Assembly (NCBI GenBank): GCA_910584385.1
Contig: CAJUAK010000002.1
Location: forward strand, 34,418 to 98,417
Length of the DNA stretch: 64,000 nucleotides
Origin: an uncultured Alphaproteobacteria bacterium
GTDB taxonomy: Bacteria; Pseudomonadota; Alphaproteobacteria; RF32; CAG-239
Direction: 5' to 3'
Below the pieces are notes generated by a model. That model was given only the letters and a program-made list of their open reading frames with translations. It was not told the origin of the DNA and ran no database searches. How positions within the stretch are numbered: the first letter of the stretch is position 1; each line of letters opens with the position of its first letter. Made by a program: the position numbers and the translations under genes. Shown here piece by piece: positions 1-64,000 of the stretch.

Positions 1-11
1 TGAATGACGCT

Positions 12-284
12 TTGACCACTTTAAAAGGGAAAGCCCGGGTTAAAAAAGTTATGTGGTCCAGGCGCGCCCAGGAATATGAAAACAAAATCAACTCCGGAAG
101 CCCGGTAGCAATTGCGGAAGTTGTCCGCGATTTGTACCGCAGCGAGAATTTGGCAGAACAATCTTACAGCGAAAGGCAGATTTATGAGCAGGCTTTAGAC
201 CGTCTTGCCAATGAATATGCTGTTTGTGAAAATATTACACCCGCCGCGGCAACTGAAAAATTGCTCGGAATATTGGCAAAATAA
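12..284 (+). CDS. Hypothetical protein. The reading frame is open to the left window edge, so the gene may be 5'-truncated by the window.
   Basis: Frame is open from position 3 and is followed by a rho-independent terminator. No recognisable domain. Confidence 0.4.
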   Translation: MTTLKGKARVKKVMWSRRAQEYENKINSGSPVAIAEVVRDLYRSENLAEQSYSERQIYEQALDRLANEYAVCENITPAAATEKLLGILAK

Positions 285-316
285 AAAAAGACTCCGTCTT
301 TAAAATATTTGAAAAA

Positions 317-347
317 GCAACCCTATTTTTTAGGGTTGCTTTTTTTT
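317..347 (+). terminator. Rho-independent terminator (gcaaccc-loop-gggttgc followed by a T-run).
   Basis: Perfect 7-bp stem followed by T8, directly after the 12..284 ORF. Confidence 0.6.
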
Positions 348-379
348 GTGCATAAGGCTGGGGATAAAGATTCATTGGC

Positions 380-850
380 TTGCGAATCAAAATGCCGTCT
401 TCAATTATAAAGCATGTTCAGTTTTTAAATTTTGAAGTGGCTAAGATGGAAGACAGCGATTTTTTAGTTGAGCAAACAGACGATATAGTGGTTTCCGCTT
501 GTCCGGTTTTGATGGATGAGAGTGCCAACCGCTCGGTTTGGGGCTATTATCTGTGCATTGAAAATAATTCGGCGCACAAGATTCAGATTGTTGGAAAAAA
601 CTGGAATATTACGGATGACAAAGGCCATTTTTATTGCGATCACAGTGCGGGATTTAAAGGCGAGATTCCTGTTTTGGAACCCGGCGAATGTTTTGAATTT
701 ACCAGTACGGCGCCTTTAGAATCGAAACAGGCTGTTTTTTATGGCAGCTGCCAGGTTCGGCAAGAAGGCGAAAGCCAAGTGCGCGAAATTAAGGTTCCGA
801 CCTTTTGCCTTGCTTCGAAAAAAATGCCTGCCAATGCCTGGGCAAATTAA
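380..850 (+). CDS. apaG: ApaG (DUF525) domain protein. The true start may be the ATG at 446.
   Basis: Translated sequence shows typical ApaG conservation: YYLCIENNS, WNITDDKGH and LEPGECFEFTS. Confidence 0.7.
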   Translation: MRIKMPSSIIKHVQFLNFEVAKMEDSDFLVEQTDDIVVSACPVLMDESANRSVWGYYLCIENNSAHKIQIVGKNWNITDDKGHFYCDHSAGFKGEIPVLEPGECFEFTSTAPLESKQAVFYGSCQVRQEGESQVREIKVPTFCLASKKMPANAWAN

Positions 851-880
851 AAAAAAAGCCGCTTAAGCGGCTTTTTTTTT
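849..880. terminator. Bidirectional terminator (A-run, gccgcttaagcggc, T-run).
   Basis: Palindromic GC stem flanked by A9 and T9, lying between convergent genes. Confidence 0.6.
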
Positions 881-1499
881 AATCATCGTAAGTTTGTATA
901 TAAGTGTTATCCATTACATACATGTTCAAATATTTGCGGATGTTCTGTTCCATTTGGATGTTGAATTCGTTGAACAGCTTGTCAACCATTCCGTTCCAAT
1001 ATTGCTCTTTTTCCGCAAGGCTGACATCTGCCGGAAGCACAAGTTCACGCCAGGCGTTGATTTCTGTTTCTGCTTTGGCTTTGTCATGAGAATCTATGAT
1101 TCTTAAAACAACAACCAGATGCGCCTTGTAAATAATCCGGTCTTTGTAAAAGAGTTGTCCGGATTTTTCAATTTCTTCCGTTACGCTCGCGTCTTTGATG
1201 ATAAATTCAGCCTGGCGGTTGCTGCTGAAATCATCCGCCTGGAGGCGGTCGCGCGCCCAAAGCTTGGCGGTTTTTTCAATAGAGACGGGGAAAAGGTGCT
1301 CAACGTTCGGACGGGTAAAGCTGGGCATGAATTCCGAGCGGATATCAATCCGGCTGACGCTTAAACGGATGGGGGCGTCTTCTGTGTAGCGGGGTTCCTG
1401 ATAACGCTTTACTTCAGCTTCATCATTGCCAACACCGGCGCAGCCGCCTAGCAAAAGCAGCCCTGTAAATAAGGCCAGAAATTTATTTTTGATAAGCAT
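879..1499 (-). CDS. Lipoprotein of unknown function (lipobox LLLGGC).
   Basis: N-terminal signal peptide with the lipobox LLGGC. No recognisable domain. Confidence 0.5.
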   Translation of the reverse strand: MLIKNKFLALFTGLLLLGGCAGVGNDEAEVKRYQEPRYTEDAPIRLSVSRIDIRSEFMPSFTRPNVEHLFPVSIEKTAKLWARDRLQADDFSSNRQAEFIIKDASVTEEIEKSGQLFYKDRIIYKAHLVVVLRIIDSHDKAKAETEINAWRELVLPADVSLAEKEQYWNGMVDKLFNEFNIQMEQNIRKYLNMYVMDNTYIQTYDD

Positions 1500-1564
1500 G
1501 ACATATTATCCCAATAGTTACTATTGTTTTGAACTTAACGAATATAAATTAATATATGCTTAAT

Positions 1565-2482
1565 TTAGTGTTTGACGAGTTCGCCCTTTTTAAAGCTATA
1601 TTCTTCCGAACAAAAATGGCATTGGGCCGTGATGCATCCGTCCTTTAAAAGCTCGTTAATTTCCGCTTCGGAAAAACTGCTTAAGGTTGCCTGCAGTTTC
1701 TCGCGGCTGCAGCGACAGCCGAATTGGTAGCTTTTGACATTGTTGATGGCCAGGCTGTCTGCATGGTACAGGCGGTGGAGAATGTCTTCGCTGCTGAGCG
1801 AATTGTCAAAAACTTCATCTCCCTGAAGGCTTTCCAAGAAAATCTTTGCCTGGTTCCAAGCTTCGCTTTGCTCTTCAGCCGAAAGTTCTTTGCCGCCTTT
1901 TACCGGAATTTTTTGCAGCATGATGCCGCCGGCCAGCCAAGATTTGGAATCGCCCTGCGGCGAATGCAAAAAGAGTTTCAAGTCCGTGTCAATTTGTTCG
2001 GATTGTTTGAAGTAGCGGAGGGCTATTTCCCGAAGGGTTTTTCCTTGCAAGTCGACAATGCCCTGGTAAAGCTCTGTGTCCGGCCCTTGGTCGACCGTAA
2101 AGGCCAAATGCCCTTCTTCCAACAAATGCGGGGCTTCTTCAATTTCACCGCTTTTTTTACGCAAGGCTTGGGCTTGTTTCAGGTGTTCTTCGTCAAAATT
2201 GGCGCAAGCGCGGATTTTTCCTTCTGAGGTTACGTCTACCACAACCATGGATATTGGCCCGTTTCCTTGAATTTGCAAAGTGAAGAGCCCTTCATATTTT
2301 AGGGTGCTGGAAAGCATGGCGCCTAAAACCGTGCATTCGGCGATAACGGCTGAAACGCTTTCCGGGTATTGGTGTTTTTTTAATATGGTGTTCAAAACCT
2401 CGTTGAGGCGGATAAAACGCCCCATGAAGGCGCCGCTGGCAATATGAAAAGAGAGGCAGTTATCAAAATTATTCATTTGCAC
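1565..2482 (-). CDS. hslO: Redox-regulated chaperone Hsp33.
   Basis: Length about 300 aa. C-terminal CxCxxxxxxxxxxxxxxxx...CHFC zinc-centre motifs (CRCS...CHFC) and an Hsp33-like N-terminal domain. Confidence 0.85.
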   Translation of the reverse strand: MQMNNFDNCLSFHIASGAFMGRFIRLNEVLNTILKKHQYPESVSAVIAECTVLGAMLSSTLKYEGLFTLQIQGNGPISMVVVDVTSEGKIRACANFDEEHLKQAQALRKKSGEIEEAPHLLEEGHLAFTVDQGPDTELYQGIVDLQGKTLREIALRYFKQSEQIDTDLKLFLHSPQGDSKSWLAGGIMLQKIPVKGGKELSAEEQSEAWNQAKIFLESLQGDEVFDNSLSSEDILHRLYHADSLAINNVKSYQFGCRCSREKLQATLSSFSEAEINELLKDGCITAQCHFCSEEYSFKKGELVKH

Positions 2483-2546
2483 TATTATTTTCCTTATTCT
2501 ATGTTATCTTTTAGATGAACTTAATGTAAAATAAAGGATTTTTCAA

Positions 2547-3098
2547 GTGTTGGAAAATGGGCAGCCTCTAAAAAAAACGAAAACATTGCGAAAAATAACG
2601 CCCCAACGGCTTAAAAATATTGCGCTATACTATTTGAAACGCTTTGATTCTTCGGTGGCGAATCTGCGTTCTGTGCTGCGCCGGCGCGTTGAGGAATATG
2701 CTTATTTCAACAAGGAATTCGACAAGCATGAAGCTTATGCCTGGATTGAAAGCATTTTGGAAGATTTTGAAAGCTATGGCTATCTGAATGACGAGCGCTA
2801 TGGCGAAATTAAGGTGCGCAATTATTTGGCAGCGGGAAAATCTGCCCGTTATATTCAGGGAAAGATGAAGCAAAAAGGCATTTCAGAGCAAGTTGTGGAT
2901 GAACTGTTGGAGAACAGCGGGTATGATGCATACGAATCGGCTTTGGCTTTGGCAAAAAAGAAAAAAATAGGTCCGTTCCGAGCTCCGGAATCCCGCCGGG
3001 AAATGCGCAATAAGGATATGGCTGCACTTATTCGGGCAGGGTTTGACTATGATGTTGTCTGCAAAATTATGGGAGAGGAAGGTCTTGAGGCTGATTAG
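2547..3098 (+). CDS. recX: RecX regulatory protein (GTG start).
   Basis: RecX-like helical repeats (ALYYLKRFDSSVANLRSVLRRR). Shine-Dalgarno aagga lies before the GTG start. Confidence 0.65.
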   Translation: MLENGQPLKKTKTLRKITPQRLKNIALYYLKRFDSSVANLRSVLRRRVEEYAYFNKEFDKHEAYAWIESILEDFESYGYLNDERYGEIKVRNYLAAGKSARYIQGKMKQKGISEQVVDELLENSGYDAYESALALAKKKKIGPFRAPESRREMRNKDMAALIRAGFDYDVVCKIMGEEGLEAD

Positions 3099-3394
3099 TC
3101 TGTGATTTCAGCTTCATAGGCATAAACGATTTCCGTATCTTCGTCTTTTTCTTCCTGGCTGAGCTCGCAGACAAGGAGAGAATCTGCTTCTGCGAGGGAA
3201 TCAAAAACTTCTGCCGGAATTTCGCTTAACTCGATGACATCCCCTTCGTTGCGGGTCAGGACAGCTGTTTGCGCTTGGCTGTCAAAGGCAATGCTGGCGT
3301 TTTGAGGTTCGCCTTCGCGGGCATATATCAGCAACATTACTTCATCTTCATCATTAATCAGAAAGTCGAAAGTATTAAAATCATTGCCGGTCAT
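3095..3394 (-). CDS. Small, highly acidic hypothetical protein.
   Basis: 99-aa ORF with a high Asp/Glu content and a clean start. No recognisable domain. Confidence 0.35.
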   Translation of the reverse strand: MTGNDFNTFDFLINDEDEVMLLIYAREGEPQNASIAFDSQAQTAVLTRNEGDVIELSEIPAEVFDSLAEADSLLVCELSQEEKDEDTEIVYAYEAEITD

Positions 3395-3567
3395 CGTTTT
3401 ATCCTTTTTGTTTGTTTTTTGTTATTTTATCAATACAAACATAAAATACAAGTTTTATCTGTATGTTTTATACTCTAATAAAGTAGTTGAAAAAATGTTA
3501 ATAGATTGTAGATAAAAAATGAAAAATCCCATAATTTTGCTATACTTGCCGAAAATATGGAGGTTTT

Positions 3568-4260
3568 ATGCGAGTATTGGCCGATAAATTTATTGAATTG
3601 CTTAAATGGCCCGTGGCTGTTTTTATGCTTCTGTCTCTGCCTGCTTATGTGCAGTCCATTTCTTATTTTCCATTTTTTACCGTGCGATATTTGTCTTTGA
3701 TTGCGGGTTTTTTCTGCTTTTTTATTTCCTGGGGGATGATGGATAAGGAGATAAAAACCAATATGGAAATTGCCGCCCATGAAATGACGCATGCTTTTTT
3801 TGCGCTGCTGACCTTTCATAAAGTGAAGGGGCTGCGCGTTAATCCGGATAACAGCGGCGGCGAAATGGCTTTTGAAGGAAGCGGAAACTGGCTGATTATT
3901 ATCGCGCCATACTTCTTTCCCCTGTTTGGCTTTGTTGTTATGCTGGCTATAGGCTTTTTTGTTAACCTGGGGGAGCAGGGCGTTAACCACTATATTGCTA
4001 ACGGCGTTTTAGGATTTTTTATCGGGTATCACATGGATACGGTCGGGTCGCAGATTCATGAAAAGCAAACTGACCTGCCAAAAGTTTCTTACAAATTTTG
4101 CATTATGTTTTTGCCGTCTGCAAATTTATGGGCTTTGGGAAGCATGCTGGCTTTTAACAGCCGCGGCTGGGACGGATTTTGGCTTTACCAGGGATTGATA
4201 AAAATGCTTAATGACCGGAATTTGGCTTATGCCAAAGCTTTAATCGGGCAATTCTTCTAA
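3568..4260 (+). CDS. Polytopic membrane protein with an HExxH motif. Putative intramembrane zinc metalloprotease, M50B/DUF3267-like.
   Basis: Multiple hydrophobic helices. AAHEMTHAFF forms an HExxH motif within a transmembrane segment. Confidence 0.45.
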   Translation: MRVLADKFIELLKWPVAVFMLLSLPAYVQSISYFPFFTVRYLSLIAGFFCFFISWGMMDKEIKTNMEIAAHEMTHAFFALLTFHKVKGLRVNPDNSGGEMAFEGSGNWLIIIAPYFFPLFGFVVMLAIGFFVNLGEQGVNHYIANGVLGFFIGYHMDTVGSQIHEKQTDLPKVSYKFCIMFLPSANLWALGSMLAFNSRGWDGFWLYQGLIKMLNDRNLAYAKALIGQFF

Positions 4261-5130
4261 TTGGCAGGCATTTGCGTTTAATTTAAATTTTTTGCCCATC
4301 TTTAGAGCATATTTATCTTTTATGTGCCCAAAGGGAAAGTCATAAATGATTGGGAAGGGGGCGGATTTTGCAAAACGGAACAAAACCTCCTCAACCGAAC
4401 CATATGAAGAATCCGGCGTATCGCATTCTGTAAACTTTCCGAAAACTATTCCTGCTATCTTATTGAAATCCTGATGTTGACGCAGGGTTGTCAGCAGGCG
4501 GTCTATCTTGTAAGGTTTTTCGCATTCGTCCTCCAAGACAAGTATCTTATTTGCGATATCCGGAAAATATCTGGTGCCGCACAAGTCGCAAACCATGCTT
4601 AGGCAGTCGCCAAGCAGAATGCCTTCGGCCATTCCCGGACGCATTGTTTTTCCGCCCGGCAACAATTGTTTTTTTCCGGAAACGGCATCTTCAAAAGATT
4701 GGCGCACCATTGTTGAAACGGGCAAGGCGCGGAAATCGTAGTCCAAAGAGAAACCGCTGATATACGGATTTTGCGTTTTGGCGTAAATGCCTAACTGCAA
4801 TGCCGTGTTATCGCTGTGCCCGACCAAAATTTTAGGATTTTTTCTGATTATATCGAAATCAAGGTAAGATAAAAGCCTTTGGGAACCTGCGCCGCCCGAA
4901 GCGCAAAAAATGATGTCAACATCTGGGTTGGAAAACATATCCATAATGTCTTTTGCCCGTTGTTTTTCTGCGCTTTCATCAAAGAGGGCGTTTTCAAGAA
5001 CTTGTCCGCAGACAAGTTTATACCCGGCTTGTTCCAGATAGGACAAGCCTTTGGAAAAATCTTTTTTTCCGCTTAATGAAATGGAGGGCGAAATAATTCC
5101 CGCAGTTTTCCCTTTTCCAGGCTGAAACAT
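4240..5130 (-). CDS. ldcA: Murein tetrapeptide LD-carboxypeptidase (S66 family).
   Basis: The VGHSDNTAL nucleophile motif and the length are typical of LdcA. The gene abuts mpl. Confidence 0.7.
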   Translation of the reverse strand: MFQPGKGKTAGIISPSISLSGKKDFSKGLSYLEQAGYKLVCGQVLENALFDESAEKQRAKDIMDMFSNPDVDIIFCASGGAGSQRLLSYLDFDIIRKNPKILVGHSDNTALQLGIYAKTQNPYISGFSLDYDFRALPVSTMVRQSFEDAVSGKKQLLPGGKTMRPGMAEGILLGDCLSMVCDLCGTRYFPDIANKILVLEDECEKPYKIDRLLTTLRQHQDFNKIAGIVFGKFTECDTPDSSYGSVEEVLFRFAKSAPFPIIYDFPFGHIKDKYALKMGKKFKLNANACQLEELPD

Positions 5131-6492
5131 CTACAAATCCTTGAGAAGCTGCCGGCTGAAATCAGGCAGAGAATTGTCTCTTGCACCCATGATGACGATG
5201 CGGTCGCCCGGTTTTGCCGTTTGCAGGATGTAGTCGCGTACACGGTCTTTGGTTTCTAAAAACAACGCATTAACGCCGTTATTGACGGCATATTGCACTA
5301 AGTCGGAACCGGAAATGTCGCTGTCTTTTACCGGGTCTCTCATATAAATTTCCGGCATGAGCAGGATATCGTCTTTTTGAAGAACTTTTCCAAAAACAAC
5401 CCCGTCTTCTTCTCCGGTGGTGCGGGCAGAAAACGGCTTGTGGGACTGGTACATGACAATCAGGCGCCCGTCATATTCGCGCAAAGCGGAAAGCGAAGCT
5501 TCTATCTTGCTGGCATTATGGGCGAAATCGTCAAAGATGCTGATGTTGTTTTTTGTTCCGGCAAGTTCCAGGCGGCGTTTAATGCCGGTGAAGCCTTCCA
5601 AAGCTTTCGCAGCTTCAAATTTGCTGATGCCTAAAAGCGAGCAGGCGGCTATGGCAGCTAATGCATTTGAAACATTAAATTTGCCGATGAGCTGCAATTT
5701 GAATGTTTGCCCGTCTAAGGTATATTCCACGCCGTTGGTAATGGTTTTTATGTCTGTGGCATATAAATCGGCGTCTGCGTTTTTAATGGAAAAGCTCAGT
5801 GTCTTTTGCGAAGATTTTATCTTTGCGGCATTCGGGCAGTCGGCATTAAGAACCAGACCATAACGCGTGTGGTCGGCAAAGGCCTGAAAATATTCCATCA
5901 ATGTCTCTATCGGTTCATGATCGTGGGAGATATTGTTGATGATGGATATATAAGGCTTGTAAGAACGGATGGAACCGTCGCTTTCATCAGCTTCAATAAC
6001 GCAGATATCCCCTTTGTTATAAATGATATTGGGGATTCCCGGATTGTTTTCATAATTGCGCAGGAAACCGCCATTAATCATGCAGGGCTGCTTGCCCAAA
6101 GAATCTAAAATATAGCCGATCATTGCGGTGGTTGTGGTTTTGCCGGCTGTTCCGCCAACGGCAATATTATGCGGATATTGGTGAAATAATTCGGCAAGAA
6201 GTTCCGAGCGCTTTTTTATCGGAATGTTTTTTTCCAAAGCTGCTTTAATATCCGGGTTAGAAGGGTCAATCGCGCTGGAAACATATAAGGTTTCAATATC
6301 GTCTGTAATGCCGCTGCCATTTTGGGGCACCAGTTTAATGCCGACAGACAAGAGAGCCTGCCTGTTTGCCGCATCGCGTCCTGCATCAAAACTGGCGTCT
6401 GAGCCATAAACATCATATCCCTGAAGTTTCAGAATTTGGGCCAAAGCACTCATGCCGTTTCCTGAAACGCCGCAAAAACATACTTTTTTCAT
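5131..6492 (-). CDS. mpl: UDP-N-acetylmuramate:L-alanyl-gamma-D-glutamyl-meso-DAP ligase, called Mpl rather than MurC because of its context.
   Basis: Mur ligase family signature (GTAGKTTTTAMI). Start taken at the internal MKKVCF, which has an RBS. Pairing with ldcA suggests peptidoglycan recycling. Confidence 0.6.
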   Translation of the reverse strand: MKKVCFCGVSGNGMSALAQILKLQGYDVYGSDASFDAGRDAANRQALLSVGIKLVPQNGSGITDDIETLYVSSAIDPSNPDIKAALEKNIPIKKRSELLAELFHQYPHNIAVGGTAGKTTTTAMIGYILDSLGKQPCMINGGFLRNYENNPGIPNIIYNKGDICVIEADESDGSIRSYKPYISIINNISHDHEPIETLMEYFQAFADHTRYGLVLNADCPNAAKIKSSQKTLSFSIKNADADLYATDIKTITNGVEYTLDGQTFKLQLIGKFNVSNALAAIAACSLLGISKFEAAKALEGFTGIKRRLELAGTKNNISIFDDFAHNASKIEASLSALREYDGRLIVMYQSHKPFSARTTGEEDGVVFGKVLQKDDILLMPEIYMRDPVKDSDISGSDLVQYAVNNGVNALFLETKDRVRDYILQTAKPGDRIVIMGARDNSLPDFSRQLLKDL

Positions 6493-6520
6493 TATTATCT
6501 TTGTCCTTATTTTTCTTTTT

Positions 6521-7324
6521 TTATAATGCATCCAGGGTGGTTTTTTCCCGGTTGCGCAGTATTTTTAAATTTTTATAGTCAATCACTATATAACTTTTTC
6601 CGCTGCCGTCAACATTTACGGATAAAGCAGCCCCAACTTCTTGATTGTTAAATGTGGCATAAAGCGTGGCTTCGCCTTTTTCAAGAGATTGAAGGAATCC
6701 GGGGGCGCCGAGCTCTTCTTCTTTTTTCTCCTGGTGGACTTTCCCTTGGGCATCGGTTACATCCACGTTATAAACCCTTGGCGTGAAGAATTGCTGCCCG
6801 TTTCCGTATTTGGCATTCAGAAGGTCGTAATAAATGCGGTATTGGCGCAGAACCCTTGTTGCCTGGTTGTCGTCATCCATCAAAACGCCATAGGCGATAA
6901 TTCGCCATAATTCATTTTCTTCGCCAAAAGTAACGTTTACCGTGCGAAAATCTTTTAGCGGTTTGGGTAAATGCGTCGCGCGAAAAGAGTTTTTGTAATC
7001 TTTTTCTTCAACTTTGGCCAGAATAACCCCCATGTCTTTGGTGGCGTCTATGCTGGCTCCCCAGGAAAGTCCGAATGGCGCCGGAGATAACCTGGCCAAT
7101 GCCTTTTTGGTTTGGATATGTTTGCTGGCTCGAACATTCGGGAAGTTTTTATTGACAGCAGAATCTGCCTTTTTATTTAAAAGTTCGCGGGCTTTGTCTT
7201 GTGCCTTGGCTGTTTTTTCTTCCAGTTGGATTTCATCGGAAACCAATATGTTTTTATAGATGTTTTCTTGTGCAAAAGCGGCTGTTGCAGCAATGAGGGC
7301 AAAAAACAGAAGATATTTGTGCAT
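6521..7324 (-). CDS. Exported hypothetical protein.
   Basis: Signal peptide MHKYLLFFALIAATAAFAQ. Start chosen at the RBS-preceded ATG at 7324. Confidence 0.45.
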   Translation of the reverse strand: MHKYLLFFALIAATAAFAQENIYKNILVSDEIQLEEKTAKAQDKARELLNKKADSAVNKNFPNVRASKHIQTKKALARLSPAPFGLSWGASIDATKDMGVILAKVEEKDYKNSFRATHLPKPLKDFRTVNVTFGEENELWRIIAYGVLMDDDNQATRVLRQYRIYYDLLNAKYGNGQQFFTPRVYNVDVTDAQGKVHQEKKEEELGAPGFLQSLEKGEATLYATFNNQEVGAALSVNVDGSGKSYIVIDYKNLKILRNREKTTLDAL

Positions 7325-7422
7325 TTTTTTATCCTTAAACTCCAAGAAAGAAATTGAACAGTGTTCAAATTTATTTTATTCTATAATATATTTGCAAATA
7401 TTTTATTAAAAAGGCGGAGGAA

Positions 7423-8055
7423 ATGGCGGATATTGAAAAAGATTTGCGGCTGAAAATTTTTGTTCGGGAAAGCATTAGGCAAAATCTTCTTAAAACAGGC
7501 CGCGCAATGGTTGAGGAAAAAGGGGCGGATTATCTGACCGCGCGCAAATTGTCCGAAACTTCCAATTGCTCTGTCGGCACGATTTATAACCAATTTTCCA
7601 ATATGGACAATTTTATTATGGCTCAAAATGTTTTGACGCTGGAAGCCTTATATGCGGATATGGAAAAAATTATTCCCGAGAAAAACGCCTATAATAACCT
7701 TAACCGTTATGTGGAGGCGATGGTCAATTTTATTTTGAATAACCGGAATCTTTGGCGGCTTTTGTTTGATTACCATTTGCGCTATTCAGGGAATCTGCCT
7801 TTTGCTTATCGGCGCGTTTTGGAAAAAGTGGTGGTCAAATGCGGCCGCGAATTTGACAATGTTGTAAATTATCTTCAGCAAACAGAAAAGAAATTATCTT
7901 GGCAGGTTTTGTGGAGCGCGTTGTTTTCGATGTCTTCGCTTTTGGTCAGTTCCGGATTTGAAAAATTAAGCCGCGTCAAACAAAAGACGGCGCTGTTGTT
8001 AATGCTGAATACGTATCTTGCCGGTTTGAATGCCTTAAAAAGGAAAAAGCTATGA
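7423..8055 (+). CDS. TetR family transcriptional regulator.
   Basis: N-terminal TetR helix-turn-helix (LTARKLSETSNCSVGTIYNQFSN). The stop overlaps the start of the next gene. Confidence 0.65.
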   Translation: MADIEKDLRLKIFVRESIRQNLLKTGRAMVEEKGADYLTARKLSETSNCSVGTIYNQFSNMDNFIMAQNVLTLEALYADMEKIIPEKNAYNNLNRYVEAMVNFILNNRNLWRLLFDYHLRYSGNLPFAYRRVLEKVVVKCGREFDNVVNYLQQTEKKLSWQVLWSALFSMSSLLVSSGFEKLSRVKQKTALLLMLNTYLAGLNALKRKKL

Positions 8056-8603
8056 TTGATGAAATTTATTTTAAAATCGCTGCTTATCTAAGCAATCCGA
8101 ATTTTTTGCGAAGCGTGTTTGATAACCGTTTTATCCTTATTTTGATGGTTGTATTTTTGGTGCGGCTTAAATACGCCACATACAGCAGCATGTGGATGAG
8201 CGCGTTGGTAAATGTGCCGGGAACGGTTTTGCATGAGTTGATGCATTTTCTTGTCGGGCTGTTTTTGAATGCGCGCCCATGCAATTTTACGATTTTTCCC
8301 AAAAGGGACGAATTGGGCAATTATGTTATGGGCAGCGTCGGTTTTCGCAATGTAACTTTTTACAACGCCATTCCATCTTCAATGGCGCCGCTGCTCCTTC
8401 TGGTTTTGGGCTTTTATGCCAACCGCTATTTGCTGCCGCTGATGCCCGCCACTTTGTTGAATTATACCCTTTATGTTTTGGGGCAAACCATTTTGATTGA
8501 AAACGCCATCCCTTCCAGAGCCGATTTTAAGGTTGCCGGAATGTATTTGACGGGCGTTTTGCTTTATGGCTTTTTGTTTGTTGCCCTGCTGTTGTCTTTT
8601 TGA
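8052..8603 (+). CDS. Membrane protein with an HExxH motif (HELMH). Paralog of the 3568..4260 protein.
   Basis: Hydrophobic helices plus VLHELMHFL. Translationally coupled to the TetR gene by an ATGA overlap. Confidence 0.45.
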   Translation: MIDEIYFKIAAYLSNPNFLRSVFDNRFILILMVVFLVRLKYATYSSMWMSALVNVPGTVLHELMHFLVGLFLNARPCNFTIFPKRDELGNYVMGSVGFRNVTFYNAIPSSMAPLLLLVLGFYANRYLLPLMPATLLNYTLYVLGQTILIENAIPSRADFKVAGMYLTGVLLYGFLFVALLLSF

Positions 8604-9965
8604 TTATTTTTCAAGAACCGCGACAATATCCGAGGCAACCTTTTTGGCATCTCCGTAAAGCATAATTGTGTTCGGGGCGTAAAACAAGGGATTGTCCACG
8701 CCGGAATATCCGGATGCCAGAGAGCGTTTTACAAAGAAAACGGTTTTGGCTTTTTCAACATCCAGTACGGGCATGCCATACAAGGGAGAAGAGGTGTCCG
8801 TACGCGCCAAGGGGTTGGTTACGTCATTTGCGCCGATAACAAAAGCGACATCGGCGGTTTCAAATTCCCGGTTGATTTCTTCCAATTCAAAAACATCTTC
8901 ATAAGGGACGTTTGCTTCGGCAAGAAGCACGTTCATATGTCCGGGCATGCGCCCGGCCACGGGATGAATTGCAAATTTTACCTCAACGCCGTATTTGTCG
9001 TGAAGGTCATAGGCCATGGTTTTTAATATGTGCTGCGCTTGTGCGGCGGCCATCCCGTAACCGGGGACGATAATGACTTTATTGGCGTTTTCCATAATAA
9101 ACGCTGCATCGGCCGGATCTCCTGTTTTGGCTGTTTTATCTGCCGAGCCTTGTGCGGATGATGCTTTTTCGTCATTGCCGAATCCGCCGAGCATGACAGA
9201 AAACAGCGAACGGTTCATGGCTTTGCACATGATATAAGATAAAATCGCGCCTGATGCGCCGACAATCGATCCGACGATAATCAGCAATACATTATTTAAT
9301 GAAAAACCAATGCCGACGGCAGCCCATCCGGAGTAGGAGTTCAGAACGGAAATGACAACAGGCATATCCGCTCCGCCGATTGGAAGAATCAGCAAAAAAC
9401 CGAGCAGTATGCTTAAAGCGGCAAGCAGGTAAAACATCTGCGGGCTGCCGTTGAGCGAAAAAACAGCACAGGTGCAGATGACAGCAATTCCAAGAATTGC
9501 ATTTAACATGTGCTGTAATGGAAATGTGATTGCCCGGGCGTTCATTATTCCCTGTAATTTTGCAAAAGCAATAAATGAACCGGAAAAAGCCAGGGCACCG
9601 ATTAACAAGCCTGCGGCATTTTCAAAATATTGCGGAGAGCCGTCTAAAATTTCTGCAAGGGCAATTAATACGGCGGAAAGTCCGCCCAACCCGTTAAATG
9701 CCGCCACCATTTGCGGCAAGGCTGTCATGCGCACCTTTAATGCGCTCCAGATGCCAACCAATGCGCCCAGCGCAATGGCGCCAAGAATCCAGTAATATTC
9801 TTTTACGACATCAGAATACAGTGTAACGGCAATTGCCAAAAGCATGCCTGCCATGCCAAGGATGTTTCCCCGCCGGGCCGTTTCAGGAGAAGACAGCCCC
9901 CTGATGGAAATGATGAATAAAATGCTGGCAGCAATATATGCACAAGAAAGGAAAGGCGCGGACAT
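8604..9965 (-). CDS. pntB: NAD(P) transhydrogenase subunit beta.
   Basis: Membrane N-terminal half plus the C-terminal NADP(H)-binding domain (GYGMAAAQAQ...). Confidence 0.9.
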   Translation of the reverse strand: MSAPFLSCAYIAASILFIISIRGLSSPETARRGNILGMAGMLLAIAVTLYSDVVKEYYWILGAIALGALVGIWSALKVRMTALPQMVAAFNGLGGLSAVLIALAEILDGSPQYFENAAGLLIGALAFSGSFIAFAKLQGIMNARAITFPLQHMLNAILGIAVICTCAVFSLNGSPQMFYLLAALSILLGFLLILPIGGADMPVVISVLNSYSGWAAVGIGFSLNNVLLIIVGSIVGASGAILSYIMCKAMNRSLFSVMLGGFGNDEKASSAQGSADKTAKTGDPADAAFIMENANKVIIVPGYGMAAAQAQHILKTMAYDLHDKYGVEVKFAIHPVAGRMPGHMNVLLAEANVPYEDVFELEEINREFETADVAFVIGANDVTNPLARTDTSSPLYGMPVLDVEKAKTVFFVKRSLASGYSGVDNPLFYAPNTIMLYGDAKKVASDIVAVLEK

Positions 9966-10252
9966 TATTTTTTCTCCTTCTTTTTAAACATTAAAAGCAT
10001 GCGTTGCGATACTGCAAATCCGCCGAAGATATTGACCGCCGCCAGAAACACGGCTGCCAGCCCTAAAATTTTGGGCAGGTCCATCTCCTGTTCTCCGGCG
10101 GTAATCAGCGCACCGATAATTACAATGCCGGAAATGGCGTTTGAAACGCTCATTAACGGCGAATGCAATGCCGGCGTAACGCCCCAGACGACAAAATATC
10201 CCACAAAGCATGCCAGCATAAAAATTGTAAGCAGCGTCCATATATCCATCAT
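9965..10252 (-). CDS. pntAB: NAD(P) transhydrogenase alpha subunit part 2 (membrane).
   Basis: About 95 aa with three transmembrane helices. Lies between pntAA and pntB. Confidence 0.8.
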   Translation of the reverse strand: MMDIWTLLTIFMLACFVGYFVVWGVTPALHSPLMSVSNAISGIVIIGALITAGEQEMDLPKILGLAAVFLAAVNIFGGFAVSQRMLLMFKKKEKK

Positions 10253-11283
10253 CTTGGTTCTCCATTTATACAAATGCAGGTTTTATTAATCAGCTCGTCG
10301 TCAAAATTGAGGTTGAGCTTTTTGTCTTGAAAAGAATAAATCAGGGAAAGGAATTTCAAAATATTTTTAGCGAATAACGGGCTGGCAGAGTTAGGAATTT
10401 CGGAGGCAAGGTTGGAATTGCCGCAGATTAAGCGCCCGTCTATGTTAAGGGTTTCGCCTTCTTTTGAACCTTCGATGTTTCCGTCGAATGCCGCCGCCAT
10501 ATCGACAAGGACGGCGCCTTCGGGCATGGAAAGAATTTGATCTTTGCTTATAAGCCTTGGCGCTGTGCCGTTTGGCGCCAGAGCCGTTGTAATCGCGGCG
10601 TTGCAGGAGGCTAAAGTCTTAGGGGCATCTTCCGCAGAGACAAATTTTGCACCAAGAGAAGCAATTTGTCCGGCTGTTTCCGGCCGCACGTCTGTGGCAA
10701 AAACCTGTGCTCCCATGCGGTGTGCTGTTGCAATGGCCTGCAGCCCGGCTACGCCTGCGCCAAAAACCATGACTTTTGCCGGTGTTACAGTGCCGGCGGC
10801 GGTCATCATGAGCGGAACGGCTTTTTTCAGCAGGTAAAATGCGTTTATGACTGCTTTGTAACCGGCAAGATTGCTCTGGGAAGACAAAATATCCATGCTT
10901 TGCGCGCGGGAAATGCGCGGCAGCAGGTCTAAGGCAAAGGCGGTGGTGCCGGCTTTTGCGGCGATACTTTTGTTTTCGGGAAATGCCAATGCTTGAAAAT
11001 TTGCAATGATAACTTGTCCGGCGCGGAGGAGTTTGGCTTCTTCTTTGAGCGGCGCCCATATTTTGCAGAGAATGTCAGCTTGTTTGCAGACGTCTGCAGC
11101 AGATTTTAATATCTGCGCGCCGGCGTTTTGATAGCTTTCGTCTGAGAATCCGGAAGCTTTTCCTGCATTGGTTTCAACAACCGTTTCAATATCATATTTT
11201 GAAATCTTTTCTATAATATCCGGCGTGAGCGCCACGCGGTTTTCGTTTTTGCGGCGTTCCTGAATTATGCCTATTTTCATCAA
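10249..11283 (-). CDS. pntAA: NAD(P) transhydrogenase alpha subunit part 1 (dI, NAD(H)-binding).
   Basis: Similarity to the alanine dehydrogenase/PntA N-domain (MKIGIIQERRKNENRVALTPD...). Confidence 0.85.
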   Translation of the reverse strand: MMKIGIIQERRKNENRVALTPDIIEKISKYDIETVVETNAGKASGFSDESYQNAGAQILKSAADVCKQADILCKIWAPLKEEAKLLRAGQVIIANFQALAFPENKSIAAKAGTTAFALDLLPRISRAQSMDILSSQSNLAGYKAVINAFYLLKKAVPLMMTAAGTVTPAKVMVFGAGVAGLQAIATAHRMGAQVFATDVRPETAGQIASLGAKFVSAEDAPKTLASCNAAITTALAPNGTAPRLISKDQILSMPEGAVLVDMAAAFDGNIEGSKEGETLNIDGRLICGNSNLASEIPNSASPLFAKNILKFLSLIYSFQDKKLNLNFDDELINKTCICINGEPR

Positions 11284-11361
11284 CAGCCCCTTTTTTAAGA
11301 ATATAAAAACTAATTTGAATATAATATGGCTTCACGAACTTAACAATGGAAAATTTTTAAA

Positions 11362-11904
11362 ATGTCTGAATTGTTCAATTTGTTTTCTTTATTTTTTAAA
11401 ATAGGGCTTTTTACCTTTGGCGGCGGCTATGCCATGCTGCCTTTGCTTCAGGATGAAATTGTAAAAAAAAGGGCTTGGGCGACGGATGAGGAAATGTTGG
11501 ATTATTATTCTATCGGGCAATGTACGCCGGGAATTATCGCCATAAATGTTTCTACCTTTATCGGCTGCAAGCGGAAAGGCGTTATCGGCGGGATTGTGGC
11601 GACGTTGGGCATGGTTGCGCCATCGCTGATTATCATTATGATGGTTGCCGCTTTTTTAAAGAAATATATGGATAATATTTATCTGGTGCAGGCATTTGAG
11701 GGAATAAGGATTGCCGTTACGGCTTTGATGGCCGATATTTTATGGAATCTGTTTCCTAAAAGCATAACAGGGCGGTTTGGATTTTTTATCTTTGTTTTGG
11801 GGCTGGCGATGCTTTTGTTCTTTCATCTTTCGGCGGTGTCCGTCGTTGCAGCGGCCGGTTTCTTGGGCTTTGTGCACGGATATTTTCAGCGGAGGGCTAA
11901 ATGA
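11362..11904 (+). CDS. chrA: Chromate transporter ChrA family, short-chain half 1.
   Basis: Hits the FGGGYAMLPLL motif. Paired with a second half via an ATGA overlap. Confidence 0.7.
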   Translation: MSELFNLFSLFFKIGLFTFGGGYAMLPLLQDEIVKKRAWATDEEMLDYYSIGQCTPGIIAINVSTFIGCKRKGVIGGIVATLGMVAPSLIIIMMVAAFLKKYMDNIYLVQAFEGIRIAVTALMADILWNLFPKSITGRFGFFIFVLGLAMLLFFHLSAVSVVAAAGFLGFVHGYFQRRAK

Positions 11905-12419
11905 TATATGCCACTTTAGCGGTTGAGTTTTTTAAAATCGGCTTGTTTGCAATTGGCGGCGGCCTGGTTACTGTTCCTTTTTTGTTTGACTTGGCCGGGA
12001 AATATGGTTGGTTCAGCGTCTCTGATTTGGCGGATATGATTGCCGTTTCAGAATCAACTCCCGGGCCTTTGGGCGTGAATATGGCGACTTATGTCGGCTA
12101 TGATGTGGCGGGAATCGGCGGCGGCATTGCGGCAACGCTTGGGCTGGTTATGCCGTCGATCATTATCATTATTTTATTGTCACGGTTTCTCAAAAAATTC
12201 AGCTGCGATTTGCGCGTGCAAGATGTCTTGCGTGGAATCCGCCCTGCTGTTTTGGCTTTGATTTTAACCGCAGGATTGGAAGTCGGAAAAATGGCCGTCG
12301 GCAATTGGAAACAAGCCGGAATTTTTGTTGTTTTTTTTGCGGCAATCCATTATTGGAAAAAAAGCCCGATTTTATATATTGTTTCTGCGGCGGTTTTGGG
12401 CGTTGCGCTAAAGCTTTAG
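11901..12419 (+). CDS. chrA: Chromate transporter ChrA family, short-chain half 2.
   Basis: FAIGGGLVTVPFL motif, paralogous to half 1. Confidence 0.7.
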   Translation: MIYATLAVEFFKIGLFAIGGGLVTVPFLFDLAGKYGWFSVSDLADMIAVSESTPGPLGVNMATYVGYDVAGIGGGIAATLGLVMPSIIIIILLSRFLKKFSCDLRVQDVLRGIRPAVLALILTAGLEVGKMAVGNWKQAGIFVVFFAAIHYWKKSPILYIVSAAVLGVALKL

Positions 12420-12423
12420 AGAA

Positions 12424-12457
12424 TAAAAAAAACACCGGAAATTCCGGTGTTTTTTTG
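12424..12457. terminator. Bidirectional terminator (acaccggaaattccggtgt flanked by A and T runs).
   Basis: Perfect palindrome lying between convergent genes. Confidence 0.6.
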
Positions 12458-12470
12458 AGAATGTTTTTGC

Positions 12471-12734
12471 TTAAATATCCAAAGCTTTTTTGTAGGTGTC
12501 CAACAGGAATTCCTGTTCGTCCCTGTCGGCGGCGTTCATTTTGCGCAGCTTGATAACCGCGCGCATGATTTTGACATCAAAACCGGCGCCTTTGGCTTCG
12601 GCAAAAATGTCCCGGATATCTGAAGAAATAGCTTTCTTTTCTTCTTCCAAGCGTTCAATTCTTTCGATGAGGCTTCTCAGGCGGTCTGCGGCAATCCCGC
12701 CGACATCCGTTGATTTATTTTCTTCTTCGCTCAT
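12471..12734 (-). CDS. gapR: DUF2312/UPF0335 family protein, the GapR-type nucleoid-associated protein of alphaproteobacteria.
   Basis: 87-aa coiled-coil protein with the conserved LRSLIERIERLEEEKK...KGAGFDVK region. Confidence 0.7.
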   Translation of the reverse strand: MSEEENKSTDVGGIAADRLRSLIERIERLEEEKKAISSDIRDIFAEAKGAGFDVKIMRAVIKLRKMNAADRDEQEFLLDTYKKALDI

Positions 12735-12875
12735 TTTTGACTCCTTTTTTCGTATGTTTGCAATACTCTAACAAAGCTTGATTTTTTTTACAAGACGAAA
12801 TTTAAATAATAGCTTTTTAACTTATTTATGCTTATATAAGAAACAATGTTATGATGTTCAATTTGGAGGAATAAA

Positions 12876-14300
12876 ATGCCGCAAAATACAAAAACAAAAA
12901 TTCTGGCAACGATAGGCCCTTCTTCTGCCACGCGTGAACAGATTGAAAAATTGATTGATGCGGGGGCTGATGCTTTCCGCATTAACTTCAGCCACGGAAC
13001 CCACGCCGAACATAAAGAAAGGGTTGGCATTATCCGCAAGCTGGAAAAAGAAAAGGGCATTTATATTTCTATTTTGGCAGATTTGCAGGGGCCGAAGCTC
13101 CGTGTGGGCGTTTTCAGCTCCGACAGCGTCTTGCTGAAGGCCGGGCAGAAATTCCGCCTGGATCTTGATGAGGCTCCCGGCGATGTAACGAGAGTCAATT
13201 TGCCGCATAAGGAAATTTTTGCTGCGCTTAAGCCCGGGGAAGATTTGCTTCTTAATGATGGAAACATCCGGCTCCATGTTGATAAATGCGGTAAGGATTT
13301 TGCAGATACGACAGTGGTGGTTGGCGGTGTGCTTTCTGCCCATAAAGGGGTTAACCTGCCCAACACGCAGCTGGCGATTTCAGCCATTACCGAAAAAGAC
13401 AAAGATGATTTGAAATTCGCCTTAAAACTTGGCGTGGACTGGATCGGCATGTCTTTTGTGCAAACGGCTGACGATGTGCGCCAGGCTAAAAAGCTTATTC
13501 AGGATAAAGCGCTCCTTATTTCCAAGTTGGAAAAGCCCAGCGCGATGGAAGAACTGGATGAAATTGTCCAGCTTTCTGACGCCATTATGGTTGCCCGCGG
13601 TGATTTGGGCGTGGAATGTCCGGTTTACACGGTTCCGGTTATGCAAAAACGGATTGTCAGCGCTTGCCGCAAATATGCCCGCCCGGTTATTATTGCCACC
13701 CAGATGCTGGAATCAATGATTAATAATCCGACTCCGACAAGGGCTGAGGTTTCCGATGTGGCGACTGCCGTTTATGACGGGGCTGATGCCGTGATGCTTT
13801 CTGCAGAAACGGCTGCGGGGCATTATCCGACAGAAGCCGTGTCAATGATGCACCGCACTATTGAAAATGTGGAAGCTGATCCGCTGTTTTATACATTGAT
13901 GCGCTCGTCGCGCATGCAGCCTTGCAAAGCCAGCGAAGCCGACTCGATTACTTTTGCGGCCAGCGAAGTTTCTTGCGTGTTAAAAGATGTTGCCGCAATT
14001 GCGACCTATACGACTTCCGGCTTTACGACGTTCCTGACTGCACGCGAGCGTCCGGATTTGCCGATTATCGCCATTACGCAGACGGTTGAAGTTGCTCGCC
14101 GTTTGGCACTTGTCTGGGGAACTAAAAGCTTTATTAATAAAGATAGTTTCAAAAGTTTTGACAAAGTTGAAGATGCGGCTGTTAAAATCGCCCTTAAAAA
14201 TAATTTTGCCAAGCACGGGCAGAATCTTATTATTACTGCCGGCTATCCGTTGGCAAAGAAGGGGATGACGAATTTGCTGCATACTGTTCATATTCCCTGA
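12876..14300 (+). CDS. pyk: Pyruvate kinase.
   Basis: Full-length pyruvate kinase barrel plus C-terminal domain (KILATIGPS..., MVARGDLG). Confidence 0.9.
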   Translation: MPQNTKTKILATIGPSSATREQIEKLIDAGADAFRINFSHGTHAEHKERVGIIRKLEKEKGIYISILADLQGPKLRVGVFSSDSVLLKAGQKFRLDLDEAPGDVTRVNLPHKEIFAALKPGEDLLLNDGNIRLHVDKCGKDFADTTVVVGGVLSAHKGVNLPNTQLAISAITEKDKDDLKFALKLGVDWIGMSFVQTADDVRQAKKLIQDKALLISKLEKPSAMEELDEIVQLSDAIMVARGDLGVECPVYTVPVMQKRIVSACRKYARPVIIATQMLESMINNPTPTRAEVSDVATAVYDGADAVMLSAETAAGHYPTEAVSMMHRTIENVEADPLFYTLMRSSRMQPCKASEADSITFAASEVSCVLKDVAAIATYTTSGFTTFLTARERPDLPIIAITQTVEVARRLALVWGTKSFINKDSFKSFDKVEDAAVKIALKNNFAKHGQNLIITAGYPLAKKGMTNLLHTVHIP

Positions 14301-14313
14301 AAAGTTCGTCTAG

Positions 14314-14424
14314 CTGGTAACTAATACAGAAATAAAAAGGCGGAAGTTTCCTCACGTACCTCTATGTGCGCTGCGGTACTTCCGTTTTTATTTCTTATTA
14401 TTTACGCACGTTATCAGAACTTTC
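14314..14424. repeat. Intergenic structured repeat, type B copy 1. About 88% identical to 31585..31694.
   Basis: Direct alignment with the second copy. Contains the stem cggaagt/acttccg and the core tcacgtacctctatgtgcgct. Confidence 0.6.
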
Positions 14425-14443
14425 TTGTTGCTTAACGAATAAT

Positions 14444-14473
14444 ATAAAAAAAGCCTGCCGAAAACGGCAGGCC
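14444..14473 (-). terminator. Rho-independent terminator for rpmJ (gcctgccg aaaa cggcaggc, with a T-run on the minus strand).
   Basis: Hairpin plus A8 on the plus strand, downstream of the minus-strand rpmJ stop. Confidence 0.55.
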
Positions 14474-14495
14474 TCTCAAAACTGTCAAAAAAGGA

Positions 14496-14621
14496 CTATC
14501 CCTGACGAGCCTTCATCTTGGGATTCTTTTTATTGATGACATAAACGCGACCTTTGCGGCGGACGATTTTGCAGTCCTTGTCGCGATTTTTTTTGGTCTT
14601 TAATGAGCTGTAAACTTTCAT
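14496..14621 (-). CDS. rpmJ: 50S ribosomal protein L36, the cysteine-poor type common in alphaproteobacteria.
   Basis: Manual translation gives [41 protein letters not shown], 41 aa. The gene is below the cutoff of the supplied ORF track. Confidence 0.8.
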
Positions 14622-14778
14622 CTTCTTATCCTTTATCTCAAAAATTTATCCGCAAAATAAGCTAAATATTCCCGCTTGTCAATGATAATTTTAGATTCTT
14701 GGTAAAAATCCCAGATAATTTTTGCTTTTTTCAATCATTTTGCCTAAACTGGCTTATCTTTAACAAGAAAGAATCGTT

Positions 14779-15387
14779 ATGAAAAAATGGCTTTATCTTT
14801 TCGCTTTTTCCTTTTGTCCTTTGACGGCAGCCGCGCAGATGCCGTATATGGAAGAAATCCGCGCGCTTGGAGCAATTTCAGGCCAGGGGATGGCTTGCGG
14901 CGCTGAAAAATATGACACTTTTGAAATGCTGGTGCGTGCCATTCTCCTTTCAAAATCTCCCTCGGATGTTTTGCAGGGAAAGGCGATGTATGCATATAAT
15001 GAAGAAAAAGCTAATGCCTATATGTCTAAACAAATGGACGGATTTTATGGTTGTGCGGAAATCAACCGCCGTTTTAATGCCCAAGACATATTTAAGGCCG
15101 TTTTATATGATGACGGGACAATCCAAATGCCGGATGGCACCATTATTACGCCGCGCCGCCCGTATGATGCTAATTTTTTATATAAAAAAGACAAGGCTGT
15201 CTTAGATAAGGCGAAGGCGATTTATAACGGCAGCAATGATGCTAAGATTTTGAATGTTGATGTTAAAAATGCCGAAAACCAGAAAGTTATCTTGCCGTCC
15301 TGGGATGCTTCCGAGAAAACGCTTCCAAAATCTCAAGAGGCACCTGTTTTTGAATCTTCGGTAAAACATATCCGCCGTAAAAATTGA
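14779..15387 (+). CDS. Exported hypothetical protein.
   Basis: Signal peptide MKKWLYLFAFSFCPLTAAAQ. Confidence 0.45.
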   Translation: MKKWLYLFAFSFCPLTAAAQMPYMEEIRALGAISGQGMACGAEKYDTFEMLVRAILLSKSPSDVLQGKAMYAYNEEKANAYMSKQMDGFYGCAEINRRFNAQDIFKAVLYDDGTIQMPDGTIITPRRPYDANFLYKKDKAVLDKAKAIYNGSNDAKILNVDVKNAENQKVILPSWDASEKTLPKSQEAPVFESSVKHIRRKN

Positions 15388-15453
15388 GCTTGCGGAACTG
15401 GAAATTATCTGTATACTCGCTGTAACTTCTAAAAATTCATGGAGAAATTTGAT

Positions 15454-17130
15454 ATGGCTTCCTATCAGTATGTTTTTGTTATGCAAAATTTAACCAAGGT
15501 ATTCCCTGGCGGCAAAGAGCTTTTTAAAGGGATTACGCTGTCATTTCTGCCCGGCGCCAAAATTGGCGTTTTAGGCGTCAATGGTGCCGGTAAGTCAACG
15601 CTGCTTAAAATTATGGCAGGCGTGGATAAGGATTTTAACGGCGAGGCTTGGGCCGCAGACGGCATTAAAGTCGGCTATCTTGAACAGGAACCAAAGCTTG
15701 ACCCTGCAAAAAACGTGATGGAAAATATTATGGACGGGCTATGCGAAACCAGAGATTTATTGAAAAAGTTTGAAGAAGTTTCCATGCGTTTTGCAGAACC
15801 GATGAGCGATGAAGAAATGAATGCGCTTATTGAGGAACAGGCTGAACTTCAGGAAAAAATAGATGCTTGCAACGGTTGGGATTTGGAAAGGACTGTTGAA
15901 ATTGCCATGGATGCTTTGCGCTGCCCGCCGGCAGATGCCGATGTTACGAAACTGTCGGGCGGTGAGCGCCGCCGCGTGGCCTTGTGCCGGCTTTTGCTGC
16001 AAAAACCGGATATGCTTCTTTTGGATGAACCGACAAACCATCTGGATGCCGAATCTGTTGCCTGGCTTGAAAAATATCTTAAGGATTATGCCGGGACTGT
16101 CGTTATGGTAACGCACGACCGCTACTTTTTGGATAATGTTACCGGTTGGATTCTGGAACTTGACCGCGGGCAGGGCATACCTTATGAAGGAAATTATTCA
16201 TCTTGGCTGGAGCAGAAACAAAAGCGCTTAGAACAAGAATCGCGTGAAGAAAATGCCCGCCAAAAAACATTAGCCCGAGAATTGGAATGGATTCAGAAAA
16301 ATCCGAAAGCCCGCCAGGCAAAATCTAAGGCTCGTATTAATGCTTATGACGAGTTGTTGTCACAGACGGCAAAAGAAGGAATCTCCCAAGCTCATATTAA
16401 TATTCCGATGACAGACCGCCTTGGCGATTTGGTTATTGAAGCTGAAAACATTTCCAAAGTTTATGGCGACCGCGTGTTGATTGAAAACCTTTCTTTCAAA
16501 ATTCCCAAGGGGGCGATTGTCGGGATTATCGGGCCAAACGGTGCGGGCAAAACAACTTTGTTCCGCATGATTACCGGGCAAGAAAAGCCGGACAGCGGTT
16601 CAATCCGCTTGGGAGACACGGTTGATCTTGGCTATGTTGACCAGACCAGAGACGAACTTCATGCAGATAAGACTGTTTGGGAAGAGATTTCCGACGGGTT
16701 GGACATTATCCAGCTGGGCAAAAAAGAAATGCCTTCCCGCGCTTATGTCGGGCAGTTTAATTTTAAAAACACTGACCAGCAAAAGAAAGTGGGGCAGCTT
16801 TCCGGCGGCGAGCGCAACCGTGTGCATTTGGCTAAAATGCTTAAGAAAGGCGCAAATGTTATTCTGCTTGACGAACCGACCAATGATTTGGATGTCGATA
16901 CATTGCGTTCTCTGGAGGAAGGTATTATGAATTATCCCGGCTGCGTTTTGGTAACCTCTCACGACCGTTGGTTCCTTGACCGCCTTGCCACGCATATCCT
17001 TGCTTATGAAGGGGATGGGCATGTTGAGTGGTTTGAAGGAAACTTTGAAGACTACGAACAAGATAAACGCCGCCGACTCGGCGATGAAGCATGCAAGCCG
17101 CATCGGATGCATTATAAGAAACTTGCATAG
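15454..17130 (+). CDS. ettA: Energy-dependent translational throttle EttA (ABC-F ATPase).
   Basis: Two ABC domains with Walker A motifs (GVNGAGKST and GPNGAGKTT), signature LSGGE motifs, and an ABC-F arm/linker. Confidence 0.9.
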
Positions 17131-17179
17131 AAAATCCGTCTGACGGATTTTCTTCAGAATTTGATTTTTACAAATCAAT

Positions 17180-17228
17180 TAAAAAACGCCCTTTTGTTTG
17201 AATAAACAATAAGGGCGTTTCTTTTTTG
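17180..17228. terminator. Hairpin terminator (aacgccctt...aagggcgtt followed by a T-run).
   Basis: Inverted repeat with a T-run. Lies between ettA and a minus-strand gene. Confidence 0.5.
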
Positions 17229-17234
17229 TAAAAT

Positions 17235-17570
17235 TCATTTTTCAACCATTTCCATCAGCAAAGGGTTAACGATGTTTTTGACATCGTTTTCATAGGCTTT
17301 GCCGAGCCAAATCCAACAATAGTCTTTGCGTTTTACCTTCCCGCCCAATTGCTTTTTCAGGGCAAGGCAGATTTTTCGCCTTCCGATATAGCTGATTTCT
17401 CCGTTTCTGCCAGATTTGATGAAAATATTTAAGCTAAGCGCTTCTGCCAAATCCAGAGAGATTTCTTCCACGTCTTGTGGCGAAACATTTACGGCCAGGC
17501 AGGAGTTTTCATTTTTAACGATATTATTCGCGATTAGGCTGAAAATTTGTTTTTTTCTTTTTTCTTCCAT
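17235..17570 (-). CDS. Hypothetical protein.
   Basis: 111-aa ORF with no recognised domain. Confidence 0.35.
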   Translation of the reverse strand: MEEKRKKQIFSLIANNIVKNENSCLAVNVSPQDVEEISLDLAEALSLNIFIKSGRNGEISYIGRRKICLALKKQLGGKVKRKDYCWIWLGKAYENDVKNIVNPLLMEMVEK

Positions 17571-17739
17571 AATTATTTATTTTTAATAAATTGCGGCATC
17601 AATAAAGCACAATGATTTGTTTTGTCAATATAAATATTTATAAGCCCTGTCCTTGCCGCTAGACAGAAAAGTCCTTGACATAGCCATCGCTTTGTGATAG
17701 CCTAATCTTGTGTGTGGATGTTAGATTAGGGTTTGTGTC

Positions 17740-19956
17740 ATGTTATGTGCTATTTATCATTTTTTTATTTCCGCTGCTTTTGTTTTTATGAGTGCAGTTT
17801 CTGTTAATGCCGCCACTTATTGGCTGCCGGACTATCAAGGTGGACATTCTTTAGGAAGGCCTTTTCCCGACCCTAATCAAGAAGATTCATGTACAAAGTT
17901 TAATATGCTTTCAGCAGTGCCTAATGGCGCTGTCTGTGATACGGCGTATCCCGGAAACGGGCTGCGCTGCTACCGCAACTGTCGCTGCAAGTCGGAGTTC
18001 ACCTACACCTCACACACATACAATCTGAAATGCAGTGACAGTTGCACCTTGAATGGCGTAACAAAATATAAATGCCTTAAGTGTTGTAATGATGGATACG
18101 TTTTTGTTAGTTCGACAGGCAAACCAATGCCATGTGAGGCACATCTGTTGGATGAGCAGCCTGTTTTGAATTCCAGCTGCGGAAGCGGAAAATGTTTTAA
18201 ATGTTTAAGCGATGTATGCCCACCGTCTTCCAAGACGAAGGAAGCCTGTGAAAGCGAAGGAGGCGTGCCGGTTTCTGTTGCAGCTACAACAGAAGCTGGA
18301 ACAACTTGTTATAATTGTACAAAATGTGTAAGTGGCACAGTTTTGTGTGATTACGACAAATGCGCAAGTAACATCCAGATGCTCCCTAATGTGGCAGAAA
18401 AGAAAATGATGAGTTGCTGCCGTGTGCCATGCAGTGTTTGCCCGCTCGGGCAAACACAATGTCCGAGTGCACCGGGTACGATAGCTTGTGTCGATAAAAA
18501 TAATAAGGGTTGCTGCTCAGATATCGACTGCGCCGGCAATAGCACGGAAACACGTTGTGATTTGACAACGTATACTTGCACGCTGCCGCTCTGTGATACG
18601 GCGAACGGCTATAGCGCTTCCAAGCCTTCTTCCTGTAAGGATGGAAAAACACTCTGTCAGCAAAGCAGCAATAGCTCTTGCTGGGGCTGTTGCGGCGTGG
18701 AATGTGAAAGCGGTTATAGCACGGCAACCACAAAGGAAAGCTGTAAAGACGGGCAGACTTTTGAGCAGCAGAGCAATAATGCAGCCTGTGGAAAATGCAC
18801 AGGGATTGCCTGCCAGACGGGTTATGCAACAAACGTTGTTCCTTATTCGCCGGATATGGACGCATTTATTACCAATATTACATGTGAGGACGGACAATCA
18901 GTGATTGACCAATCAACAAATCCGGCTTGTAAAAAATGCAGCGGTACGGCTTGCGCAAGCGGTTATAGTACAGCAATCACAAAAGAAAGCTGTAAGTCTG
19001 GACAGACTTTTGAACAGCAGAGTAACAAGACCATATGTGGAAAATGTGATGGCGTTGCGTGTGAAGAGGGATATACATTGCGGCATACGGTAACCATGGG
19101 TGGATTTCCAACCAGCATTGGTGTTGTTTGCCAAGGAACACAATATCTTGTAAAACAGCCGACAAATGAGAAATGTGAAAAATGTTCAAGCTGTCCTCAG
19201 GGTTATAAGTCAGCCACATCGTTGCTTGTAACTAGTGTTTGTAAAGATGGCGAGAAATCTGAAAAGCATCCAAGCATAACCAATTGTGTGAAATGCGTTG
19301 GCACACCCTGCGAAGAAGGGTATAGCACGACAAGCAAAACAGTTAATAATGGCTATAAGCTGGAAACACAGACCAGCAATTCTCAATGTACAAAGCTTGT
19401 TGAATGTAAAGCGACTTGCAGCAATACTCAGATTAAACAGCCTAATAGTAGTGCGACTAATAAATGCGAAGTCTGTCTTGATTGTGCAAGTGGCTATTAT
19501 TCGAATATTACTTCTTGTCCTACAGGTCAAAAGTTAGAACGCCAGCAGGCTTACAGCCAATATCATAGTTGTGTCAGATGTGTTGCTGATTGTGAAGCTG
19601 ATTACAGTACGGAAACGAAAAGTTGTCCGGATGGTCAGACATTAAAAACGCAGACATCGAATACCAGTTGTAAGATGTGTACAGGGACGGCTTGTATAAG
19701 CGGTTATAGTACGAAAGTTACCTGTAAATCAGATTTGGCAACTGTAAAACAATCTTCAAACAACAATTGTAAAAAATGTAAAGACTGTGTAACAGATGGG
19801 TGTGGCAGCGATCAGTTTTGCAATGAGACAACGGGTATTTGCTTGTTCTCCGCAGGTTTATGTCCGGGTGGAACAGCGCAGTATAAGCTCGTCAACGGGG
19901 TTCGGGTATTTATTAAATGCGTCAATGGCTCGGCCAGTTCGCAGCTTGTCTATTGA
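17740..19956 (+). CDS. Secreted cysteine-rich tandem-repeat protein of unknown function.
   Basis: Signal peptide, then at least eight degenerate repeats of about 40 aa of the form C-x-x-GYST-...-C-x-x-GQTxExQSNxxC-x-K-C-x-G-x-AC. Cysteine content is roughly 13%. Confidence 0.6.
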   Translation: MLCAIYHFFISAAFVFMSAVSVNAATYWLPDYQGGHSLGRPFPDPNQEDSCTKFNMLSAVPNGAVCDTAYPGNGLRCYRNCRCKSEFTYTSHTYNLKCSDSCTLNGVTKYKCLKCCNDGYVFVSSTGKPMPCEAHLLDEQPVLNSSCGSGKCFKCLSDVCPPSSKTKEACESEGGVPVSVAATTEAGTTCYNCTKCVSGTVLCDYDKCASNIQMLPNVAEKKMMSCCRVPCSVCPLGQTQCPSAPGTIACVDKNNKGCCSDIDCAGNSTETRCDLTTYTCTLPLCDTANGYSASKPSSCKDGKTLCQQSSNSSCWGCCGVECESGYSTATTKESCKDGQTFEQQSNNAACGKCTGIACQTGYATNVVPYSPDMDAFITNITCEDGQSVIDQSTNPACKKCSGTACASGYSTAITKESCKSGQTFEQQSNKTICGKCDGVACEEGYTLRHTVTMGGFPTSIGVVCQGTQYLVKQPTNEKCEKCSSCPQGYKSATSLLVTSVCKDGEKSEKHPSITNCVKCVGTPCEEGYSTTSKTVNNGYKLETQTSNSQCTKLVECKATCSNTQIKQPNSSATNKCEVCLDCASGYYSNITSCPTGQKLERQQAYSQYHSCVRCVADCEADYSTETKSCPDGQTLKTQTSNTSCKMCTGTACISGYSTKVTCKSDLATVKQSSNNNCKKCKDCVTDGCGSDQFCNETTGICLFSAGLCPGGTAQYKLVNGVRVFIKCVNGSASSQLVY

Positions 19957-19965
19957 CAGGCATTG

Positions 19966-20003
19966 CTAAAAACAATCCCCGCAAAATGCGGGGATTGTTT
20001 TTG
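19966..20003. terminator. Bidirectional terminator (acaatccccgcaaaatgcggggattgt).
   Basis: Perfect inverted repeat flanked by A and T runs, between convergent genes. Confidence 0.55.
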
Positions 20004-20029
20004 CAGCCTGTGCAATTGGAGCATGTTTA

Positions 20030-20827
20030 TTATTTATCCTCTGCCAGAATGCCTTTTATCAGCAGAAATTCTGGCGTCTTGCCGTTAAAGTTTTTGTGCT
20101 TTTTTGCCAGCTCGACAGATTCCTTGTCTAAGACATCGTTTAATACCTGCTTTTTGGCATTGCGCGTTTTTTCTTTTTTATTTTTTTCCGCCGGCTGCGG
20201 TGCATTCATTTTGGCTTCTTGTTCTTTAGCCTTGTCGACTTTTATTTCTTCCGGCGCTTTTAATATTTTTTCAAGAATAGACTGCGTTTCTTTAGAACGG
20301 CGGTTGGTGTAAACAATATTTTGTTTTTCAGCCGGAAGCATTTCCAATATCTTTTCCAGATTATCAAGCTGTTTATTCTTTTTAATCAGGTTAATGTCAT
20401 CAACAACCAGGATGTTGGTGCTGCTTAAATCGACCTTGCTGCTTTCGGCAAGTTCCAAGAGCAAATCAGGCGAGCCGATAATGACGTTGGCTTCTTTAGA
20501 AATTTCTTCTTCCGTATCTTGAACGGTTGCTTCGTTAATTTCATGATATTTGTTAAACACGGAAAATCTGTCAGATACGGCAACGGATTGTTCAGAATTT
20601 GGCGTGATAATCAAAATGTTTTGGGCGCCTTTTGCCGAAATGATATCAAGCAACGGAAAAACATAAGACGTTGTTTTTCCGCAGCCTTGCGGCGCAATGG
20701 TGAATACGTCTTTCCCTTGCAGGATTGAAGGAATGACGTCATTTTGAACGGTTGTCGGCTCGCTGATGCCGAATTCTTCAATGGCCTGGATTGTTTGTCC
20801 GCTTAAACCTAATTCGCTAAAATTCAT
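20030..20827 (-). CDS. DEAD-box helicase-like protein consisting of only the first RecA-like domain, with a lysine-rich C-terminal tail.
   Basis: Q-motif (PTTVQ), motif I variant APQGCGKT, and motif II as VVDD. No helicase C-terminal domain. The tail is rich in K/E. Confidence 0.5.
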   Translation of the reverse strand: MNFSELGLSGQTIQAIEEFGISEPTTVQNDVIPSILQGKDVFTIAPQGCGKTTSYVFPLLDIISAKGAQNILIITPNSEQSVAVSDRFSVFNKYHEINEATVQDTEEEISKEANVIIGSPDLLLELAESSKVDLSSTNILVVDDINLIKKNKQLDNLEKILEMLPAEKQNIVYTNRRSKETQSILEKILKAPEEIKVDKAKEQEAKMNAPQPAEKNKKEKTRNAKKQVLNDVLDKESVELAKKHKNFNGKTPEFLLIKGILAEDK

Positions 20828-20919
20828 CTTTATATAGTCCTGATAATCGTTTACAAGTTGAAAACAAGGTATTATTTTTTAAAAACATAGTCAACCCTAA
20901 AAGAAGGAAAACAAACGCC

Positions 20920-21465
20920 ATGTTAATGAATGCCGCCAATTCTTTGCTGCTGATTATTGATGTTCAGGAAAAGCTCGCCCCGACGATGAGCGCTTCCCGG
21001 GAAGTCATCTCCGGATGCGCGCGCTTAATCGGTGCTGCCGGAAGTTTGGGCGTGCCTTGTTTGTTTACGGAACAGTATCCCAAAGGTTTGGGACCGACAA
21101 TGGTTGATTTGCGCCAGGCGGCAGAGAAAAATGCAAAATATCTGCCGAAAACGGAATTTTCATGCGCAAAGAATGAAGCCATTTTGCAGGAAATTAAAAA
21201 CAGCGGGAGAAAACAAATCATTATGGCCGGTGTGGAATTGCACATCTGCGTTTTGCAAACGGCATTGGATTTGAAAGCTGCCGGCTATGATGTTTTTGTT
21301 GTGGCCAATGCCTGTTCATCCCAGGATGCGGCGCAGCATGTTCTGAGCTATCAGCGTTTGCTGGCCGCCGGCGTGGAAGTCGTTTCCTTGGAGATGGTTA
21401 TTTACGAATGGCTTGAAAAATCCGGCACGGATGTTTTCAAGGAAGTTGTAAAAAAGTATCTTTAG
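20920..21465 (+). CDS. Isochorismatase-family cysteine hydrolase.
   Basis: LLIIDVQEKLAP and the catalytic-region pattern VANACSS. Confidence 0.65.
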   Translation: MLMNAANSLLLIIDVQEKLAPTMSASREVISGCARLIGAAGSLGVPCLFTEQYPKGLGPTMVDLRQAAEKNAKYLPKTEFSCAKNEAILQEIKNSGRKQIIMAGVELHICVLQTALDLKAAGYDVFVVANACSSQDAAQHVLSYQRLLAAGVEVVSLEMVIYEWLEKSGTDVFKEVVKKYL

Positions 21466-21830
21466 GCTTTGGCGCGACCGTAAATGTCTTCATAACGGAT
21501 GATGTCATTTTCATCTAGGTTTTCGCCGTATTGGACTTCTATGAATTCCAGATTGGCGTTTTTATCGTTGCGGATGCGGTGTTTGGTCTGAACGGGGATA
21601 AACACGTTTTCTCCGGATTTTTTTATAATTTCTTTATCGCCAAGCGTAACGACGGCTTCGCCCTCTACCATAATCCAATGTTCGCTGCGGTGGTTATGCG
21701 ACTGGAGCGAGAGGCAGCTGCCCGGGGTAACAATGATTTTTTTTACGCAGAAATTGTTTCCGCCGTCTAAAACTTCCCAAGTTCCCCATGGACGGGTGTC
21801 GTGATCGCCTTTTTTATATGTATTTGCCAT
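21462..21830 (-). CDS. Cupin domain protein (mannose-6-phosphate isomerase type II C-terminal-like).
   Basis: Cupin motifs LSLQSHNHRSEHWIMVEG...IPVQTKHRIRN. Confidence 0.6.
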   Translation of the reverse strand: MANTYKKGDHDTRPWGTWEVLDGGNNFCVKKIIVTPGSCLSLQSHNHRSEHWIMVEGEAVVTLGDKEIIKKSGENVFIPVQTKHRIRNDKNANLEFIEVQYGENLDENDIIRYEDIYGRAKA

Positions 21831-21910
21831 TTTTTCCTCTTTTCTTAAAGTTTATACTTGATGTAGAAATTTATAGGCAATATAAATAAATAACAAGTTA
21901 AAATCCAGCA

Positions 21911-24184
21911 TTGGGCAGAAAAATGAAATCACCCGCAGTTAATCAGGCAATTGTTATTTTAAGGCAGCTCCGCAAAATTACCGAAGAAAGCGACTCTCTT
22001 TCAGACAAGCTTAACCGGATTATCGCTTTGATTGTTAAGGATATGAAGGCGGATGCCGGCGCTTTGTATTTGATGGTTGATGAAAGCAGCCTCGAAGTTT
22101 TTGCGGCAATCGGCTATAATGATGATATTGCCCATAAAGTTACCATGCGCAAAGGCGAAGGGCTTGTCGGCGATATTGCGGAAACAGCGCGCTCCGTTGC
22201 TGCGGCGGATGCGTGGTCTCATCCCAAATTTGTGTTTAAGCCTGAAATGGGCGAAGACAAATATAAATCTTTTGCCGGCGTGCCTTTGATACGAAACCGC
22301 CGGGCAATCGGCGTATTGACGGTTCAAAGTTTTGAAACCCATGAATACAGCCGTCTGGAAATAGAAATTCTGGAAACCGTCGCAATGGTGATGACGGAAA
22401 TCGTTTCTTCTGAAGAAATGAACAAATATAAACAGGTCTTAATCCGGGAACGCGGGCTTGTCGGGCGCGACAAAATTAAAGGCCTGGGGTTGTCAAAGGG
22501 CTATGGGCTCGGCAATGCGGTAATCCATCGCCGCGGGCGGATTGTTACAAAGATTTTTGCGGAAGACAAGGCGCAGGAGCTTTTGCGCTTGGAGGCCGCG
22601 CATACCCGCATGAACGCGGATTTGGACGAGAAATTTAACTCAACGCGCCTTGGCATCGGCGAACATACGGACATCCTTGATACATACAGGATGTTTGCCA
22701 AAGACAAAGGCTGGTATCAAAAAATTGCCGATAACGTACAAAGCGGTTTAACCGCTGAAGCGGCGGTCGAGCGGGCTTATGAAGATATGTGGAATCGGCT
22801 TTCGGGCACGACGGACCAATATCTGAAGGAACGTCTGCATGATTTGCGAGATGTGTCAGACCGCCTGCAATCTTATTTGCGCGGCGATTATGCCATTGTC
22901 AGCAAAAGCGATGCGGAAGATATTGTCATTATTGCCCAGACCATGGGACCGGCTGATTTGATGGATTATGACTATTCTAAAATCCGCGGCTTGATTATTG
23001 AAGACGGCACGCCGACTATGCATGTTGCAATTGTTGCCAAGGCTTTGGGAATTCCTGTTGTTGCAAAAATCAAAGGCCTGTTTGACGAGGTTAAAGACGG
23101 GCAGCTTATCGGCGTGGACGGCAATGAAGGATATATTTATATTTCTCCGTCCTTGGAAACTCAGAAAAAATTTAAGGCGCGCAATGCGGAAAAAGAGCAG
23201 CAGCAAGCCCGTCTGGAGGCTCTAAAAGACAAGCCTTCCGTTACGAAAGACGGCGTGAAAATAAATATGTATATCAATGTGGGGCTGGCTTTTGATCTCG
23301 ATTACATTGCAAGCACCAATTGCGATGGCGTCGGGCTTTACCGGACGGAAATTCCTTTCATGGCTTCGGACGTTATGCCCGATGTCAGCCGGCAATTCAG
23401 CTATTATAAAGATTTGATGGACCGTGCCGGCGAACGAAAAGTAACTTTCCGCAGCTTGGATGTCGGTTCGGACAAGCTTTTGCCTTATTGGAGCAATAGC
23501 GGCGAAGAGAATCCGGCAATCGGCTGGCGTTCCATCCGCATTACATTGGACCGGCGGGCGATTTTGCGCAAGCAAATGCGGGCTTTTTTGCGTGCAGCTG
23601 CCGGAAAAGAGCTCAATGTTATGTTTCCGATGATTTCGAACCTTTCAGAATTTGAGGAAGCCAAAGAAACGCTTTTGATAGAGCTTGAAAAAGAAAAAAG
23701 GAAATCGGGCGAAGTGCCCAGAAAGGTTAATATCGGTTTGATGGTTGAAGTGCCGGCGGTAGTCTTCCAACTGGATGCCATTTTGGAACAGGCAGATTTT
23801 ATTTCTATCGGAACCAATGATTTGGCTCAGTTTGTTTTTGCGTGCGACCGCGGGAATCCGAAACTTGCAGAAAGGTATGATGTTCTTTCCGCCCCGTTTT
23901 TGAATATGATGCGGCAGATTATATCTGCTGCAGACAGGCATAAAGTTTATTGTTCGGTTTGTGGCGAAATGGCTTCGAATCCGGTTGAGGCAATGGCTTT
24001 AATCGGGCTGGGGTATCGCAATTTGTCTATGTCGGGGTCGGCATTCGGAAAGGTTAAATCTATGGTGCGCACTTTGAATTGCGAAGATATAACGGATTAT
24101 GTGCAGACGCTGCTGAAATCTCAAAAAAGAACCTTGCGCCCGCAATTAATTTCCTATGCCCATGATCATGGTATTGAAATCTGA
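21911..24184 (+). CDS. ptsP: Phosphoenolpyruvate-protein phosphotransferase PtsP (EI-Ntr) with an N-terminal GAF domain.
   Basis: A GAF domain followed by Enzyme I PEP-utilising domains. Length about 750 aa. The start may instead be the second ATG at 21923. Confidence 0.85.
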   Translation: MGRKMKSPAVNQAIVILRQLRKITEESDSLSDKLNRIIALIVKDMKADAGALYLMVDESSLEVFAAIGYNDDIAHKVTMRKGEGLVGDIAETARSVAAADAWSHPKFVFKPEMGEDKYKSFAGVPLIRNRRAIGVLTVQSFETHEYSRLEIEILETVAMVMTEIVSSEEMNKYKQVLIRERGLVGRDKIKGLGLSKGYGLGNAVIHRRGRIVTKIFAEDKAQELLRLEAAHTRMNADLDEKFNSTRLGIGEHTDILDTYRMFAKDKGWYQKIADNVQSGLTAEAAVERAYEDMWNRLSGTTDQYLKERLHDLRDVSDRLQSYLRGDYAIVSKSDAEDIVIIAQTMGPADLMDYDYSKIRGLIIEDGTPTMHVAIVAKALGIPVVAKIKGLFDEVKDGQLIGVDGNEGYIYISPSLETQKKFKARNAEKEQQQARLEALKDKPSVTKDGVKINMYINVGLAFDLDYIASTNCDGVGLYRTEIPFMASDVMPDVSRQFSYYKDLMDRAGERKVTFRSLDVGSDKLLPYWSNSGEENPAIGWRSIRITLDRRAILRKQMRAFLRAAAGKELNVMFPMISNLSEFEEAKETLLIELEKEKRKSGEVPRKVNIGLMVEVPAVVFQLDAILEQADFISIGTNDLAQFVFACDRGNPKLAERYDVLSAPFLNMMRQIISAADRHKVYCSVCGEMASNPVEAMALIGLGYRNLSMSGSAFGKVKSMVRTLNCEDITDYVQTLLKSQKRTLRPQLISYAHDHGIEI

Positions 24185-24236
24185 TAAAACTTGTGTTAAG
24201 CATAAAAGCAAAATTTTTCCAAAAGGGGATTAAACC

Positions 24237-25217
24237 GTGAAAAAAGAGACTGTTGAAGAAAATATGGAAAACAAAAATATTTCCGCTGCCGAAGATGTTC
24301 TGCCTAAGGTCGGGACAACTCTGAAGGAAACAAGAGAACGCAAAAAACTTAAGCTTTCGGATATTGCCCAGGCTTTGTACATCCGCAAGGTATATCTTGA
24401 GGCTATTGAAAATAATGATTATGAAAATATTCCCGAAGCGCCTTATGGCATCGGTTTTATCCGGACATATGCCGAATATCTCGGGCTGAACGGAAACCAG
24501 ATGGTGCAGTTTTTCAAAAACGAAGCCCGTCAGGGCAGCGTTGCCGAAGGACGCGTATATGTAGCCGATGAACAAAATGAGGCGGGCGTTCCCGGAAAGA
24601 AGTATTTGCTTTTTTCTTTGCTGGCGGTCATTGCCGTTTATGCCGGCTGGACGATGTTTAACCAGACAGAGGAAGAAGAGCCTGTTTCCGAAACTCTGGT
24701 TGTGGAACGTGAAACAACCGAATCTGCCCCTTTGGTTGTGGAGGATTATTCTTTTAACAATAATCAGGAAAATGACGCTGCCGAAGGCGAGGCCTTCCAA
24801 ACGGCTGAGCCTGAAGTTCCTGTTGCCGACAGGGCGCAGATTGTTGTAACGAATGAGTCTTTTGAAGAAAAAACAGAAGAGAATCCTGTTGCTGCAGCGC
24901 AGCCTGTTGAAGAAAAGGCCGTGCCGGCAGAGGAAGAAAACAAAGCGCCTGTTGCGGCAGATAAGCCGGACAGCCGGGTTGTTTTAAAGGTGAAAAAAGA
25001 AACCTGGGTTGAAGTTAAGGATGGCTCAAAGCTGTATTTAAGCAAAGTTTTGCAGCCGGAAGCAATTTACGCTTTGCCAAATGAAAAAGGGATTATTTTG
25101 TCAGTTGGCAAAAACGACGGCGTTGATGTTTGGGTTGATGGAAAATTAACGGAAGTTGTTACGCCGGTTAAGAAGATGAATATCGAGATTGACCGGTTTT
25201 TATCAGCCAACCATTAG
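24237..25217 (+). CDS. rodZ: RodZ-like cytoskeleton protein (helix-turn-helix, a transmembrane segment, and a C-terminal DUF4115-like domain).
   Basis: N-terminal Xre-type HTH (LKLSDIAQALYIRKVYLEAIENND), one transmembrane helix, an acidic/proline-rich linker and a conserved C-terminal domain. Confidence 0.55.
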   Translation: MKKETVEENMENKNISAAEDVLPKVGTTLKETRERKKLKLSDIAQALYIRKVYLEAIENNDYENIPEAPYGIGFIRTYAEYLGLNGNQMVQFFKNEARQGSVAEGRVYVADEQNEAGVPGKKYLLFSLLAVIAVYAGWTMFNQTEEEEPVSETLVVERETTESAPLVVEDYSFNNNQENDAAEGEAFQTAEPEVPVADRAQIVVTNESFEEKTEENPVAAAQPVEEKAVPAEEENKAPVAADKPDSRVVLKVKKETWVEVKDGSKLYLSKVLQPEAIYALPNEKGIILSVGKNDGVDVWVDGKLTEVVTPVKKMNIEIDRFLSANH

Positions 25218-25247
25218 AGTATTTTAACCAGACAGGAAAAACGGCTT

Positions 25248-26351
25248 ATGCCGTTTTTCCTGTCATTTTATAAGGATAAAAAAGTGGAACAGATTATCCG
25301 GCGCAAGAGCCGTAAAATTTATGTGGGAAAAGTTGCCGTTGGTGGAGATGCGCCGATTTCAGTGCAATCAATGACCAATACGCTGACCTCTGACGCAGGT
25401 GCGACAATCGACCAAATCCGCAGGCAGGAAAACGCCGGCTGCGATATTACGCGCTGTTCTTGTCCGGATAAAGAATCCGCATTGGCTTTGAAGGAAATAA
25501 CAAAAGCCGTTAACATTCCTGTTGTGGCGGATATCCATTTTGACTACCGTTTGGGAATCCTGGCGGCGGAAAATGGTGCGGCCTGCTTGCGCATTAATCC
25601 GGGAAATATCGGTTCTATTGAAAGAATCCGTGAGGTTATCAAAGCGGCAAAGGCTAATAATTGTTCTATGCGCATTGGCGTGAACGGCGGTTCGTTGGAT
25701 AAGCGGCTGCTGGAAAAATATGGCGAACCGACAGCGGATGCCTTGGTCGAAAGCGCTTTGGAACAGGCAAAGGTTTTGGAGGACAATGATTTCCGCGAGT
25801 TTAAAATAAGCGTTAAATCTTCCAATACCCGGATGATGATTGACGCTTATCAAAAATTGGCCGCTGCTTGCGATTATCCTCTGCATTTGGGCGTAACCGA
25901 GGCAGGCGGCTTGATGAGCGGCACGGTTAAATCGGCTTTGGGAATCGGCTCTTTGCTTATGGGCGGCATTGGCGATACGCTGCGTGTTTCGCTTACGGCA
26001 GATGTCGAACAAGAGGTTCGTGCAGGCTTTGAAATTTTGAAGGCGCTTGATTTGCGGCATCGCGGCGTTCGGATTATTTCCTGTCCGACTTGTGCGCGCC
26101 GCGGATATGATGTTCAAAAAACGGTTGAAGCCTTGGAAAACCGCCTGGCACATATTTCGAAGCCGTTGACGATTGCGGTCATGGGCTGTGTGGTTAACGG
26201 CCCGGGCGAAGCCGGACATGCGGATTTTGGCGTTTGCGGCGGGCATGGCGATGAAAATATGATTTTCATAAACGGCAAGCCCCATCATAAGGTCAGCAAT
26301 AATCAGATTATTGATGAATTGGTCAGTTTAGCAGAAAAGAAAGTTGGATAA
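25248..26351 (+). CDS. ispG: 4-hydroxy-3-methylbut-2-enyl diphosphate synthase.
   Basis: [22 protein letters not shown] and the C-terminal Fe-S cysteines CPTCARR...GCVVNGPGE. Confidence 0.9.
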
Positions 26352-27587
26352 ATGGAAAAAGTACAAACAGTTCGCGGCACCTATGATGTTTATGGCAGCC
26401 AAAAAAGAAAAATGAAGAAAGTTATTAAGACGGCTTCTGAAGTGGTTGAAAAATATGGTTTTGAAGAAATTGAAACGCCTATTTTTGAATTCACGGAAGT
26501 TTTTGCCCGCAATCTGGGCGATACGTCGGATATTGTTACAAAGGAAATGTATTGCTTTAGCGATCGCGGCGGCGAAAGCCTTACGCTCCGCCCCGAAGGG
26601 ACGGCCGGTGTCGTCCGCGCTTTTATCTCGGAAGGCATGCAGCAGAATCTTCCCGTGAAATTATATTACGCCGGGCCGATGTTTCGTTATGAACGCCCGC
26701 AAAAGGGGCGTCAGCGCCAGTTTACACAATTTGGCTGTGAGCTTCTTGGCGTGGAAACGCCGCAGGCGGATATTGAAGTTATCGCGATGGCTTATGAGTT
26801 TGTTGAGAAGCTTGGGCTTCAGGGCAGCGTTACGGTAGAAATTAATTCTCTTGGCGACAAGGAAAGCCGCGATGCTTACCGCGAAAAGCTGGTTGCTTAT
26901 TTAAAAGGGCATTATGACAGCCTTTCGGCAGATTCAAAAGAGCGGTTGGAAAAGAATCCGCTCCGCGTTCTTGATTCTAAAGAAGAATGTGATAAAGCGA
27001 TTGTTGCGGCGGCGCCTTTATACCGCGACAGTTTGAATGAAGCTTCTAAAATGTTTTTTGAAAATGTTTTGAAAGGTTTGGATGCCTTGGGAATAAAATA
27101 TCGCGTGAATGACCGTTTGGTGCGCGGCTTGGATTATTATTCCCATACGGTGTTTGAATTGGTAACCGACAAGCTTGGTGCCCAGGGGACTGTCCTTGCC
27201 GGCGGGCGCTATGACGGTTTGGTTTCCCAGATGGGCGGCGGCGAAGTTCCCGGCATCGGCTGGGCTTGCGGCGTGGAACGCCTGGCTCTTTTGAATGATG
27301 AGGAAATGGGCAAACCTCGCCCGGTTGCGGTTATACCTTTGGGCGAAGATACGGCGGAAATGGCTTTGAAAATTGCTTATCAACTGCGCCTTGCCGGATT
27401 TCCCGTCGAACAAAGCTATTCGGGGAATATTAAAAAGAGAATGATAAAGGCTAATAAAGCGAACGCTTATAAAGCGGTTATCATCGGTTCTGAAGAGCTG
27501 GCAAAAGGCGTGGTAACAATTAAGGATTTGGAAAGCGGCGAACAAAAAGAAGTTGCTTTGGATAATATTGTGAAAGAGGTTGAATAA
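26352..27587 (+). CDS. hisS: Histidine--tRNA ligase.
   Basis: Class II aminoacyl-tRNA synthetase motifs (FRYERPQKGRQRQF) and an anticodon-binding C-terminal domain. Confidence 0.9.
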   Translation: MEKVQTVRGTYDVYGSQKRKMKKVIKTASEVVEKYGFEEIETPIFEFTEVFARNLGDTSDIVTKEMYCFSDRGGESLTLRPEGTAGVVRAFISEGMQQNLPVKLYYAGPMFRYERPQKGRQRQFTQFGCELLGVETPQADIEVIAMAYEFVEKLGLQGSVTVEINSLGDKESRDAYREKLVAYLKGHYDSLSADSKERLEKNPLRVLDSKEECDKAIVAAAPLYRDSLNEASKMFFENVLKGLDALGIKYRVNDRLVRGLDYYSHTVFELVTDKLGAQGTVLAGGRYDGLVSQMGGGEVPGIGWACGVERLALLNDEEMGKPRPVAVIPLGEDTAEMALKIAYQLRLAGFPVEQSYSGNIKKRMIKANKANAYKAVIIGSEELAKGVVTIKDLESGEQKEVALDNIVKEVE

Positions 27588-28660
27588 TGAGTTTTGCAGA
27601 GAAACTAAGCAATGTCGTTAACCGTTATAATGAGCTTGAAAGCCTTATTTCTGCACCGGATTTGAATTCTGACGAGCTGGTGCGCATGAATAAGGAATTG
27701 GCGGCGCTTGCTCCGGTGGTTGAGGGAATTAACGCTTTGCACAAGCTGGAAGCGGATATGCTTGACGCTAAAGCGATGATGGAAGACGCGTCTTTGGATA
27801 AAGAGATGAAGGAACTTGCCGAAGCGGAATATTATGATTTGAAAGAACGGCTGCCGGAACAAGAAAAGCAAGTGAAAATTTTGCTTTTGCCCAAAGATGC
27901 GGAAGATGAGAAAAATGCGATTTTGGAAGTGCGGGCGGGAACCGGCGGTGATGAAGCCGCATTATTTGCCTCTGTTTTGTTTGAAATGTATCAACGTTAT
28001 TCGGTTTTGCAGGGCTGGAAGTTTGAGGTTAATGATGTTACGGAAAACGAGCTGGGCGGCTATAAGGAAGCTACGGCAAAAATTACCGGCAAGGATGTTT
28101 TTGCAAAGTTGAAGTTTGAATCGGGGGCGCACCGTGTGCAGCGCGTCCCGGTAACCGAATCTCAGGGGCGGGTTCATACCTCCGCGGCAACGGTTGCCGT
28201 TTTGCCGGAAATTGAAGAAGTGGATATGTATATAAATCCGGCGGATTTGAAAATTGATGTTTATCGCGCTTCCGGTGCCGGCGGGCAACATGTTAACAGA
28301 ACAGAATCCGCTGTGCGCATTACCCATATTCCAACCGGCGTGGTTGTTCAGTGCCAGGATGACCGTTCGCAATTTAAGAATAAAGAAAAAGCGATGAATC
28401 ACCTTCGCGCAAAATTATATGATATGCAAAAGGAAAGCATTAATTCGGCTTATTCCGAAAAACGCAAGCTGCAGGTTGGCAGCGGCGACCGCAGCGAACG
28501 TATCCGTACTTACAACTATCCGCAGGGGCGGGTAACCGATCATAGGATAAACCTGACGTTATATAAGTTAAACGAAGTTGTTTCCGGCGATGCATTGGGC
28601 GAAATTATAGAAGCCTTGGTTACCGAAGATCAGGCGCAGAAGCTTTCGGAATTAGAATAA
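27587..28660 (+). CDS. prfA: Peptide chain release factor 1.
   Basis: GGQ motif (SGAGGQHVNRTES) and PVT tripeptide. Start overlaps the hisS stop. Confidence 0.85.
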   Translation: MSFAEKLSNVVNRYNELESLISAPDLNSDELVRMNKELAALAPVVEGINALHKLEADMLDAKAMMEDASLDKEMKELAEAEYYDLKERLPEQEKQVKILLLPKDAEDEKNAILEVRAGTGGDEAALFASVLFEMYQRYSVLQGWKFEVNDVTENELGGYKEATAKITGKDVFAKLKFESGAHRVQRVPVTESQGRVHTSAATVAVLPEIEEVDMYINPADLKIDVYRASGAGGQHVNRTESAVRITHIPTGVVVQCQDDRSQFKNKEKAMNHLRAKLYDMQKESINSAYSEKRKLQVGSGDRSERIRTYNYPQGRVTDHRINLTLYKLNEVVSGDALGEIIEALVTEDQAQKLSELE

Positions 28661-28799
28661 GCATGATGGCGGCGGATAATAATCTGCCGCTATTTTTTTG
28701 AATTTATTTATCATCAATGACCTTTAAATGCTTTAGTGCAGGCATATATTAATATCTGATTAAACAATTCCCCAATAACTTGATAGAAGGATATGCATA

Positions 28800-29012
28800 A
28801 TGCAAAAAGGTACTGTTAAATGGTTTAACACAAAAAAAGGTTATGGTTTTATTCAGCCGGAAAATGGCGAGAAAGATATTTTTATTCATGTAACCCAAAT
28901 GGAAAAAACAGGCTTGCGCCGTTTGTTTGACGGACAATTGGTGAGCTTTGAGGTATTTAAAGATGCCCGCAGCGGAAAAATTGCGGCAACAGAAGTTCAT
29001 CTGATTTCTTAA
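28800..29012 (+). CDS. cspA: Cold-shock protein (CspA family).
   Basis: MQKGTVKWFNTKKGYGFI with the RNP1/RNP2 motifs. Confidence 0.85.
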   Translation: MQKGTVKWFNTKKGYGFIQPENGEKDIFIHVTQMEKTGLRRLFDGQLVSFEVFKDARSGKIAATEVHLIS

Positions 29013-29068
29013 GGGCTAAAAAAATAAAAGCTCCCGAATTTTGGTTTCGGGAGCTGTTTGCATATGGA

Positions 29069-29509
29069 TTATTTTAAATCTTTAACCATTTTGGCGAAAG
29101 TTATGCCTTGTTCTTCAAATATTTCGCCTTCTTGCCGGTAACCTATTTTTTCGTAAAAACTGACAACAGAAAGCATGGCATGCATAATGATTTTTGCAAA
29201 CCCGGCTTCTTTGGCGCGTTTTTCTGCATAGGCAACCATTTCCCGCCCAATGCCTTCGCCTTGGTAACGGGTGTCGACAGCAACTTGCATCATGCGAATG
29301 ATTTCATTGTCGACAGGTGCCAAAATCAAGCTTCCGACAAGGCGGTCGTCAAGATTTTCAATGCAGCCGATGTGGAGATATTCCGCTTCTTTTGCCCGGT
29401 GAGTATCTAAAAATTTGAGTCCCAGGGGTTCTAATAAAATTTTGTAGCGCAAGGCGACAGATTCATCATAACGGCTGGAGCCAAAGTCAATATCAATCAT
29501 CTTTTTCAT
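29069..29509 (-). CDS. GNAT family N-acetyltransferase.
   Basis: Acetyl-CoA binding motif RYQGEGIGREMVAYAEKRAK. Start chosen at the RBS-preceded ATG at 29509. Confidence 0.65.
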   Translation of the reverse strand: MKKMIDIDFGSSRYDESVALRYKILLEPLGLKFLDTHRAKEAEYLHIGCIENLDDRLVGSLILAPVDNEIIRMMQVAVDTRYQGEGIGREMVAYAEKRAKEAGFAKIIMHAMLSVVSFYEKIGYRQEGEIFEEQGITFAKMVKDLK

Positions 29510-29637
29510 GAGCCATCTCCTCTTCTGCTTTTTTATTAGTATAATCTTTTTTATTGATATGCGCAATATATATTGCTTAAAACAAATTTTTAATCTATTT
29601 TCAAAAAAAAATAAGTTCTATCAGATAAGGATAAAAT

Positions 29638-31443
29638 ATGCATACCCCAATGGAGCGGATTAGGAATTTTGCAATTATTGCCCATATTGACCACGGCAAG
29701 TCAACGCTGGCCGATCGGCTTATCGAATATTGCGGCGGCCTGGAAAAAAGAGAAATGACCGAACAGGTTTTAGATTCCATGGATATTGAAAAAGAACGTG
29801 GCATTACGATTAAGGCGCAGACCGTGCGCCTGAACTACCAGGCTAAAGATGGAAATTCTTATCAGCTTAATTTGATGGATACGCCCGGACACGTGGACTT
29901 TTCCTATGAGGTCTCCCGGTCTTTGGCTTCATGCGAAGGGTCTGTTCTGGTCGTGGATGCCACGCAGGGCGTGGAAGCGCAAACTTTGGCAAATGTTTAT
30001 TTGGCACTTGACAATAATCATGAAATCATTCCGGTCTTGAATAAAATAGACCTTCCTTCGGCTGAGCCAGAGAAAGTAAAGCAGCAAATAGAAGACGTTA
30101 TCGGATTAGATGCTTCGGAAGCTGTTGAAACCTCCGGAAAAAGCGGGCTTGGCGTGGAAAATTTGTTGGAGGCGATTGTTCAAAAGCTTCCGTCTCCTTC
30201 CGGAGATGAAAAGGCGCCTTTGAAAGCTTTGCTGATTGACAGTTGGTATGACGCTTACCTCGGGGTTATTATCCTGGTGCGCATTCATGACGGGGTTTTG
30301 CGCAAAAAAACACAAATCCGCATGATGTCAAGCGGTGCCACCTATCTTGTCGACCGTGTTGGCATATTTACGCCCAAGATGCAGGATGTTGATGCGCTCT
30401 ATCCAGGGGAAGTCGGCTTTTTAACCGCCAGCATTAAAGCTGTTGCCGATTGCAGCATTGGCGATACGATTACGGATAATAAAATGCCTTGCCAGGAACC
30501 ATTGCAAGGGTTTAAACCTTCTGTCCCGGTTGTTTTTTGTTCTATTTTTCCGGTGGATTCCAGCCAATATGAGGCGCTAAAGGATGCATTGGCGAAACTT
30601 AAGCTGAATGATGCGAGCATCGATTACCAAAATGAAAATTCCGCGGCGCTGGGGTTGGGGTTCCGCTGCGGTTTCCTTGGCTTGCTGCACATGGAGATTA
30701 TCCAAGAGCGCTTAGGGCGGGAATTTGATTTGGATCTTATTACGACGGCGCCGTCCGTTGCTTACAAAATCCATCTGACGGACGGTTCCGAAATGCTGTT
30801 GCATAATCCGGCGGACATGCCTGATGTAACTAAAATTTCATCGATCGAAGAACCGGTCGTCAAGGCAACAATTATGGTTCCCGACACTTATTTGGGAGCG
30901 GTATTAAAACTTTGCAATGACCGTCGCGGCGAACAGCATGAATTGACCTATGTCGGGAGCCGGGCGATGGTGGTGTATAAAATTCCTTTAAATGAAATTG
31001 TCTTTGATTTTTATGACCGCCTGAAATCTATTACCAGCGGCTATGCCAGCTTTGATTATGAAATTATCGGCTATGAAGTTTCGGATTTGGTGCGTGTTCA
31101 AATTTTAATTAATGAAGAACCTGTTGATGCTTTGGCTTTTTTGTGCCATCGCAGCGAGGCCGAATCCCGCGGGCGCCAGATTTGCGAGCGCCTTAAAGAC
31201 CTCATCCCCAGGCATTTATTTAAAATTCCAATCCAGGCTGCCATCGGCGGAAGGGTTGTTGCCCGCGAAACCATCTCTGCTTTGCGCAAAGATGTAACGG
31301 CCAAATGTTATGGCGGCGATGTAACCCGTAAGCGTAAACTTCTGGATAAACAGAAAAAAGGCAAGCTCCGCATGCGGCAGTTCGGCAAGGTTGAAGTTCC
31401 CCAGTCGGCGTTTATTGAGGCGTTGCGTATCGGCGACCAGTAA
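29638..31443 (+). CDS. lepA: Elongation factor 4 (LepA).
   Basis: GTPase motifs ([17 protein letters not shown] and NKID) and the LepA-specific C-terminal domain. Confidence 0.9.
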
Positions 31444-31466
31444 AAAGTTCGTATAACGTCTCATTC

Positions 31467-31540
31467 AGCGCGATTAAATTCGGATGGAAAAAATTCACGT
31501 ACGTTTATGTACGCTAAAATTTTTTCCGCCTTTTAAATTA
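31467..31540. repeat. Intergenic structured repeat, type A copy 1.
   Basis: Stem ggaaaaaatt/aattttttcc around the core tcacgtacgtttatgtacgct. About 90% identical to 31713..31786. Confidence 0.55.
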
Positions 31541-31584
31541 CGCCGGCTAAGATATTCTCCAAACTTTTTATTCAAATTTTTCAG

Positions 31585-31694
31585 TTGGCAACTAATACAG
31601 AAATAGCAGGTCGGAAGTTTCCTCACGTACCTTATGTACGCTGTGGTACTTCCGCCTTTATTTCTTATTATTTGCGCACGCTATCCGAACTTTT
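31585..31694. repeat. Intergenic structured repeat, type B copy 2.
   Basis: Aligns with 14314..14424. Core cctcacgtaccttatgtacgctg. Confidence 0.6.
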
Positions 31695-31712
31695 ATCTTT
31701 ACGGCGCTCATC

Positions 31713-31786
31713 CGGCGCGATTGAATTCGGACGGAAAAAATTTACGTATGTTTATGTACGCTAAAATTTTTTCCGCCTTTTAAACC
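31713..31786. repeat. Intergenic structured repeat, type A copy 2. It abuts or overlaps the deoA stop.
   Basis: Aligns with 31467..31540. Confidence 0.55.
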
Positions 31787-33096
31787 TATCCGATCTTTTC
31801 GATAACACAGGCAGAAGCCGCTGGTTCTTTATCGCTTATTTGGATGTTGTCCAAGATATCTTTTGCCGCTTCCTGCCATTCTTCTTCGCTCTGGGCATGA
31901 ATAACGCAAAGCGGTGTGTGTGCATCGGCATAATCGCCGATTTGGCAAAAATCGCTAAAGCCGGTGGCATAGTCAAGTTTTTGATCGCTCCTAACCCGTC
32001 CGCCTTTAAGTTTGATTAATGCTAGTCCGATGTTTCGGGTATTCATGCCGCTGATGTATCCGCTTTTCTTTGCAAAAATTTCTTTTACAACTTTTGCTTT
32101 TGGAAGGTAATTGGCTGAATGTTCTGCAAAATCTTTCGGACCGCCGAGCATGGCAACCATTTTGGAGAATATTTCCAGTGCTTTTCCGCTCTTTAATGCC
32201 TTATTTAGTTTTTCTTCCGCTTCTTGAATACTGTCGGCTAATTTGCTGGTGAGCAAAAGTTCTGCACAGAGGGATAGCGTAATCTGGTGCAGGCGCTTGT
32301 CTTTATTTCTTCCTTGCAGATACTCGACAGCTTCCTGCATTTCCAGGGCATTGCCGACGGTTGTTCCTAAAACCTGATTCATGTCTGTCAGCAAGGCGCT
32401 GGTTTTGCAGCCTGCTGCATTCGCAACGTTTACAATTGATTTTGCTAATTTTCTGGCATCTTCCAAATTATCCATAAAAGCGCCGTTGCCGCATTTCAAA
32501 TCCATAACCAGGCAATCTAATCCGGCTGCCAGTTTTTTGGAAAGAATAGATGCCGTGATGAGCGGTATGGATTCAACTGTTCCGCAAACATCCCGTATTG
32601 CATATATTTTCTTATCGGCAGGTGCCAGATTTCCGGTTTGTCCGATAATTGCGCATCCGGCTTCTTTAACCGTTTGGGCGAATAGTTCATTTGTCGGCAT
32701 TGTTTGGTAGCCGGGAATAGAATCAAATTTATCCAGAGTGCCGCCGGTATGTCCGAGCCCGCGTCCGGAAATCATCGGGACGAATCCGCCGCAGGCAGCA
32801 ACCATAGGGGCCAGCATTAAGCTGACTTTGTCGCCGACGCCGCCGGAGGAATGTTTGTCAACAATCGGCCCGGGCATCCCTTTCCAGGAAAGGACATCTC
32901 CGGAATCCCTCATTGCAAGGGTTAGCGTGGCAGTTTCTTCATTGTTGAATCCATTAAGAAAAATGGCCATTGTGAGTGCGGCGGTTTGTGCATCCATAAT
33001 GCTTCCGTCCGTAATGCCCCGGATAAATTCTTGGATTTCTTCTTTGCTTAAAATTCCGCGATTGCGTTTTTTTCGTATAATTTCTTGTGGAAGCAT
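31786..33096 (-). CDS. deoA: Thymidine phosphorylase.
   Basis: Pyrimidine-nucleoside phosphorylase family motifs (KHSSGGVGDK, MISGRGLGHTGGTLDK). Confidence 0.9.
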   Translation of the reverse strand: MLPQEIIRKKRNRGILSKEEIQEFIRGITDGSIMDAQTAALTMAIFLNGFNNEETATLTLAMRDSGDVLSWKGMPGPIVDKHSSGGVGDKVSLMLAPMVAACGGFVPMISGRGLGHTGGTLDKFDSIPGYQTMPTNELFAQTVKEAGCAIIGQTGNLAPADKKIYAIRDVCGTVESIPLITASILSKKLAAGLDCLVMDLKCGNGAFMDNLEDARKLAKSIVNVANAAGCKTSALLTDMNQVLGTTVGNALEMQEAVEYLQGRNKDKRLHQITLSLCAELLLTSKLADSIQEAEEKLNKALKSGKALEIFSKMVAMLGGPKDFAEHSANYLPKAKVVKEIFAKKSGYISGMNTRNIGLALIKLKGGRVRSDQKLDYATGFSDFCQIGDYADAHTPLCVIHAQSEEEWQEAAKDILDNIQISDKEPAASACVIEKIG

Positions 33097-33833
33097 TAGT
33101 AACCTCTCTTAATTACATTTATCAAATCATCTAACAGGGAGCTGGCGCCAATTCTGAAATTTTGCGGGGTTATCCATTTTCCGCCCATGATTGAAGATGC
33201 CAAAACCATATATTTTTTTGCCTCTTCCAAAGTCTTGATGCCGCCGCTTGCTTTGAATCCGGCTTTGCTTTTAGCGGATTTGATTGTTTCCAAAATGGCG
33301 TTTGCAGCTTCCGGCGTGGCGGAAACTTGTGTCTTGCCGGTGGATGTTTTTATAAAATCGGCACCGTTTTCAATGCCGATTTTTGCGGCGTCTTTTATTA
33401 ACAGGGCTTTTTTGATTTCGCCCGTTTCTAAAATCAGTTTTAACGGAATTTTTTTGCCGCAAAGGCTTTTGGCCGTTTTGACGTAATCTTGGCAGGCGGC
33501 GAAGTTTTTATTCAGGTACTCCTTGTACGGAAATACGGCATCAATTTCATTTGCGCCGTATTTAAGCGCTGCTTCGATTTCTTTTTGCAAAAGCGTTATA
33601 TTGTTTTCTCCTTCCGGAAAATTGACAACCGTGGCAATGTTTATCCCGCTGCCGTTTAATTCTTCTTTTGCAAGAGGGACAAATTTAGGGTAAACGCATA
33701 CGGCGGCTGTTTTGCCATATGTGCTGTTTGCCTTTTCGCAGAGGCTGGCAATTTTATATTCTGAATCGTTGGCATTGAGCGATGTGAGGTCAAGGCAGCG
33801 AAGCAGGTTATAGGCGGCGGTAACGTCATCCAT
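33096..33833 (-). CDS. deoC: Deoxyribose-phosphate aldolase.
   Basis: DeoC fold with the Schiff-base lysine region (FIKTSTGK). Confidence 0.85.
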   Translation of the reverse strand: MDDVTAAYNLLRCLDLTSLNANDSEYKIASLCEKANSTYGKTAAVCVYPKFVPLAKEELNGSGINIATVVNFPEGENNITLLQKEIEAALKYGANEIDAVFPYKEYLNKNFAACQDYVKTAKSLCGKKIPLKLILETGEIKKALLIKDAAKIGIENGADFIKTSTGKTQVSATPEAANAILETIKSAKSKAGFKASGGIKTLEEAKKYMVLASSIMGGKWITPQNFRIGASSLLDDLINVIKRGY

Positions 33834-33834
33834 T

Positions 33835-34641
33835 TTAATTTTCCTCTAAAAATTTCTTAACCAAGGCGGTAAGGTTCTTTCCGGCAACATTTGCCGAAGC
33901 AAGCGTTTCTTCGTGGCTGGGCGGTGTGCTGCAGAGCCCGGCGCCGAAATTTGTTATGACGGAAATGCCCAAAACTTTAATGCCGGCGTAAACGGCGGCG
34001 ATGACTTCCGGAACAGTCGACATGCCGACGGCATCTCCGCCCAGAATCCTAAAAGCGCGTATTTCCGCGGGCGTTTCAAAATTTGGTCCCAAGGCCATCA
34101 GATAAACGCCTTTTTTCAGTTCGATGCCCGCTTTTTGCGCTGTTTGTTCAAAGCTTTTGCGCAGGGCGGCATCATAAGCGTTGTTCATTGCCGGAAAACG
34201 AGGGCCGTATTTTTCATCGTCCATGCCCAGAAGCGGATTTTTTCCGCTGAAATTGATGTGGTCTTCAATAAGCATCAGGGTTCCCGGTTCAAAATCTGTC
34301 CGCAGGGAACCTGCCGCATTTGTGGCGATTAATTGCTTAATGCCGATTAGCTTAAAGGCCGCCAATAAATTTTTAATAATTTGCGGGTTATGCCCTTCGT
34401 AGAGGTGAAAGCGCCCCTGCATGCAAAGAATTTTATGGCGCCCTATAATGCCGGCAATAAAGCGCCCTTTATGCCCGCTGACATTGGTGGCGGGAAGTTC
34501 AGGCATATCGGCATAGTTGACAATGGCCGGATTTTCAATTTCTCCGGCCAGTCCGCCCAGCCCGCTGCCCAAAATTATTAATGTGTCCGGGCAGAATCCG
34601 TTTAGATGTTTTTGCAGGGAAGATGCCAATTTTTCAATCAT
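33835..34641 (-). CDS. Purine nucleoside phosphorylase (family I, PunA type).
   Basis: PNP/MTAP family motifs (LIILGSGLGGLA, GRFHLYEG, VGMSTVPEVI). Confidence 0.85.
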   Translation of the reverse strand: MIEKLASSLQKHLNGFCPDTLIILGSGLGGLAGEIENPAIVNYADMPELPATNVSGHKGRFIAGIIGRHKILCMQGRFHLYEGHNPQIIKNLLAAFKLIGIKQLIATNAAGSLRTDFEPGTLMLIEDHINFSGKNPLLGMDDEKYGPRFPAMNNAYDAALRKSFEQTAQKAGIELKKGVYLMALGPNFETPAEIRAFRILGGDAVGMSTVPEVIAAVYAGIKVLGISVITNFGAGLCSTPPSHEETLASANVAGKNLTALVKKFLEEN

Positions 34642-35039
34642 TTTGTTAAATCCTTGTCTTGAAATGCCAATGGCAAAAGTTCTTTTAATGGCAGGCTTTT
34701 TTGTATGCCGTTTTTATTGGCCAGGTGGATGATGGTTTCTGGCGTTCCGAATTCGGCAATGCGCTGGCGGCATGCGCCGCAGGGCGTAATCAGGTTTGAG
34801 CCCTTGCCAATTATCAATATCTCTGAAATTTCAGCGTCTCCGCCGGCAACCATTGCCGAGATGGCTCCTTGTTCCGCACAGGTGCCGCATGGGTAGGAAA
34901 TGTTTTCAACATTGCATCCGGAATAAATGTTTCCGTTTGAAGAAAGTATGGCTGCGCCAACGCTGAATTTTGAATAGGGGGCGTAGGCATTTTCCATAAT
35001 TTTTAAAGCTGTTTCAAAGAGGGTGATTTTTTTGCTCAT
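34638..35039 (-). CDS. cdd: Cytidine deaminase.
   Basis: Zinc-binding CAEQ and PCGACRQ motifs. Length 133 aa. Confidence 0.85.
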   Translation of the reverse strand: MSKKITLFETALKIMENAYAPYSKFSVGAAILSSNGNIYSGCNVENISYPCGTCAEQGAISAMVAGGDAEISEILIIGKGSNLITPCGACRQRIAEFGTPETIIHLANKNGIQKSLPLKELLPLAFQDKDLTK

Positions 35040-35111
35040 TCCTGGTAATACCTTAAAATTAAAAGTTTTCTTAATTATTTTATGTTGTTATAATAAAGAG
35101 CAAATCTGAAT

Positions 35112-38100
35112 ATGGCAAGGAGAAGTTTCTTGAAAAAGGCATTGATTATTACAGCGGCTGTTTTGCTAACGATTTTAATTGGAGCCGGCGCTTATATCGC
35201 ATCGATTGACTGGACGCGCTACCGGGAAGATATTGCGATGCAAATTTCAAAAATGAGCGGCAAAAAACTGTCTTTCGACGGGCCTTTTGAATTTACGATG
35301 TACCCTTCTCCTTATATGGTTGCACAAGATGTTAAGATTTATAATCCTGCAAGCGAAAGCGAAAAACCCATTGCAACAATCAAAAAAATGGTGGTTGATT
35401 TATCCCTTATGCCTTTGCTGCAAGGAGTTATTGATATCCGCCATATGTCATTTATCGAGCCGCAAATCGAGGTTTTGGTTTTAGAGGACGGGAAGCTTAA
35501 CTGGCAATCGGATTTTAATCAGGAACAGATTGCGCAAATTCGAAACACGGAAGTGATGCTTAATTCCTTAACCCTGGAAAAGGGGGAGTTGTCTTTTTCA
35601 GATGAAGAAGCGGGAATTTATTGGAAGTTAAATAATCTTAATGCGGAAATTATTGCGCAAAACCTGCTTGGCCCATACCGCATTGAAGGGAGTTATTTGC
35701 GAAGCGGGAATCCTGAGGGCTTTGCCGTTTCTCTCGGGCAGTTTACAGAAAATTTTGCAACTTCGCTTAATTTAGTGCTGACACATCCGCAATCAGACAG
35801 CTATTTGCGTTTTGACGGTTCTTTTCTGCTTTCGAACCGTTCAATCAATGGCAATCTGGTTTTGGAAAGCAAAAATGTTAAAAGATTGGCGGAACATAAT
35901 TTGAACGGCTTTACTTTGAACGAGGCTTATAATTATCCGCTGTCTATTTCAACAGGCGTCAATGCCAATAAGACCCAAATCGATTTATCCGGTTTCACCT
36001 TAAAATACGGTTCCACGGCCGGGGCGGGAAATATATTATTGCCGCTTGCCGAAGAGTCATATAATTATGGCGAAAAACAAATTTCGAAGAAGCAGTTGGA
36101 AACAGCTTTTAATTTTACAAACCTTGATTTGGAACCTTTGGCTTATGCTTTGAAGGAATTTATCCAGACCTATAAAAGCCCTGAAAATAAATTGTATCTT
36201 CCGGAAGATTTTAACGTGATTGGCGATGTGAGGTCTGTTAACGCGACGTATAACGGGCAGGATGTGAAAGATTTAAGCTTTAGTTTTGACTATACGAATA
36301 AGCTTTTGCATGTGAACAATTTGGCAGCGGCTTTGCCCGGGGATACGTCTTTTGATTTGAAGGGCGATTTTTATGCGGAAGACGGCGTTCCGTTCTATGA
36401 TTTTGAAACATCTTTTAACTCCGGAGATTTAACGGAGGCTTTGTCTTGGCTTGATATTAAGCCGCAAATTAGCAATGCCGGCGTGCTGCGCCGCAGCAAC
36501 GGCAGCGCAAAAATAAGCGGAACCAATAAAAAGCTTTCCGTCTCCCCTTTTAAGGTTACTTTGGATAAAAGCAGTTTAAGCGGGGAATATGGCATTAAGT
36601 TTGGCAACCGTAATGATTCTTTGCTGGTGTTGTCTGCGGATATGATTAATTTTGATAATTATATCAGCGCGATGCCAAAAGAAGAGGCCGAGCAGGGACT
36701 GGCGAACAGGCTGCAATACCGTTTTGCGCAGCTTGGCGCTTTGAACGATTTTGAAATGCAGGCAGATATCCGGCTTGACCTGGGCATATTTGAAGGATTG
36801 CCTTTAGAAAATGTTGAACTTAAGGCCACATTGGTTGACGGAATTTTGGACATTTCAAAGTTAAAAATTGCCAATGCGGCAAATATGAGCGTGGAAGCGC
36901 TTGGAAATGTCAAAGGTTTTGGTGAGAAATCGGCGTTTGAAAATCTGCGCTATAATATTATTACCGAAGATTTGCCGGCTTGGCTGAACAAGATGGAAGC
37001 AACATTGCCGGAAGTTAATTTAAAGCAAGTTCACAATTTTGATTCCGAAGGGATTATAACCGGCGATTTGAACCGTATGGCAATGAAAAGCAACACTCAG
37101 CTTGGAGATTTAAAACTCAATTTTGGCGGACAGCTTTCCAACGGCAAAGGCGGATGGCAGGTTAACGGGCAGGTAAAGGCGGAACATCCTGATTTTGTAG
37201 AAATGCTTCATGACTTTAATATTAATTATAATCCGCAAAATTATATCTTGGGGCGCTTTGTTCTAAACGGCAAAGCGGTGGGAAGCCGCCAAGCTTTTAA
37301 GCTGTCGGATATGAAAGCGAATATCGGCGTGAATGAGTTTAAAGGCGACCTTGTTTACGAAAATACGGATAACCGCCCGTCAATTGTAACGGATTTGGAA
37401 ATCAGCAGCTTTGAATGGGAAAAATTTATTTACAATACTTCAAAAGAAAAAACGCCGCCATTTGCCGTAACAAACGGCGAAACGGCGAATTTGTGGCAGC
37501 AGCCCAAATGGCCGGCTGGAAAAATCGATTATAGCTTTTACCAGTCTTTTGATTTATCCGCTGCTTTGAAAGTAAAGAAATTTTCTGCGGGCGGCAGGGA
37601 GTTAACCGGAGCCTCAGCAAATTTGAAAATTAATAACGGCGTTTTGAATCTTTCTGATTTAACCGGGCAGATATGGGGCGGCATGCTTCAGGGCGATATG
37701 GAGCTTAATATGAATGCGCCGGCATTGTCTGCAAAAGGAAAGCTTGAAAATGCCGATGCCGCCCTTATGGAATTAAGCGGCGGCCTTTATGGCCCGAAAA
37801 AAGGCATTCTTTCCCTTCAGGGGCAGGTGAACTCTTCGGCTGTTTCTCCCGCGGAATTTTTAGGAAAACTTTCAGGAGAGCTTAATGTTTCTTTAAATAA
37901 TGTTTTGCTTAAGGGGTGGAATTTGCCGGCAGTCTATACGGATTTGCAAAAGAGGGATGTTTCTGAAGGCTTGGGCGTTTTGGTCAGAGACAGCCTTTCA
38001 AGCGGTGAAATGGAAGTTGATGAAATTAAGTTTCCTTTGAGCTTTAACCAGGGCAGTTTTAGCTTTAATAATTTGCAAATGAATGCCGGAAGCATGGCAG

Positions 38101-39275
38101 TTTCAGCTTCGGGAACAGGAAGTTTGCCCGAGTGGAATCTGAATAGCCGTTGGAATGTCCGTTATGACGGTTTAAATGGACTGCCGGGCTTCGGCTTTGG
38201 CTTTAACGGCTCTCTTAGCAGCCCCGAGGCTGATATAGATGTGGCTGCACTGACCGGGCTTTATGATGCAAGGCAAAGAAAAATAGAAGAGGAAAAGCAG
38301 GCGCGTGAAGATGAAAAACGTGCGAAGCTCAAAGAACAGATTGATAACCAGCAGCAGGTCGGTACGGCTTTGAAGGATGAATTGTCCCGTTTGACAGATT
38401 TGCTTGAGAACAAAAGAAAGCTGAGTAGCAACCAATTGATGCTCGACCGCTTTAGCGAGCTTCACTCTGCCGCGCAGGCTTCAGAAACGGAAATCGCCGA
38501 TATTTTGATTATGGGAAGTTCTGATAATGTAAACGAAAACCTTTTAAATGACTTGGCGCGCCGGAATGAGACAGCAACTCAAAATCTGGAGAAGCTTAAA
38601 CGGAATTTATTCCAGGCTTTTCTTGATGATGCCAAATTGCGCAGCAAAGAACAGCATGACCGCTTTGTTGAAGTCTATAATGCATATAAAAGCAATAAGT
38701 TTAACTTTAATGCAGAAAATGAACGTTTGATGCAGGATTTGAAACTTATTGAAACCCAATATGCCCTTGACAAAGACGAAGAAGCGATAAAAATGCTGGC
38801 GGAAATTGAAAAGTTTGAACAAGATGCCGAAGCTTTTAACGGCTTGTTGGAACAGAAATATGCTGCCCAGCAAAATAGCACCGATGCAGATGAATGGGAG
38901 GCCTATTATGTGGAAATGGCTCCCCAGAACCAGGCGGCTCTTGATAATTTGAAGGCGGCGGAAGATGCACTGCAGAAATATTTGGAATATGCCTCGGCAA
39001 AAACGGAAAATGAAAAAACTGTTTACAATAATAAGATAAGGGAAGAGGAAGTCAAAAAGAAGCTGGAGAAAAATACGGGCGTTATTTCAATTAAGAAAAC
39101 GGGCAAAAATGTTGTTGTAACCCGGGATATTGATGAAATTGAAAAGGCTGAGGAAATGAAGGCCAATGAAGATGTTCCGATTTTGGACTTTAGCCGAAAG
39201 CCTTCTAAAAACAACATTTCCAAAACAGAGGATACGGATGGAAAGGTCGTTAAGGCAAAAAGAAAAATCCGTTGA
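35112..39275 (+). CDS. asmA: AsmA-family outer-membrane assembly protein with an extended C-terminal coiled-coil region rich in K/E.
   Basis: N-terminal transmembrane anchor (ALIITAAVLLTILIGAGAYIA) and a long beta-rich AsmA-like body. The last roughly 300 aa are charged and helical. Confidence 0.65.
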   Translation: MARRSFLKKALIITAAVLLTILIGAGAYIASIDWTRYREDIAMQISKMSGKKLSFDGPFEFTMYPSPYMVAQDVKIYNPASESEKPIATIKKMVVDLSLMPLLQGVIDIRHMSFIEPQIEVLVLEDGKLNWQSDFNQEQIAQIRNTEVMLNSLTLEKGELSFSDEEAGIYWKLNNLNAEIIAQNLLGPYRIEGSYLRSGNPEGFAVSLGQFTENFATSLNLVLTHPQSDSYLRFDGSFLLSNRSINGNLVLESKNVKRLAEHNLNGFTLNEAYNYPLSISTGVNANKTQIDLSGFTLKYGSTAGAGNILLPLAEESYNYGEKQISKKQLETAFNFTNLDLEPLAYALKEFIQTYKSPENKLYLPEDFNVIGDVRSVNATYNGQDVKDLSFSFDYTNKLLHVNNLAAALPGDTSFDLKGDFYAEDGVPFYDFETSFNSGDLTEALSWLDIKPQISNAGVLRRSNGSAKISGTNKKLSVSPFKVTLDKSSLSGEYGIKFGNRNDSLLVLSADMINFDNYISAMPKEEAEQGLANRLQYRFAQLGALNDFEMQADIRLDLGIFEGLPLENVELKATLVDGILDISKLKIANAANMSVEALGNVKGFGEKSAFENLRYNIITEDLPAWLNKMEATLPEVNLKQVHNFDSEGIITGDLNRMAMKSNTQLGDLKLNFGGQLSNGKGGWQVNGQVKAEHPDFVEMLHDFNINYNPQNYILGRFVLNGKAVGSRQAFKLSDMKANIGVNEFKGDLVYENTDNRPSIVTDLEISSFEWEKFIYNTSKEKTPPFAVTNGETANLWQQPKWPAGKIDYSFYQSFDLSAALKVKKFSAGGRELTGASANLKINNGVLNLSDLTGQIWGGMLQGDMELNMNAPALSAKGKLENADAALMELSGGLYGPKKGILSLQGQVNSSAVSPAEFLGKLSGELNVSLNNVLLKGWNLPAVYTDLQKRDVSEGLGVLVRDSLSSGEMEVDEIKFPLSFNQGSFSFNNLQMNAGSMAVSASGTGSLPEWNLNSRWNVRYDGLNGLPGFGFGFNGSLSSPEADIDVAALTGLYDARQRKIEEEKQAREDEKRAKLKEQIDNQQQVGTALKDELSRLTDLLENKRKLSSNQLMLDRFSELHSAAQASETEIADILIMGSSDNVNENLLNDLARRNETATQNLEKLKRNLFQAFLDDAKLRSKEQHDRFVEVYNAYKSNKFNFNAENERLMQDLKLIETQYALDKDEEAIKMLAEIEKFEQDAEAFNGLLEQKYAAQQNSTDADEWEAYYVEMAPQNQAALDNLKAAEDALQKYLEYASAKTENEKTVYNNKIREEEVKKKLEKNTGVISIKKTGKNVVVTRDIDEIEKAEEMKANEDVPILDFSRKPSKNNISKTEDTDGKVVKAKRKIR

Positions 39276-39385
39276 TGAAAAAGGCCTTTTGCAGTTGATT
39301 GTTGCAACTTGAGCTTGCCCCGCTGTTTTTTTGTGTTATATATTAACTATAAAAAATTAATTTTAAAAAATGGAGTTTATATGAC

Positions 39386-40273
39386 ATGAAAAAACCTGAA
39401 GTTTGTATTTTGCCGGTAGCGGGCCTTTCCACAAGAAACCTCCCAGCGACAAAGGCGCTTCACAAAGGTTTTCTTACCTTGCACAATCTGCCGATTATTC
39501 AATATGCCGTTAACGCCTGCGCGGAAATCGGCATTAAAGAGATTGTATTTATATACAGCGACCAGTCTTGCAAAGATTTGTTTGAAAAATATTTCCGCCC
39601 GTATGAATGGCTTGAAAACCATCTGCAGGAAAAAGGCAAATTGGACATTCTTGCAAATTTGCGTTCGGTTATTCCTGCCGGCATGAAGTTTTCTTTTGCC
39701 GAACAAAAAGAGCCTAAAGGAAACGGGCATGCCATATTAATGGCAAAAGAAGTTGTCGGCGACCGCGATTTTATTGTTATGTGGCCGGACGACGTATATA
39801 TCAATCTTCATGGCGACGGCGTTTTGAAGCAGCTGCTGGATGTTTATATGGCTGAAGGCGGAATGGTTGAAAATATTATGGAATTTCCCCGGGAAGAAAT
39901 GGTTCGCTACGGCGCTTTGGTCGGTGCTGTGCGCGATGGGCGCATTGTCCGTGCAAAAGGTTTGGTGGAAAAGCCGGCCCTTGAGAATGTGCCTTCAAAT
40001 TACGCAAGCATGGGTCCCTATATTCTGCCTAATGCGGTTATGCAGATTTTGCCGGAAGTCCGCAAAGGGACAAACGGGGAAATCAACCTGACAGATGCGA
40101 TGGAACTTGCCGCGCAAAGAGGCATGAAGTTAACCGGCGTTTTGTGCGATGCAATGCGTTTTGATTGCGGAACGACAAAAGACCTGGAACGTTCCAATAT
40201 GAAGCTTTCGCTTATGCAGGATCCTGATTTGCGCGCTTATTGCTGCGACTTGCTGCAAACGATGATGGTTTAG
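39386..40273 (+). CDS. galU: UTP--glucose-1-phosphate uridylyltransferase.
   Basis: Nucleotidyltransferase motif LPVAGLSTRNLPATKALHK and length about 295 aa. Confidence 0.85.
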   Translation: MKKPEVCILPVAGLSTRNLPATKALHKGFLTLHNLPIIQYAVNACAEIGIKEIVFIYSDQSCKDLFEKYFRPYEWLENHLQEKGKLDILANLRSVIPAGMKFSFAEQKEPKGNGHAILMAKEVVGDRDFIVMWPDDVYINLHGDGVLKQLLDVYMAEGGMVENIMEFPREEMVRYGALVGAVRDGRIVRAKGLVEKPALENVPSNYASMGPYILPNAVMQILPEVRKGTNGEINLTDAMELAAQRGMKLTGVLCDAMRFDCGTTKDLERSNMKLSLMQDPDLRAYCCDLLQTMMV

Positions 40274-40305
40274 AAAAAAACGCTCCGCAAGGAGCGTTTT
40301 TTTTT
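40274..40305 (+). terminator. Rho-independent terminator after galU (cgctccgcaaggagcg followed by T9).
   Basis: Perfect stem with a T-run. Confidence 0.6.
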
Positions 40306-40374
40306 GGTTTAAATTTCTTCCGGCAAATATTGCCTTGCAAACAGAGGCAACAGGGTGGTTTTGCCTTTGGAAAA

Positions 40375-40680
40375 TTATTGGGCCGGCATATCAACTTCTT
40401 CTTCGGTGATTGTTACGCTTTCAGCATTTTCTCCGGTGTCAGTCGGTGCATCCTGAACGGCTTGGGGAGCAGATACGTTTGGCGTGTTTGGCTGAGCCTG
40501 TTCCATTTGTGCTGCGGGAGCAGCTGCGGGCGTTACAACCTCATAGCCCTCTTCTACGATTACCATATTGTTTGAGTCCGGGTTGCCGACAGCGGCAGAA
40601 GTTTGGCTTTGCGCATGCGCAGCTTTATAGCCGCCCAATGCCAGGGCTGCTATTGAAAATATGTAAAAAAGCTTGTTCAT
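40375..40680 (-). CDS. Small exported hypothetical protein.
   Basis: Signal peptide MNKLFYIFSIAALALGGYKAAHAQ. Rich in A/P/Q with low complexity. Confidence 0.4.
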   Translation of the reverse strand: MNKLFYIFSIAALALGGYKAAHAQSQTSAAVGNPDSNNMVIVEEGYEVVTPAAAPAAQMEQAQPNTPNVSAPQAVQDAPTDTGENAESVTITEEEVDMPAQ

Positions 40681-40819
40681 TTTTCTTGTCCTCTGATAAA
40701 TTTTATACAGCTTTTATATAAGCCCTTTAACATACCTTTCAAGTTCCCTTGGCGCTTTGGCGTTTTGTTCTTGACGGCATGGCATATTTTGTTTAAAATT
40801 AAAATGTTTGTCAATTTAG

Positions 40820-41500
40820 ATGGAGACTGTTGTGATTTTAGGTAAAAAAGCAATCGTGTGGGATTTGGATAATACTCTTTATCGGATTACTCCGGAATTT
40901 GCCGAGATGCTTGACGAGGCTACCGCAATTGCTGCTGTTGAGGATTTGGGAATCGATATGGATTTGGCCGAGGCAAAGGAAAAGGTTACGGAATCGTATA
41001 GGTTATACCGTGATGGCGGAGAAATTTTTGTAAGGGAATATGGCATTTCTCCCAAAGATATGTTTGACGCCTATCATAAAAGAAAGCCTATTGCACCAAT
41101 TGTTCCTTATGAGAACCTTTTGCAGCGCTTGGAAGCTTTGCCTGCGGAACAGTATATCTTTTCGACAAGCAGCCGGGATGTCTGCGAGAAAATATTAAAA
41201 CATATCGGCTTGTATGACTTTTTTGCCGGGAAATTTTATTCCGTTGAGGATTTTGGCGTTTATAAGAAAAATGAAGATGCTGCCGTATACCGCCAAATGT
41301 GCCAGGCGATAGGGCACAATCCCGATGAATGCGTGTTTGTTGATGACAGCTATTCCAATTTAGAGTTTGCCAAAGAAATCGGCATGATGACGGTGCGGAT
41401 TTTTTATCAAAGCAATTCTGCAAAAGACAAGCCTTATATTGATATGGCATTTAAAGGGTTAGACGGTTTTCTGGATTATCTCCGGTCAGCGGCGGCATAG
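40820..41500 (+). CDS. HAD superfamily hydrolase (nucleotidase-like).
   Basis: Motif I IVWDLDNTLY and a motif IV VFVDD. Confidence 0.65.
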   Translation: METVVILGKKAIVWDLDNTLYRITPEFAEMLDEATAIAAVEDLGIDMDLAEAKEKVTESYRLYRDGGEIFVREYGISPKDMFDAYHKRKPIAPIVPYENLLQRLEALPAEQYIFSTSSRDVCEKILKHIGLYDFFAGKFYSVEDFGVYKKNEDAAVYRQMCQAIGHNPDECVFVDDSYSNLEFAKEIGMMTVRIFYQSNSAKDKPYIDMAFKGLDGFLDYLRSAAA

Positions 41501-42154
41501 CTCGGCTTCGTGAATGTAATTGCTTTTATTGTCTAATTTATATTGCTCTGCCAGCAGCTGCTTTTTGAAAAAGTCAATCAGGGGTGTGATTTGCCGCGTA
41601 TAGTTTTGGCTTAGCCTTTCTGTTGCTTTGTTTATTTCAGAAACTTTTTCTACTTTTTCAGGCGGCATCTGGCCGGCGATTTTTATAATTTGTTTATAAA
41701 ACAGCGGCAGGAAATGTTCCAATGCGGTTTTATTTATTTGCTGATGGGTTTGTTCGTGCCTCATGACCAGATTATATTGGCAGCTGTTTGGCTTTAAATT
41801 TTTTTCCAGATAAATAACGGGGTTTTGGTAGCCTATAAATATTTCAAGAGATTTTGGAAAAACGCAGATTTCATTTTGGCTTATCCGTTCAGACAAGGTA
41901 TTGACGTTGATTTCCCAAGCGACTTGTATTGTTGCCAGGCCGGATGCAAAAAGCCCTTTTTCCAGAATGCCGCTCTTTTTTGCGATGGCGGTGATTTCAT
42001 GCTGGCTCTTGGTTAAGTCATATGTCAGCTTTCCATAAGAAGTGTAGAAATCAATCTGCGGTTTCGGCGCTGCGGAAGCACAGTCAAACGCTTGCACGTT
42101 TTTTAATAAAAAGGTGTTTGCCAGAATTGTTAATATAATAAAAAGCTTTTTCAT
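41486..42154 (-). CDS. Secreted putative zinc-dependent protease (DUF922-like) with an HExxH motif.
   Basis: Signal peptide plus MRHEQTHQQI (HExxH). Confidence 0.4.
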   Translation of the reverse strand: MKKLFIILTILANTFLLKNVQAFDCASAAPKPQIDFYTSYGKLTYDLTKSQHEITAIAKKSGILEKGLFASGLATIQVAWEINVNTLSERISQNEICVFPKSLEIFIGYQNPVIYLEKNLKPNSCQYNLVMRHEQTHQQINKTALEHFLPLFYKQIIKIAGQMPPEKVEKVSEINKATERLSQNYTRQITPLIDFFKKQLLAEQYKLDNKSNYIHEAELCRR

Positions 42155-42217
42155 GATATGATTATAAGCAAAGAAATATTAAATTTTGCTTTATTTGACA
42201 GGGTTAGAAAAATGAAA

Positions 42218-42637
42218 AAAATTGGTTATTGTTTATTGATGGTCATTCTGTTTGCTGCCGCGGCTTATGCGCAAGATAAATATGTGCGCCGCCGTCCCGA
42301 ACATAATTTCTTTATTCCCCAAGGGGCGATGGGACGCCCTGAAAAGCTTCCGATGCCCCATTACACAAAAGGCGAGGATGAAAGTGTTAAGAGCCTTAAA
42401 AATGCGGAAGAAGTGCCGCATTGGACTGATGATGAAATAGAAGAAATGCGCCAGCTCGCAAAGGCCCCGGCTTATCAGAAAAAATATGACGAATATATTG
42501 AAGATATTGAAGAAATTGATGAGAATGGCAGCCTTCCTGAAAATGAGGAATTAAAGGAAGATTTGCAGCAGATGGACTCTAATGAAAAAATCCGCCTTGA
42601 AATTCAAGGCGGAGAAAGCGGAAAGCCTCTTTTTTAG
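42218..42637 (+). CDS. Exported acidic hypothetical protein.
   Basis: Signal peptide MKKIGYCLLMVILFAAAAYAQ, followed by an E/D-rich region. Confidence 0.45.
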   Translation, partial: KIGYCLLMVILFAAAAYAQDKYVRRRPEHNFFIPQGAMGRPEKLPMPHYTKGEDESVKSLKNAEEVPHWTDDEIEEMRQLAKAPAYQKKYDEYIEDIEEIDENGSLPENEELKEDLQQMDSNEKIRLEIQGGESGKPLF

Positions 42638-42692
42638 CCGGGCTAATCAGCTAAAGCGTAATTTTTAGCCGGGCTAATCAGCTAAAGCGTAA
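42631..42692. repeat. Perfect 31-bp tandem duplication, two copies.
   Basis: tttttagccgggctaatcagctaaagcgtaa occurs twice. Each copy contains the stop codon of one of the convergent genes. Confidence 0.85.
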
Positions 42693-43156
42693 ATGTCTTT
42701 AACAACCCAGTTATTGTTTTGGAAGTCCATAACGTAAATAATGTTTCCGTTGCAGAGGCCAAACCAGTTTCCGTCACATTGGCTGTTGGTGTACACTTCA
42801 ACAGCCGTTCCTTCCAGGGATTTTAATTTTTGAACCTGGTAGGTTATTTCTGTCGGGCGTCCGAGGCTGTCGTCTACCATAAAAATAAAGTCGGGCATTT
42901 GGCCTTTATGGGAAGCGCATTCGCTAAAATCAGGATTGATTGTGCATTTTAAGGCCATGTTGATTGTGCAAAGGATATTGCTTTCTTCGGTGCACCCTTC
43001 GGCAAGCGTCTCTTTGCTGAAGCTGAATTTTTTATCTTCTATGCCGAGTTCTTGCGGTGCAGACGGCTGGGACTGTTCCCGGCTTTTGTTTGTTTCAGTT
43101 TCAAAACAGGCGGCGAGCAGCAGGCATAAGCTGGCAATGCTAAGAAATTTTTTCAT
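42674..43156 (-). CDS. Lipoprotein of unknown function.
   Basis: MKKFLSIASLCLLLAAC lipobox. Start chosen at the RBS-preceded ATG at 43156. Confidence 0.5.
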   Translation of the reverse strand: MKKFLSIASLCLLLAACFETETNKSREQSQPSAPQELGIEDKKFSFSKETLAEGCTEESNILCTINMALKCTINPDFSECASHKGQMPDFIFMVDDSLGRPTEITYQVQKLKSLEGTAVEVYTNSQCDGNWFGLCNGNIIYVMDFQNNNWVVKDIYALAD

Positions 43157-43274
43157 ATCGTTTATCCTTTTATTTGATGATATTGTTATATAATCATATC
43201 CTGTTTTTTTAGCAAGTGCAAAAAAAGGAGATGTTTGAAAAAACATCTCCTTTGAATCTTTTCTAACCAAATGA

Positions 43275-43799
43275 TTAGAAGGTGTATCTGGCACCCAAAG
43301 AATATTCCATCATGTGGTCGATTTCAACGTTGCGCAGGTCAACATAGCGAGCCATTGCGCGAATGCTTACGTTTTCATCAACATTGTACATGGCGCCCAA
43401 ACCATAGCGGAAGCCATAACCATAGTTGCGATCTACAGCGCCGTCTTCTTTAGAAGTAAACTTGTAGCCGCCCCAGCCTAATTCACCAATCAGGGAAACA
43501 GTCTGTTCACAACCTAAAGGCAGGTAGCCCATCAAATCCAAACCATAAGCCTGCATATGAACTTTATCACCGGCTTTCTTGTCGTCTGTAGACAACTGAT
43601 AGAAAGCTTCTGTGCCGAAGTACTGGTTGTACATTGTACCAACATTGATAGAACCAGAATTCAGATTTACAGAAGTACTTGCAACTTCTGTATAGTTGTA
43701 GTCAGCACCAACATAAGGTGTGAATTCATAAGCACTGGCATTTGCAGCAAAAGCAACTGCAGATACGGCTACCATTAATGCACCAATAGTTTTTTTCAT
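43275..43799 (-). CDS. Small outer-membrane beta-barrel protein (Omp25/OmpW/Opa-like).
   Basis: Signal peptide, alternating aromatic beta-strands, and a C-terminal ...ARYTF with a terminal Phe. Confidence 0.65.
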   Translation of the reverse strand: MKKTIGALMVAVSAVAFAANASAYEFTPYVGADYNYTEVASTSVNLNSGSINVGTMYNQYFGTEAFYQLSTDDKKAGDKVHMQAYGLDLMGYLPLGCEQTVSLIGELGWGGYKFTSKEDGAVDRNYGYGFRYGLGAMYNVDENVSIRAMARYVDLRNVEIDHMMEYSLGARYTF

Positions 43800-43974
43800 G
43801 TGTAAATTCCTTTAAAATTTTAACGGTTACAGACTAAAAGTATATATCCTTTAGTCGTTACCCCATTACATTAGCACTTAATTTATAAAAATAAAGTAAA
43901 ATAATATTACAAAATTAATTGTCTGTTGAAATTATTGGTGATAAACTGTTTTTATGTTGAAAATGGGAGCAGAT

Positions 43975-44553
43975 ATGAAAGAACAGCAAGCGGGCCGGTC
44001 AATGGTGGAGATGGTGCTGGTGATTGGCATTATCGGGGTTTTGACCATGACAATTATGAAAACAATCGGCAATGTTTACGAACGTTGGCAGTTAAGCTGT
44101 ATCGCTTCCGAATTGCGAGACATTCAAAAAAACATTACCCGGCGTTATGCTGTCAGCGGCTATTATGACAGCATAAAGGATATGGATGCCCAAGACCTTT
44201 TGGAAGAAAAAATGGTGCCTGAATCGGTTGTAAAAGGCAGCGGGATGATGCATACGGCCGGCGGGCAGATTGTGATTGAGCCGGTCAAGGCATCCGGCGG
44301 AAATTATAGCGCTTGCAGCACTTCGTGCGATAAATACGGCGTTACGTTTAAAAGCCTTTCGCCAAGAAGCTGTTTGGATATGGTTTCTTTGAATTGGCAG
44401 GTTAAAGGCGGAACGGATTTAGTTGCCGTCTGTAAGGGAAGCTCCTGCGCAGAATGGGGCGGAACCGGCGATTTGGCGCTTCCGGCAACGGCTGGTTTGG
44501 TTAATAAGTTTTGTTCTTCTGACAAGAATGATATAAGGTGGATTTTTCAATGA
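43975..44553 (+). CDS. Type IV prepilin-like protein (pilin or pseudopilin).
   Basis: N-terminal MKEQQAG|RSMVEMVLVIGIIGVL shows a prepilin peptidase-type site with Glu at +5 and a hydrophobic helix. Cysteine pairs lie in the C-terminal half. Confidence 0.45.
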   Translation: MKEQQAGRSMVEMVLVIGIIGVLTMTIMKTIGNVYERWQLSCIASELRDIQKNITRRYAVSGYYDSIKDMDAQDLLEEKMVPESVVKGSGMMHTAGGQIVIEPVKASGGNYSACSTSCDKYGVTFKSLSPRSCLDMVSLNWQVKGGTDLVAVCKGSSCAEWGGTGDLALPATAGLVNKFCSSDKNDIRWIFQ

Positions 44554-44969
44554 TTAAAGTGAATGATGTCAACAAAAATACGGAAATTGGCACTTCAAAG
44601 GTTCGTAAAAGTTCAGACGGCGTGAGCTTTTCTTCTTTTTTGAAACCGGCCGCAACGCAAGGGTCGGCAGCGGTTTCCGGTGCGGCTTCGATTAATGCCG
44701 CCGAAGCTATTTTTGCGGCGCAGATGGTTGGCGGAGCAGAAGAAAGGGAAGTGCGCCGAAAGATGGTCCGGCACGGGCAGAGCCTTTTGGAAAAATTGGA
44801 AGAGATAAGAAACGGCCTGCTGGCCGGGCATATTTCTAAAGACAGGCTGATTGAAATATCCCGTTTTGTCAAAGACAGGCGTTTTCAGGCTGAGGATGAA
44901 CGGCTGAATGAAATCATCTCGGAAATAGAACTTCGCGTTGAAGTTGAGCTTGCTAAACTTATGGGGTAA
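44550..44969 (+). CDS. Hypothetical protein with weak FlgM-like C-terminal resemblance.
   Basis: RBS aaggtgg lies before the ATG at 44550. LEKLEEIRNGLLAGHISKDRLIE resembles the C-terminus of anti-sigma-28 factors. The gene overlaps the end of the pilin-like gene. Confidence 0.3.
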   Translation: MIKVNDVNKNTEIGTSKVRKSSDGVSFSSFLKPAATQGSAAVSGAASINAAEAIFAAQMVGGAEEREVRRKMVRHGQSLLEKLEEIRNGLLAGHISKDRLIEISRFVKDRRFQAEDERLNEIISEIELRVEVELAKLMG

Positions 44970-45059
44970 AAAAGGCTTTTTTTTCTTGCGCGGGGCGATG
45001 TATTTAGGTAAGTTTCTTCCTATATATTTTTTTATTAAAGCAAATTAAGGAGTATAAGG

Positions 45060-45485
45060 ATGAACGCATCAGTCATTCTACCGCCGGATTATCGTCCGTC
45101 TCATGATGAACCCTATATGAACGAAACCCAGCTGGAATATTTTCGCCAGAAGCTGCTGGCATGGAAAAAGTCGCTGATTACGCAATCCACTGATACATTG
45201 GAAGAGTTGCGCGAAGGCGGTTTGAATCAGCCGGATGAAATTGACCGCGCATCGCTGGAAGCCGACAAAGCTTTGGAACTTCGTACAAGAGACCGTATCC
45301 GCAAGCTGATTTCAAAGATTGACGAGGCTTTGAAAAGAATTGAAGATGGCGAATATGGCTATTGCGAAGATACCGGCGAACCTATCGGTATTGAACGTTT
45401 GGAAGTCCGTCCGGTGGCTACGCTTTCAATTGAGGCTCAGGAACGCCACGAACGTATGGAAAAAACATACGATGACGAAGCCTGA
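45060..45485 (+). CDS. dksA: DksA/TraR family transcription factor, a cysteine-poor variant.
   Basis: Coiled-coil with the DxxDxA tip (DEIDRASLEAD) and a C-terminal region with a single Cys instead of the C4 zinc finger. Confidence 0.75.
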   Translation: MNASVILPPDYRPSHDEPYMNETQLEYFRQKLLAWKKSLITQSTDTLEELREGGLNQPDEIDRASLEADKALELRTRDRIRKLISKIDEALKRIEDGEYGYCEDTGEPIGIERLEVRPVATLSIEAQERHERMEKTYDDEA

Positions 45486-45502
45486 TACCTTTTAGGTGTG
45501 AT

Positions 45503-46072
45503 ATGGCAAAAGATTTTATTTTGGCTTCAGGTTCCAAACAAAGAAAGGAACTTCTGGAGCAGATTGGATATGTTCCGGCACAGATTATTCCCGCCGATAT
45601 TGATGAGACGCCGGCAAAAGGGGAAAAGCCCAGCGCTTATGTAAAGCGTATGGCGTTGGAAAAAGCTTTGCATGTGGCCGCGCTTCATCCGGGAAAGGTT
45701 GTTTTGGCTTGCGATACGGTTGTTGCAACGCAGGCAAAAATTGTTCAAAAAGCCAAAAACAGCGAAGAACAGGAAGACGTTATGCGCATGCTTTCTGCCA
45801 AAGCGCACCGCGTGCTTTCTGCCGTTTGCGTTATTGATCGTCAGGGGAAAGTTTCCAGCCGGTTGAGCGTTACAAAAGTTGTTATGAAACGTTTGTCGGA
45901 AGAAGAAATCAAGTCTTATGTGGCAACAAATGAATGGCAGGGATGCTGCGGCTATAAAATCGAAGGATGTATGGCGGCGTTTGTCCGCAGGCTTATCGGA
46001 TCTTATTCCGGCGTTGTCGGGCTGCCTTTGTTTGAAACTAAAAATTTGCTAAATGGCGCTGGCATTAAATAA
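45503..46072 (+). CDS. maf: Maf-like nucleoside triphosphate pyrophosphatase.
   Basis: ILASGSKQRKELLEQIG N-terminus and the Maf fold. Length 189 aa. Confidence 0.8.
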   Translation: MAKDFILASGSKQRKELLEQIGYVPAQIIPADIDETPAKGEKPSAYVKRMALEKALHVAALHPGKVVLACDTVVATQAKIVQKAKNSEEQEDVMRMLSAKAHRVLSAVCVIDRQGKVSSRLSVTKVVMKRLSEEEIKSYVATNEWQGCCGYKIEGCMAAFVRRLIGSYSGVVGLPLFETKNLLNGAGIK

Positions 46073-46085
46073 TGGAGAAGTTGTT

Positions 46086-47255
46086 ATGGCGATAGATACA
46101 ATTGTTTATGAAGGAAATTCACAAGTAAGCCGTTTGGCAGGGATAGCATCCGGAAGGGCTGCTGAAATTGAATTTGTTAATCATCGGCAGGCGGCCGAAG
46201 GCAATGTTTATCTTGCTAAAATTGTTCGCAAAATCGATTTGGCGAATGACAAGGTTGGCTATTTTGTAGATATTTTAGACAGCAAGCCCGGCTTTATTAA
46301 CGCATGGGAACCCGGCCTGGATGAATTAAAGACGGCCGAAGGCCAGAGCCTTGTTGTGCAGGTGGCACAAGAACAAAGAGCAGAAAAAGGTGCCAAATTA
46401 ACGCGAAATTTGCAATTTGCCGGGAAGAATTTGGTTTATTGCCCTTATAAAATGAATGTTGAAGTTTCTTCTAAAATTGAAGATAAAGCAAAAGCCGACG
46501 AATATCGCGAATGGGTTGTTGAACATATGACCGGGCAGGAAGGTTGGATTTTGCGGACATCTTCCGTGTCTGCTTCAAAAGATGAAATCGCCAAGGAAAT
46601 GGAAGAGTTGCGCGGAGAGTATGAAAACTTGCGGAAAAAGGCGCGCAGCGAATCCGCGCCGTGCCTGTTGGCCGCTAAAGGAAACCCTCTTTGGGAGATG
46701 GTGATAAGAAACCAGAGCCATTTGAAAAAATTTGTAACAAATTCCCGTCAGATATTGGAAGAAGCAAAAGAAACTTTGGGCGATGGTGTTGAGTTTGAAC
46801 TTGAAAATGCGCCTTTTGACTGCTATGGGCTGGATGACCAAATTGCCGAAGCAATGCTTCCCGAGGTTAAGCTTCCAGGGGGCGGGCGCCTGTTTATTGA
46901 AGAGACGAAAGCCTGTGTTGCCATTGATGTTGACAGCGGCGATGATAAAGCGCGCGGCGCCCTCTCGCATTTGAATGAGGAGGCGGCGGAAGAAATCGTG
47001 CGGCAAATCCGCTTAAGGAATCTTGCCGGGAAGATTATAATTGATTTTGCGGGCGCTTCTGATTTTCGTTATTTGAATCCGGTTGTGGAATTGTTGGAGA
47101 AAGCTTTTAAAGGCGATTATATAAAAACGGCGGTTTATGGTTTGAGCCGCGGCGGCAATGTGGAGATTGTCCGCTCGCGCCGGCGTCCAAGCTTGAAAGA
47201 TGTCTTGAGCGAAACTTGCCCGACCTGCCATGGAAGCGGGCGCGTGGAGAAGTAA
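46086..47255 (+). CDS. rng: Ribonuclease E/G family protein (compact RNase G-like).
   Basis: S1-like N-terminus and the C-terminal Zn-link CPTCHGSGRVEK. RBS before the ATG at 46086. Shorter than canonical RNase G. Confidence 0.55.
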   Translation: MAIDTIVYEGNSQVSRLAGIASGRAAEIEFVNHRQAAEGNVYLAKIVRKIDLANDKVGYFVDILDSKPGFINAWEPGLDELKTAEGQSLVVQVAQEQRAEKGAKLTRNLQFAGKNLVYCPYKMNVEVSSKIEDKAKADEYREWVVEHMTGQEGWILRTSSVSASKDEIAKEMEELRGEYENLRKKARSESAPCLLAAKGNPLWEMVIRNQSHLKKFVTNSRQILEEAKETLGDGVEFELENAPFDCYGLDDQIAEAMLPEVKLPGGGRLFIEETKACVAIDVDSGDDKARGALSHLNEEAAEEIVRQIRLRNLAGKIIIDFAGASDFRYLNPVVELLEKAFKGDYIKTAVYGLSRGGNVEIVRSRRRPSLKDVLSETCPTCHGSGRVEK

Positions 47256-47256
47256 A

Positions 47257-47448
47257 ATGAAGTGTCCCATTTGCAAAAAAGAATTTGAAGATATGAAATA
47301 TCGCCCCTTTTGTTCCAAAAGATGTGCGGATATAGATTTGGGCAATTGGTTCAGCGGCAAATATTCAGTGCCTTTGGAAGAAATGGAAGATGCCGAATGG
47401 GAAGAACTCAATGACGAGCTGAACAAACAAGAAGGCGGCGATTGTTAA
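47257..47448 (+). CDS. yacG: DNA gyrase inhibitor YacG (zinc ribbon).
   Basis: CPICKKEF...RPFCSKRCADIDLGNWFSGKY. Confidence 0.7.
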   Translation: MKCPICKKEFEDMKYRPFCSKRCADIDLGNWFSGKYSVPLEEMEDAEWEELNDELNKQEGGDC

Positions 47449-47475
47449 ATAATTGCCGTTAGGATGACAAAAGAA

Positions 47476-47503
47476 GGGAGATGAAAATCATCTCCCTTTT
47501 TTA
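47476..47503 (+). terminator. Rho-independent terminator (gggagatgaaaatcatctccc followed by T6).
   Basis: Perfect stem with a T-run, after yacG. Confidence 0.6.
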
Positions 47504-47565
47504 GCCTGTTATAATTAAGGATTTTTGCTGGTTTGTAGAAGCTTGCATATAACAGGGCTAAAATC

Positions 47566-47907
47566 TTAAAATTCGTCGCCGAGTTTGCCGGTAGCGAATC
47601 CTGTACCGTTTCCAGAACTTGTTGCGAAATCCACAATAGATCCGGCAGCGGCTAAAATGGCTAGCCCAACAGCCAAACCTGCAAACCATGTCCATTTGAT
47701 TTTGCCGAAAATGGCGCCAAAAGCCACGCCGACCAAGCCAAAGCCGCCAAGAATAAACATAATCTTTTTTACAGCTTGAAAGGTGGTTGCCGCTTTTGTT
47801 TCCGCTGCACTCATTACATCTTGTGCTGATGCTTCGCCGCAAAAAAGCAGCATGCTGCAAACTGCCAAAAGGCAGATTGTGCAGAGGTTGTTTTTAATAA
47901 AATTCAT
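47566..47907 (-). CDS. VirB2/TrbC-like conjugative pilin-type protein (orphan).
   Basis: Signal peptide ending ASAQ, then two glycine-rich hydrophobic helices separated by KIKWTW, then a G-rich C-terminus. The architecture matches T4SS pilin subunits. Confidence 0.4.
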   Translation of the reverse strand: MNFIKNNLCTICLLAVCSMLLFCGEASAQDVMSAAETKAATTFQAVKKIMFILGGFGLVGVAFGAIFGKIKWTWFAGLAVGLAILAAAGSIVDFATSSGNGTGFATGKLGDEF

Positions 47908-47974
47908 CGTTCTTCTCCCCTTTTTGTTTTTGTTAATTTTTATAGAACAAGCTCTATACTATTAATGATAAATG

Positions 47975-47987
47975 TTTTTTTTTTTTT
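47975..47987. repeat. Homopolymeric T13 tract (A13 on the minus strand), about 70 bp upstream of the VirB2-like gene.
   Basis: Counted directly from the sequence. Confidence 0.9.
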
Positions 47988-48037
47988 GCAAGGTAAAATT
48001 ACTATTGTGGATTTTATTTCATAAATCTGTAACAGAG

Positions 48038-48073
48038 CTAAAAAAAGAACCCTGCTGAGTGTTTCAGCAGGGC
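48038..48073 (-). terminator. Minus-strand terminator (ccctgctga...tcagcaggg with an A-run on the plus strand).
   Basis: Hairpin plus A7, downstream of the 48097..48279 minus-strand gene. Confidence 0.5.
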
Positions 48074-48096
48074 TTTGGAGATGTATATGAAGCTTA

Positions 48097-48279
48097 CTAG
48101 AAAATTACTTTCTGCATATTGCTCCGCATGAGAGCGTCTTTTCTGCGTAAATTTTCTTTTTTTATTTGTTCAATGCGGATTAAATTTTTCCATACATGGC
48201 TTTCATTTTCTTTGATTGCCAAATCCAGACAGCTGTCTTGCAGCTTGAGGCTTTCCAGGCTGTTATCAAGATATTTCAT
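48097..48279 (-). CDS. DUF465 (YdcH-like) small coiled-coil protein.
   Basis: 60 aa with the LK..KL.LKD-like C-terminal pattern (IKKENLRRKDALMRS). Confidence 0.45.
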   Translation of the reverse strand: MKYLDNSLESLKLQDSCLDLAIKENESHVWKNLIRIEQIKKENLRRKDALMRSNMQKVIF

Positions 48280-48427
48280 GATTGTTCTCCCAAGATGGAA
48301 TTATTGCTAATTTGTAGCAATATCAATTATAGCATTTTTTTATTTAAAATCCAGCAAAAAGAATCTGTTAAATAGTTTTAGTTCTGAAAATGATGCTTAT
48401 ATTAAAAATAAAAATGAGGAGAAGAGT

Positions 48428-48817
48428 ATGCCGAATATGGATTGGTATCATGGTTTGTTAAAGCCGGATTTAACGCCGCCGGATTTTTTGTTTGGCGTTG
48501 TCTGGCCTGTTTTATATTTTTTGATGGGGTTGAGTTTGGTATTGCTTTGGAAAAACTCCGGCAAAAAGCTGTCTTGGCCTTTATTTTGGTTTGCGCTCCA
48601 GCTGGTTTTGAATTTGGCGTGGAGCCCGGTGTTTTTCGGTATGCGGAATATTGGCGGCGGCTTAGCGGTTATTTTGCTTTTATTTTTTGCACTTTCAATA
48701 ACAGTCGCGCTTTTCTACCGGCGCTATAAAATATCCGGATGGTTATTAATTCCTTATTGGTTTTGGGTCTTGTTTGCCGTCTATCTTAACTTTGGCATTT
48801 GGCTGCTTAATTCATAA
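48428..48817 (+). CDS. tspO: TspO/MBR family tryptophan-rich membrane protein. It is short and appears to lack the first transmembrane helix.
   Basis: LKPDLTPPDFLFGVVWPVLYFLMG and a C-terminal AVYLNFGIWLLN. RBS gaggag before the ATG. Confidence 0.6.
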   Translation: MPNMDWYHGLLKPDLTPPDFLFGVVWPVLYFLMGLSLVLLWKNSGKKLSWPLFWFALQLVLNLAWSPVFFGMRNIGGGLAVILLLFFALSITVALFYRRYKISGWLLIPYWFWVLFAVYLNFGIWLLNS

Positions 48818-48914
48818 TTATGAGATTCTCTGTGGCATAATTTAAATTTTTTGTTGTTTTTTATATTTTAAAGGCTAAAAACAGAATAGTGCGTAATTTA
48901 GTTGGAGATATAAA

Positions 48915-49286
48915 ATGGAAAAATTTAAAGCTAGCTTAAAAACTTATTTTTTAGATGTTTTGGTTAACCAGTATGTTGATTTTAAAGGCCGGGCATCCCG
49001 TACACAATTTTGGATGTTTTTCCTTTATGTTTTTGTAATTATGTTTGTCATCGGTTTTATTGCCGGATTGCTGAATATGCCCCGTTTGGCTCAGTTGGCA
49101 ATTTTGCCGTTCTTGCTGCCAAATATTGCTATTGCTGTCCGCCGCATCAGAGATTTGGGAATTTCCGGATGGTTTATCCTGGTATCTTTTGTTCCTTTTG
49201 TCGGTAGCATTTTGGTTTTGATCGGCTATTGCCTGCCGACAGATTTCCTCAAACCTTATGTTGAGAAATTGATGAAGAAAAACTAA
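48915..49286 (+). CDS. DUF805 (YhaH-like) inner membrane protein.
   Basis: GRASRTQFWMF and a conserved RRIRDLGISGW region. Confidence 0.75.
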   Translation: MEKFKASLKTYFLDVLVNQYVDFKGRASRTQFWMFFLYVFVIMFVIGFIAGLLNMPRLAQLAILPFLLPNIAIAVRRIRDLGISGWFILVSFVPFVGSILVLIGYCLPTDFLKPYVEKLMKKN

Positions 49287-49304
49287 TATTCTTTTTTGAA
49301 TATG

Positions 49305-49341
49305 GGGCGGTTGTCCGAGAGCACGGACAGCCGCTTTTTTT
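49305..49341 (+). terminator. Rho-independent terminator (gcggttgtccg...cggacagccgc followed by T7).
   Basis: Hairpin with a T-run after the DUF805 gene. Confidence 0.55.
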
Positions 49342-49459
49342 ATATATAGTCTAGCTTCGTAATTTTCGCTTTGTTAAGCTCAACAACTTCGCTTCGGTCA
49401 AAGACCTTGTAAGCTCGCTGCGGTTGCTGCCGCTTTCCTTGCTTGCAACAAGGTCTATT

Positions 49460-49505
49460 CACCATAATAAAAAAAGACCCGTTGGGGTCTGTTTTTATTA
49501 TGGTG
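49460..49505. repeat. 46-bp perfect palindrome (caccataataaaaaaagaccc gttg gggtctttttttattatggtg type). It works as a bidirectional terminator and may mark an island boundary.
   Basis: The arms were read directly. Base composition drops sharply to the right of this point. Confidence 0.55.
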
Positions 49506-49692
49506 CTCCGAAGTTGACGAATTGTTGAACTCCGTCAGGGATGAAACCATTGATATAAACGGATGGAAATAATGAAAATTTAACGGAGGGCAGACAATGA
49601 CATAACACAATGAAGATGCCTGATATAGAGGCTTTAAACGATTATAACACAAAAATAATTAAAGAAATAACGAAATTTTACGGAGAAAAATA

Positions 49693-49902
49693 ATGAAAAA
49701 CCAAAATACTAAAGTCTTAAATGAAAGAGGAGAAAAAAAGATGTCTAATAAAACTCGGGATTGGTTAACTTGTTGGATTGAAACTGAAACAAATAAGGTT
49801 GATGGTTCAGCCAAAGAGAAAAAGAAAGAAAATATCTCTAAAACAGAAAATTTTATAAGAGATTGGATTGCAAGCGAGACAACTCCATCAGTTTCCAATT
49901 AA
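49693..49902 (+). CDS. Small hypothetical protein with an internal duplication.
   Basis: TRDWLTCWIETETN and IRDWIASETT repeat within 69 aa. Lies in an AT-rich region. Confidence 0.3.
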   Translation: MKNQNTKVLNERGEKKMSNKTRDWLTCWIETETNKVDGSAKEKKKENISKTENFIRDWIASETTPSVSN

Positions 49903-49993
49903 ATTATTTTGAATAATATACTTTAATAAGTGCGATTTTTGCACAAATTAAGCAAGGAATCGCACTTGTTTTGTTATTTTAGTTTTTCTTAAC

Positions 49994-50113
49994 TTTACCG
50001 AGAGGGAAATTTTTTGTTGACATTTTATCATTTAATGGTGTATATTTACCGATAGGGAAATTTTTTATTCAAAAGGTTTTCTTTATAGTTAAAATTTACC
50101 GATGAGGAAATTT
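49994..50113 (+). promoter_or_regulatory. Three direct repeats TTTACCGA-N2-GGGAAATTT spaced about 50 bp apart. Putative operator/promoter of the hipBA-like module.
   Basis: Repeats at 49994, 50045 and 50095. The third overlaps the RBS and start of the HTH gene. Confidence 0.5.
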
Positions 50114-50320
50114 ATGAAAACAAAAGATTTGGCAGATATAATAAGAAAGAAACGCAAAGAGCAAAAACTTACCCAACCACAGTTGGCTGGGTTATGCAAT
50201 GTCGGTGTGCGGTTTATTGTTGATTTGGAATCGGGCAAAGAAACCTGTCAAATTGGCAAAGTGCTATATGTTCTGGATATGCTGGGAATTAAATTAAAAA
50301 TTGACGGAGAAAATCAATGA
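50114..50320 (+). CDS. hipB: Xre-family HTH protein (HipB-like antitoxin).
   Basis: HTH LTQPQLAGLCNVGVRFIVDLESG. Gene overlaps the hipA-like start. Confidence 0.55.
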   Translation: MKTKDLADIIRKKRKEQKLTQPQLAGLCNVGVRFIVDLESGKETCQIGKVLYVLDMLGIKLKIDGENQ

Positions 50321-51519
50321 ATTTGCTTGATGTCTATTTTCATAACAAAAAAATTGGAGTTTTAAAAGAGCATAATTCCAGATTGAGCTTCAAATATTCG
50401 GATGATGCTACAGAAGCGATTGCTCATCAGCTTCCGTTGCAAAAAGAAGCTTTTGGCGATAAAGAAACACGAAGTTTCTTTTCTAATTTATTGCCAGAAG
50501 GTGATGTGGTGAAGAAAATCGCTCAGATAAAACAAGTTTCGCTCAACAATCCATTTGCATTATTAAGAGAATTAGGCGGAGAATGTGCAGGGGCGGTTTC
50601 CCTTTATCCGCAAGATATGACACCGATTTTTGATGATACTTTGGAAGAAGTGTCTGCAGAAGAGTTGGCTACCCTTCTGAACAAGCTTTCTCAAACTCCG
50701 TTATTAACGGGCGCAGGTATTCGCTTATCGCTTGCTGGAGCACAAGAAAAACTAGCTTTAACAATTTTTCCTGATGATGAAAAGTATTATAAACCATCGG
50801 ATAAGTATATTTCTACTTGGATTTTAAAGCCTGAGAATCGGAATTTTCCAGATTTAATCTATAATGAATATTTTTGTATGAAGTTAGCAGGTCTTATGGG
50901 ATTAAATGTTGCTGAATGTAAGATTAGGATGTTTGGTTCAGTAACGGCTTATATGACAAAGCGATTTGACAGGCAGAATACTGTTCAGCGAATCCAGCAG
51001 GAAGATTTTTGCCAAGGTCTGGGGCTATCTAATAAAAAATATCAAAGAACTGAGGGAGGACCAAGCCTTAAGCAATGTTTTCAGTTCATCCATAGTAATC
51101 TGGCGAACAAGGCGAAAGATGAATTGCATTTTCTGAAAAGCATTGTTTTTAACTTTTTAATTGGTAATTCTGATGCTCACGGAAAGAATTTCTCTTATTT
51201 GCATACCGCGAACGGGTATGTTCTTTCTCCTTTGTATGATTTGGTATCTACCCAAGTTTATCCGCAACTAGCCAAAGAAATGTCAATGTCTATCGGTGGC
51301 GAGTATGAACCTGACAGAATTACCAGAACCAATTTTATGGTAATGGCAAAAGAACTTGGTGTGAAATCTCAACTTATTAATGACATTTTGGATAAATTGG
51401 CTGCAGAAATCATTGTGCAGGCAGAAAAACTCAAGGAAATGACGACAACTGAAAAAACTTATAATCCTGTTTATGATAAGGTTATAGAGGTTATTAAAGC
51501 AAGGGTTGCTCAGTTATAA
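50317..51519 (+). CDS. hipA: HipA-family serine/threonine kinase toxin.
   Basis: HipA N-terminal domain plus the catalytic loop GNSDAHGKNFS. Length 400 aa. Confidence 0.7.
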   Translation: MNLLDVYFHNKKIGVLKEHNSRLSFKYSDDATEAIAHQLPLQKEAFGDKETRSFFSNLLPEGDVVKKIAQIKQVSLNNPFALLRELGGECAGAVSLYPQDMTPIFDDTLEEVSAEELATLLNKLSQTPLLTGAGIRLSLAGAQEKLALTIFPDDEKYYKPSDKYISTWILKPENRNFPDLIYNEYFCMKLAGLMGLNVAECKIRMFGSVTAYMTKRFDRQNTVQRIQQEDFCQGLGLSNKKYQRTEGGPSLKQCFQFIHSNLANKAKDELHFLKSIVFNFLIGNSDAHGKNFSYLHTANGYVLSPLYDLVSTQVYPQLAKEMSMSIGGEYEPDRITRTNFMVMAKELGVKSQLINDILDKLAAEIIVQAEKLKEMTTTEKTYNPVYDKVIEVIKARVAQL

Positions 51520-51552
51520 TTCAGTTTTTTATGTAGGGTTGGTAAATTTCTA

Positions 51553-51588
51553 TTTTAGAAAATGCCCAATATTGGGCATTTTCTAAAA
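51553..51588. terminator. 36-bp perfect palindrome (ttttagaaaatgcccaatattgggcattttctaaaa). Likely a bidirectional terminator.
   Basis: Read directly, downstream of hipA. Confidence 0.5.
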
Positions 51589-51836
51589 TGAAATATTCAT
51601 TTTTAACTATTGAGGATTGCCGAATATGTCGTTTCTTTTGCGGAGAAAAACTAGTCTAATCTCCGCATATTTTGCGTAGATTAATGCTTGATATTGTAAT
51701 ACGAATGCTTGTTAATATAGCATAATTAAGAGATTAAATGCAATTCTGTGTAAAATTTTAGCAAAGAACCGCATTTAATTTTCATTTTAGTAGATTTAAG
51801 GGTGGTTTTCCTTGTTAAAATTTTAGTTTTTATGCC

Positions 51837-52589
51837 TCATCTCATAGGGTAAAAAGCTGTAAGTCTGCTGTATTTTTGTGTGATATCTTGTATGTCTGTT
51901 TTGTTTAATTGGTATAGATTTACATACATAAAAGTAATATACAAGCATTGTAGACTTATTGATATTGCAAGAAATTTATCACAATTTGGTATATTCATAC
52001 TTGTTCCATATCTGGGCATCATTACATACGGCGCATAATGCTTATATGCACAGAATCTGTCGTAGCTTTGTTTAATATTGGTTATTTCAGGATGATTACC
52101 ATTATTTGTAAGCCGTTGTACAATATCATTAATATCTTTTGCTTCTGGTCGGTACCATTTATTATAGTAATTTTTAGGGTTTAATAGAACTTCATCAGTT
52201 AATTCCTGTCCCTGTATATTTTTTTTCAATAATCTTTTTAAATTGTTTTTCTTTATAAAATTCAGATTATCATCTTTTTCTTCTGGATGGAGGTGTAGTC
52301 CTTCTAAAAATTCTATTGTTCCAAAATCTGCATATTGGCGAACTCTTTCTTTTGGTTTATCTAACATCCAAGAGAGTAAAATAAGCCCCTCCAACATATG
52401 AGAAGCTAAAATACAAGCATTATAATAATCATTATAAAGGTGCAATACAGATTTCGCGGATGATACCATTTTTTTGTAAAAAGAAACTGTTGCGTGCTGT
52501 ATAGGACTATTCAGCTCAAAATTAATATGTTGAGTACGTTCTATCAGCGAATACAAAATTTTTTTATATTTCTTTACGTTATCATCCAT
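51837..52589 (-). CDS. Hypothetical protein co-transcribed downstream of hsdR. Possible defence accessory gene.
   Basis: Lies 10 bp after the hsdR stop on the same strand. No known domain. Contains an Rx6H segment (RLTNNGNH). Confidence 0.35.
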   Translation of the reverse strand: MDDNVKKYKKILYSLIERTQHINFELNSPIQHATVSFYKKMVSSAKSVLHLYNDYYNACILASHMLEGLILLSWMLDKPKERVRQYADFGTIEFLEGLHLHPEEKDDNLNFIKKNNLKRLLKKNIQGQELTDEVLLNPKNYYNKWYRPEAKDINDIVQRLTNNGNHPEITNIKQSYDRFCAYKHYAPYVMMPRYGTSMNIPNCDKFLAISISLQCLYITFMYVNLYQLNKTDIQDITQKYSRLTAFYPMR

Positions 52590-52598
52590 ATCTATAGT

Positions 52599-55500
52599 TT
52601 ACACCCCGCCAGAGGAAATATCGCGGAAACGATTGAAGAATGCAATAATCTTTTGAATTACGGTTTCTCTCTTTTTTTGCCGTCTTTTTTGTGGGTCTAT
52701 GATTGGGAGTGGAGGTAAAACCTTATTAATTTGTATTCCGTTTTCCTGAACATAACCATTTTTGAAGGCATTATTGACATATTTGTAGGTTTCTTCCTTG
52801 TTTAAATTTTCTTCTTCAATAATTTTATTCAGCTCTGTTATTTTCTGTTCATTAACATATTTTTTCCAATCCTCATCAACATTACTGGTGGGTGTGAGCG
52901 AGTCAATAAAGTTTTCAATGAGGTCTTTTTTGCTGCGTAACTCAATACTGGCATCAACAGATTTCAAAATACTAACTTTAATTTCTTTATCTTCCATATG
53001 ACCTGCGTGATATTTTTTAATCAGCATTAGGATATAATCAATATTAATTTCAACCTGTTTAATCAGTTCAATCTCAAAAACAAGGTCATCATTAACATTG
53101 TCTTTTTCTTTGCCTTGGGGGCGCAGTTCATCATAAATCCTTAAATATTGGCTATGATAATCTTGTACATTCCGTTCGGTTAAAATTTCTTTTCCTGCAA
53201 ATTCATCAAATGAAGATAAAATATTTTTCAATCGCAGGATTGCACCATAGAGTTTAACAAAATCCCGCTTTTCTTTTTCACTGAAAATTAGCTCTCCAGC
53301 GGGATATGTTTCTACCAACTCCTCAATCAGTTCTTTGTAACCTTTAACAGTTTTGCCTTTATCATCGGTATAACCATTATAATATTCGGCAAAAGTTTTG
53401 AGCAATACGATACCACCCGCTTCTTTATCGCCAAACAAAGCAAGGCTCTTATTGGTTGCCTCTTCCAAATTGCGGAAACACACAATATTACCAAAGGCTT
53501 TAACAGCATTCAAAATACGGTTGGTGCGGGAAAATGCCTGCAACAGTCCTTGCATTCTTAAATTTTTATCCACCCACAGGGTATTTAAGGTCGTGGCATC
53601 AAAACCTGTTAAGAACATATTGACCACAATCAGCAGGTCAATTTCTCGGTTTTTCATTCGCATAGATACATCTTTGTAATAATTTTGGAATTTGTCGCTT
53701 GATGTATCGTAAGATGTCCCAAACATTTTATTATAGTCGTCAATGGCACTTTCCAGAAAATCTCTGTCGCTTTTATCCAATTTGCTGGTATCTTCTGGAT
53801 TTTCATCAAATACGCCGTCATCAGAATTATCATCACCATTCATTCCAAAACTAAAAATGGTTGCAACTTTGAGCTTCTGTAAAGGTTTTTCAGCCATTTG
53901 CTTTCTAAATTCTTCATAATAGAGTTTGGCAAACGGAATGGAAGAAACGGCAAAAATGGAATTAAAACCTGTCAGCCGAACTTTTTGTTTTATTTCATCA
54001 ATATCTTTGCGGTTTTTCGCTTGGGCAATATCTGCAATGTTGGTCAAAATATTATAGCTGTAAGACCTGTCGTTTCGCATTGTTTTCTGGTTAAAATGTT
54101 CCAAGATATAAGAAACGATACGAGATATTCTTTCAGGAGCAGCTAGGGCTTTTTCGCGGTTAATATCCCAAACTTTGGAATCTTTAATATTTTCCTGTTC
54201 TTTCATCGTACTGATGTAATCAATACGAAACGGCAAAACATTTTTATCGGCAATTGCATCAACAATTGTATAAGTATGTAATTGCTCACCAAATAACTGG
54301 GCTGTTGTTTTAAGGTCGGATTTGCAACCTGTATGAGCATTTTCGGCAAATATCGGCGTGCCTGTAAAGCCGAACAGATGATATTTTTTAAAGGCTTTGG
54401 TGATAGTCTGGTGCATCTCACCGAATTGGCTTCGGTGGCATTCGTCAAAAATTATCACAAGATGCTGGTTATAGACGGGATGTTCTTTATTTTGTTTGAT
54501 GAAGCAGGTTAATTTCTGAATTGTGGTAATAATGATGCGGGCATTAGGATTTTCAAGCTGTTTTTTCAAAACTGCCGTGCTGGTGTTGCTGTTGGCAGCT
54601 CCTTTTTGAAACTTGTCATATTCTTTCATTGTTTGGTAATCAAGGTCTTTCCTGTCTACCACAAACAAAACCTTGTCTATAATCGCCATATTCTGGGCAA
54701 GCTGTGCCGTTTTGAACGAGGACAGCGTTTTTCCCGAGCCTGTGGTGTGCCAAATATAGCCACCGCCATCTACTGTGCCATATTGTTTATAATTGCTTGC
54801 AATATTGATTTTATTGATAATGCTTTCGGTTGCCACAATCTGATAAGGACGCATTACCATCAGCATTTCATCAGATGTAAAAACGCAATATCTGGTCAAA
54901 ATATTTAGAAGTGTGTGTTTGGCAAAAAAGGTTTTGGCAAAATCAATTAAATCAATAATCGGTTTGTTTTTTCTATCAGCCCACCAAGAGGTAAATTCAA
55001 AACTGTTGCTGGTCTTTTTGCCCTTTTTTGAAGATGTTCCAGCATTTTCGCTGATATGCGATTGACGGGTGGTGTTACTGTAATACTTGGTATATGTGCC
55101 GTTTGAGATAACAAATATCTGCACAAATTCATATAAACCGCTTCCTGCCCAGAAACTATCGTTTTGATAACGGTTGATTTGGTTAAACGCATCTTTAATA
55201 TCAACACCGCGGCGTTTTAATTCTATATGTACCAAAGGCAAGCCATTAACCAAAACGGTGGCATCATAACGATTAGCTCTTGCTCCATCGTCCGTTTCAT
55301 ACTGATTGATAACCTGCAAAGTGTTGTTGTGGATGTTATCCTTATCTATCAGCAGGATATTGCGAAAAAGATAATTATCAACGGGCTTTTCATAATAAAG
55401 AACTTTTTTATAATCTTCTTGGATTATCTTGGTCTTTTCTTTAATACCGAAATTAGGATTGGCAATTTCCTGTTTGAAAAAAGTATCCCACTCTTTGTCT

Positions 55501-55727
55501 GTGAAGTGGTAATCGTTTAATTTTTCCAGTTGGCAGCGTAAGTTATCAATCAGGTCTTTTTCTGAATGAATTGGCAAATAATCGTATGCTTGATTTTGCA
55601 ATTGTTTAATGAACGCTTTTTCAAGGTCCGCCTCGGATTGATATTCGGTTTGCTTGGTTTCTACCGCCTGATATTCGGCAACAACTGTGCTTTCAGGATT
55701 TTCGGCAACGACACTAATTTTGTTCAT
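52599..55727 (-). CDS. hsdR: Type I restriction enzyme R subunit.
   Basis: 1042 aa with the PD-(D/E)xK region, helicase motifs (TGSGKT, DECHRSQ) and a Type I HsdR C-terminal helical domain. Confidence 0.9.
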   Translation of the reverse strand: MNKISVVAENPESTVVAEYQAVETKQTEYQSEADLEKAFIKQLQNQAYDYLPIHSEKDLIDNLRCQLEKLNDYHFTDKEWDTFFKQEIANPNFGIKEKTKIIQEDYKKVLYYEKPVDNYLFRNILLIDKDNIHNNTLQVINQYETDDGARANRYDATVLVNGLPLVHIELKRRGVDIKDAFNQINRYQNDSFWAGSGLYEFVQIFVISNGTYTKYYSNTTRQSHISENAGTSSKKGKKTSNSFEFTSWWADRKNKPIIDLIDFAKTFFAKHTLLNILTRYCVFTSDEMLMVMRPYQIVATESIINKINIASNYKQYGTVDGGGYIWHTTGSGKTLSSFKTAQLAQNMAIIDKVLFVVDRKDLDYQTMKEYDKFQKGAANSNTSTAVLKKQLENPNARIIITTIQKLTCFIKQNKEHPVYNQHLVIIFDECHRSQFGEMHQTITKAFKKYHLFGFTGTPIFAENAHTGCKSDLKTTAQLFGEQLHTYTIVDAIADKNVLPFRIDYISTMKEQENIKDSKVWDINREKALAAPERISRIVSYILEHFNQKTMRNDRSYSYNILTNIADIAQAKNRKDIDEIKQKVRLTGFNSIFAVSSIPFAKLYYEEFRKQMAEKPLQKLKVATIFSFGMNGDDNSDDGVFDENPEDTSKLDKSDRDFLESAIDDYNKMFGTSYDTSSDKFQNYYKDVSMRMKNREIDLLIVVNMFLTGFDATTLNTLWVDKNLRMQGLLQAFSRTNRILNAVKAFGNIVCFRNLEEATNKSLALFGDKEAGGIVLLKTFAEYYNGYTDDKGKTVKGYKELIEELVETYPAGELIFSEKEKRDFVKLYGAILRLKNILSSFDEFAGKEILTERNVQDYHSQYLRIYDELRPQGKEKDNVNDDLVFEIELIKQVEINIDYILMLIKKYHAGHMEDKEIKVSILKSVDASIELRSKKDLIENFIDSLTPTSNVDEDWKKYVNEQKITELNKIIEEENLNKEETYKYVNNAFKNGYVQENGIQINKVLPPLPIIDPQKRRQKKRETVIQKIIAFFNRFRDISSGGV

Positions 55728-56886
55728 TATTATTCTCCTTTTCTGCTTGTAATTCTAAGTAGCAAGCAGTGATAGTCAATAATTTTATTTCATCATATGA
55801 CATTGTTTCTACATCAATATCTACCCATTTTTTAGCGAATTGTTTAGAAAAACTTTGAGCACGCTGTAATCCCCAAATTTTATCTGTATTTATATTTTCA
55901 TTTAAATATGAAAATATTTTTTCTCTATCATAACCAAACGTTTGATAAGTGTTTTTGGGGTAAGCGTATATTATCTCATCTACTATATTTGCTAATTTAT
56001 CATAATCTAAATTGTCAACACTATCACAAATTTGAGGTATCGATGAAATTATAATATTTCTTATTCGTTGTACAGAATTCTTATTCTTACTATTTTCTGA
56101 TTCATATTTTAAAAACTTTATAAAGCACTCTATCTCATAAGTATCACAAAATCTTTCATTAAGAGTATCATAAACTTCTTGCAATATCTGTATGTCTGAT
56201 TGGTTTCTGTTTATTTTCTTTCTTTTCCATTCTTCTTTTTTGTTTTCTATTCTTCTTTCTAACTCATTTTTGACTAATATAAGCTGTTCATATCTGTTTT
56301 TTATAAAAGATTTCAATGAATCATAAGGGACGTACAGTGTTTTTGTTGCAGACTGTTGGTTAGAATAAACAAGGATGCCAATGCAATCTTTTTTTAAATT
56401 ATTAAAATCAGATAAAAGAAATGGCGAATAATGTATTTCGTTTTTTTCTTTTAGAAAGGGAGCTCGGCTAGTATTAAGAGGATGGGCAAATATGAGAGCT
56501 CTTAAATATTCAAAAAATTTAATATCAGTTGGACAGTTATCACCTATTAAATATAATGGCGCGTCTGCACAAACATTCATAAAATGCTTTTTTATTTCTT
56601 TTTGTTCGTCTTTAATTTTAAGTTGTTCCATTGTTTCTTGTACTGCATCTTTTATAATACAAGAATGGAGCATAAAAAGCATAATATCGTTCATATTTTG
56701 AGAAGATGTATTGTATTGGTTTAAAAATTCAACACTATCGTCTACTCTATCCATTACCGCACAGATAAGATTGTAATTGCGCTTCTCTTGTTCATCGCGA
56801 TGGAATATTCTTGATGAATTAACAACTTTCCTTAATTCTTTACAAATATTTCCATCTAAAAAATCCATATTAGGCAGCCTCTTCAA
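55714..56886 (-). CDS. Uncharacterised protein embedded between hsdS and hsdR. Possible HEPN-type abortive-infection protein.
   Basis: Overlaps both neighbouring genes. No NTPase motif. Rx5H motif at EYLRALIFAHP. Confidence 0.35.
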   Translation of the reverse strand: MKRLPNMDFLDGNICKELRKVVNSSRIFHRDEQEKRNYNLICAVMDRVDDSVEFLNQYNTSSQNMNDIMLFMLHSCIIKDAVQETMEQLKIKDEQKEIKKHFMNVCADAPLYLIGDNCPTDIKFFEYLRALIFAHPLNTSRAPFLKEKNEIHYSPFLLSDFNNLKKDCIGILVYSNQQSATKTLYVPYDSLKSFIKNRYEQLILVKNELERRIENKKEEWKRKKINRNQSDIQILQEVYDTLNERFCDTYEIECFIKFLKYESENSKNKNSVQRIRNIIISSIPQICDSVDNLDYDKLANIVDEIIYAYPKNTYQTFGYDREKIFSYLNENINTDKIWGLQRAQSFSKQFAKKWVDIDVETMSYDEIKLLTITACYLELQAEKENNNEQN

Positions 56887-57496
56887 AAGTCAGTAGTTTA
56901 TTTCTGTAATATTCATATTGTTGCCTGCGAGCAGTGAGTTCGGCAGGCAAGCCTTCTGAAATATCATTAACAAGGCTATCAAACTTATCTAAAATTGCAA
57001 CAATTCTTTCCTGTTCTTCTATTGGAGGAAAACCGAATTTAAATTTACTCATTGCAATATCATTTATTCTCATTACCTTTACACCAGTTATACATTTTTT
57101 CTTTTGTTCAAAGAATGCATTTGTTTGAAATAGGTATGACATATATTTAGGATTTTGATTATGATGATAGATAAAAGCATCACCACTAATGCAAATATCC
57201 TCATTGCCTAACCAAGCAACCGCTTTGCCAACATCCTCAACATTTTCACTAGTGGTTGCAATAATTAAATCTCCTGTTCGTGCTTTTTTTAACTTTTCAG
57301 CTAAGTTGTTGGAAACGTAAGATTTTGTTCGTTCTGCAAAAGTACCATAATAGGTATAGATTTGTCCATAATGAATACACCCAACACCTGTATCCGTAAA
57401 ATCCTTCTTTTGCAAACCATTACCTCTGATAAATGTTCCAACCTCTTCAAGTTGCATAAATTTAATTCTGCCCCCCCCCCGTTGTATTTTTATCAA
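56870..57496 (-). CDS. hsdS: Type I restriction specificity subunit, C-terminal half (TRD2 plus distal conserved region). It is out of frame with the N-terminal half at the G10 tract.
   Basis: Ends ARRQQYEYYRNKLLTFEEAA, a duplicate of the central conserved motif. The frame is offset by +1 relative to the upstream half. Confidence 0.8.
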   Translation of the reverse strand: MIKIQRGGGRIKFMQLEEVGTFIRGNGLQKKDFTDTGVGCIHYGQIYTYYGTFAERTKSYVSNNLAEKLKKARTGDLIIATTSENVEDVGKAVAWLGNEDICISGDAFIYHHNQNPKYMSYLFQTNAFFEQKKKCITGVKVMRINDIAMSKFKFGFPPIEEQERIVAILDKFDSLVNDISEGLPAELTARRQQYEYYRNKLLTFEEAA

Positions 57497-58130
57497 AAGT
57501 TAGGAGTTTGTTACGGTAGTATTCATATTGCTTCTTTCTCGCCTCCAGCTCCGCCTCCAGCTCCGCCTCCAGCTCCGCCTCCAGCGAGCTAAAAGCATCC
57601 AGAATCCGCACAACCTCTTCCTGCACAGGAAGAGGAGGGACAGGAATTTTTAGTGATAAAACTGCTTTCATAGAAGGATGTTGGATACCAGCGCCCCGAT
57701 AAAAAGAACTAATAAGTTCAATATTATTTGACATCCAATAATATAAAAACTTATTGCTCAAAACATTTGTATCATTTGATGTAGCAATCCTGTTATCACC
57801 AGTAATAAACTTTCCTTTGTAATATTTGACATTTGGTGTTCCCCCCCAAGGAATTGCTACAATTTCACCATTGCATAAATTATTCCCCGCCAATTCTTCT
57901 GTTGTGTATTTTATTTCACCAATTCCAGTTGATAAAATCCTGACATCTCCATTTTTTACAACAAGAGCGTTTACATCATTTGCCAACAGGTATGGATATT
58001 TAATAACTTTTTTTTGTTTTTCTTTTTCCACACCATTAAACTTCTTATCCCAAGATGTCAGTTCCCATAATTCCTTAAATTGAACCCCATTCGGGCAATA
58101 TTGCTTTATCAAATCATCAATCTTACTCAT
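57462..58130 (-). CDS. hsdS: Type I restriction specificity subunit, N-terminal half (TRD1 plus central conserved region with LEAE repeats). It terminates 2 codons after the G10 tract.
   Basis: Contains VPPLPVQEEVVRILDAF...LEAELEAELEAELEARKKQYEYYRNKLLTF and ends ...TTGGGQN*. Confidence 0.8.
   Translation of the reverse strand: MSKIDDLIKQYCPNGVQFKELWELTSWDKKFNGVEKEKQKKVIKYPYLLANDVNALVVKNGDVRILSTGIGEIKYTTEELAGNNLCNGEIVAIPWGGTPNVKYYKGKFITGDNRIATSNDTNVLSNKFLYYWMSNNIELISSFYRGAGIQHPSMKAVLSLKIPVPPLPVQEEVVRILDAFSSLEAELEAELEAELEARKKQYEYYRNKLLTFDKNTTGGGQN
57471..57480 (-). repeat. Homopolymeric C10 tract (G10 on the coding strand) at the hsdS half-gene junction.
   Basis: Counted directly. Removing one G would fuse the two halves in frame. 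Confidence 0.9.
57541..57588 (-). repeat. 12-bp tandem repeat (gcctccagctcc, about 3.8 copies) encoding (LEAE)n in the hsdS central spacer region.
   Basis: Three perfect copies plus one partial copy read directly. Confidence 0.9.
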
Positions 58131-58141
58131 CTTGTACTTCC

Positions 58142-58915
58142 TTATAACTTCAAAACTTTTCTAAGTTCTTTTAATCTGTCTGCGGTTTGAATATTCTCAA
58201 CTATTGAACTTATTAATTCTTTTAATGGTAAATATTCATTTAATGCTGTTTTATCATCAAATTCTCCGTGGACGATATTACTTAATTCTTGGAACAATTC
58301 GTACTTTCTATCATCTAATCCGTGAGGAATAATGTGTGCTTTTTTATTAGCTTCTTTTAGTTTTTCTTTAAAATTTAAAGTACTATCTATGTTATGCTTT
58401 TTTACAATTTCACTTACAATTGTTTCATATATCTTTCGCAAATATATAATTGCTCCCGCACCTAATCCCTCTCTATAGGCCTTATCTGCGGCGTCAAACA
58501 GTTCAATATATTTTGAAGTTGGTTTATAACTAACACTTTCAGATAGTTTATCTGAATATTTAATAATTCTAACTTTGGGAATTTGGGAGTGAATTTCATT
58601 TTCGCTTTCAATTAAAAACCAAGCAGGAATAGATGTTTCGCAAAATAAACAAGTTAAGACACAATCTATACTTATCATTTTTTCGTTTATTCCAATGCAA
58701 TGAACGGAACAAGGTTTAACAGGGTTATATAAGCAAAACGATTGCATCTTATTGCACTTTTTGCAAAAGAAATCTATTTGTATGTTACCAACCTCAATTT
58801 TTTTTAATTTTCCTCTATTGAGAAATTTTCCATCTAAAAAACCGTCTACAGGCTGAAAATCTGCTGATGGTTTAGTTGATAATATGTCGCTTAATCTCAT
58901 ATTATCACTCTCCAA
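58142..58915 (-). CDS. Zinc-ribbon plus DUF4145/HEPN-like domain protein embedded in the Type I operon.
   Basis: N-terminal Cys cluster (CKKCNK...CSVHC...CLFC). C-terminal AGAIIYLRKIYE...LSNIVHGEFD resembles DUF4145 (HEPN). Confidence 0.4.
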   Translation of the reverse strand: MESDNMRLSDILSTKPSADFQPVDGFLDGKFLNRGKLKKIEVGNIQIDFFCKKCNKMQSFCLYNPVKPCSVHCIGINEKMISIDCVLTCLFCETSIPAWFLIESENEIHSQIPKVRIIKYSDKLSESVSYKPTSKYIELFDAADKAYREGLGAGAIIYLRKIYETIVSEIVKKHNIDSTLNFKEKLKEANKKAHIIPHGLDDRKYELFQELSNIVHGEFDDKTALNEYLPLKELISSIVENIQTADRLKELRKVLKL

Positions 58916-58933
58916 ATGTGATGTTTTTGTATT

Positions 58934-60001
58934 TTATTCATCATTTTTGCCCTCAACAGAATCTTTTGATTTTTTGTTGTTTATCATATTTTCCAACTCT
59001 AAAAAGTAGTCAAAATCGCTATGATAAAGCCTATCTTGAATGATGCGATATTTTTCAAACTCTGTTTCAGCGTGTTGTTTAGCAAGTTCTGCTGATATTT
59101 TTCCAGCTCCCTGCAAAATATCCCTTCGTGTTAATCTTAATAAACCATCCAGTTGAGATGCCCAATCTTCCATTGTCATCGGCATATTTCTTTCTGCTTG
59201 GGATTCTGCCAAATCAAGATATGCGTTGACAATACGTCCCATTGCTCTCAGTTCTTCTTCGGTTAAATAATTCTTCGCAACACTGACATCATATTTATGA
59301 ATTTTACTTTGAGGTGCTCCTTCCCAAGTTGTCAGTCCCATATGCTCTTTGTTGGCATCAGCACGATTATAAATAACCTCTGCAGCGGTTTGTCCGTGAA
59401 TAGCCCAATGCAGTTTATTTTGCACCTTTGCAAAAAACTCTTGCGTCGTTTTAGATTTAGCATCGTAATCAACGCTCGTGGCATAAATATCCGTTATTTT
59501 TTGATAGAACATCCGTTCAGACATACGAATTTCTCTAATCCGCTGCAGTTGTTCTTCAAAATATTTTTTTGTCAGTATTGAGCCGCCTCGTTTAATGCGC
59601 TCATCATCCATTGCATAAGCTTTTATGGTGTATTGCTCAATAATATCATTAGCCCATTTACGAAATTGCACGGCTTTGGGAGAATCGACTTTATTACCAA
59701 CGGCAATAATTGCTTTTAAATTATAATGGTTGGTTTCGTATGTTTTTCCATCAGTGGCAGTTATTCGAAATTTTCGAATAACTGAATTTTCATCTAACTC
59801 CATATCACTAAAAATTTTTTTCAGATGATAATTAATAGTATTTGTTTCTACATTATACAAAATACCCATCATCTTTTGCGTAAGCCAAACGTTTTCATCA
59901 GCATAAATTGCCTCAATACCACTTTCTCCCGTAGCGGTAATAAATGTGAGATATTCAGCCGCGGAGCTTCTGATAGTAATTTCCTTTTTTTTAGCCATCA
60001 C
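58934..60001 (-). CDS. rhuM: RhuM-family protein.
   Basis: Conserved [11 protein letters not shown] and [13 protein letters not shown] blocks. Typical position between hsdM and hsdS. Confidence 0.7.
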
Positions 60002-61557
60002 GCCACTCCTTCCAAATCGGCAACGATGGCATCTATTTGCTGTCGTAACTCATTTTGTTTAGCCACAATTTGTTTGATTTGCTCATTTAAGACGGTAATA
60101 TCAATTTTTTCACGGATGTCTTTCTGCTCAACATAGGAAGAAACCGAGATATTGTAATCGTTCTCGCCAATTTTATCGTTTTTAACTAATTTACAGAAAT
60201 GTTCTTTATCTTCCCGTTTAATGTAGGCTTGCAAGATGTTTGCAATATTCTCATCAGTCAGTTTATTCTTATTGCCAGAATGGATAAATTCATTGCTTGC
60301 ATCAATAAACAAAACGGCATTGTCTTTTTTGCTCTTCTTCAAAACAATGATGCAGGTTGCAATACTCACGCCAAAGAATAAGTTGGCGGGAAGCTGAATC
60401 ACACAATCAACAAAGTTGTTGTCAATCAGATACTTACGAATTTTCTGCTCTGCCCCGCCGCGATATAAAACCCCAGGAAATTCTACGATTGCTGCCGTTC
60501 CGTCGGCCGCCAGCCAATTAAGCATATGCATCGTAAAAGCAAGGTCTGCTTTGCTTCGCGGTGCTAAAACACCAGCAGGAGAATAACGAGGGTCGTTGAT
60601 TAGGGTAACATCACTGTCCCCAGCCCAAGAGATAGAATAGGGCGGATTGGATACAATCGCCTCAAACGGCTCATCATTCCAATGTTTTGGGTCGGTTAAA
60701 GTATCTCCCAATGCAATATCAAATTTTTCATAATTGATATTGTGCAAAAACATATTAATACGGCAGAGATTGTAGGTTGTAATATTAATTTCCTGTCCGT
60801 AAAATCCATCTTTTACGTTTTCCTGCCCCAGAATTTTGGCAAATTTCAGCAGCAACGAACCCGAACCGCAGGCGGGGTCATAAACTTTATTGACTGATGT
60901 TTTGCCAACTAATGTAATTTTTGCCAAGAGTTCTGAAACTTCTTGCGGCGTAAAAAACTCACCACCTGATTTTCCTGCACTGCTGGCGTACATTGTCATT
61001 AAATATTCGTAAGCATCACCAAAAGCATCTATGGTATTGTCGGTAAAATTGCCAAGTTTTAACTCCTTGATAGAGGCTAAAATCTTAACCAGTTTCTCAT
61101 TTCTTTTTTGAACTGTTGCTCCCAGTTTATTGCTGTTAACATCAATATCTGCAAATAAGCCCTTGAAATCATCTTCACTGGCTGTTCCCTGTGCGGAGGC
61201 TTCAATATCACGGAATGCTTTGCTCAATGTTTCGTTTAAATTGGGATTGTTCTTGGCTTTTTTTTGCACATTTTGAAACAATTCACTAGGTAGAATAAAA
61301 AAACCTTTGGTAGAAACGGCGTACTCTCGGGCTGTTTCGGCGTTTTCATCAGTTTCTTTGGTATAATCATAGTCAGCAATACCGCTTTCCCTCTGTAATT
61401 TATTGATATATGCGGTGATATTTTCAGAGATAAAGCGATAGAACAGAATCCCCAGCACATAGGATTTGAAATCCCAACCATCAACGCTGCCTCGCAAATC
61501 ATTGGCAATTTGCCAGATAATTCTGTGTAATTCCGCTCTTTCTTGCTCTTTAGTCAT
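59998..61557 (-). CDS. hsdM: Type I restriction-modification DNA methyltransferase subunit (N6-adenine).
   Basis: HsdM N-terminal domain, AdoMet motif I ([12 protein letters not shown]) and motif IV (NPPYS). Confidence 0.9.
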
Positions 61558-61679
61558 TTCTTATCTTCCCAATAGTCAATAATTTTATGCAATTATAAAG
61601 AGGAAGGGTTAATTTTAAGTTTAGAGGCTCTTTCAAGCAAAGAAACCATAAAAATTTATCAGAAGTAAAACTAAAGTAT

Positions 61680-61785
61680 ACCCTATTTTTACATTTACAA
61701 AAGTGTAAAATCTAAATCATTTTGCTTGACAATTTTACAGATGTAAAATATATTCTTAAATATAGATTTTACATATTTAGGATTG
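61680..61785 (+). promoter_or_regulatory. Putative res-like site and promoter of the recombinase gene. It has three TGTAAAAT/ATTTTACA subsites. A sigma70-like TTGACA-17-TATATT promoter sits with subsite II in its spacer.
   Basis: Subsites at 61686-61710, 61732-61749 (near-perfect palindrome) and 61766-61776. The -35 is at 61726-61731 and the -10 at 61749-61754. Confidence 0.5.
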
Positions 61786-61786
61786 G

Positions 61787-62350
61787 ATGATGATTTTTAA
61801 TTATATACGAGTTTCTACGATTGAGCAAAATACTGAACGGCAGTTAAGGGATGTTGTTTGCGACAGGGTATATGAAGAAAAAATTAGTGGTAAGGATACC
61901 AACCGTCCCCAATTACAGGCAATGCTGTCCAATATCCGTTTTGGGGACATCATTAATATTCACGAAATGAGTCGTCTGGCTCGTAATACTCGTGATTTAT
62001 TAAATCTGGTAGAGGAAATTACCTCAAAAGGAGCAACAGTTGTTTTTCATAAGGAAAACTTAACTTTCAAAGGTAATGAAAAACAAGACCCATATCAAAA
62101 AATGATGATGACTATGCTTGGAGCTGTGGCAGAGTTGGAACGCAATTTAATATTGGAACGCCAACGAGAGGGAATTGCTCTTGCTAAACTGCACAACAAG
62201 TATAAAGGCGGTCAGCCTAAGCTAACTGCCGAACAGGTTACAGAATTAACCACACTTTACAAGCAAGGAATGCCTATCGCACGCATTGCCAAGCAATTTA
62301 AAATAACTCGTCCAACGGTTTATTCTTACTTAAAAAATGAAGAGAAATGA
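61787..62350 (+). CDS. Small serine recombinase (resolvase/invertase family) with a C-terminal HTH.
   Basis: Catalytic YIRVSTIEQ (Ser10), the conserved ERQREGI block and a C-terminal HTH IARIAKQFKITRPTVY. Confidence 0.8.
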   Translation: MMIFNYIRVSTIEQNTERQLRDVVCDRVYEEKISGKDTNRPQLQAMLSNIRFGDIINIHEMSRLARNTRDLLNLVEEITSKGATVVFHKENLTFKGNEKQDPYQKMMMTMLGAVAELERNLILERQREGIALAKLHNKYKGGQPKLTAEQVTELTTLYKQGMPIARIAKQFKITRPTVYSYLKNEEK

Positions 62351-62371
62351 AAGGCGATATTGAACATTCCA

Positions 62372-63052
62372 TCAATTTGGTGAAGGAGCATTTAGATTCG
62401 TATTCAAAATAACAGATTCAACAATTTTTCTGGCTAATTCTGTTACATTCCAACCTGCACTGTTAAAGTTATAGGTGGATTTTATGCCTTTGGGGGCATC
62501 TAAAAAAGTGATAAGAGCATACTCCTGCCCCTGATAGATAAAATGTCCCAAAAATGTTGTAACAATATCATCAGGATTATCTAACTTGTAGTCTGTTGCC
62601 GTTAGGCCATAGATAGAAATACCTTCAATGTTTATTTTCTTTGCTGCCCCGTTGGTAACATTGCCTCTTAACTCTTCCAGTTCTTTTTTACCTGCTGATT
62701 TGATGAAAGAGGTATAATCTTGGATAAACTGTGATGTGGTTGCCAATCTATCCTTTTTCAAAAGTTTCATAATGTTGTTGGGCGTATATGAAAAATCTTT
62801 ATTGTAGTCAAAACTTTCTAAAATACTGATGGAGGCGGAATTTAGAACTTCATCGTTTTCCAAATTCACCAGAATAAAAGCACCTCCTGCGGTATTAAAT
62901 TTTTCAACTTCCTCTGCCAATACACTATAATTTCTTTTGCAAATAGCTTCTTCTGTATTGCAGGTTTCGGAGAAAGATTTATTGTTGGAGATGTTTTTAT
63001 ACGAACATCCCATCAAAATTAAAGAAAACATTAAAAAAACTATTTTTTTCAT
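62372..63052 (-). CDS. Lipoprotein of unknown function.
   Basis: MKKIVFLMFSLILMGC lipobox. Confidence 0.45.
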   Translation of the reverse strand: MKKIVFLMFSLILMGCSYKNISNNKSFSETCNTEEAICKRNYSVLAEEVEKFNTAGGAFILVNLENDEVLNSASISILESFDYNKDFSYTPNNIMKLLKKDRLATTSQFIQDYTSFIKSAGKKELEELRGNVTNGAAKKINIEGISIYGLTATDYKLDNPDDIVTTFLGHFIYQGQEYALITFLDAPKGIKSTYNFNSAGWNVTELARKIVESVILNTNLNAPSPN

Positions 63053-63053
63053 A

Positions 63054-63977
63054 TTACTTCTCCTTTTTTGTTAAAACATTCTGCAATGTTTGATGAACAA
63101 CCTGACACCAATGAGTGTAAATGTAAGGAAGAGTATTACGAGTTTCCTCGCCTAACAACTCTTTTTTTACCTCATCATAAAATTCTTTACGAACGATAAG
63201 TTTGTTTCCAAAGCCCATTCCGATGCGTCGCCATTTTTCAAAAAATTCTTCATCAAGCCCTCCAGTCCACGGATAAATTTTTGTTATCGGAGAAAAAATA
63301 GTTTGGACTTCATCTACAATTTCATTATTCAAAAGTTCAATGAAATATTGTTTAATTTCATTATCTTCAACAACAAAAAAACGGGCTGTTTTTGCAAATC
63401 CCATTCCTCCTGGAACCGTAGCCGCAACAAACATTATATCATTTGGATTAATCTGTTTGAGAGTCTGCAAATTCAGTTTTTGAAACAAAAATCCGTGCTC
63501 ATCTATTTGTTCTGGATAACTTTCTTCAAAAGAAAATTCACGAGGGTCTTCCACCATTTTTCTTGCTGTAAAAGACAATTCTCGTTTGCACCCACATAAA
63601 TACAAATCAATATTGGGAAAATCATTTCTTAAATTTATATCTATATGACAACCCAACCATTCATCAGAATAAAAAAGAGATTGTCCGAAATTAATTTTCA
63701 TCGGATATGTTTTAAATAGATTTATCTCAACAGTTAAGTCAAATTCATGATTTAAGAAATCGCTATTATACACTTTCAAATATTTTGAAACAAAATATTC
63801 TTTTGAAACAAGCGGCTTCTCCCCGTTATCATCAACCACAGAAGTTTCTTCATCGTTTATCCTAATCGTTCCGCTATCTATATGAAATTGAATATAGTCG
63901 TCTATATAATAATAATCTTTACGAACAGATTCGGCTTTGTCAAAATTTATTCCAAATCTTATTCCAAGTAGGCTCAA
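63054..63977 (-). CDS. Hypothetical protein.
   Basis: 307-aa ORF immediately upstream of, and co-oriented with, the lipoprotein gene. No recognised domain. Confidence 0.35.
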   Translation of the reverse strand: MSLLGIRFGINFDKAESVRKDYYYIDDYIQFHIDSGTIRINDEETSVVDDNGEKPLVSKEYFVSKYLKVYNSDFLNHEFDLTVEINLFKTYPMKINFGQSLFYSDEWLGCHIDINLRNDFPNIDLYLCGCKRELSFTARKMVEDPREFSFEESYPEQIDEHGFLFQKLNLQTLKQINPNDIMFVAATVPGGMGFAKTARFFVVEDNEIKQYFIELLNNEIVDEVQTIFSPITKIYPWTGGLDEEFFEKWRRIGMGFGNKLIVRKEFYDEVKKELLGEETRNTLPYIYTHWCQVVHQTLQNVLTKKEK

Positions 63978-64000
63978 GCGAATACTATTAAGACTAAAAT

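Follow-up and report, generated by a model that had tools for sequence, protein, structure and literature searches.

ERIC repeats have been used as a typing tool for about 35 years. To our knowledge, neither their mode of movement nor the reason for the conservation of their centre has ever been explained, and they are generally regarded as limited to enterobacteria and vibrios. They are said, in work by De Gregorio from 2005, to lie at stop codons in one preferred orientation. Among other small repeats, ordinary MITEs are conserved at their transposase-bound ends, which match an IS in the same genome. Integron attC sites are palindromes of 57-141 bp that follow ORFs directly in a fixed orientation, and their hallmarks are RYYYAAC/GTTRRRY boxes at the hairpin foot and ORF-attC cassette arrays beside intI. 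An intrinsic terminator consists of a short G+C-rich stem followed directly by a T-run. Effects on mRNA processing have been reported for both Correia and ERIC elements, and some REPs supply stop codons to flanking ORFs. ERICs possess terminal inverted repeats, a target duplication and a terminal TA and are co-transcribed (PMC2229807, PMC10969869, PMC3184786). What an ERIC does to the mRNA upstream of it varies with its orientation and hinges on ribosomes unmasking a site for RNase E (PMC2229807). REPs are 20-40 bp in length with a GTAG or CGTC tag and stems of 5-13 bp, and REPINs are conserved in their REP halves and not at the tip; RPE-4 and RPE-6 have been reported as small CGTC-tagged REPs of a different design (PMC3733652).

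The DNA analysed here (i.e. the window) is a stretch of 64,000 nucleotides from a gut alphaproteobacterium, a host outside the ERIC range of Enterobacteriaceae and Vibrionaceae. It derives from a human-gut metagenome contig and encodes GapR. The core T[CT]ACGTA[CT]NT(N)TATGT[AG]CGCT occurs four times in the window, always on the plus strand, against a chance expectation of none. Matches to the pattern TYACGTAYNTNTATGTRCGCT were found at 14352-14372, 31495-31515 and 31742-31762 (+) and to a form one base shorter at 31623-31642 (+), and none of 100 dinucleotide shuffles of the window contained a match to either pattern. A family HMM retrieved just four copies from the window (14295-14427, 31435-31570, 31574-31697 and 31698-31804), and a weak BLAST match at 21738, inside a coding sequence, was spurious. 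Both approaches bear out the four core copies in 64 kb that the original prediction had counted. Its recurrence of an element of about 110 bp at about 88% identity was also recovered, with 87.5% identity over 112 nt between elements B1 and B2; elements A1 and A2 exhibited 92% identity over 78 nt. Each core is the tip of an imperfect palindrome of 104-126 nt, and the apical stem-loop and the termini (TA)AAAGTTCG...CGAACTTT(TA) are common to subtypes A and B. The stems proposed originally (i.e. cggaagt/acttccg and ggaaaaaatt/aattttttcc) are correct as sequences but make up just the inner portion of hairpins extending over the entire element, so that the boundaries first assigned were too short by about 10-25 nt per side. 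It had been overlooked how far the palindromes extend, that they keep one position and one orientation with respect to the stop codon of the gene before them, and that they resemble ERIC. The observation of a structured repeat family with a shared core is confirmed, and its interpretation as a whole is partly supported.

Element B1 (14301..14423, +) is a 123-nt imperfect palindrome with ends AAAGTTCG...CAGAACTTT (HMM envelope 14295-14427, E 1e-34). Its left end is the base directly after the TGA stop codon of pyk (14298..14300, +), which lies 51 nt 5' of the tip TCACGTACCTCTATGTGCGCT (14352..14372, +), a 5-bp stem CGTAC/GTGCG with one G.T pair and a 6-nt loop. The tail of B1 is T-rich. The intrinsic terminator of rpmJ (14448..14477), present on the minus strand only, stands between B1 and rpmJ transcription, and B1 would therefore be part of the pyk transcript. 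At the second, unrelated locus, three elements form a head-to-tail A-B-A array. The TAA stop codon of lepA (31441..31443, +) abuts the left end of A1 (31444..31569, +), a 126-nt imperfect palindrome with ends AAAGTTCGTATAAC...TCTCCAAACTTTTT (HMM E 1e-23) whose tip TCACGTACGTTTATGTACGCT (31495..31515, +) matches the core pattern and again lies 51 nt 3' of the stop codon. Element B2 (31571..31694, +; HMM E 6e-33) is 124 nt long with a degenerate left end AAATTTTTCAGTTGG and right end CTATCCGAACTTTT, and its tip TCACGTACCTTATGTACGCT (31623..31642, +) has a 5-nt loop and the shorter form of the core. Element A2 (31696..31799, +; HMM E 2e-16) has a tip matching the core pattern (TTACGTATGTTTATGTACGCT; 31742..31762, +) and is 104 nt long, with about 16 nt deleted from within its right arm. 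At the right end, CTATCCGATCTTTT, A2 runs into the stop codon (31786-31788) and the last four codons of the thymidine phosphorylase gene (-), and A2 is therefore not strictly intergenic. The elements do occupy spacers of convergent genes (i.e. pyk+/rpmJ- and lepA+/thymidine phosphorylase-) as had been claimed, but the description of all copies as intergenic fails for A2. Inverted terminal repeats (AAAGTTCG...CGAACTTT) are present; a flanking TA was found on both sides of A1 and at the right end of B2 and is absent at B1.

Folding of the whole elements gave an MFE of -44.9 kcal/mol for B1 (z -6.6) and a z of -6.1 for B2. Covariation was assessed in a subfamily alignment of 19 gut-alphaproteobacterial copies, in which 18 of 23 consensus pairs exhibited double compensatory changes and 93.7% of cells were paired as compared to 72% in shuffles. 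The covariation score was 0.58 versus 0.20 in shuffles, none of 500 shuffles reached 0.58, and slid controls did not exceed 0.23. Compensatory stem changes, the outcome on which the original prediction had staked its structural claim, are therefore present, and its conserved apical sequence is carried on differing stems that co-vary. RNAalifold over all 129 sequences recovered the 5-bp tip stem alone because the arms sit in different registers; per-sequence folds with swapped-arm controls were therefore used alongside the subfamily alignment. At least 20 arm-to-arm pairs were formed in 93% of cluster representatives but in 19% of swapped-arm controls, and the median hairpin span of the family was 127 nt, both among the matches listed. 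The opposite strand folded better in 54 of 59 clusters among the matches listed, with sense-strand RNA being the less stable. The family sense strand has a pyrimidine fraction of 0.574, and the opposite strand is better by 9.4 kcal/mol. An asymmetry of G.U pairs was rejected as the cause (109 vs 87, p = 0.13), and the difference arises from mismatched pyrimidines that face each other on the sense strand. Loops of 4 to 6 nt occur across the family whilst the stem halves are constant, and arm G+C content ranges from 0.30 to 0.73 with the tip kept (matches listed).

A search for the core was performed on species-representative genomes and detected at least 133 copies of the tip in at least 119 loci. 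Invariance of the tip among these matches is partly by construction because the search pattern fixed the core; extra copies reached through the arms exhibited variation in the loop. Arms were clustered with the core masked for the scan copies and the four window copies together (i.e. at least 137 instances), and at least 62 unrelated arm clusters or sets were found to carry the same tip. Among the matches listed, carriers belong to the Alpha-, Beta- and Gammaproteobacteria, Desulfobacterota, Bacillota and Verrucomicrobia, about 93% of the arm sets fold as long hairpins, and the same tip occurs in at least nine Rickettsia loci and also in Brucella, Mesorhizobium and Phyllobacterium. The same genera harbour named families of palindromic repeats, each about 100-150 bp long (RPE in Rickettsia, Bru-RS in Brucella and RIME in Rhizobium), a likeness of genus, size and palindromic type only. 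The nearest named relative of the window among the matches listed was an 'uncultured Azospirillaceae' MAG, and look-ups of exact proteins with pyk, L36 and the cold-shock protein reached no other species. A loose core pattern in viral contigs produced single matches at chance level, and 17 of 22 matches of the strict core corresponded to one phage coding sequence without a hairpin. No match to Rfam was obtained at the gathering score in the window or at the elements of 15 related loci, ERIC included, and a permissive threshold (E up to 5) returned noise only. A literature search found no paper linking ERIC with repeats of Alphaproteobacteria, Clostridia or Rickettsia.

Position relative to genes was strongly polar. 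Of 85 cases among the matches listed, 59 had the stop codon of a co-oriented ORF at a distance of 37-67 nt on the 5' side of the tip, as compared to 3 of 37 for the mirror arrangement (Fisher p = 1.3e-10), and the same polarity was observed when counted by arm cluster (32/40 vs 3/24). A second peak of distances, at about 175-190 nt, reflects the second members of arrays, and some of the copies listed are located inside ORFs, in tandem arrays or far from genes. As elements begin at upstream stop codons, they would constitute 3'UTR parts of mRNAs, and co-transcription of the window elements as a 3'UTR hairpin is, on sequence grounds, the most likely situation. A sequence scan detected no promoter-like sites in or before the lepA array and none pointing into B1. 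In a terminator scan, the tip and T-run of type A were called on the minus strand only, B1 and B2 were uncalled, and pyk, lepA and the thymidine phosphorylase gene exhibited no terminator-like site besides these elements. The original statement that this is not a plain terminator is half right, since these three genes have no other terminator-like site, and the elements are their sole candidates for signals of 3'-end formation.

The closest described counterpart is ERIC. ERIC is a single imperfect palindrome of 127 bp (127-128 nt in E. coli copies), as compared to 123-126 nt for B1, A1 and B2 and a median of 127 nt for the family, and 5424 out of 5426 E. coli genomes were confirmed to contain its centre. 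The ERIC tip TCACTTACTTATGTAAGCT equals the family tip at 17 of 19 bases, with the two mismatches forming a compensatory T-A / G-C pair, and the window tip likewise agrees with the ERIC central consensus GAGCTTACATAAGTAAGTGACT at 17 of 19 positions with a loop 1-2 nt longer. The apical motif TCAC-N-TAC...GTA-N'-GCT is common to both; the tip stem is CTTAC/GTAAG with a 4-nt loop in ERIC and CGTAC/GTACG with a 5-6 nt loop in the family. Both exhibit strand asymmetry (for ERIC, a pyrimidine fraction of 0.60-0.61 and an opposite strand folding 14-16 kcal/mol better), and both have termini of the GTATA type, with flanking TA in the window at A1 and at the right end of B2, although the window family possesses extra outer ends (AAAGTTCG/CGAACTTT), unlike ERIC. 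In the RefSeq annotation of E. coli, the TAA stop codon of ybhI precedes the ERIC tip by 55 nt, versus 51 nt at both window loci.

The window-family HMM did not match the E. coli ERIC locus, and the ERIC HMM did not match the window copies at E < 10. An HMM of Clostridial arms gave a match to ERIC through the left arm and tip (E = 0.007 in 1 Mb), and at least six of the best eleven ERIC-HMM matches in 1 Mb were family copies on the right strand (E 0.011-0.08). A Caedibacter copy aligned end to end with the ERIC HMM, including the TATAC...GGGTATA termini. These profile matches are marginal. Alignment of arms alone against ERIC gave a mean z of 0.6, with z >3 in 3 of 58 clusters (matches listed), and homology between the window arms and ERIC arms is not apparent from these alignments.

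Evidence for mobility came from related genomes. The closest relative among the matches listed (L188), whose pyk protein is 78% identical to that of the window, has a syntenic pyk-rpmJ spacer that lacks B1. A related MAG (L093) contains a single type-A element after lepA, where the window has three; this element is orthologous to A1, with arms that have diverged and still pair. Arrays of elements were observed in the window and in L084, L106 and L146. Presence/absence differences between related genomes and occupation of two unrelated loci in the window are as expected for a MITE in the generic sense, and generic MITEs (e.g. Correia/NEMIS, RUP and Nezha) are likewise small, non-coding, multi-copy elements located 3' of genes, with terminal inverted repeats and hairpins in the transcript. 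Unlike ordinary MITEs, the family is conserved most at its centre, is polar with respect to stop codons and has no parental IS seen in at least 119 loci. Clustering of neighbouring ORFs at these loci identified housekeeping GTPases and ABC proteins alone, with no enriched transposase or partner family, and no gene for a mobilising enzyme was found beside copies. The genomes compared offered no filled and empty sites related closely enough to delimit the ends and a target duplication, and no general long target duplication was detected, two odd cases apart. The label 'REP/MITE-like' given in the original prediction names the right kind of object, but the REP/RAYT type does not fit: REPs and REPINs are also intergenic palindromes 3' of genes, whilst these elements are about 125 bp, are conserved at the tip and have no GTAG/CGTC tag at their ends. 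CGTC REPs were also considered and dropped.

We consider it probable that the four sequences represent one non-autonomous, MITE-like family of palindromic repeats about 125 bp long, of the ERIC/IRU kind and probably homologous to ERIC/IRU. Such elements would spread by inserting at TA in a transposition-like manner, in this case at the TA within a TAA stop codon, and would persist where tolerated or useful, i.e. in the first part of the 3'UTR. Co-transcription with pyk and lepA would generate a hairpin of about 55 bp with its foot at the stop codon. A terminating ribosome may melt this foot and expose the AU-rich right end CGAACUUUU to RNase E, a step that we infer by analogy with a proposal made for stop-adjacent Yersinia ERICs, whereas the 3' hairpin would stay in place on transcripts that are untranslated or completed and could act as a block to exonucleases and perhaps as an aid to termination. 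The near-invariant tip (stem CGTAC/GTACG with unpaired TCA and CT flanks) would be read in folded form by a propagating or processing factor, and a role as the determinant read by whatever propagates or processes the element is the most likely one for it. The suggestion that the tip is a recognised motif was reasonable and is strengthened by conservation of the tip across phyla. Several observations run against insertion of a repeat of the ERIC/IRU kind. A 2-bp palindromic TA target cannot account for a fixed orientation at stop codons, and a conserved tip is unexpected for an ordinary MITE that arose as an internally deleted IS; such elements are conserved at their ends instead. The window copies have no detectable whole-length homology to ERIC. 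Finally, no transposase is enriched near the copies listed, B1 has no flanking TA and no target duplication is defined.

Selection by the host would offer a different origin for the same position. The elements would then be a cis-acting RNA module and not selfish DNA, i.e. a stop-anchored hairpin whose tip is bound by a factor present in most bacteria, such as a ribonuclease, ribosome-associated protein or termination factor, that controls 3'-end formation, decay, or termination/recycling of the upstream gene. This reading draws on the very sharp position and orientation at stop codons across 32 arm clusters (matches listed), on a tip kept while arm G+C drifts from 0.30 to 0.73 and on retention of the lepA element in two species, where changes in the arms are compensated. 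The carriers extend to reduced genomes (e.g. Rickettsia), and no terminator-like site besides the elements serves pyk, lepA or the thymidine phosphorylase gene. We nevertheless judge it unlikely: sense RNA is the weaker fold (opposite strand better in 54/59 clusters among the matches listed), copies also occur in tandem, within ORFs and at a long distance from genes, related genomes carry different sets of copies, no Rfam family matches, and the neighbour genes are too unrelated for a regulatory module. It is also compatible with a mobile origin and does not exclude one. The same lack of another terminator-like site, the location between convergent genes, the sequence TTTCTTGTTG after B1 and the terminator-like tip and T-run of type A on the minus strand would suit plain intrinsic, partly bidirectional terminators made alike by convergent constraints. 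Such constraints are very hard to reconcile with an identical 20-nt tip on at least 62 arm sets across phyla, with hairpins of 50-55 bp containing many mismatches or with three tandem copies in one spacer; moreover, the right ends of most subfamilies have no T-run and the scan did not call B1 or B2, making this a very improbable account.

Constant stem halves around a loop of 4 to 6 nt fit recognition of a hairpin rather than of duplex DNA, and a folded single-stranded or cruciform DNA site could be envisaged, in which a recombinase or HUH nuclease reads the tip and its unpaired flanks (TCA / CT) as in REP/RAYT, IS200/IS605 ends, integron attC or rolling-circle origins. Conservation of the unpaired bases beside the 5-bp stem and the strong asymmetry between the two strands agree with such a site, as does attC, which is likewise palindromic with a fixed orientation after ORFs. 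The elements, however, lack a GTAG/CGTC tag and differ from REPs in size (PMC3733652). RYYYAAC/GTTRRRY boxes are missing from the base, where the left and right sides of the foot read GTTCG and CGAAC, respectively (i.e. the inverse order to attC), and the neighbours are housekeeping genes without cassette arrays. No Y1/HUH or integrase genes are enriched in at least 119 loci, and the better-folding strand, usually the antisense of the upstream gene, is presumably not the lagging-strand template in co-oriented genes. We regard a site of this type as improbable. The structures are stable and conserved, as would be expected of an independently transcribed family of small RNAs, one of the candidates offered originally. 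That candidate is unsupported and has next to no likelihood, given that no promoter-like sites lie in or before the lepA array or are oriented into B1, that the elements start at the stop codons of upstream genes, that Rfam has no match and that no single-stranded seed is conserved besides the loop of 4-6 nt.

Tip, length, strand asymmetry and stop-codon polarity are common to the window elements, at least 62 arm sets and E. coli ERIC. An extension of the preferred reading as an ERIC-like mobile repeat, speculative and rather doubtful at present, is that ERIC is just the enterobacterial branch of a pan-bacterial class of hairpins of about 127 nt, anchored at stop codons in one orientation, with a tip TCA-CGTAC-loop-GTACG-CT recognised by a factor that Proteobacteria, Bacillota, Desulfobacterota and Verrucomicrobia have in common. 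This factor could be a new mobilisation machinery that targets translation stops, or a universal host factor that binds RNA or DNA and links the termination of translation to what becomes of mRNA 3' ends. If so, the ERIC-type family would be far older or far more widely transferred than believed, and both the proteins co-occurring with it across phyla and the binder of the tip could be sought by comparison. For annotation, the comparison accounts for a class of structured 3'UTR sequences in MAGs of gut Alphaproteobacteria and Clostridia that is absent from current libraries.

Other known sequences were compared with the elements. CcrM-associated CIR repeats were dropped on account of their two-arm structure and GANTC, and inspection of the sequence alone led to rejection of dif/Xer sites, of DnaA, CRP and LexA boxes, of group II intron domain V and of the rRNA sarcin-ricin loop.

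The core sequence was confirmed at all four places where the original prediction had put it (14352-14372, 31495-31515, 31623-31642 and 31742-31762, all on the + strand), and dinucleotide shuffling of the window (100 replicates) gave no core match. The predicted elements were present, but their extent had been under-called: each is a larger imperfect palindrome that runs from AAAGTTCG at the left end to CGAACTTT at the right end and carries the core only at its tip. The palindromes lie at 14301-14423 (B1), 31444-31569 (A1), 31571-31694 (B2) and 31696-31799 (A2), each on the + strand. The two type-B copies are 87.5% identical over 112 nt, with fold z-scores of -6.6 and -6.1, and the type-A copies are 92% identical over 78 nt, the right arm of A2 having an internal deletion of ~16 nt relative to A1. 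A family profile searched against the window plus extra contig flank matched these four copies only; a weak match at 21738 was dismissed as a fifth copy, being coding sequence. The window (G+C 41.8%) is part of an 84-kb contig, belongs to a gut-metagenome alphaproteobacterium and includes a GapR gene. B1 begins at the base following the pyk stop codon (TGA, 14298-14300, + strand) and is parted from the convergent rpmJ by an intrinsic terminator of that gene (14448-14477, - strand only). A1 likewise begins at the base following the lepA stop codon (TAA, 31441-31443, + strand), and A1, B2 and A2 occupy the entire spacer between lepA and the thymidine phosphorylase gene. The thymidine phosphorylase ORF (31786-33096, - strand) is overlapped by A2 at its 3' end, with the right terminal repeat of A2, CTATCCGATCTTTT (31786-31799), providing the TAG stop and last four codons.

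Pairing of the arms was assessed in an alignment of 19 gut-alphaproteobacterial copies, the four of the window among them. The covariation check suggested with the original prediction did reveal compensatory stem changes, as 18 of 23 consensus pairs were altered on both sides with pairing kept. Paired cells amounted to 93.7%, as compared to 72% after shuffling, and the covariation score was 0.58 versus 0.20, a level reached in none of 500 shuffles. Pairing fell to 30-52% when the partner was shifted by one to three columns. In a related metagenome-assembled genome (MAG), L093, an element at the same site after lepA has strongly diverged but still paired arms and an identical tip. Covariation of the arms shows selection for, or regeneration of, the hairpin, and does not distinguish DNA from RNA.

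A scan for the core in one genome per bacterial species yielded at least 119 loci with at least 133 core copies; by our estimate, ~70 chance matches to the pattern were expected in the whole 596-Gb collection, of which part was read. Complementary flanks were present on nearly every match listed. The 137 instances analysed (i.e. 133 copies among the matches listed and the four window copies) fell into at least 62 arm clusters when compared with the core masked (blastn, E < 1e-6), so that dozens of unrelated stems carry an identical tip. At least 20 arm-to-arm pairs were formed by 93% of cluster representatives, as compared to 19% when the 3' arm was swapped from another cluster. Among the matches listed, hairpin span had a median of 127 nt and clustered densely at 118-129 nt, and arm G+C ranged from 0.30 to 0.73, indicating that the arms, unlike the tip, have adopted host composition. 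Hosts among these matches were Alphaproteobacteria (gut MAGs, Rickettsia, Caedibacter, Phyllobacterium, Mesorhizobium and Brucella), Beta- and Gammaproteobacteria MAGs, Desulfobacterota MAGs, many Clostridia MAGs, two Paenibacillaceae genomes (one isolate and one MAG) and one Verrucomicrobia MAG. Invariance of the core is partly by construction because matches were selected on it. Extra copies found via their arms exhibited loop variants (ATTTAA, TACTT, TTAA and CATC), with tip stem halves that were seldom altered and, when altered, occasionally showed compensatory pairs. As loop length varies and the stem halves are constant, these sequences argue for recognition of the tip as a folded structure. 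Of 22 strict-core matches in viral contigs, 17 belonged to a single conserved phage coding sequence that has no hairpin arms (L005, L008, L011 and others) and were put down to chance, multiplied by homology; four were Rhizobiales-type elements inside proviral contigs (L009, L018, L052 and L053). A bacterial RNase P RNA match in Candidatus Rickettsia kotlanii (L082:2480-2997) was 518 nt long against a 367-nt model, which suggests that this gene holds an insertion, possibly a palindromic element.

The position of the tip relative to genes was examined using crude ORF calls (longest non-overlapping ORFs of at least 100 codons, with distance taken to the nearest ORF end). Among the matches listed, 59 of 85 cases with a co-oriented upstream ORF had its stop codon at a distance of 37-67 nt from the tip, at which the stop falls on the element's left foot. 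For the mirror arrangement (i.e. an opposite-strand ORF ending at the right foot) this distance was found in 3 of 37 (Fisher p = 1.3e-10). The same polarity was evident by cluster, with 32 of 40 arm clusters among these matches stop-adjacent in the co-oriented arrangement versus 3 of 24 in the mirror. A second peak at ~175-190 nt represented the second elements of arrays. The stop codons counted were TAA (44), TGA (13) and TAG (5). Both window loci fit the rule, with 51 nt from stop to tip after pyk and lepA. From these counts, TCACGTAC normally reads on the strand that is sense for the upstream gene. This strand was pyrimidine-rich (fraction 0.574) in 54 of 59 arm clusters among the matches listed, and its RNA folded on average 9.4 kcal/mol more weakly than the opposite strand, again in 54 of 59 clusters among those matches; G.U pairs do not account for the difference. 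B1 is an exception to the fold asymmetry (-44 kcal/mol for the sense and -35 kcal/mol for the opposite strand).

The known repeat ERIC (enterobacterial repetitive intergenic consensus) was compared with the family. The ERIC centre, as given by the ERIC-PCR primers, was found at 100% identity in 5424 of 5426 complete E. coli genomes, with a median of five occurrences in each. On the complementary strand the ERIC tip reads TCACTTACTTATGTAAGCT and the family tip TCACGTACTTTATGTACGCT; 17 of 19 bases are identical, the two differing bases form a compensatory pair, and the loops differ by one base. Two E. coli ERIC copies share the family length (127-128 nt), are pyrimidine-rich on the tip-matching strand (0.60-0.61) and fold 14-16 kcal/mol better on the opposite strand, the same direction as in the family. 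The copy after ybhI (L185, ybhI-ybhJ) has the family orientation, its tip lying 55 nt downstream of the annotated TAA stop. De Gregorio et al., in 2005, reportedly found one common orientation for ERICs adjoining stops. Another copy, in the aceF-lpdA spacer (L269), lies 167 nt after the aceF stop and ~30 nt before lpdA, in the opposite orientation to the ybhI copy. Reviews describe Yersinia ERICs as co-transcribed, as affecting upstream mRNA in an orientation-dependent manner and as carrying, in the right repeat, an RNase E site that is unmasked ribosome-dependently (PMC2229807, PMC10969869); the placement of the E. coli copies agrees with these reports. Profile support for the link is marginal. 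A Clostridial-arm profile matched the ERIC locus (E = 0.007 in 1 Mb; left arm and tip aligned), of the eleven best matches of an ERIC profile at least six were family copies on the right strand, and a Caedibacter copy aligned with this profile end to end, TATAC...GGGTATA termini included. Profiles of the window family and ERIC did not detect each other in either direction, and arm-only similarity to ERIC was weak. The window elements are thus termed ERIC-like, and probably homologous to ERIC, rather than ERIC proper; the kind of element is already known and the window copies are additional members. In a literature search beyond which most older primary papers lay, so that a prior description is possible, no report was found of ERIC-like elements outside Gammaproteobacteria, nor any that connects such elements to the repeats found in Rickettsia, Rhizobiales or Clostridia.

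Several observations point to mobility of the elements: copies occupy unrelated loci; the window and several relatives contain head-to-tail arrays; in L188, the closest relative found (pyk 78% identical), the syntenic pyk-rpmJ spacer lacks B1; and one element follows lepA in L093 versus three in the window. TA is present on both flanks of A1 and next to the right end of B2; an empty site near enough to prove TA duplication was not found, nor was any general long duplication. No transposase or other protein family was enriched near copies at the 119 loci listed. The truncated element of L084 (tip from position 166 of the reverse-complemented locus) lies between direct repeats of at least 38 nt, each a terminator-like hairpin, and an element of L119 (tip from position 436, also reverse-complemented) has a 9-nt direct repeat, GCTGTTTAA, at both junctions; such duplications are absent from most copies. 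The L188 spacer lacking B1 (L188:3923-4100) starts with TAGCAAAGTTGTGGCAATATG, whose faint likeness to the element left end AAAGTTCGT could be coincidental or reflect a remnant or a target preference.

The best-supported reading is that the window elements are non-autonomous palindromic elements of the ERIC type. Such an element would insert at TA, persist at the start of a 3'UTR and be transcribed together with the upstream gene. As the hairpin foot sits at the stop codon, a terminating ribosome would have to open the hairpin, which would make the AU-rich right end accessible to RNase E; when no translation takes place, the hairpin would shield the 3' end and may help termination. We infer these steps from element anatomy and published ERIC work. 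An ordinary MITE model leaves three features unaccounted for, namely a conserved tip instead of conserved ends, the fixed orientation at stop codons and the pyrimidine-rich sense strand. Rival readings are a host-selected 3'UTR module, which is compatible with a mobile origin, and a single-stranded-DNA recombination or nicking site. The elements might also be plain terminators; outside the elements, a window scan found nothing terminator-like that could serve pyk, lepA or the thymidine phosphorylase gene. A further rival reading is that of sRNAs; the same scan found no promoter-like sites pointing into the elements, and no Rfam family matched them, even with E up to 5.

The type-A tip with its T-run scored as terminator-like on the minus strand (31497-31514). 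Other repeats in the window comprise a 137-nt direct repeat (18692-18828 and 18941-19077; 72% identity), a 31-nt tandem pair (42622-42683; 90% identity) and two adjacent chromate-transporter half genes that are similar to each other (11392-12172).

Follow-up and report, generated by a model that had tools for sequence, protein, structure and literature searches.

The window, as we call the whole 64,000-nt stretch of DNA analysed here, harbors an open reading frame whose coordinates and length agree with those given in an earlier note on this sequence and which starts with ATG (Table 1). The frame is open from 17725, so that no other in-frame start exists upstream of the ATG at 17740. The promoter-like site upstream of the gene was spotted by eye. 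Its -10 hexamer agrees at only 3/6 positions, which is why a consensus promoter scan did not report the TTGACA site at 17675, and we regard it as a candidate promoter that might serve the window gene. Folding of the hairpin downstream of the gene gave a dG of -28.9 kcal/mol (z = -7.2), and none of 200 shuffled sequences was equally stable. This strong terminator, supported by folding, was overlooked by the consensus promoter/terminator scan. An Rfam search of the window returned no match. The neighboring gene product of 1387 aa belongs to the AsmA family, and its alternative assignment as RpoB was ruled out. Genes for GapR, DUF4167, PtsP with a GAF domain, Tol-Pal, AsmA, LpxI/LpxB, FliP and HydF were found in the window or in related contigs, and were counted for the inferred host lineage. 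The same 738-aa sequence occurs in 87 indexed blocks of the assembly collection (24 contigs were read), and close variants of the protein have the same length. The intact frame and start, the Shine-Dalgarno-like and promoter-like sequences upstream, the strong terminator downstream, the identical protein in other assemblies and the invariant Cys columns described below argue for a genuine, independently transcribed gene.

Table 1. Features of the cysteine-rich repeat gene and its flanks (positions in the window).
Feature	Position	Strand	Description
Promoter-like site	17675..17703	+	TTGACA 17675-17680, 17-nt spacer, TG-n-TAGCCT; -10 hexamer 17698-17703
Shine-Dalgarno-like AGGG	17728..17731	+	8 nt upstream of ATG
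ORF	17740..19956	+	738 aa, ATG start
Signal peptide, aa 1-24	17740..17811	+	MLCAIYHFFISAAFVFMSAVSVNA; hydrophobic; predicted SPase I cleavage after VNA
Family-specific head module, aa 25-125	17812..18114	+	10 Cys; starts with invariant YWLPD
Irregular cysteine-rich region, aa 126-284	18115..18591	+	159 aa, 22 Cys; differs between paralogs
Repeat array, aa 285-682	18592..19785	+	ten units and one 26-aa half unit
Block shared with paralog P0002, aa 516-614	19285..19581	+	~300 nt, 93.7% nucleotide identity; ~200-nt central core 100% identical
C-terminal cysteine-rich tail, aa 683-738	19786..19956	+	56 aa, 6 Cys, plus stop codon; not kept across paralogs
Bidirectional intrinsic terminator hairpin	19968..20002		between convergent genes; flanked by an A-run and a T-run

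The 24 N-terminal residues of the protein reach a maximum Kyte-Doolittle value of 1.99 over a 19-mer and end in V-N-A, followed by an invariant ATYWLPDY. In an alignment, this hydrophobic segment matches the signal peptides of all 11 homologs, in which A/S-x-A/S precedes ATYWLPDY, in support of the signal peptide proposed in the earlier note. Its n-region contains no K/R, and a positive n-region is present in all of its homologs. We infer a Sec-type signal peptide with the predicted cleavage site given in Table 1. Lipoprotein processing of the window protein is unlikely because the Cys of the LAGC-like box seen in some homologs is not conserved; moreover, a cut at this box would leave a hydrophobic N-terminus. 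A C-terminal β-signal of the outer membrane protein type was also considered and rejected, as the C-termini of the paralogs differ. No segment of the mature protein resembles a transmembrane helix (maximum Kyte-Doolittle 19-mer 0.97). In a diderm, a Sec signal that is not combined with a lipobox, an autotransporter domain or a recognisable secretion tag assures arrival in the periplasm only. Examination of the paralog neighborhoods revealed no secretion system or partner gene kept beside any paralog; a DsbA-family gene, which counts in favor of disulfide formation, lies near one paralog locus that probably belongs to the same genome as the window. The final localization of the protein is predicted to be extracellular or envelope-exposed.

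The window protein shows the signal peptide followed by the 101-aa, ten-cysteine head that characterizes the family. This head starts with ATYWLPDY, is common to all family members, and is the only module kept in every one of them. Nine aligned heads are invariant at 22 columns and on average 60% identical, with the window head 53-70% identical to the others. The head contains two similar β-hairpins, …NGLRCYRNCRC and …NGVTKYKCLKCC. Its AF2 confidence is poor (pLDDT 30-60), and no Pfam or PDB relative of the module was found. The irregular region that follows the head was likewise modeled with low AF2 confidence. The tail, which ends in …NGSASSQLVY, contains no transmembrane segment, sorting motif or β-barrel signature.

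The earlier note had described a chain of degenerate cysteine-rich repeats of about 40 aa with a defined skeleton, and this description was borne out. The array comprises ten units of 31-47 aa (median 36) that share the skeleton C1-x2-GY-x(5-20)-C2-x2-G-x(9-12)-C3-x2-C4-x3, and the two repeat strings quoted as examples were located at residues 405-441 and 322-358. A repeat HMM was built from 43 units of other family members, leaving out the window protein and the units of the shared block. It scored the mature window protein at 251.7 bits, whereas 1000 shuffles that preserved the composition averaged -25 bits and never exceeded 6.8 bits, and it independently recovered the ten units with per-unit E-values from 5e-7 to 8.5e-17. 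Downstream of the head, the window protein has ten GY-type units with four Cys, and every other member has 3-8. An AF2 model of three repeats (aa 322-440) reached a pLDDT of 93.2 and a pTM of 0.73, with one β-hairpin per unit; in the full-length model, the pLDDT of the repeat region is 70-86.

The count of cysteines proved to be 83 (11.2%) rather than the approximately 95 reported initially, with 82 of them in the mature protein. The frequent CxKC and CxxC pairs were confirmed: CxxC occurs 18 times, compared with 9.4 ± 2.6 in shuffled sequences, and CxKC occurs nine times. Units R1-R5 and R7-R9 contain four Cys each, R0 contains six and R6 two, and the number of Cys is even in every module of the window protein. 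In the 53 family units and 33 distant units compared, canonical Cys never occur in odd number, and three independent unit types lack exactly C2 and C4 while retaining C1 and C3. This joint loss implies intra-unit disulfides, predicted as C1-C3 and C2-C4; the pairing is derived from the co-loss pattern only. A Cys content of 11%, with potentially 41 disulfides, is rare among bacterial proteins.

The repeat module has no catalogued entry: it is absent from Pfam and NCBIfam, and has no significant match to a solved or viral structure. A search of the whole window protein returned no Pfam or NCBIfam family even at E <= 10, including the myxococcal Cys-rich repeat and Chlam_OMP6, and searches of Pfam, NCBIfam and PHROGs with the whole protein, 18 three-repeat segments, the paralogs and the distant relatives gave no significant match. 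Sequence searches of the PDB with the repeat profile, the head profile and the full protein returned nothing meaningful. Foldseek found no PDB match at E <= 1e-3 for either the full model or the model with a pLDDT of 93, the lowest E-value being 7e-3 with the full model and 1.5 with the high-confidence three-repeat model. Against BFVD, the latter model likewise had no match at E <= 1e-3 (best E 0.26, TM 0.18). With no PHROG match, no confirmed IMG/VR relative and no significant BFVD fold, these searches gave no sign of a phage tail fibre or another viral protein. The other family members have no precomputed Pfam domain. When P0014, P0011 and P0005 were rescanned in Pfam (E <= 1), P0014 alone matched, to FAINT at 15.5 bits, which is below the 20.7-bit cut-off. 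No ligand-binding domain was recognised in the paralogs, and a search for literature on similar proteins found nothing useful. The claim that the repeats do not resemble bacterial adhesin repeats is thus upheld by Pfam, NCBIfam and PHROGs, and the possibility raised in the earlier note against its own reading, that the repeat is a well-known domain, found no significant match in Pfam, NCBIfam, PHROGs, PDB or Foldseek.

The family comprises 14 clusters among 5.8 billion (5.8e9) proteins, and a search with the repeat profile gave 30 proteins among 1.84 billion (1.84e9). A head-profile search of the 5.8-billion-protein set returned one fragment only and did not re-list the known members, and pattern scans of genome, viral and metagenome contigs confirmed no relative. 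Several family genes occur per genome, either singly amid housekeeping genes or in tandem arrays, as in L006 (1053 and 691 aa) and L008 (741, 729 and 689 aa). The paralog neighborhoods are all different and of a housekeeping kind, and one paralog is located between ybgC and tolQ, within a tol-pal neighborhood. The annotated variants P0042 and P0044 start at Met17 or are truncated. Paralogs with an identity of only 39-50% have invariant Cys columns, and synonymous sites are saturated between diverged paralogs while the Cys and motif columns stay conserved.

Beyond the family, distant relatives (P0046, the P0047/49/52/55/61 group, and the membrane-anchored P0050/51/62/63 group) share the C-xx-GY…C…C-xx-C unit with the window protein, with repeat-profile E-values from 2e-54 to 1e-4 and with most units placed behind a signal peptide, as in the window protein. 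They differ from it in their wholly different head modules and, in some, in a C-terminal transmembrane anchor. They have no Pfam domain or name, and thus provide no functional information. The 14 non-family matches inspected have mostly signal-peptide or membrane-anchored architectures, and no eukaryotic homolog was recognised among them.

The suggestion that repeat DNA of this kind would undergo recombinational length variation held elsewhere in the family and failed for the window allele. Tandem Repeats Finder detected no array in the window gene, in which the best direct repeat pair spans 137 nt at 72% identity; where its repeats match, over short stretches, their identity does not exceed 72-84%. 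These DNA repeats are too diverged for slippage, and the invariance of the allele in many assemblies argues against rapid variation of the window gene. The earlier note had proposed a comparison of repeat number between strains as a check; the window allele and its close variants keep one length across assemblies, and other members differ by whole units. The otherwise identical alleles P0004 and P0030 differ by exactly two GYST units, and P0009 and P0010, also otherwise identical, differ by one 42-aa unit. In the genes with unit-number variants, tandem arrays are detectable at the DNA level.

A different kind of exchange is indicated by the block shared with P0002, outside which blastn detects no similarity between the two genes. 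Where the residues are identical, third-position identity is 0.92 in the block and 0.43 in the head. Over the module in which the block lies, the identity of other paralog pairs is 73-79%. An identical core of ~200 nt shared with an otherwise unalignable paralog indicates that the block is a probable gene-conversion tract between the window gene and P0002.

We propose that the gene encodes a Sec-exported, disulfide-bonded modular protein that has no membrane anchor, forms an extracellular or envelope-exposed variable stalk, and is one paralog of a small family. The explanation further takes this multigene family, which is very small and has no name, to be confined to a narrow group of uncultured alphaproteobacteria that are diderm and probably anaerobic. 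We give this explanation, taken as a whole, about an even chance of being correct. The protein consists, in this order, of a signal peptide, the 101-aa head, the 159-aa irregular region, ten hairpin units with a half unit, and the 56-aa tail. Each canonical unit contains four Cys, predicted to form two intra-unit disulfides, C1-C3 and C2-C4, and the units would be joined as a stiff, protease-resistant rod. The family keeps the head and would diversify the stalk by unit gain and loss, by a second repeat type, and by gene conversion between paralogs. The most likely role would be that of an extracellular or envelope-exposed stalk that turns variable surfaces, for binding or for shielding, towards the environment or a host, and nothing points to an enzyme or a transporter.

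An alternative that we consider unlikely, though worth weighing seriously, is a structural protein of the periplasm or outer envelope that stiffens the envelope, possibly by intermolecular disulfide cross-links, as in chlamydial OmcB/OmcA. The very high Cys content would fit such a role, as would an export signal that is Sec only, with no recognisable secretion tag and no transporter nearby, and the location of one paralog between ybgC and tolQ. However, this tol-pal case is the exception among contexts unrelated to the envelope, and neither Chlam_OMP6 nor any other Pfam family matches. The even number of Cys per module and the co-loss pointing to intra-unit pairs leave no obvious free Cys for cross-links. 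Furthermore, the usual structural protein of the envelope is conserved and present in a single copy, in contrast to the multi-copy, mosaic family of variable length found here. It is quite improbable, in our view, that the protein imitates eukaryotic cysteine-rich receptor modules (TNFR, EGF, furin-repeat) or acts as their decoy, having been acquired or having evolved to bind host ligands. The 1-3/2-4 pairing that we infer is also that found in the TNFR B2 module and in the first two disulfides of EGF. In addition, the weak Foldseek lists consist mostly of TNFR-family CRDs, EGF arrays, R-spondin Fu repeats and the HER2 Cys-rich domain, and TNFR_c6 is the commonest sub-threshold Pfam match (4/18 segments). 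None of these matches is significant, however (best E 7e-3, 1.5 and 0.46; TM <= 0.26-0.34), the units have four Cys rather than six, and the inspected non-family matches include no recognised eukaryotic homolog.

The enrichment in CxxC, 18 against 9.4 expected, and sub-threshold Pfam matches to zinc-finger and rubredoxin-like models (E 0.05-2) could instead suggest that the Cys are metal ligands in zinc-ribbon or rubredoxin-like knuckles of a metal-binding or metal-storage protein. We consider this very unlikely, since the conserved signal peptide directs the protein to the oxidising periplasm, and the loss of C2 and C4 with C1 and C3 invariant fits two independent disulfides rather than a four-ligand site. 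Two CxxC knuckles conserved together, as in zinc-ribbon and rubredoxin-like sites, were not found; each unit has one knuckle, not two, because C1 and C2 are 10-24 residues apart. Finally, the atypical n-region of the signal peptide and the variants P0042 and P0044, which start late or are truncated, could be taken as signs of a spurious or decaying ORF, or of an assembly artefact. This possibility is strongly disfavoured by a frame that is intact over 2.2 kb, by the identical sequence in dozens of independent assemblies, by Cys and motif columns that remain conserved where synonymous sites are saturated, and by the clean terminator downstream of the gene.

Within the preferred explanation of an exported variable stalk, module shuffling, unit-number variation and inter-paralog gene conversion represent all three hallmarks of diversifying surface genes. 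If surface-exposed or secreted, the proteins would be candidates for host, phage or particle interaction in this lineage; if retained in the envelope, they would represent an unusual disulfide-based envelope architecture outside Chlamydiae. Either way, the analysis provides a concrete new family definition, with testable predictions on disulfide topology and recombination, and the repeat could serve protein engineers as a compact disulfide-stabilised scaffold. A bolder reading, which we regard as speculative and rather improbable, is that of a bacterial counterpart of protist variant surface proteins. The family would then be a disulfide-armoured surface or secreted family, of uncultured, possibly gut-dwelling alphaproteobacteria, with population-level surface variation and an undescribed repeat fold. 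It would be actively diversified by unit gain and loss and by homologous recombination between paralogs, through gene conversion and possibly through reciprocal exchange that rearranges the chromosome.

The likeness to eukaryotic extracellular modules and protist variant surface proteins noted initially holds at a generic level, but not in its specifics: Foldseek found no significant match, TNFR_c6 reached 11 bits against a 29.4-bit cut-off, and a transmembrane tail of the VSP type is absent. TNFR-family chains are the commonest weak Foldseek and Pfam likeness of the window protein. TNFR CRDs (TNFR_c6, PF00020) follow one another in tandem as extracellular modules of ~40 aa and build an elongated rod of β-hairpins pinned by disulfides, as is predicted here, and the TNFR B2 sub-module has the 1-3/2-4 pairing inferred for the window repeat. 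In contrast to the six Cys (three disulfides) of TNFR modules, the window units have four (one has two and one six), with a different spacing and a GY motif, in a bacterial protein with a Sec signal and no transmembrane segment. The best TNFR_c6 match reached 11.3 bits (E 0.46-0.49 in the matching segments), the full protein had none at E <= 10, and Foldseek gave E 0.015 or worse and TM <= 0.34, with no significant superposition on solved CRDs. EGF-like domains, which have six Cys paired 1-3, 2-4 and 5-6, were not recognised: the full protein has no EGF match, cEGF was sub-threshold in 3/18 segments (best E 0.019), and the NELL2 EGF array gave a Foldseek E of 7e-3 with TM 0.11-0.21. Furin-like/R-spondin Fu and GCC2_GCC3 repeats share with the window repeat a CxxC-x3-4-C-xx-G-Y/F run over the unit boundaries and a β-hairpin repeat. 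R-spondin Fu1-Fu2 was the top Foldseek match of the high-confidence model, although not a significant one (E = 1.5, TM 0.15), and Furin-like and Ephrin_rec_like had no Pfam match even at E <= 10.

Among bacterial proteins, chlamydial OmcB and OmcA resemble the window protein in being Sec-exported, very Cys-rich and without a classical anchor in a diderm. They differ from it in having no sequence or family match to it, while the window protein has a regular array with even, apparently intra-unit Cys and belongs to a multi-copy variable family. Giardia VSPs (PF03302) gave no match at E <= 10. Unlike them, the window protein lacks both a C-terminal transmembrane anchor and a CRGKA tail, and its family, in a bacterial host, has a few copies per genome where the VSPs have hundreds. 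Mutually exclusive expression is a feature of the VSPs of which the window family gave no sign. What the window family has in common with Giardia VSPs and ciliate surface antigens is a Cys content of ~11-12% (11.2% in the window protein), an enrichment in CxxC, a multigene organization, and mosaic recombination between paralogs.

The open reading frame described in the earlier note, at 17740-19956 on the forward strand, stands as proposed: it begins with an ATG, has no in-frame start further upstream and encodes 738 amino acids, with the two repeat examples quoted there at residues 322-358 and 405-441. The estimate of about 95 cysteines was too high, as we counted 83 (11.2%), of which the signal peptide has one and the mature chain 82. 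An iterative HMM delineated ten units of 31-47 aa (median 36) and one 26-aa half unit between residues 285 and 682. To avoid circularity, the HMM was rebuilt from 43 units of other proteins only, leaving out those found unaltered in the window protein, within a block shared with a paralog. This independent HMM retrieved the identical ten units (E of 5e-7 to 8.5e-17 per unit) and scored the mature protein at 251.7 bits, compared with a mean of -25 and a maximum of 6.8 over 1000 shuffled versions of it. CxxC pairs number 18, against 9.4 ± 2.6 expected. The DNA repeats of the gene are old and diverged; Tandem Repeats Finder reported no array in it, and its top direct repeat pair spans 137 nt at 72% identity.

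Residues 1-24 are hydrophobic and end in VNA. The signal peptide ends in A/S-x-A/S directly before the invariant YWLPD in 11 of 11 aligned homologs, and no transmembrane-like segment was found in the mature window protein. Each module of the protein has an even number of cysteines. Since a terminator separates the gene from the convergent DEAD-box gene, it forms a stand-alone transcription unit. The signal peptide of the window protein (17740-17811; MLCAIYHFF…) has no K/R in the n-region, which is basic in all homologs (e.g. MSGILKK…), and in two database entries the protein begins at Met17 and would lack a functional signal peptide.

Features of the window gene, its protein and the surrounding window
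Feature	Location	Description
Hypothetical ORF	14779-15387 (+)	202 aa; signal-peptide-like N-terminus; no family match
Hypothetical ORF	17235-17570 (-)	111 aa; divergent from the cysteine-rich gene; no family match
Promoter-like element	17675-17680	TTGACA box (these coordinates), followed by a 17-nt spacer and TG-n-TAGCCT; upstream of window gene; read by eye
AGGG		8 nt 5' of the window-gene ATG; read by eye
Head	residues 25-125	10 Cys
Irregular Cys-rich region	residues 126-284	22 Cys
Repeat array	residues 285-682	40 Cys
Tail	residues 683-738	6 Cys
Terminator	19968-20002	Perfect A-run/hairpin/T-run; dG -28.9 kcal/mol, z = -7.2
Defence or mobile island	48000-64000	GC 0.33-0.37 (0.42-0.47 elsewhere); also several unannotated ORFs
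hipA	50317-51519	Island gene
hsdR	52599-55727	Island gene; type I restriction-modification system together with hsdS, RhuM and hsdM
hsdS	56870-57496 and 57462-58130	Island gene; two overlapping half-size ORFs
RhuM	58934-60001	Island gene
hsdM	59998-61557	Island gene

The protein is not a known domain. Searches of the full sequence against Pfam-A and NCBIfam, even at E <= 10, and against PHROGs gave zero matches, and 18 three-repeat segments scanned singly gave sub-threshold noise only, most commonly TNFR_c6 (4 of 18 segments, 11 bits against a cut-off of 29.4). PDB sequence searches gave no match for the whole protein or for either the head or the repeat profile. The full-length AlphaFold model was mediocre (pLDDT 59.7), with values of 70-86 and one beta-hairpin per unit in the repeat region. 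A model focused on residues 322-440, built from 18 aligned three-repeat windows of family proteins, predicted three hairpins with high confidence (pLDDT 93.2, pTM 0.73). Foldseek found no significant relative of either model: against the PDB, the best non-significant matches were a NELL2 EGF array (E 7e-3) followed by many TNFR-family CRDs for the full model, and R-spondin Fu1-Fu2 (E 1.5) followed by GITR, TRAIL-R2 and HER2 for the focused one, which in BFVD best matched tail fibres (E 0.26, likewise non-significant).

Each unit follows the skeleton C1-x2-GY-x(5-20)-C2-x2-G-x(9-12)-C3-x2-C4. Across 53 distinct family units and 33 units of distant relatives, a unit has all four canonical cysteines, exactly two or, if of the first-unit type, six, the additional two always occurring together. 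In the two-cysteine units C2 and C4 are always the absent pair and C1 and C3 are invariant, and this loss is seen in three unrelated unit types (residues 524-555 of the window protein with its orthologous modules, and residues 287-321 and 517-550 of the family member P0009). Such joint loss fits independent disulfides C1-C3 and C2-C4, unlike a four-ligand metal site, and from this pattern we infer that pairing in each unit. An oxidised, disulfide-bonded protein is the best reading, given the cysteine co-loss, a signal peptide and, close to one paralog locus, a DsbA-family gene.

Only 14 family clusters, of 663-1053 aa, all unnamed and without Pfam domains, were recovered from 5.8 billion proteins. 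The repeat profile matched 30 of 1.84 billion cluster representatives at E <= 1e-3, 12 of them at E <= 1e-10. A signal peptide followed by the 101-aa head, 22 of whose columns are invariant, is common to all true family members; a search with the head profile listed nothing beyond the family, and likewise did not re-list the known members. Downstream of the head, the number of GY units varies. Some paralogs carry a second repeat type of 42-43 aa (KTCEEQGxKTCGxxCIAxxxCCTNGxEGCxxGQKCxxxGxC), which has no Pfam match and is missing from the window protein. In P0009-P0013 (e.g. contigs L002, 7168-7440, and L011, 1203-1942) it occurs in 2-6 copies of 80-91% DNA identity, the copy number varying between alleles. 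Additional non-repeat inserts are present in P0011 and in the 1053-aa paralog P0014 (L006 8001-11162). The P0014 insert (residues about 560-1000) is an internal duplication of two ~170-aa copies that share the motifs …G(F/Y)V(I)P…(N)Y I(N/Q)K(I/V)DQ…WWT(S/T)… and no Pfam match; it could be a binding module. The GY unit also occurs behind different heads in a few distant proteins, some with a C-terminal membrane anchor and none with a recognised domain. They are P0046, P0047, P0049, P0052, P0055 and P0061, and the membrane-anchored P0050, P0051, P0062 and P0063. One group begins …LTCKSG..C…DCTALGY…HYLYCPF; in another, no signal peptide is obvious and the C-terminus forms a glycine-rich transmembrane anchor. 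No relative was confirmed in viral contigs, JGI metagenome contigs or species-representative genomes, where peptide patterns such as ATYWLPDY marked 53, 176 and 16 stretches, respectively, with 0 confirmed by tblastn. These three collections may mask or under-represent the family, so that its absence there is weak evidence.

Length variation by recombination between repeats, as suggested in the earlier note, or by slippage does not apply to the window allele: the exact 738-aa sequence recurs in 87 blocks indexed from the assembly collection (24 contigs were read), and its 90% cluster consists of variants of equal length that differ by one or two substitutions, along with others that have a different start site or a truncation. 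The suggestion does hold for paralogs, which differ by whole units. The otherwise identical pairs P0004/P0030 and P0009/P0010 are 68 aa (two GY units) and 42 aa (one unit of the second type) apart, and the more diverged pair P0011/P0033 86 aa (two type-b units). DNA tandem arrays in the length-variable genes have periods of 102, 126 and 129/258 nt with 74-91% match.

A single 300-nt block of the window gene (19285-19581) is shared with the paralog P0002, the rest not being alignable by blastn. Identity is 93.7% overall, with the differences confined to the edges and a central core of ~200 nt at 100%; the same module in other paralog pairs is only 73-79% identical. Where the residues are identical, the third codon position has an identity of 0.92 within the block, compared with 0.43 in the conserved head. 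The block is thus a recent gene-conversion or segment-transfer tract. Two contigs from samples other than that of the window were compared with the parental loci (window 17535-29956 and L001 3742-13992). In L005 (1-9645) the upstream flank and 5' gene part are those of the window locus, and the 3' part and tolQ flank those of the P0002 locus; L012 (1-14170) joins the ruvB-ybgC flank and P0002 5' part to the window 3' part and DEAD…LepA flank. Both switch parents once, within the identical core, and are 99.6-99.8% identical to the parents on either side; in both, the flank on one side is short. They represent either a reciprocal homologous recombination (inversion) polymorphism, from which this exact reciprocal pattern is expected, or assembly chimeras, since a 200-nt repeat can yield such joins.

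The window gene lies among housekeeping genes (pyruvate kinase, ABC-F ATPase, DEAD-box N-domain protein, isochorismatase, cupin, PtsP with GAF domain, RodZ, GcpE, HisRS, RF1, LepA, AsmA). Paralogs occupy unrelated housekeeping contexts (the ybgC-tolQ and dnaK-dnaE intervals, beside a response regulator and AspRS, near secDF), and no conserved partner gene was found beside them. At L001 5304-9012 a cysteine-rich gene separates ybgC from tolQ, as a rule adjoining genes of the tol-pal cluster. Family genes also form tandem arrays at L006 8001-13440 (1053 and 691 aa) and L008 4635-11418 (741, 729 and 689 aa); beside the former lie a fragment of an IS200-type Y1 transposase and two large ORFs, of 775 and 1148 aa, that resemble lipoproteins and have no Pfam domain. 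The window gene and the 1053-aa paralog may lie on one contig, their longest contigs being identical in length, in which case one genome would carry at least three or four copies. The markers GapR, DUF4167, DciA, LpxI, Tol-Pal, AsmA, FliP and HydF, in the window or related contigs, point to an alphaproteobacterium that is diderm, flagellated and probably anaerobic, with metagenome assemblies as its only source.

We are fairly confident that the window protein is exported via Sec, has no anchor and consists of a family-specific head followed by a chain of small beta-hairpin modules locked by disulfides, and that its gene is one member of a mosaic multigene family. It may act as an environment-facing stalk for binding or shielding, on which the extreme disulfide content would confer protease and chemical robustness. 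A stalk is preferred over an enzyme or a conserved structural part because of the export, the disulfide content and the fixed inter-unit geometry (confidently predicted, pTM 0.73), and because of the constant head with variable stalk, the multiple paralogs and the recombinational diversification. The main rival is a structural protein resident in the envelope, like the chlamydial cysteine-rich proteins; it would account for a protein with no recognisable secretion signal beyond Sec and for the paralog in the tol-pal region, but the even, intra-unit cysteine pattern and the variability of the family speak against it. Less likely are a metal binder, with which the paired cysteine loss agrees poorly, and a mimic of host receptors, the TNFR-type matches being sub-threshold or non-significant.

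Secreted cysteine-rich tandem-repeat proteins are a known kind; neither this repeat nor its head or family is catalogued, and they have no detectable structural relative. A reading of the family as the bacterial counterpart of the variant surface protein families of protists, with diversification through recombination between paralogs, seems to us improbable, and would be of high interest if true.

Follow-up and report, generated by a model that had tools for sequence, protein, structure and literature searches.

A Type IC restriction-modification operon of a gut alphaproteobacterium with cassette slots for candidate second-line anti-phage genes

The region from position 51837 to 61557 of the window (the whole stretch of 64,000 nucleotides that was analysed) is one Type IC restriction-modification (R-M) operon of the EcoR124/EcoprrI/NgoAV kind, situated in an accessory, low-GC part of the chromosome of a gut alphaproteobacterium. 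The operon offers cassette slots at its two internal hsd junctions and at its 3' end: rhuM and P257 are located between hsdM and hsdS, P390 between hsdS and hsdR, and P250 after hsdR (Table 1). As the best explanation we favor, with fairly good but limited confidence, a Type IC operon that carries separate second-line anti-phage passenger modules. The paradigm of effectors in R-M operons is already known (PrrC in EcoprrI, HEPN proteins, RhuM), and the passengers described here are most likely back-up anti-phage modules of this known kind; the defence roles proposed for them rest on genomic context and analogy.

Table 1: Features of the Type IC operon and its flanks (positions within the window).
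Feature	Position	Strand	Evidence or remark
hipB-like antitoxin	50102-50320	+	TIGR03070 couple_hipB 5e-22; convergent with operon
hipA kinase toxin	50317-51519	+	HipA_C 2e-54, Couple_hipA; convergent with operon
P250, DUF5677-related passenger, 250 aa	51837..52589	-	9 nt past hsdR
hsdR, Type IC restriction/translocase subunit, 1042 aa	52599..55727	-	HSDR_N, SWI2_SNF2, T1R_D3-like, EcoR124_C 8e-67
P390, uncharacterised family, hsdS-hsdR slot	55714..56868	-	invariant D121, R129-x5-H135
hsdS C-terminal half (TRD2)	56870..57496	-	Methylase_S 6e-12; other frame than N-terminal half
hsdS N-terminal half, 222 aa (TRD1 + central helix)	57462..58130	-	Methylase_S 2e-18
G10 homopolymer (C10 on plus strand), hsdS frameshift site	57471..57480	-	TRD1/TRD2 junction
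12-bp tandem repeat, 3.8 copies	57540..57585	-	TRF; encodes (LEAE)3 in HsdS central helix
P257, Cys4 beta domain + divergent HEPN-fold domain	58142..58900	-	second in hsdM-hsdS slot
rhuM-family passenger, 355 aa	58934..60001	-	first in hsdM-hsdS slot; PF13310 Virulence_RhuM 1e-106
hsdM, Type I N6-adenine methyltransferase subunit, 519 aa	59998..61557	-	Pfam N6_Mtase 1e-117, HsdM_N 2e-20
Small serine recombinase (resolvase/invertase type)	61787..62350	+	Resolvase 4e-36, HTH_7; divergent from hsdM

A sequence-only reading of this DNA had proposed a Type I operon in which four genes other than R-M genes occupy or follow the hsd slots, and this description holds, with IC as the type: all eight open reading frames (ORFs) were found at the coordinates it gave, on the minus strand and in the order hsdM, rhuM, P257, hsdS in two pieces, P390, hsdR and P250. 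HsdM has the N6-adenine methyltransferase domain and HsdR, which also matches TIGR00348 (hsdR, 2e-165), combines a helicase motor with an EcoR124-type C-terminus and is therefore of Type IC; HsdS shows two TRDs and a central helix with four-residue repeats, its frame being broken by the G10 tract. Counted from the longest ORFs and from hsdM to P250, the junctions measure -4, +18, +11, -35, -17, -14 and +9 nt, so that the genes are tightly packed as described, but not all gaps stay within the 10 bp that had been claimed. For P257 and P390 later ATG starts are likely, because homologues and sequence favor them. The longest ORF of P257 extends to 58915 (257 aa), and the likely ATG at 58900, with GGAGAG 8 nt upstream, gives 252 aa and a 33-nt gap after rhuM. 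For P390 the longest ORF extends to 56886 (390 aa), and the likely ATG at 56868 gives 384 aa and starts 1 nt past the hsdS stop (TAAtATG). As no convincing intrinsic terminator was seen on the minus strand between the operon genes, and as promoter-like hexamers upstream of hsdM (61759-61732) are no commoner than such matches in shuffled sequence, a single transcript may be called plausible from the spacing alone. A copy of the serine recombinase, 88% identical, also adjoins hsdM in the related locus L001, the hipBA flank is shared with L001 and L069, and tRNA and Rfam scans revealed no island boundary.

The two pieces of hsdS reflect a frameshift in the G tract. The N-terminal half stops four codons past the tract (ACG GGG GGG GGG CAG AAT TAA), and one G fewer would put both halves in one frame, as in the related locus L069, where a G9 tract with the same downstream flank leaves hsdS intact (397 aa); we thus rejected the halves as two separate genes. 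Among other relatives hsdS is intact in L070 (G9) and L066 (G8) and split in L071 and L072 (both G10) and in L067 (G9). The neighbouring repeat (TRF: period 12, 100% matches) differs between close relatives as well, with two LEAE copies in L066 and L069 and three in L067 and L070. As judged from its sequence, hsdS shows phase variation of the NgoAV type yielding a half-size HsdS, its N-terminal half being the HsdS200-type variant. The hsdS of NgoAV from Neisseria gonorrhoeae carries a poly-G tract plus LEAT repeats (10.64898/2026.01.10.698759); there, the tract at about nt 650 toggles between an HsdS of about 400 aa and one of about 200 aa, and the LEAE repeat, with its two or three copies among relatives, corresponds to the LEAT repeat ruler. 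The organism and the TRDs differ from those of NgoAV, and the switching is predicted here from sequence.

The passengers are independent cassettes, because near-identical hsdM/hsdR backbones differ in their passenger set. HsdM is 95-96% identical to that of L001 and L066-L072, and passengers are combined differently on backbones whose hsdM and hsdR are 94-97% identical; on near-identical backbones rhuM is missing or swapped for a 46%-identical allele. In L068 (96%-identical backbone) the P390 slot is filled by an AAA_13 PrrC-like protein whose residues R290-x3-E294...H328 resemble Arg320 and His356 of PrrC (PMC1484252). The families of P257, P390 and P250 are all found in R-M or defence contexts and are nearly absent from 2.9 million viral contigs. 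That the three lack an obvious annotation, as had been noted, could be confirmed, as the proteins themselves have no match in Pfam, NCBIfam or PADLOC. The P257 and P390 families appear to be undescribed, judged from the Pfam, NCBIfam, PADLOC and PHROG models searched. Profile comparison of P257 with P390 showed no similarity, and a likeness between P250 and P390 (E 0.0015 but probability 16%) is too weak to be used.

P257 consists of an all-beta N-terminal domain of about 120 aa, in which C51, C54, C89 and C92 are invariant in the family alignment, followed by a C-terminal domain with the four-helix HEPN fold. It had been described as a Cys-rich ribbon joined to a DUF4145-like (HEPN) region; the invariant Cys and the HEPN fold bear this out, but the DUF4145 profile and the catalytic Arg do not. 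DUF4145 (PF13643) matched neither P257 (E up to 0.1) nor any of 52 relatives (E up to 0.05), and an hhalign comparison of the family with the DUF4145 domain of the L151 hsdR gave a weak E of 0.11 over 78 collinear columns, pairing RKxxE with RKALE and LSN-VH with LGNLAVH and placing E210 opposite a basic residue. H216, R160, E164 and S212 are 100% conserved and E210 95%, whereas residue 209 is variable (Arg in 28 of 121). A conserved Rx4-6H motif is absent from the family, as E210 and S212 occupy the canonical position of the HEPN Arg and only H216 is kept. No PADLOC 2.0.0 model recognised P257 (E up to 1) and none consistently its relatives (E up to 0.01). The PDB sequence-profile search returned only weak histone H2A matches (E 0.025 over about 40 residues), treated as chance; a DUF5677 match (E 0.066) was not reproduced in any of the 52 relatives, and Pfam zf_UBZ and UBR4 matches scattered among the relatives reflect the Cys motifs only. 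P257 also matched phrog_1305 ('DNA binding protein') with 1.4e-5.

The P257 family comprises more than 300 metagenomic loci and is strongly linked to Type I genes in physical terms across distant taxa. In 80 metagenomic loci at about 40% identity the upstream gene is hsdM in 27 and RhuM in 38, hsdS follows in 65, and P257 is almost never located outside the hsdM-hsdS junction; the arrangement hsdM/RhuM-P257-hsdS is also present in loci L061 to L065. A comparison with RAZR/PD-T7-4, a zinc-finger plus DUF4145-HEPN RNase that is activated by phage ring proteins (PMC13017515), was made by domain layout and residues. Like RAZR, P257 has a putative zinc-finger (Cys4) domain followed by a HEPN-fold domain. 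Unlike RAZR with its R146/H154 pair, it keeps only the His, its N-terminal domain is an all-beta domain of about 120 aa instead of a ribbon of about 65 aa, and it is part of Type I operons and not, as RAZR, a single-gene system. We propose that P257 is most likely an RNA-binding or non-canonical HEPN RNase module whose Cys4 domain would be a sensor or docking part as in RAZR; RNase activity is doubtful, because the HEPN Arg and a DUF4145 profile match are lacking and the hhalign value reached only 0.11.

P390 carries an Rx5H motif that the sequence-only reading had likened to that of HEPN RNases. The motif is real and invariant: among 120 cluster representatives R129 is present in all and H135 and D121 in 119 each, which fits the HEPN sequence pattern of Rx4-6H with an acidic residue upstream. 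R129 is followed by Ala or Ser and not by the usual N/D/H, and despite the invariant motif neither structure nor profile of P390 is similar to HEPN, nor is there a specific match to any solved fold; the PDB sequence-profile search gave nothing. Neither P390 nor its 61 relatives matched AAA_13 or another NTPase, and the N-terminal extensions of two longer relatives, P0359 and P0318, contain no Pfam domain. The family is large (685 clusters at 50% identity) and is often linked physically to Type I genes in distant taxa: 26 of 58 genome loci contain hsd genes, and in about 20 hsdR lies directly downstream, with P390 between hsdS and hsdR. As about half of the loci lack any R-M gene within 10 kb and are stand-alone in defence or mobile contexts, coupling to R-M is not obligatory for P390. 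Further neighbours of the family include UvrD, an R-M system of the MmeI type and a Type I system of the EcoEI type, and a relative on a Bacillus cereus plasmid is accompanied by a NACHT protein, a HEPN/MNT pair and an integrase. We propose that P390 is most likely a metal-independent nuclease using R129 and H135 together with D121.

The closest parallel for this slot is EcoprrI, a Type IC R-M system that holds the anticodon nuclease PrrC latent and encodes it between hsdS and hsdR (PMC3710099). In both loci a gene foreign to R-M is placed exactly at this junction of a Type IC hsd set, and P390, like PrrC, has an Arg/His pair, which is invariant in the P390 family. Unlike PrrC, it has no ABC/AAA_13 NTPase domain, which regulates PrrC, and neither sequence nor fold similarity to it, and roughly half of its relatives are found away from R-M genes.

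P250 itself has no Pfam match (E up to 0.1), and 13 of 20 aligned relatives (49-78% identical) match PF18928 DUF5677 (best 1e-11), so that by transitive homology it can be regarded as a DUF5677 relative. The Rx6H segment noted before (R160..H167) is present in its own sequence, but both residues vary across the family, as does R178, which forms Rx5H with H184; H184 and K183 are invariant. Profile comparison with the P257 family showed no similarity, no HEPN link was found, and the PDB sequence-profile search gave nothing. DUF5677 relatives are frequently linked to Type I genes across distant taxa: they directly follow hsdR in L066-L068, one is upstream of another Type I system (L151), and in L149 a relative stands alone in a defence island with an SLFN helicase and AIPR. 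When a DUF5677 gene was expressed by itself in Enterococcus faecalis, it was not one of those that conferred phage resistance (PMC12632615). RhuM is a clear family member, reaching 356 bits against PF13310 (cut-off 33.7) and matching the PADLOC candidate family PDC-S05 with 4e-146. Its role as a known R-M passenger, as had been suggested, agrees with this match and with precedent, since 16 HEPN clades and RhuM have been linked to R-M (Anantharaman et al. 2013, PMC3710099). That survey includes Zn-ribbon-fused DUF4145 and HEPN families keeping the His without the Arg, a category that P257 fits. The genomic logic, with RhuM between hsd genes and a proposed multi-pronged defence, is the same as here; P257 and P390 themselves are unrecognised by current Pfam, NCBIfam, PADLOC and PHROG models.

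In our proposal each passenger would be a separate co-transcribed second-line module following the logic of PrrC and Ronin. It would be made alongside the R-M enzyme, kept inactive, probably via contact with HsdM, HsdS or HsdR, and unleashed once a phage blocks or overwhelms restriction. RhuM and P250 would be further effectors. In Ronin, HsdM/HsdS serve as decoy for RonA, a membrane peptide of 61 aa, and hsdR is absent (10.1101/2023.04.06.535777). Here, too, effector genes are linked to hsdM/hsdS, and for Ronin a release upon binding of anti-restriction proteins to the methyltransferase has been proposed; unlike Ronin, the present operon has an intact hsdR, and its passengers, 250-390 aa long, are soluble proteins. 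In a bolder version, which we regard as possible but tentative, P390 would be a new class of restriction-guard effector and P257 a Zn-finger/HEPN sensor dedicated to Type I systems and seated on the HsdM-HsdS core. P390 would then be a single-domain protein whose catalytic centre is D...R-x5-H and whose fold has no solved relative. Standing in for PrrC at the hsdS-hsdR junction, it would be kept silent by the Type I complex with no NTPase switch involved; once phage anti-restriction proteins disable the enzyme, it would kill the cell or arrest it.

P257, and possibly P390, might, instead of being toxic back-up effectors, belong to the Type IC enzyme as accessory or regulatory subunits, acting in assembly, restriction alleviation, the balance of methylation versus restriction or the expression of hsdS and hsdR, with the HEPN domain of P257 as a non-catalytic nucleic-acid-binding module. 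The near confinement of P257 to the hsdM-hsdS junction and its missing catalytic Arg would suit such a role, as would the P390 coding region that overlaps or abuts hsdS and hsdR, and motif-less HEPN domains are thought to be binding domains (PMC3710099). We nevertheless consider it unlikely: near-identical backbones exist with and without P257 and P390 (L001, L068, L071), so the enzyme does not need them, the stand-alone P390 loci are hard to reconcile with a subunit, and the complete conservation of H216, R160 and E164 in P257 suggests an active or ligand-binding site. Less probable still, the passengers could be selfish addiction or hitch-hiking cassettes in safe, co-expressed Type I junctions with no role in phage defence. 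Their fast gain and loss on identical backbones, the serine recombinase and hipBA module next door and stand-alone copies near integrases and in prophage-like regions point in this direction; against it, 24 stand-alone P390 loci share no neighbour family and hence no recurring antitoxin-like partner, slots are used precisely with translationally tight junctions, and the same slots elsewhere hold known defence genes, a PrrC-like protein and a reverse transcriptase. That the hsd genes together with all four passengers make up a single obligate composite system, working only as a whole, close to what the sequence-only reading had suggested, is very improbable despite the tight one-strand spacing and the recurrence of the full order hsdM-RhuM-P257-hsdS-P390-hsdR-P250 in one metagenomic contig, since every sub-combination is found on 94-97% identical backbones, P390 and P250 accompany P257 in only 6 and 2 of its 80 loci, and P390 and DUF5677 genes also occur alone.

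Type I restriction is one of the commonest defences of bacteria, and its disarming by phages is routine. PrrC and Ronin are examples of how a restriction enzyme can be booby-trapped by its bacterial host, and the locus described here points to two further families, P257 and P390, physically tied to Type I operons. The near-identical backbones with differing cassettes, one of them with a PrrC-like protein in the P390 slot, are ready-made experimental controls. Inert passengers would make the locus an ordinary R-M operon with accessories; if they are guards, defence-annotation tools would gain two families and it would become testable how the failure of restriction is sensed without an NTPase.

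The anatomy of the operon is established: it consists of eight minus-strand ORFs (51837-61557), in exact agreement with the coordinates of the sequence-only reading. As had been supposed there, the three uncharacterised passengers, P257 between hsdM and hsdS, P390 between hsdS and hsdR and P250 after hsdR, match nothing in Pfam, NCBIfam or PADLOC, and their PHROG matches are marginal only. The junctions between the longest ORFs are -4, +18, +11, -35, -17, -14 and +9 nt. Family alignment and DNA together place the likely ATG of P257 at 58900, with GGAGAG 8 nt 5' of the start, and that of P390 at 56868, abutting the hsdS stop (TAAtATG). Because a consensus scan found no good intergenic minus-strand terminator in the operon and promoter-like matches only at chance frequency, a single transcript is plausible from the DNA.

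Features of the operon and its flanks in the window
Feature	Coordinates	Strand	Assignment or description
hsdM		minus	N6_Mtase 1e-117 (Pfam)
RhuM-family gene		minus	PF13310 1e-106; PADLOC candidate family PDC-S05
P257	58142-58915	minus	longest ORF
hsdS, two fragments		minus	Methylase_S (Pfam)
12-bp repeat in hsdS	57540-57585		perfect; encodes (LEAE)3
G10 tract in hsdS	57471-57480		
P390	55714-56886	minus	longest ORF
hsdR, Type IC kind		minus	EcoR124_C 8e-67; TIGR00348
P250	51837-52589	minus	longest ORF
hipB-hipA toxin-antitoxin pair	50102-51519		convergent with operon end
Small serine recombinase	61787-62350		divergent from hsdM
ORFs of 226 and 307 aa	62372-63977	minus	no Pfam match
T13 run	47975-47987		near GC drop

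Housekeeping genes (FliX, DksA, Maf and the RNase E/G family) occupy 44.5-47.3 kb at a GC of ~0.45-0.47, which falls to 0.30-0.38 from ~47.5 kb onward through the operon, placing the latter within an accessory stretch. Neither a tRNA nor an Rfam element was found at this boundary (44000-49500). The closest genome match, L001, is an uncultured gut alphaproteobacterial MAG. It shares the hipB-hipA pair at the same place, as does the related locus L069, and also the recombinase adjoining hsdM, which is of the resolvase/invertase type and weakly Mpi-like. Small serine recombinases have been reported as defence-locus markers in a recent preprint (PMC12632615). Past the recombinase, the 226-aa ORF opens with what looks like a lipoprotein signal sequence (MKKIVFLMFSLILMGCS).

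Comparing the window proteins with related loci by tblastn, and assigning the genes of these loci with Pfam, we found differing passenger sets on backbones whose hsdM and hsdR are 95-96% and 94-97% identical to those of the window.

Passenger sets on related hsd backbones
Locus	Passengers
Window	RhuM + P257 + P390 + P250
L001	RhuM (46% identical) + P390 + P250
L069	RhuM + P257 + P250
L070	P257 + P390 + P250
L066/L067	P257 + P250 (70% identical)
L071/L072	P257 only
L068	AAA_13 protein in hsdS-hsdR slot + P250 (70% identical)

Thus no passenger is required by the R-M enzyme, and the four passengers, proposed earlier as one composite system, are not an obligate set. The AAA_13 protein of L068 (368 aa, 2976-4082; backbone 96% identical to the window) has no NCBIfam name and combines an ABC-type motif with a C-terminal R290-x3-E294...H328. 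In the anticodon nuclease PrrC a Glu is catalytic alongside an Arg and a His. The C-terminal pattern of the AAA_13 protein resembles the PrrC pair Arg320 and His356, both catalytic (PMC1484252). The site after hsdR also gathers defence-type genes, as P257-containing operons of more distant systems continue there with a reverse transcriptase and then RelB/YafQ in L062-L064 (~13800-15400), and in L061 (12958-16774) with an AAA_15/AAA_21 ATPase followed by a UvrD-type helicase, together with an HNH protein. From the varied passenger sets and this other cargo it follows that the slots take alternative cargo. That the passengers are accessory regulators of the R-M enzyme is unlikely, and that they are selfish cassettes appears distinctly improbable; a single composite system with the hsd genes is very unlikely.

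To P257 we found 318 homologues, none with a name, and no PADLOC 2.0.0 model is matched by P257, nor consistently by its relatives. The AF2 model built from the family alignment (pLDDT 86) shows an all-beta domain (21-122) and a five-helix domain (137-254), and C51, C54, C89, C92, R160, E164, S212 and H216 are 100% conserved in 121 sequences. The four cysteines of the proposed Cys-rich ribbon are thus invariant. The proposed resemblance of the C-terminal region to DUF4145 (HEPN) holds for the fold, a divergent HEPN fold, but not for the sequence profile: P257 and its relatives leave the DUF4145 profile unmatched. The family lacks the canonical HEPN Rx4-6H, with H216 retained and preceded by a variable residue 209, E210 (95%) and S212. 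A collinear, non-significant hhalign alignment (E 0.11) to the DUF4145 domain of the L151 hsdR pairs RKxxE with RKALE and LSN-VH with LGNLAVH in the same order and sets E210 opposite a basic residue. Some HEPN families retain the His, lack the Arg and may rely on different basic residues, and motif-less HEPNs are regarded as binding domains (PMC3710099). Among characterised proteins RAZR comes closest in architecture: it is an RNase that joins a zinc finger to a DUF4145-HEPN domain, and phage ring proteins activate it (PMC13017515). Across 80 metagenomic loci, most of them at ~40% identity, P257 is preceded by hsdM (27) or RhuM (38) and followed by hsdS in 65 of ~73 assessable cases; L061 to L065 agree with this context. 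A scan of 2.9 million viral contigs turned up only one relative.

For P390 a word-indexed search gave 178 homologues, and a complete profile-based search covering 1.84 billion representatives gave 685 clusters, almost all members being single-domain proteins of 380-430 aa. The conservation of R129 (100%), H135 (99%) and D121 (99%) in 120 cluster representatives, in which R47 and P155 reach 98%, makes the Rx5H motif pointed out before a genuine family signature. As in HEPN active sites, an acidic residue (D121) lies upstream of the motif. Ala or Ser follows the Arg, in place of the usual N/D/H. No HEPN fold match was found; a PDB profile search was empty and the family has no consistent match to Pfam or PADLOC. 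The 58 genome loci come from Alphaproteobacteria, from many Bacillota, from Bacteroidota and from other groups; hsd genes are present at 26 and hsdR lies directly 3' in ~20. Stand-alone copies have no recurring partner. Among the genes beside them are those of an EcoEI-type Type I system, an MmeI-type enzyme and a UvrD helicase; the copy carried by a Bacillus cereus plasmid has an integrase, a NACHT protein and a HEPN/MNT pair as neighbours. One copy lies in a Ruminococcus prophage-like region, and no relatives were found in viral contigs.

P250 has only 26 homologues. DUF5677 (Pfam) is matched by 13 of 20 aligned relatives (best 1e-11), P250 itself not matching at E 0.1. The Rx6H suggested earlier dissolves in the alignment, R160 and H167 both being variable, as is R178 of a possible Rx5H; invariant are S63-H64, E67, R82, K183-H184, P187 and R193. 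Relatives lie immediately 3' of hsdR in L066-L068, by themselves in L149 within an island that also carries SLFN-type helicase, AAA_14 and AIPR genes, and just 5' of a second Type I system in an integrase-bearing element in L151. There (7868-14756) the DUF5677 gene precedes the Type I system, unannotated genes of 336 and 593 aa surround hsdS, and hsdR carries an N-terminal DUF4145 (HEPN) domain. In Enterococcus faecalis a DUF5677 gene alone was not among the genes reported protective against six phages (PMC12632615). A weak hhalign similarity between P250 90-193 and P390 47-158 (E 0.0015, probability 16%) pairs KHYSPYVM with EIHYSPFLL, including the invariant prolines P187/P155, and may hint at a distant relationship of the DUF5677 and P390 families. 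The database homologue P0260 (412 aa) joins a RhuM domain to a segment 83% identical to P250 that covers 63% of it; either this is a genuine fusion of RhuM and DUF5677, or a frameshift or misassembly has produced it.

The hsdS gene, described before as two halves, does comprise two ORFs, but these are not separate genes: one gene is broken at the G10 tract, the frame stopping four codons on (ACG GGG GGG GGG CAG AAT TAA). L069, with G9 and an identical downstream flank, encodes an intact 397-aa HsdS; the gene is intact in L066 (G8) and split in L067 (G9), L071 and L072 (both G10). Just upstream of the tract, relatives have two or three LEAE copies. Similar G tracts were seen in the Bacillota-like loci L043, L084 and L103. 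In NgoAV from Neisseria gonorrhoeae a poly-G tract toggles HsdS between ~400 and ~200 residues, the shorter protein forms a dimer whose target site is palindromic, and LEAT repeats determine the spacer length (10.64898/2026.01.10.698759). The window hsdS likewise combines a G tract with a four-residue repeat, both varying among near-identical relatives, here in gut Alphaproteobacteria instead of N. gonorrhoeae. By this analogy it would encode a short HsdS form that is possibly still functional.

The paradigm itself is known, as PrrC, 16 HEPN clades and RhuM, already named as a passenger in the sequence-only reading, have been described within R-M operons (PMC3710099). None of the libraries searched covers the P257 or the P390 family, both being new relative to those libraries only. 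Established here are the anatomy, the family assignments, the fold of P257, the conserved residues and the linkage. We consider it reasonably probable, by analogy to PrrC/EcoprrI and Ronin, that the passengers are independent latent back-up modules. Among such modules P390 would be the best nuclease candidate, via D121, R129 and H135, its identity as a HEPN-type RNase being rather doubtful; P257 may be a sensor, an RNA-binding module or a non-canonical RNase, with catalytic activity a tentative possibility. Each passenger would be a separate module, co-produced with the R-M enzyme, held inactive while restriction works and triggered when restriction is blocked.
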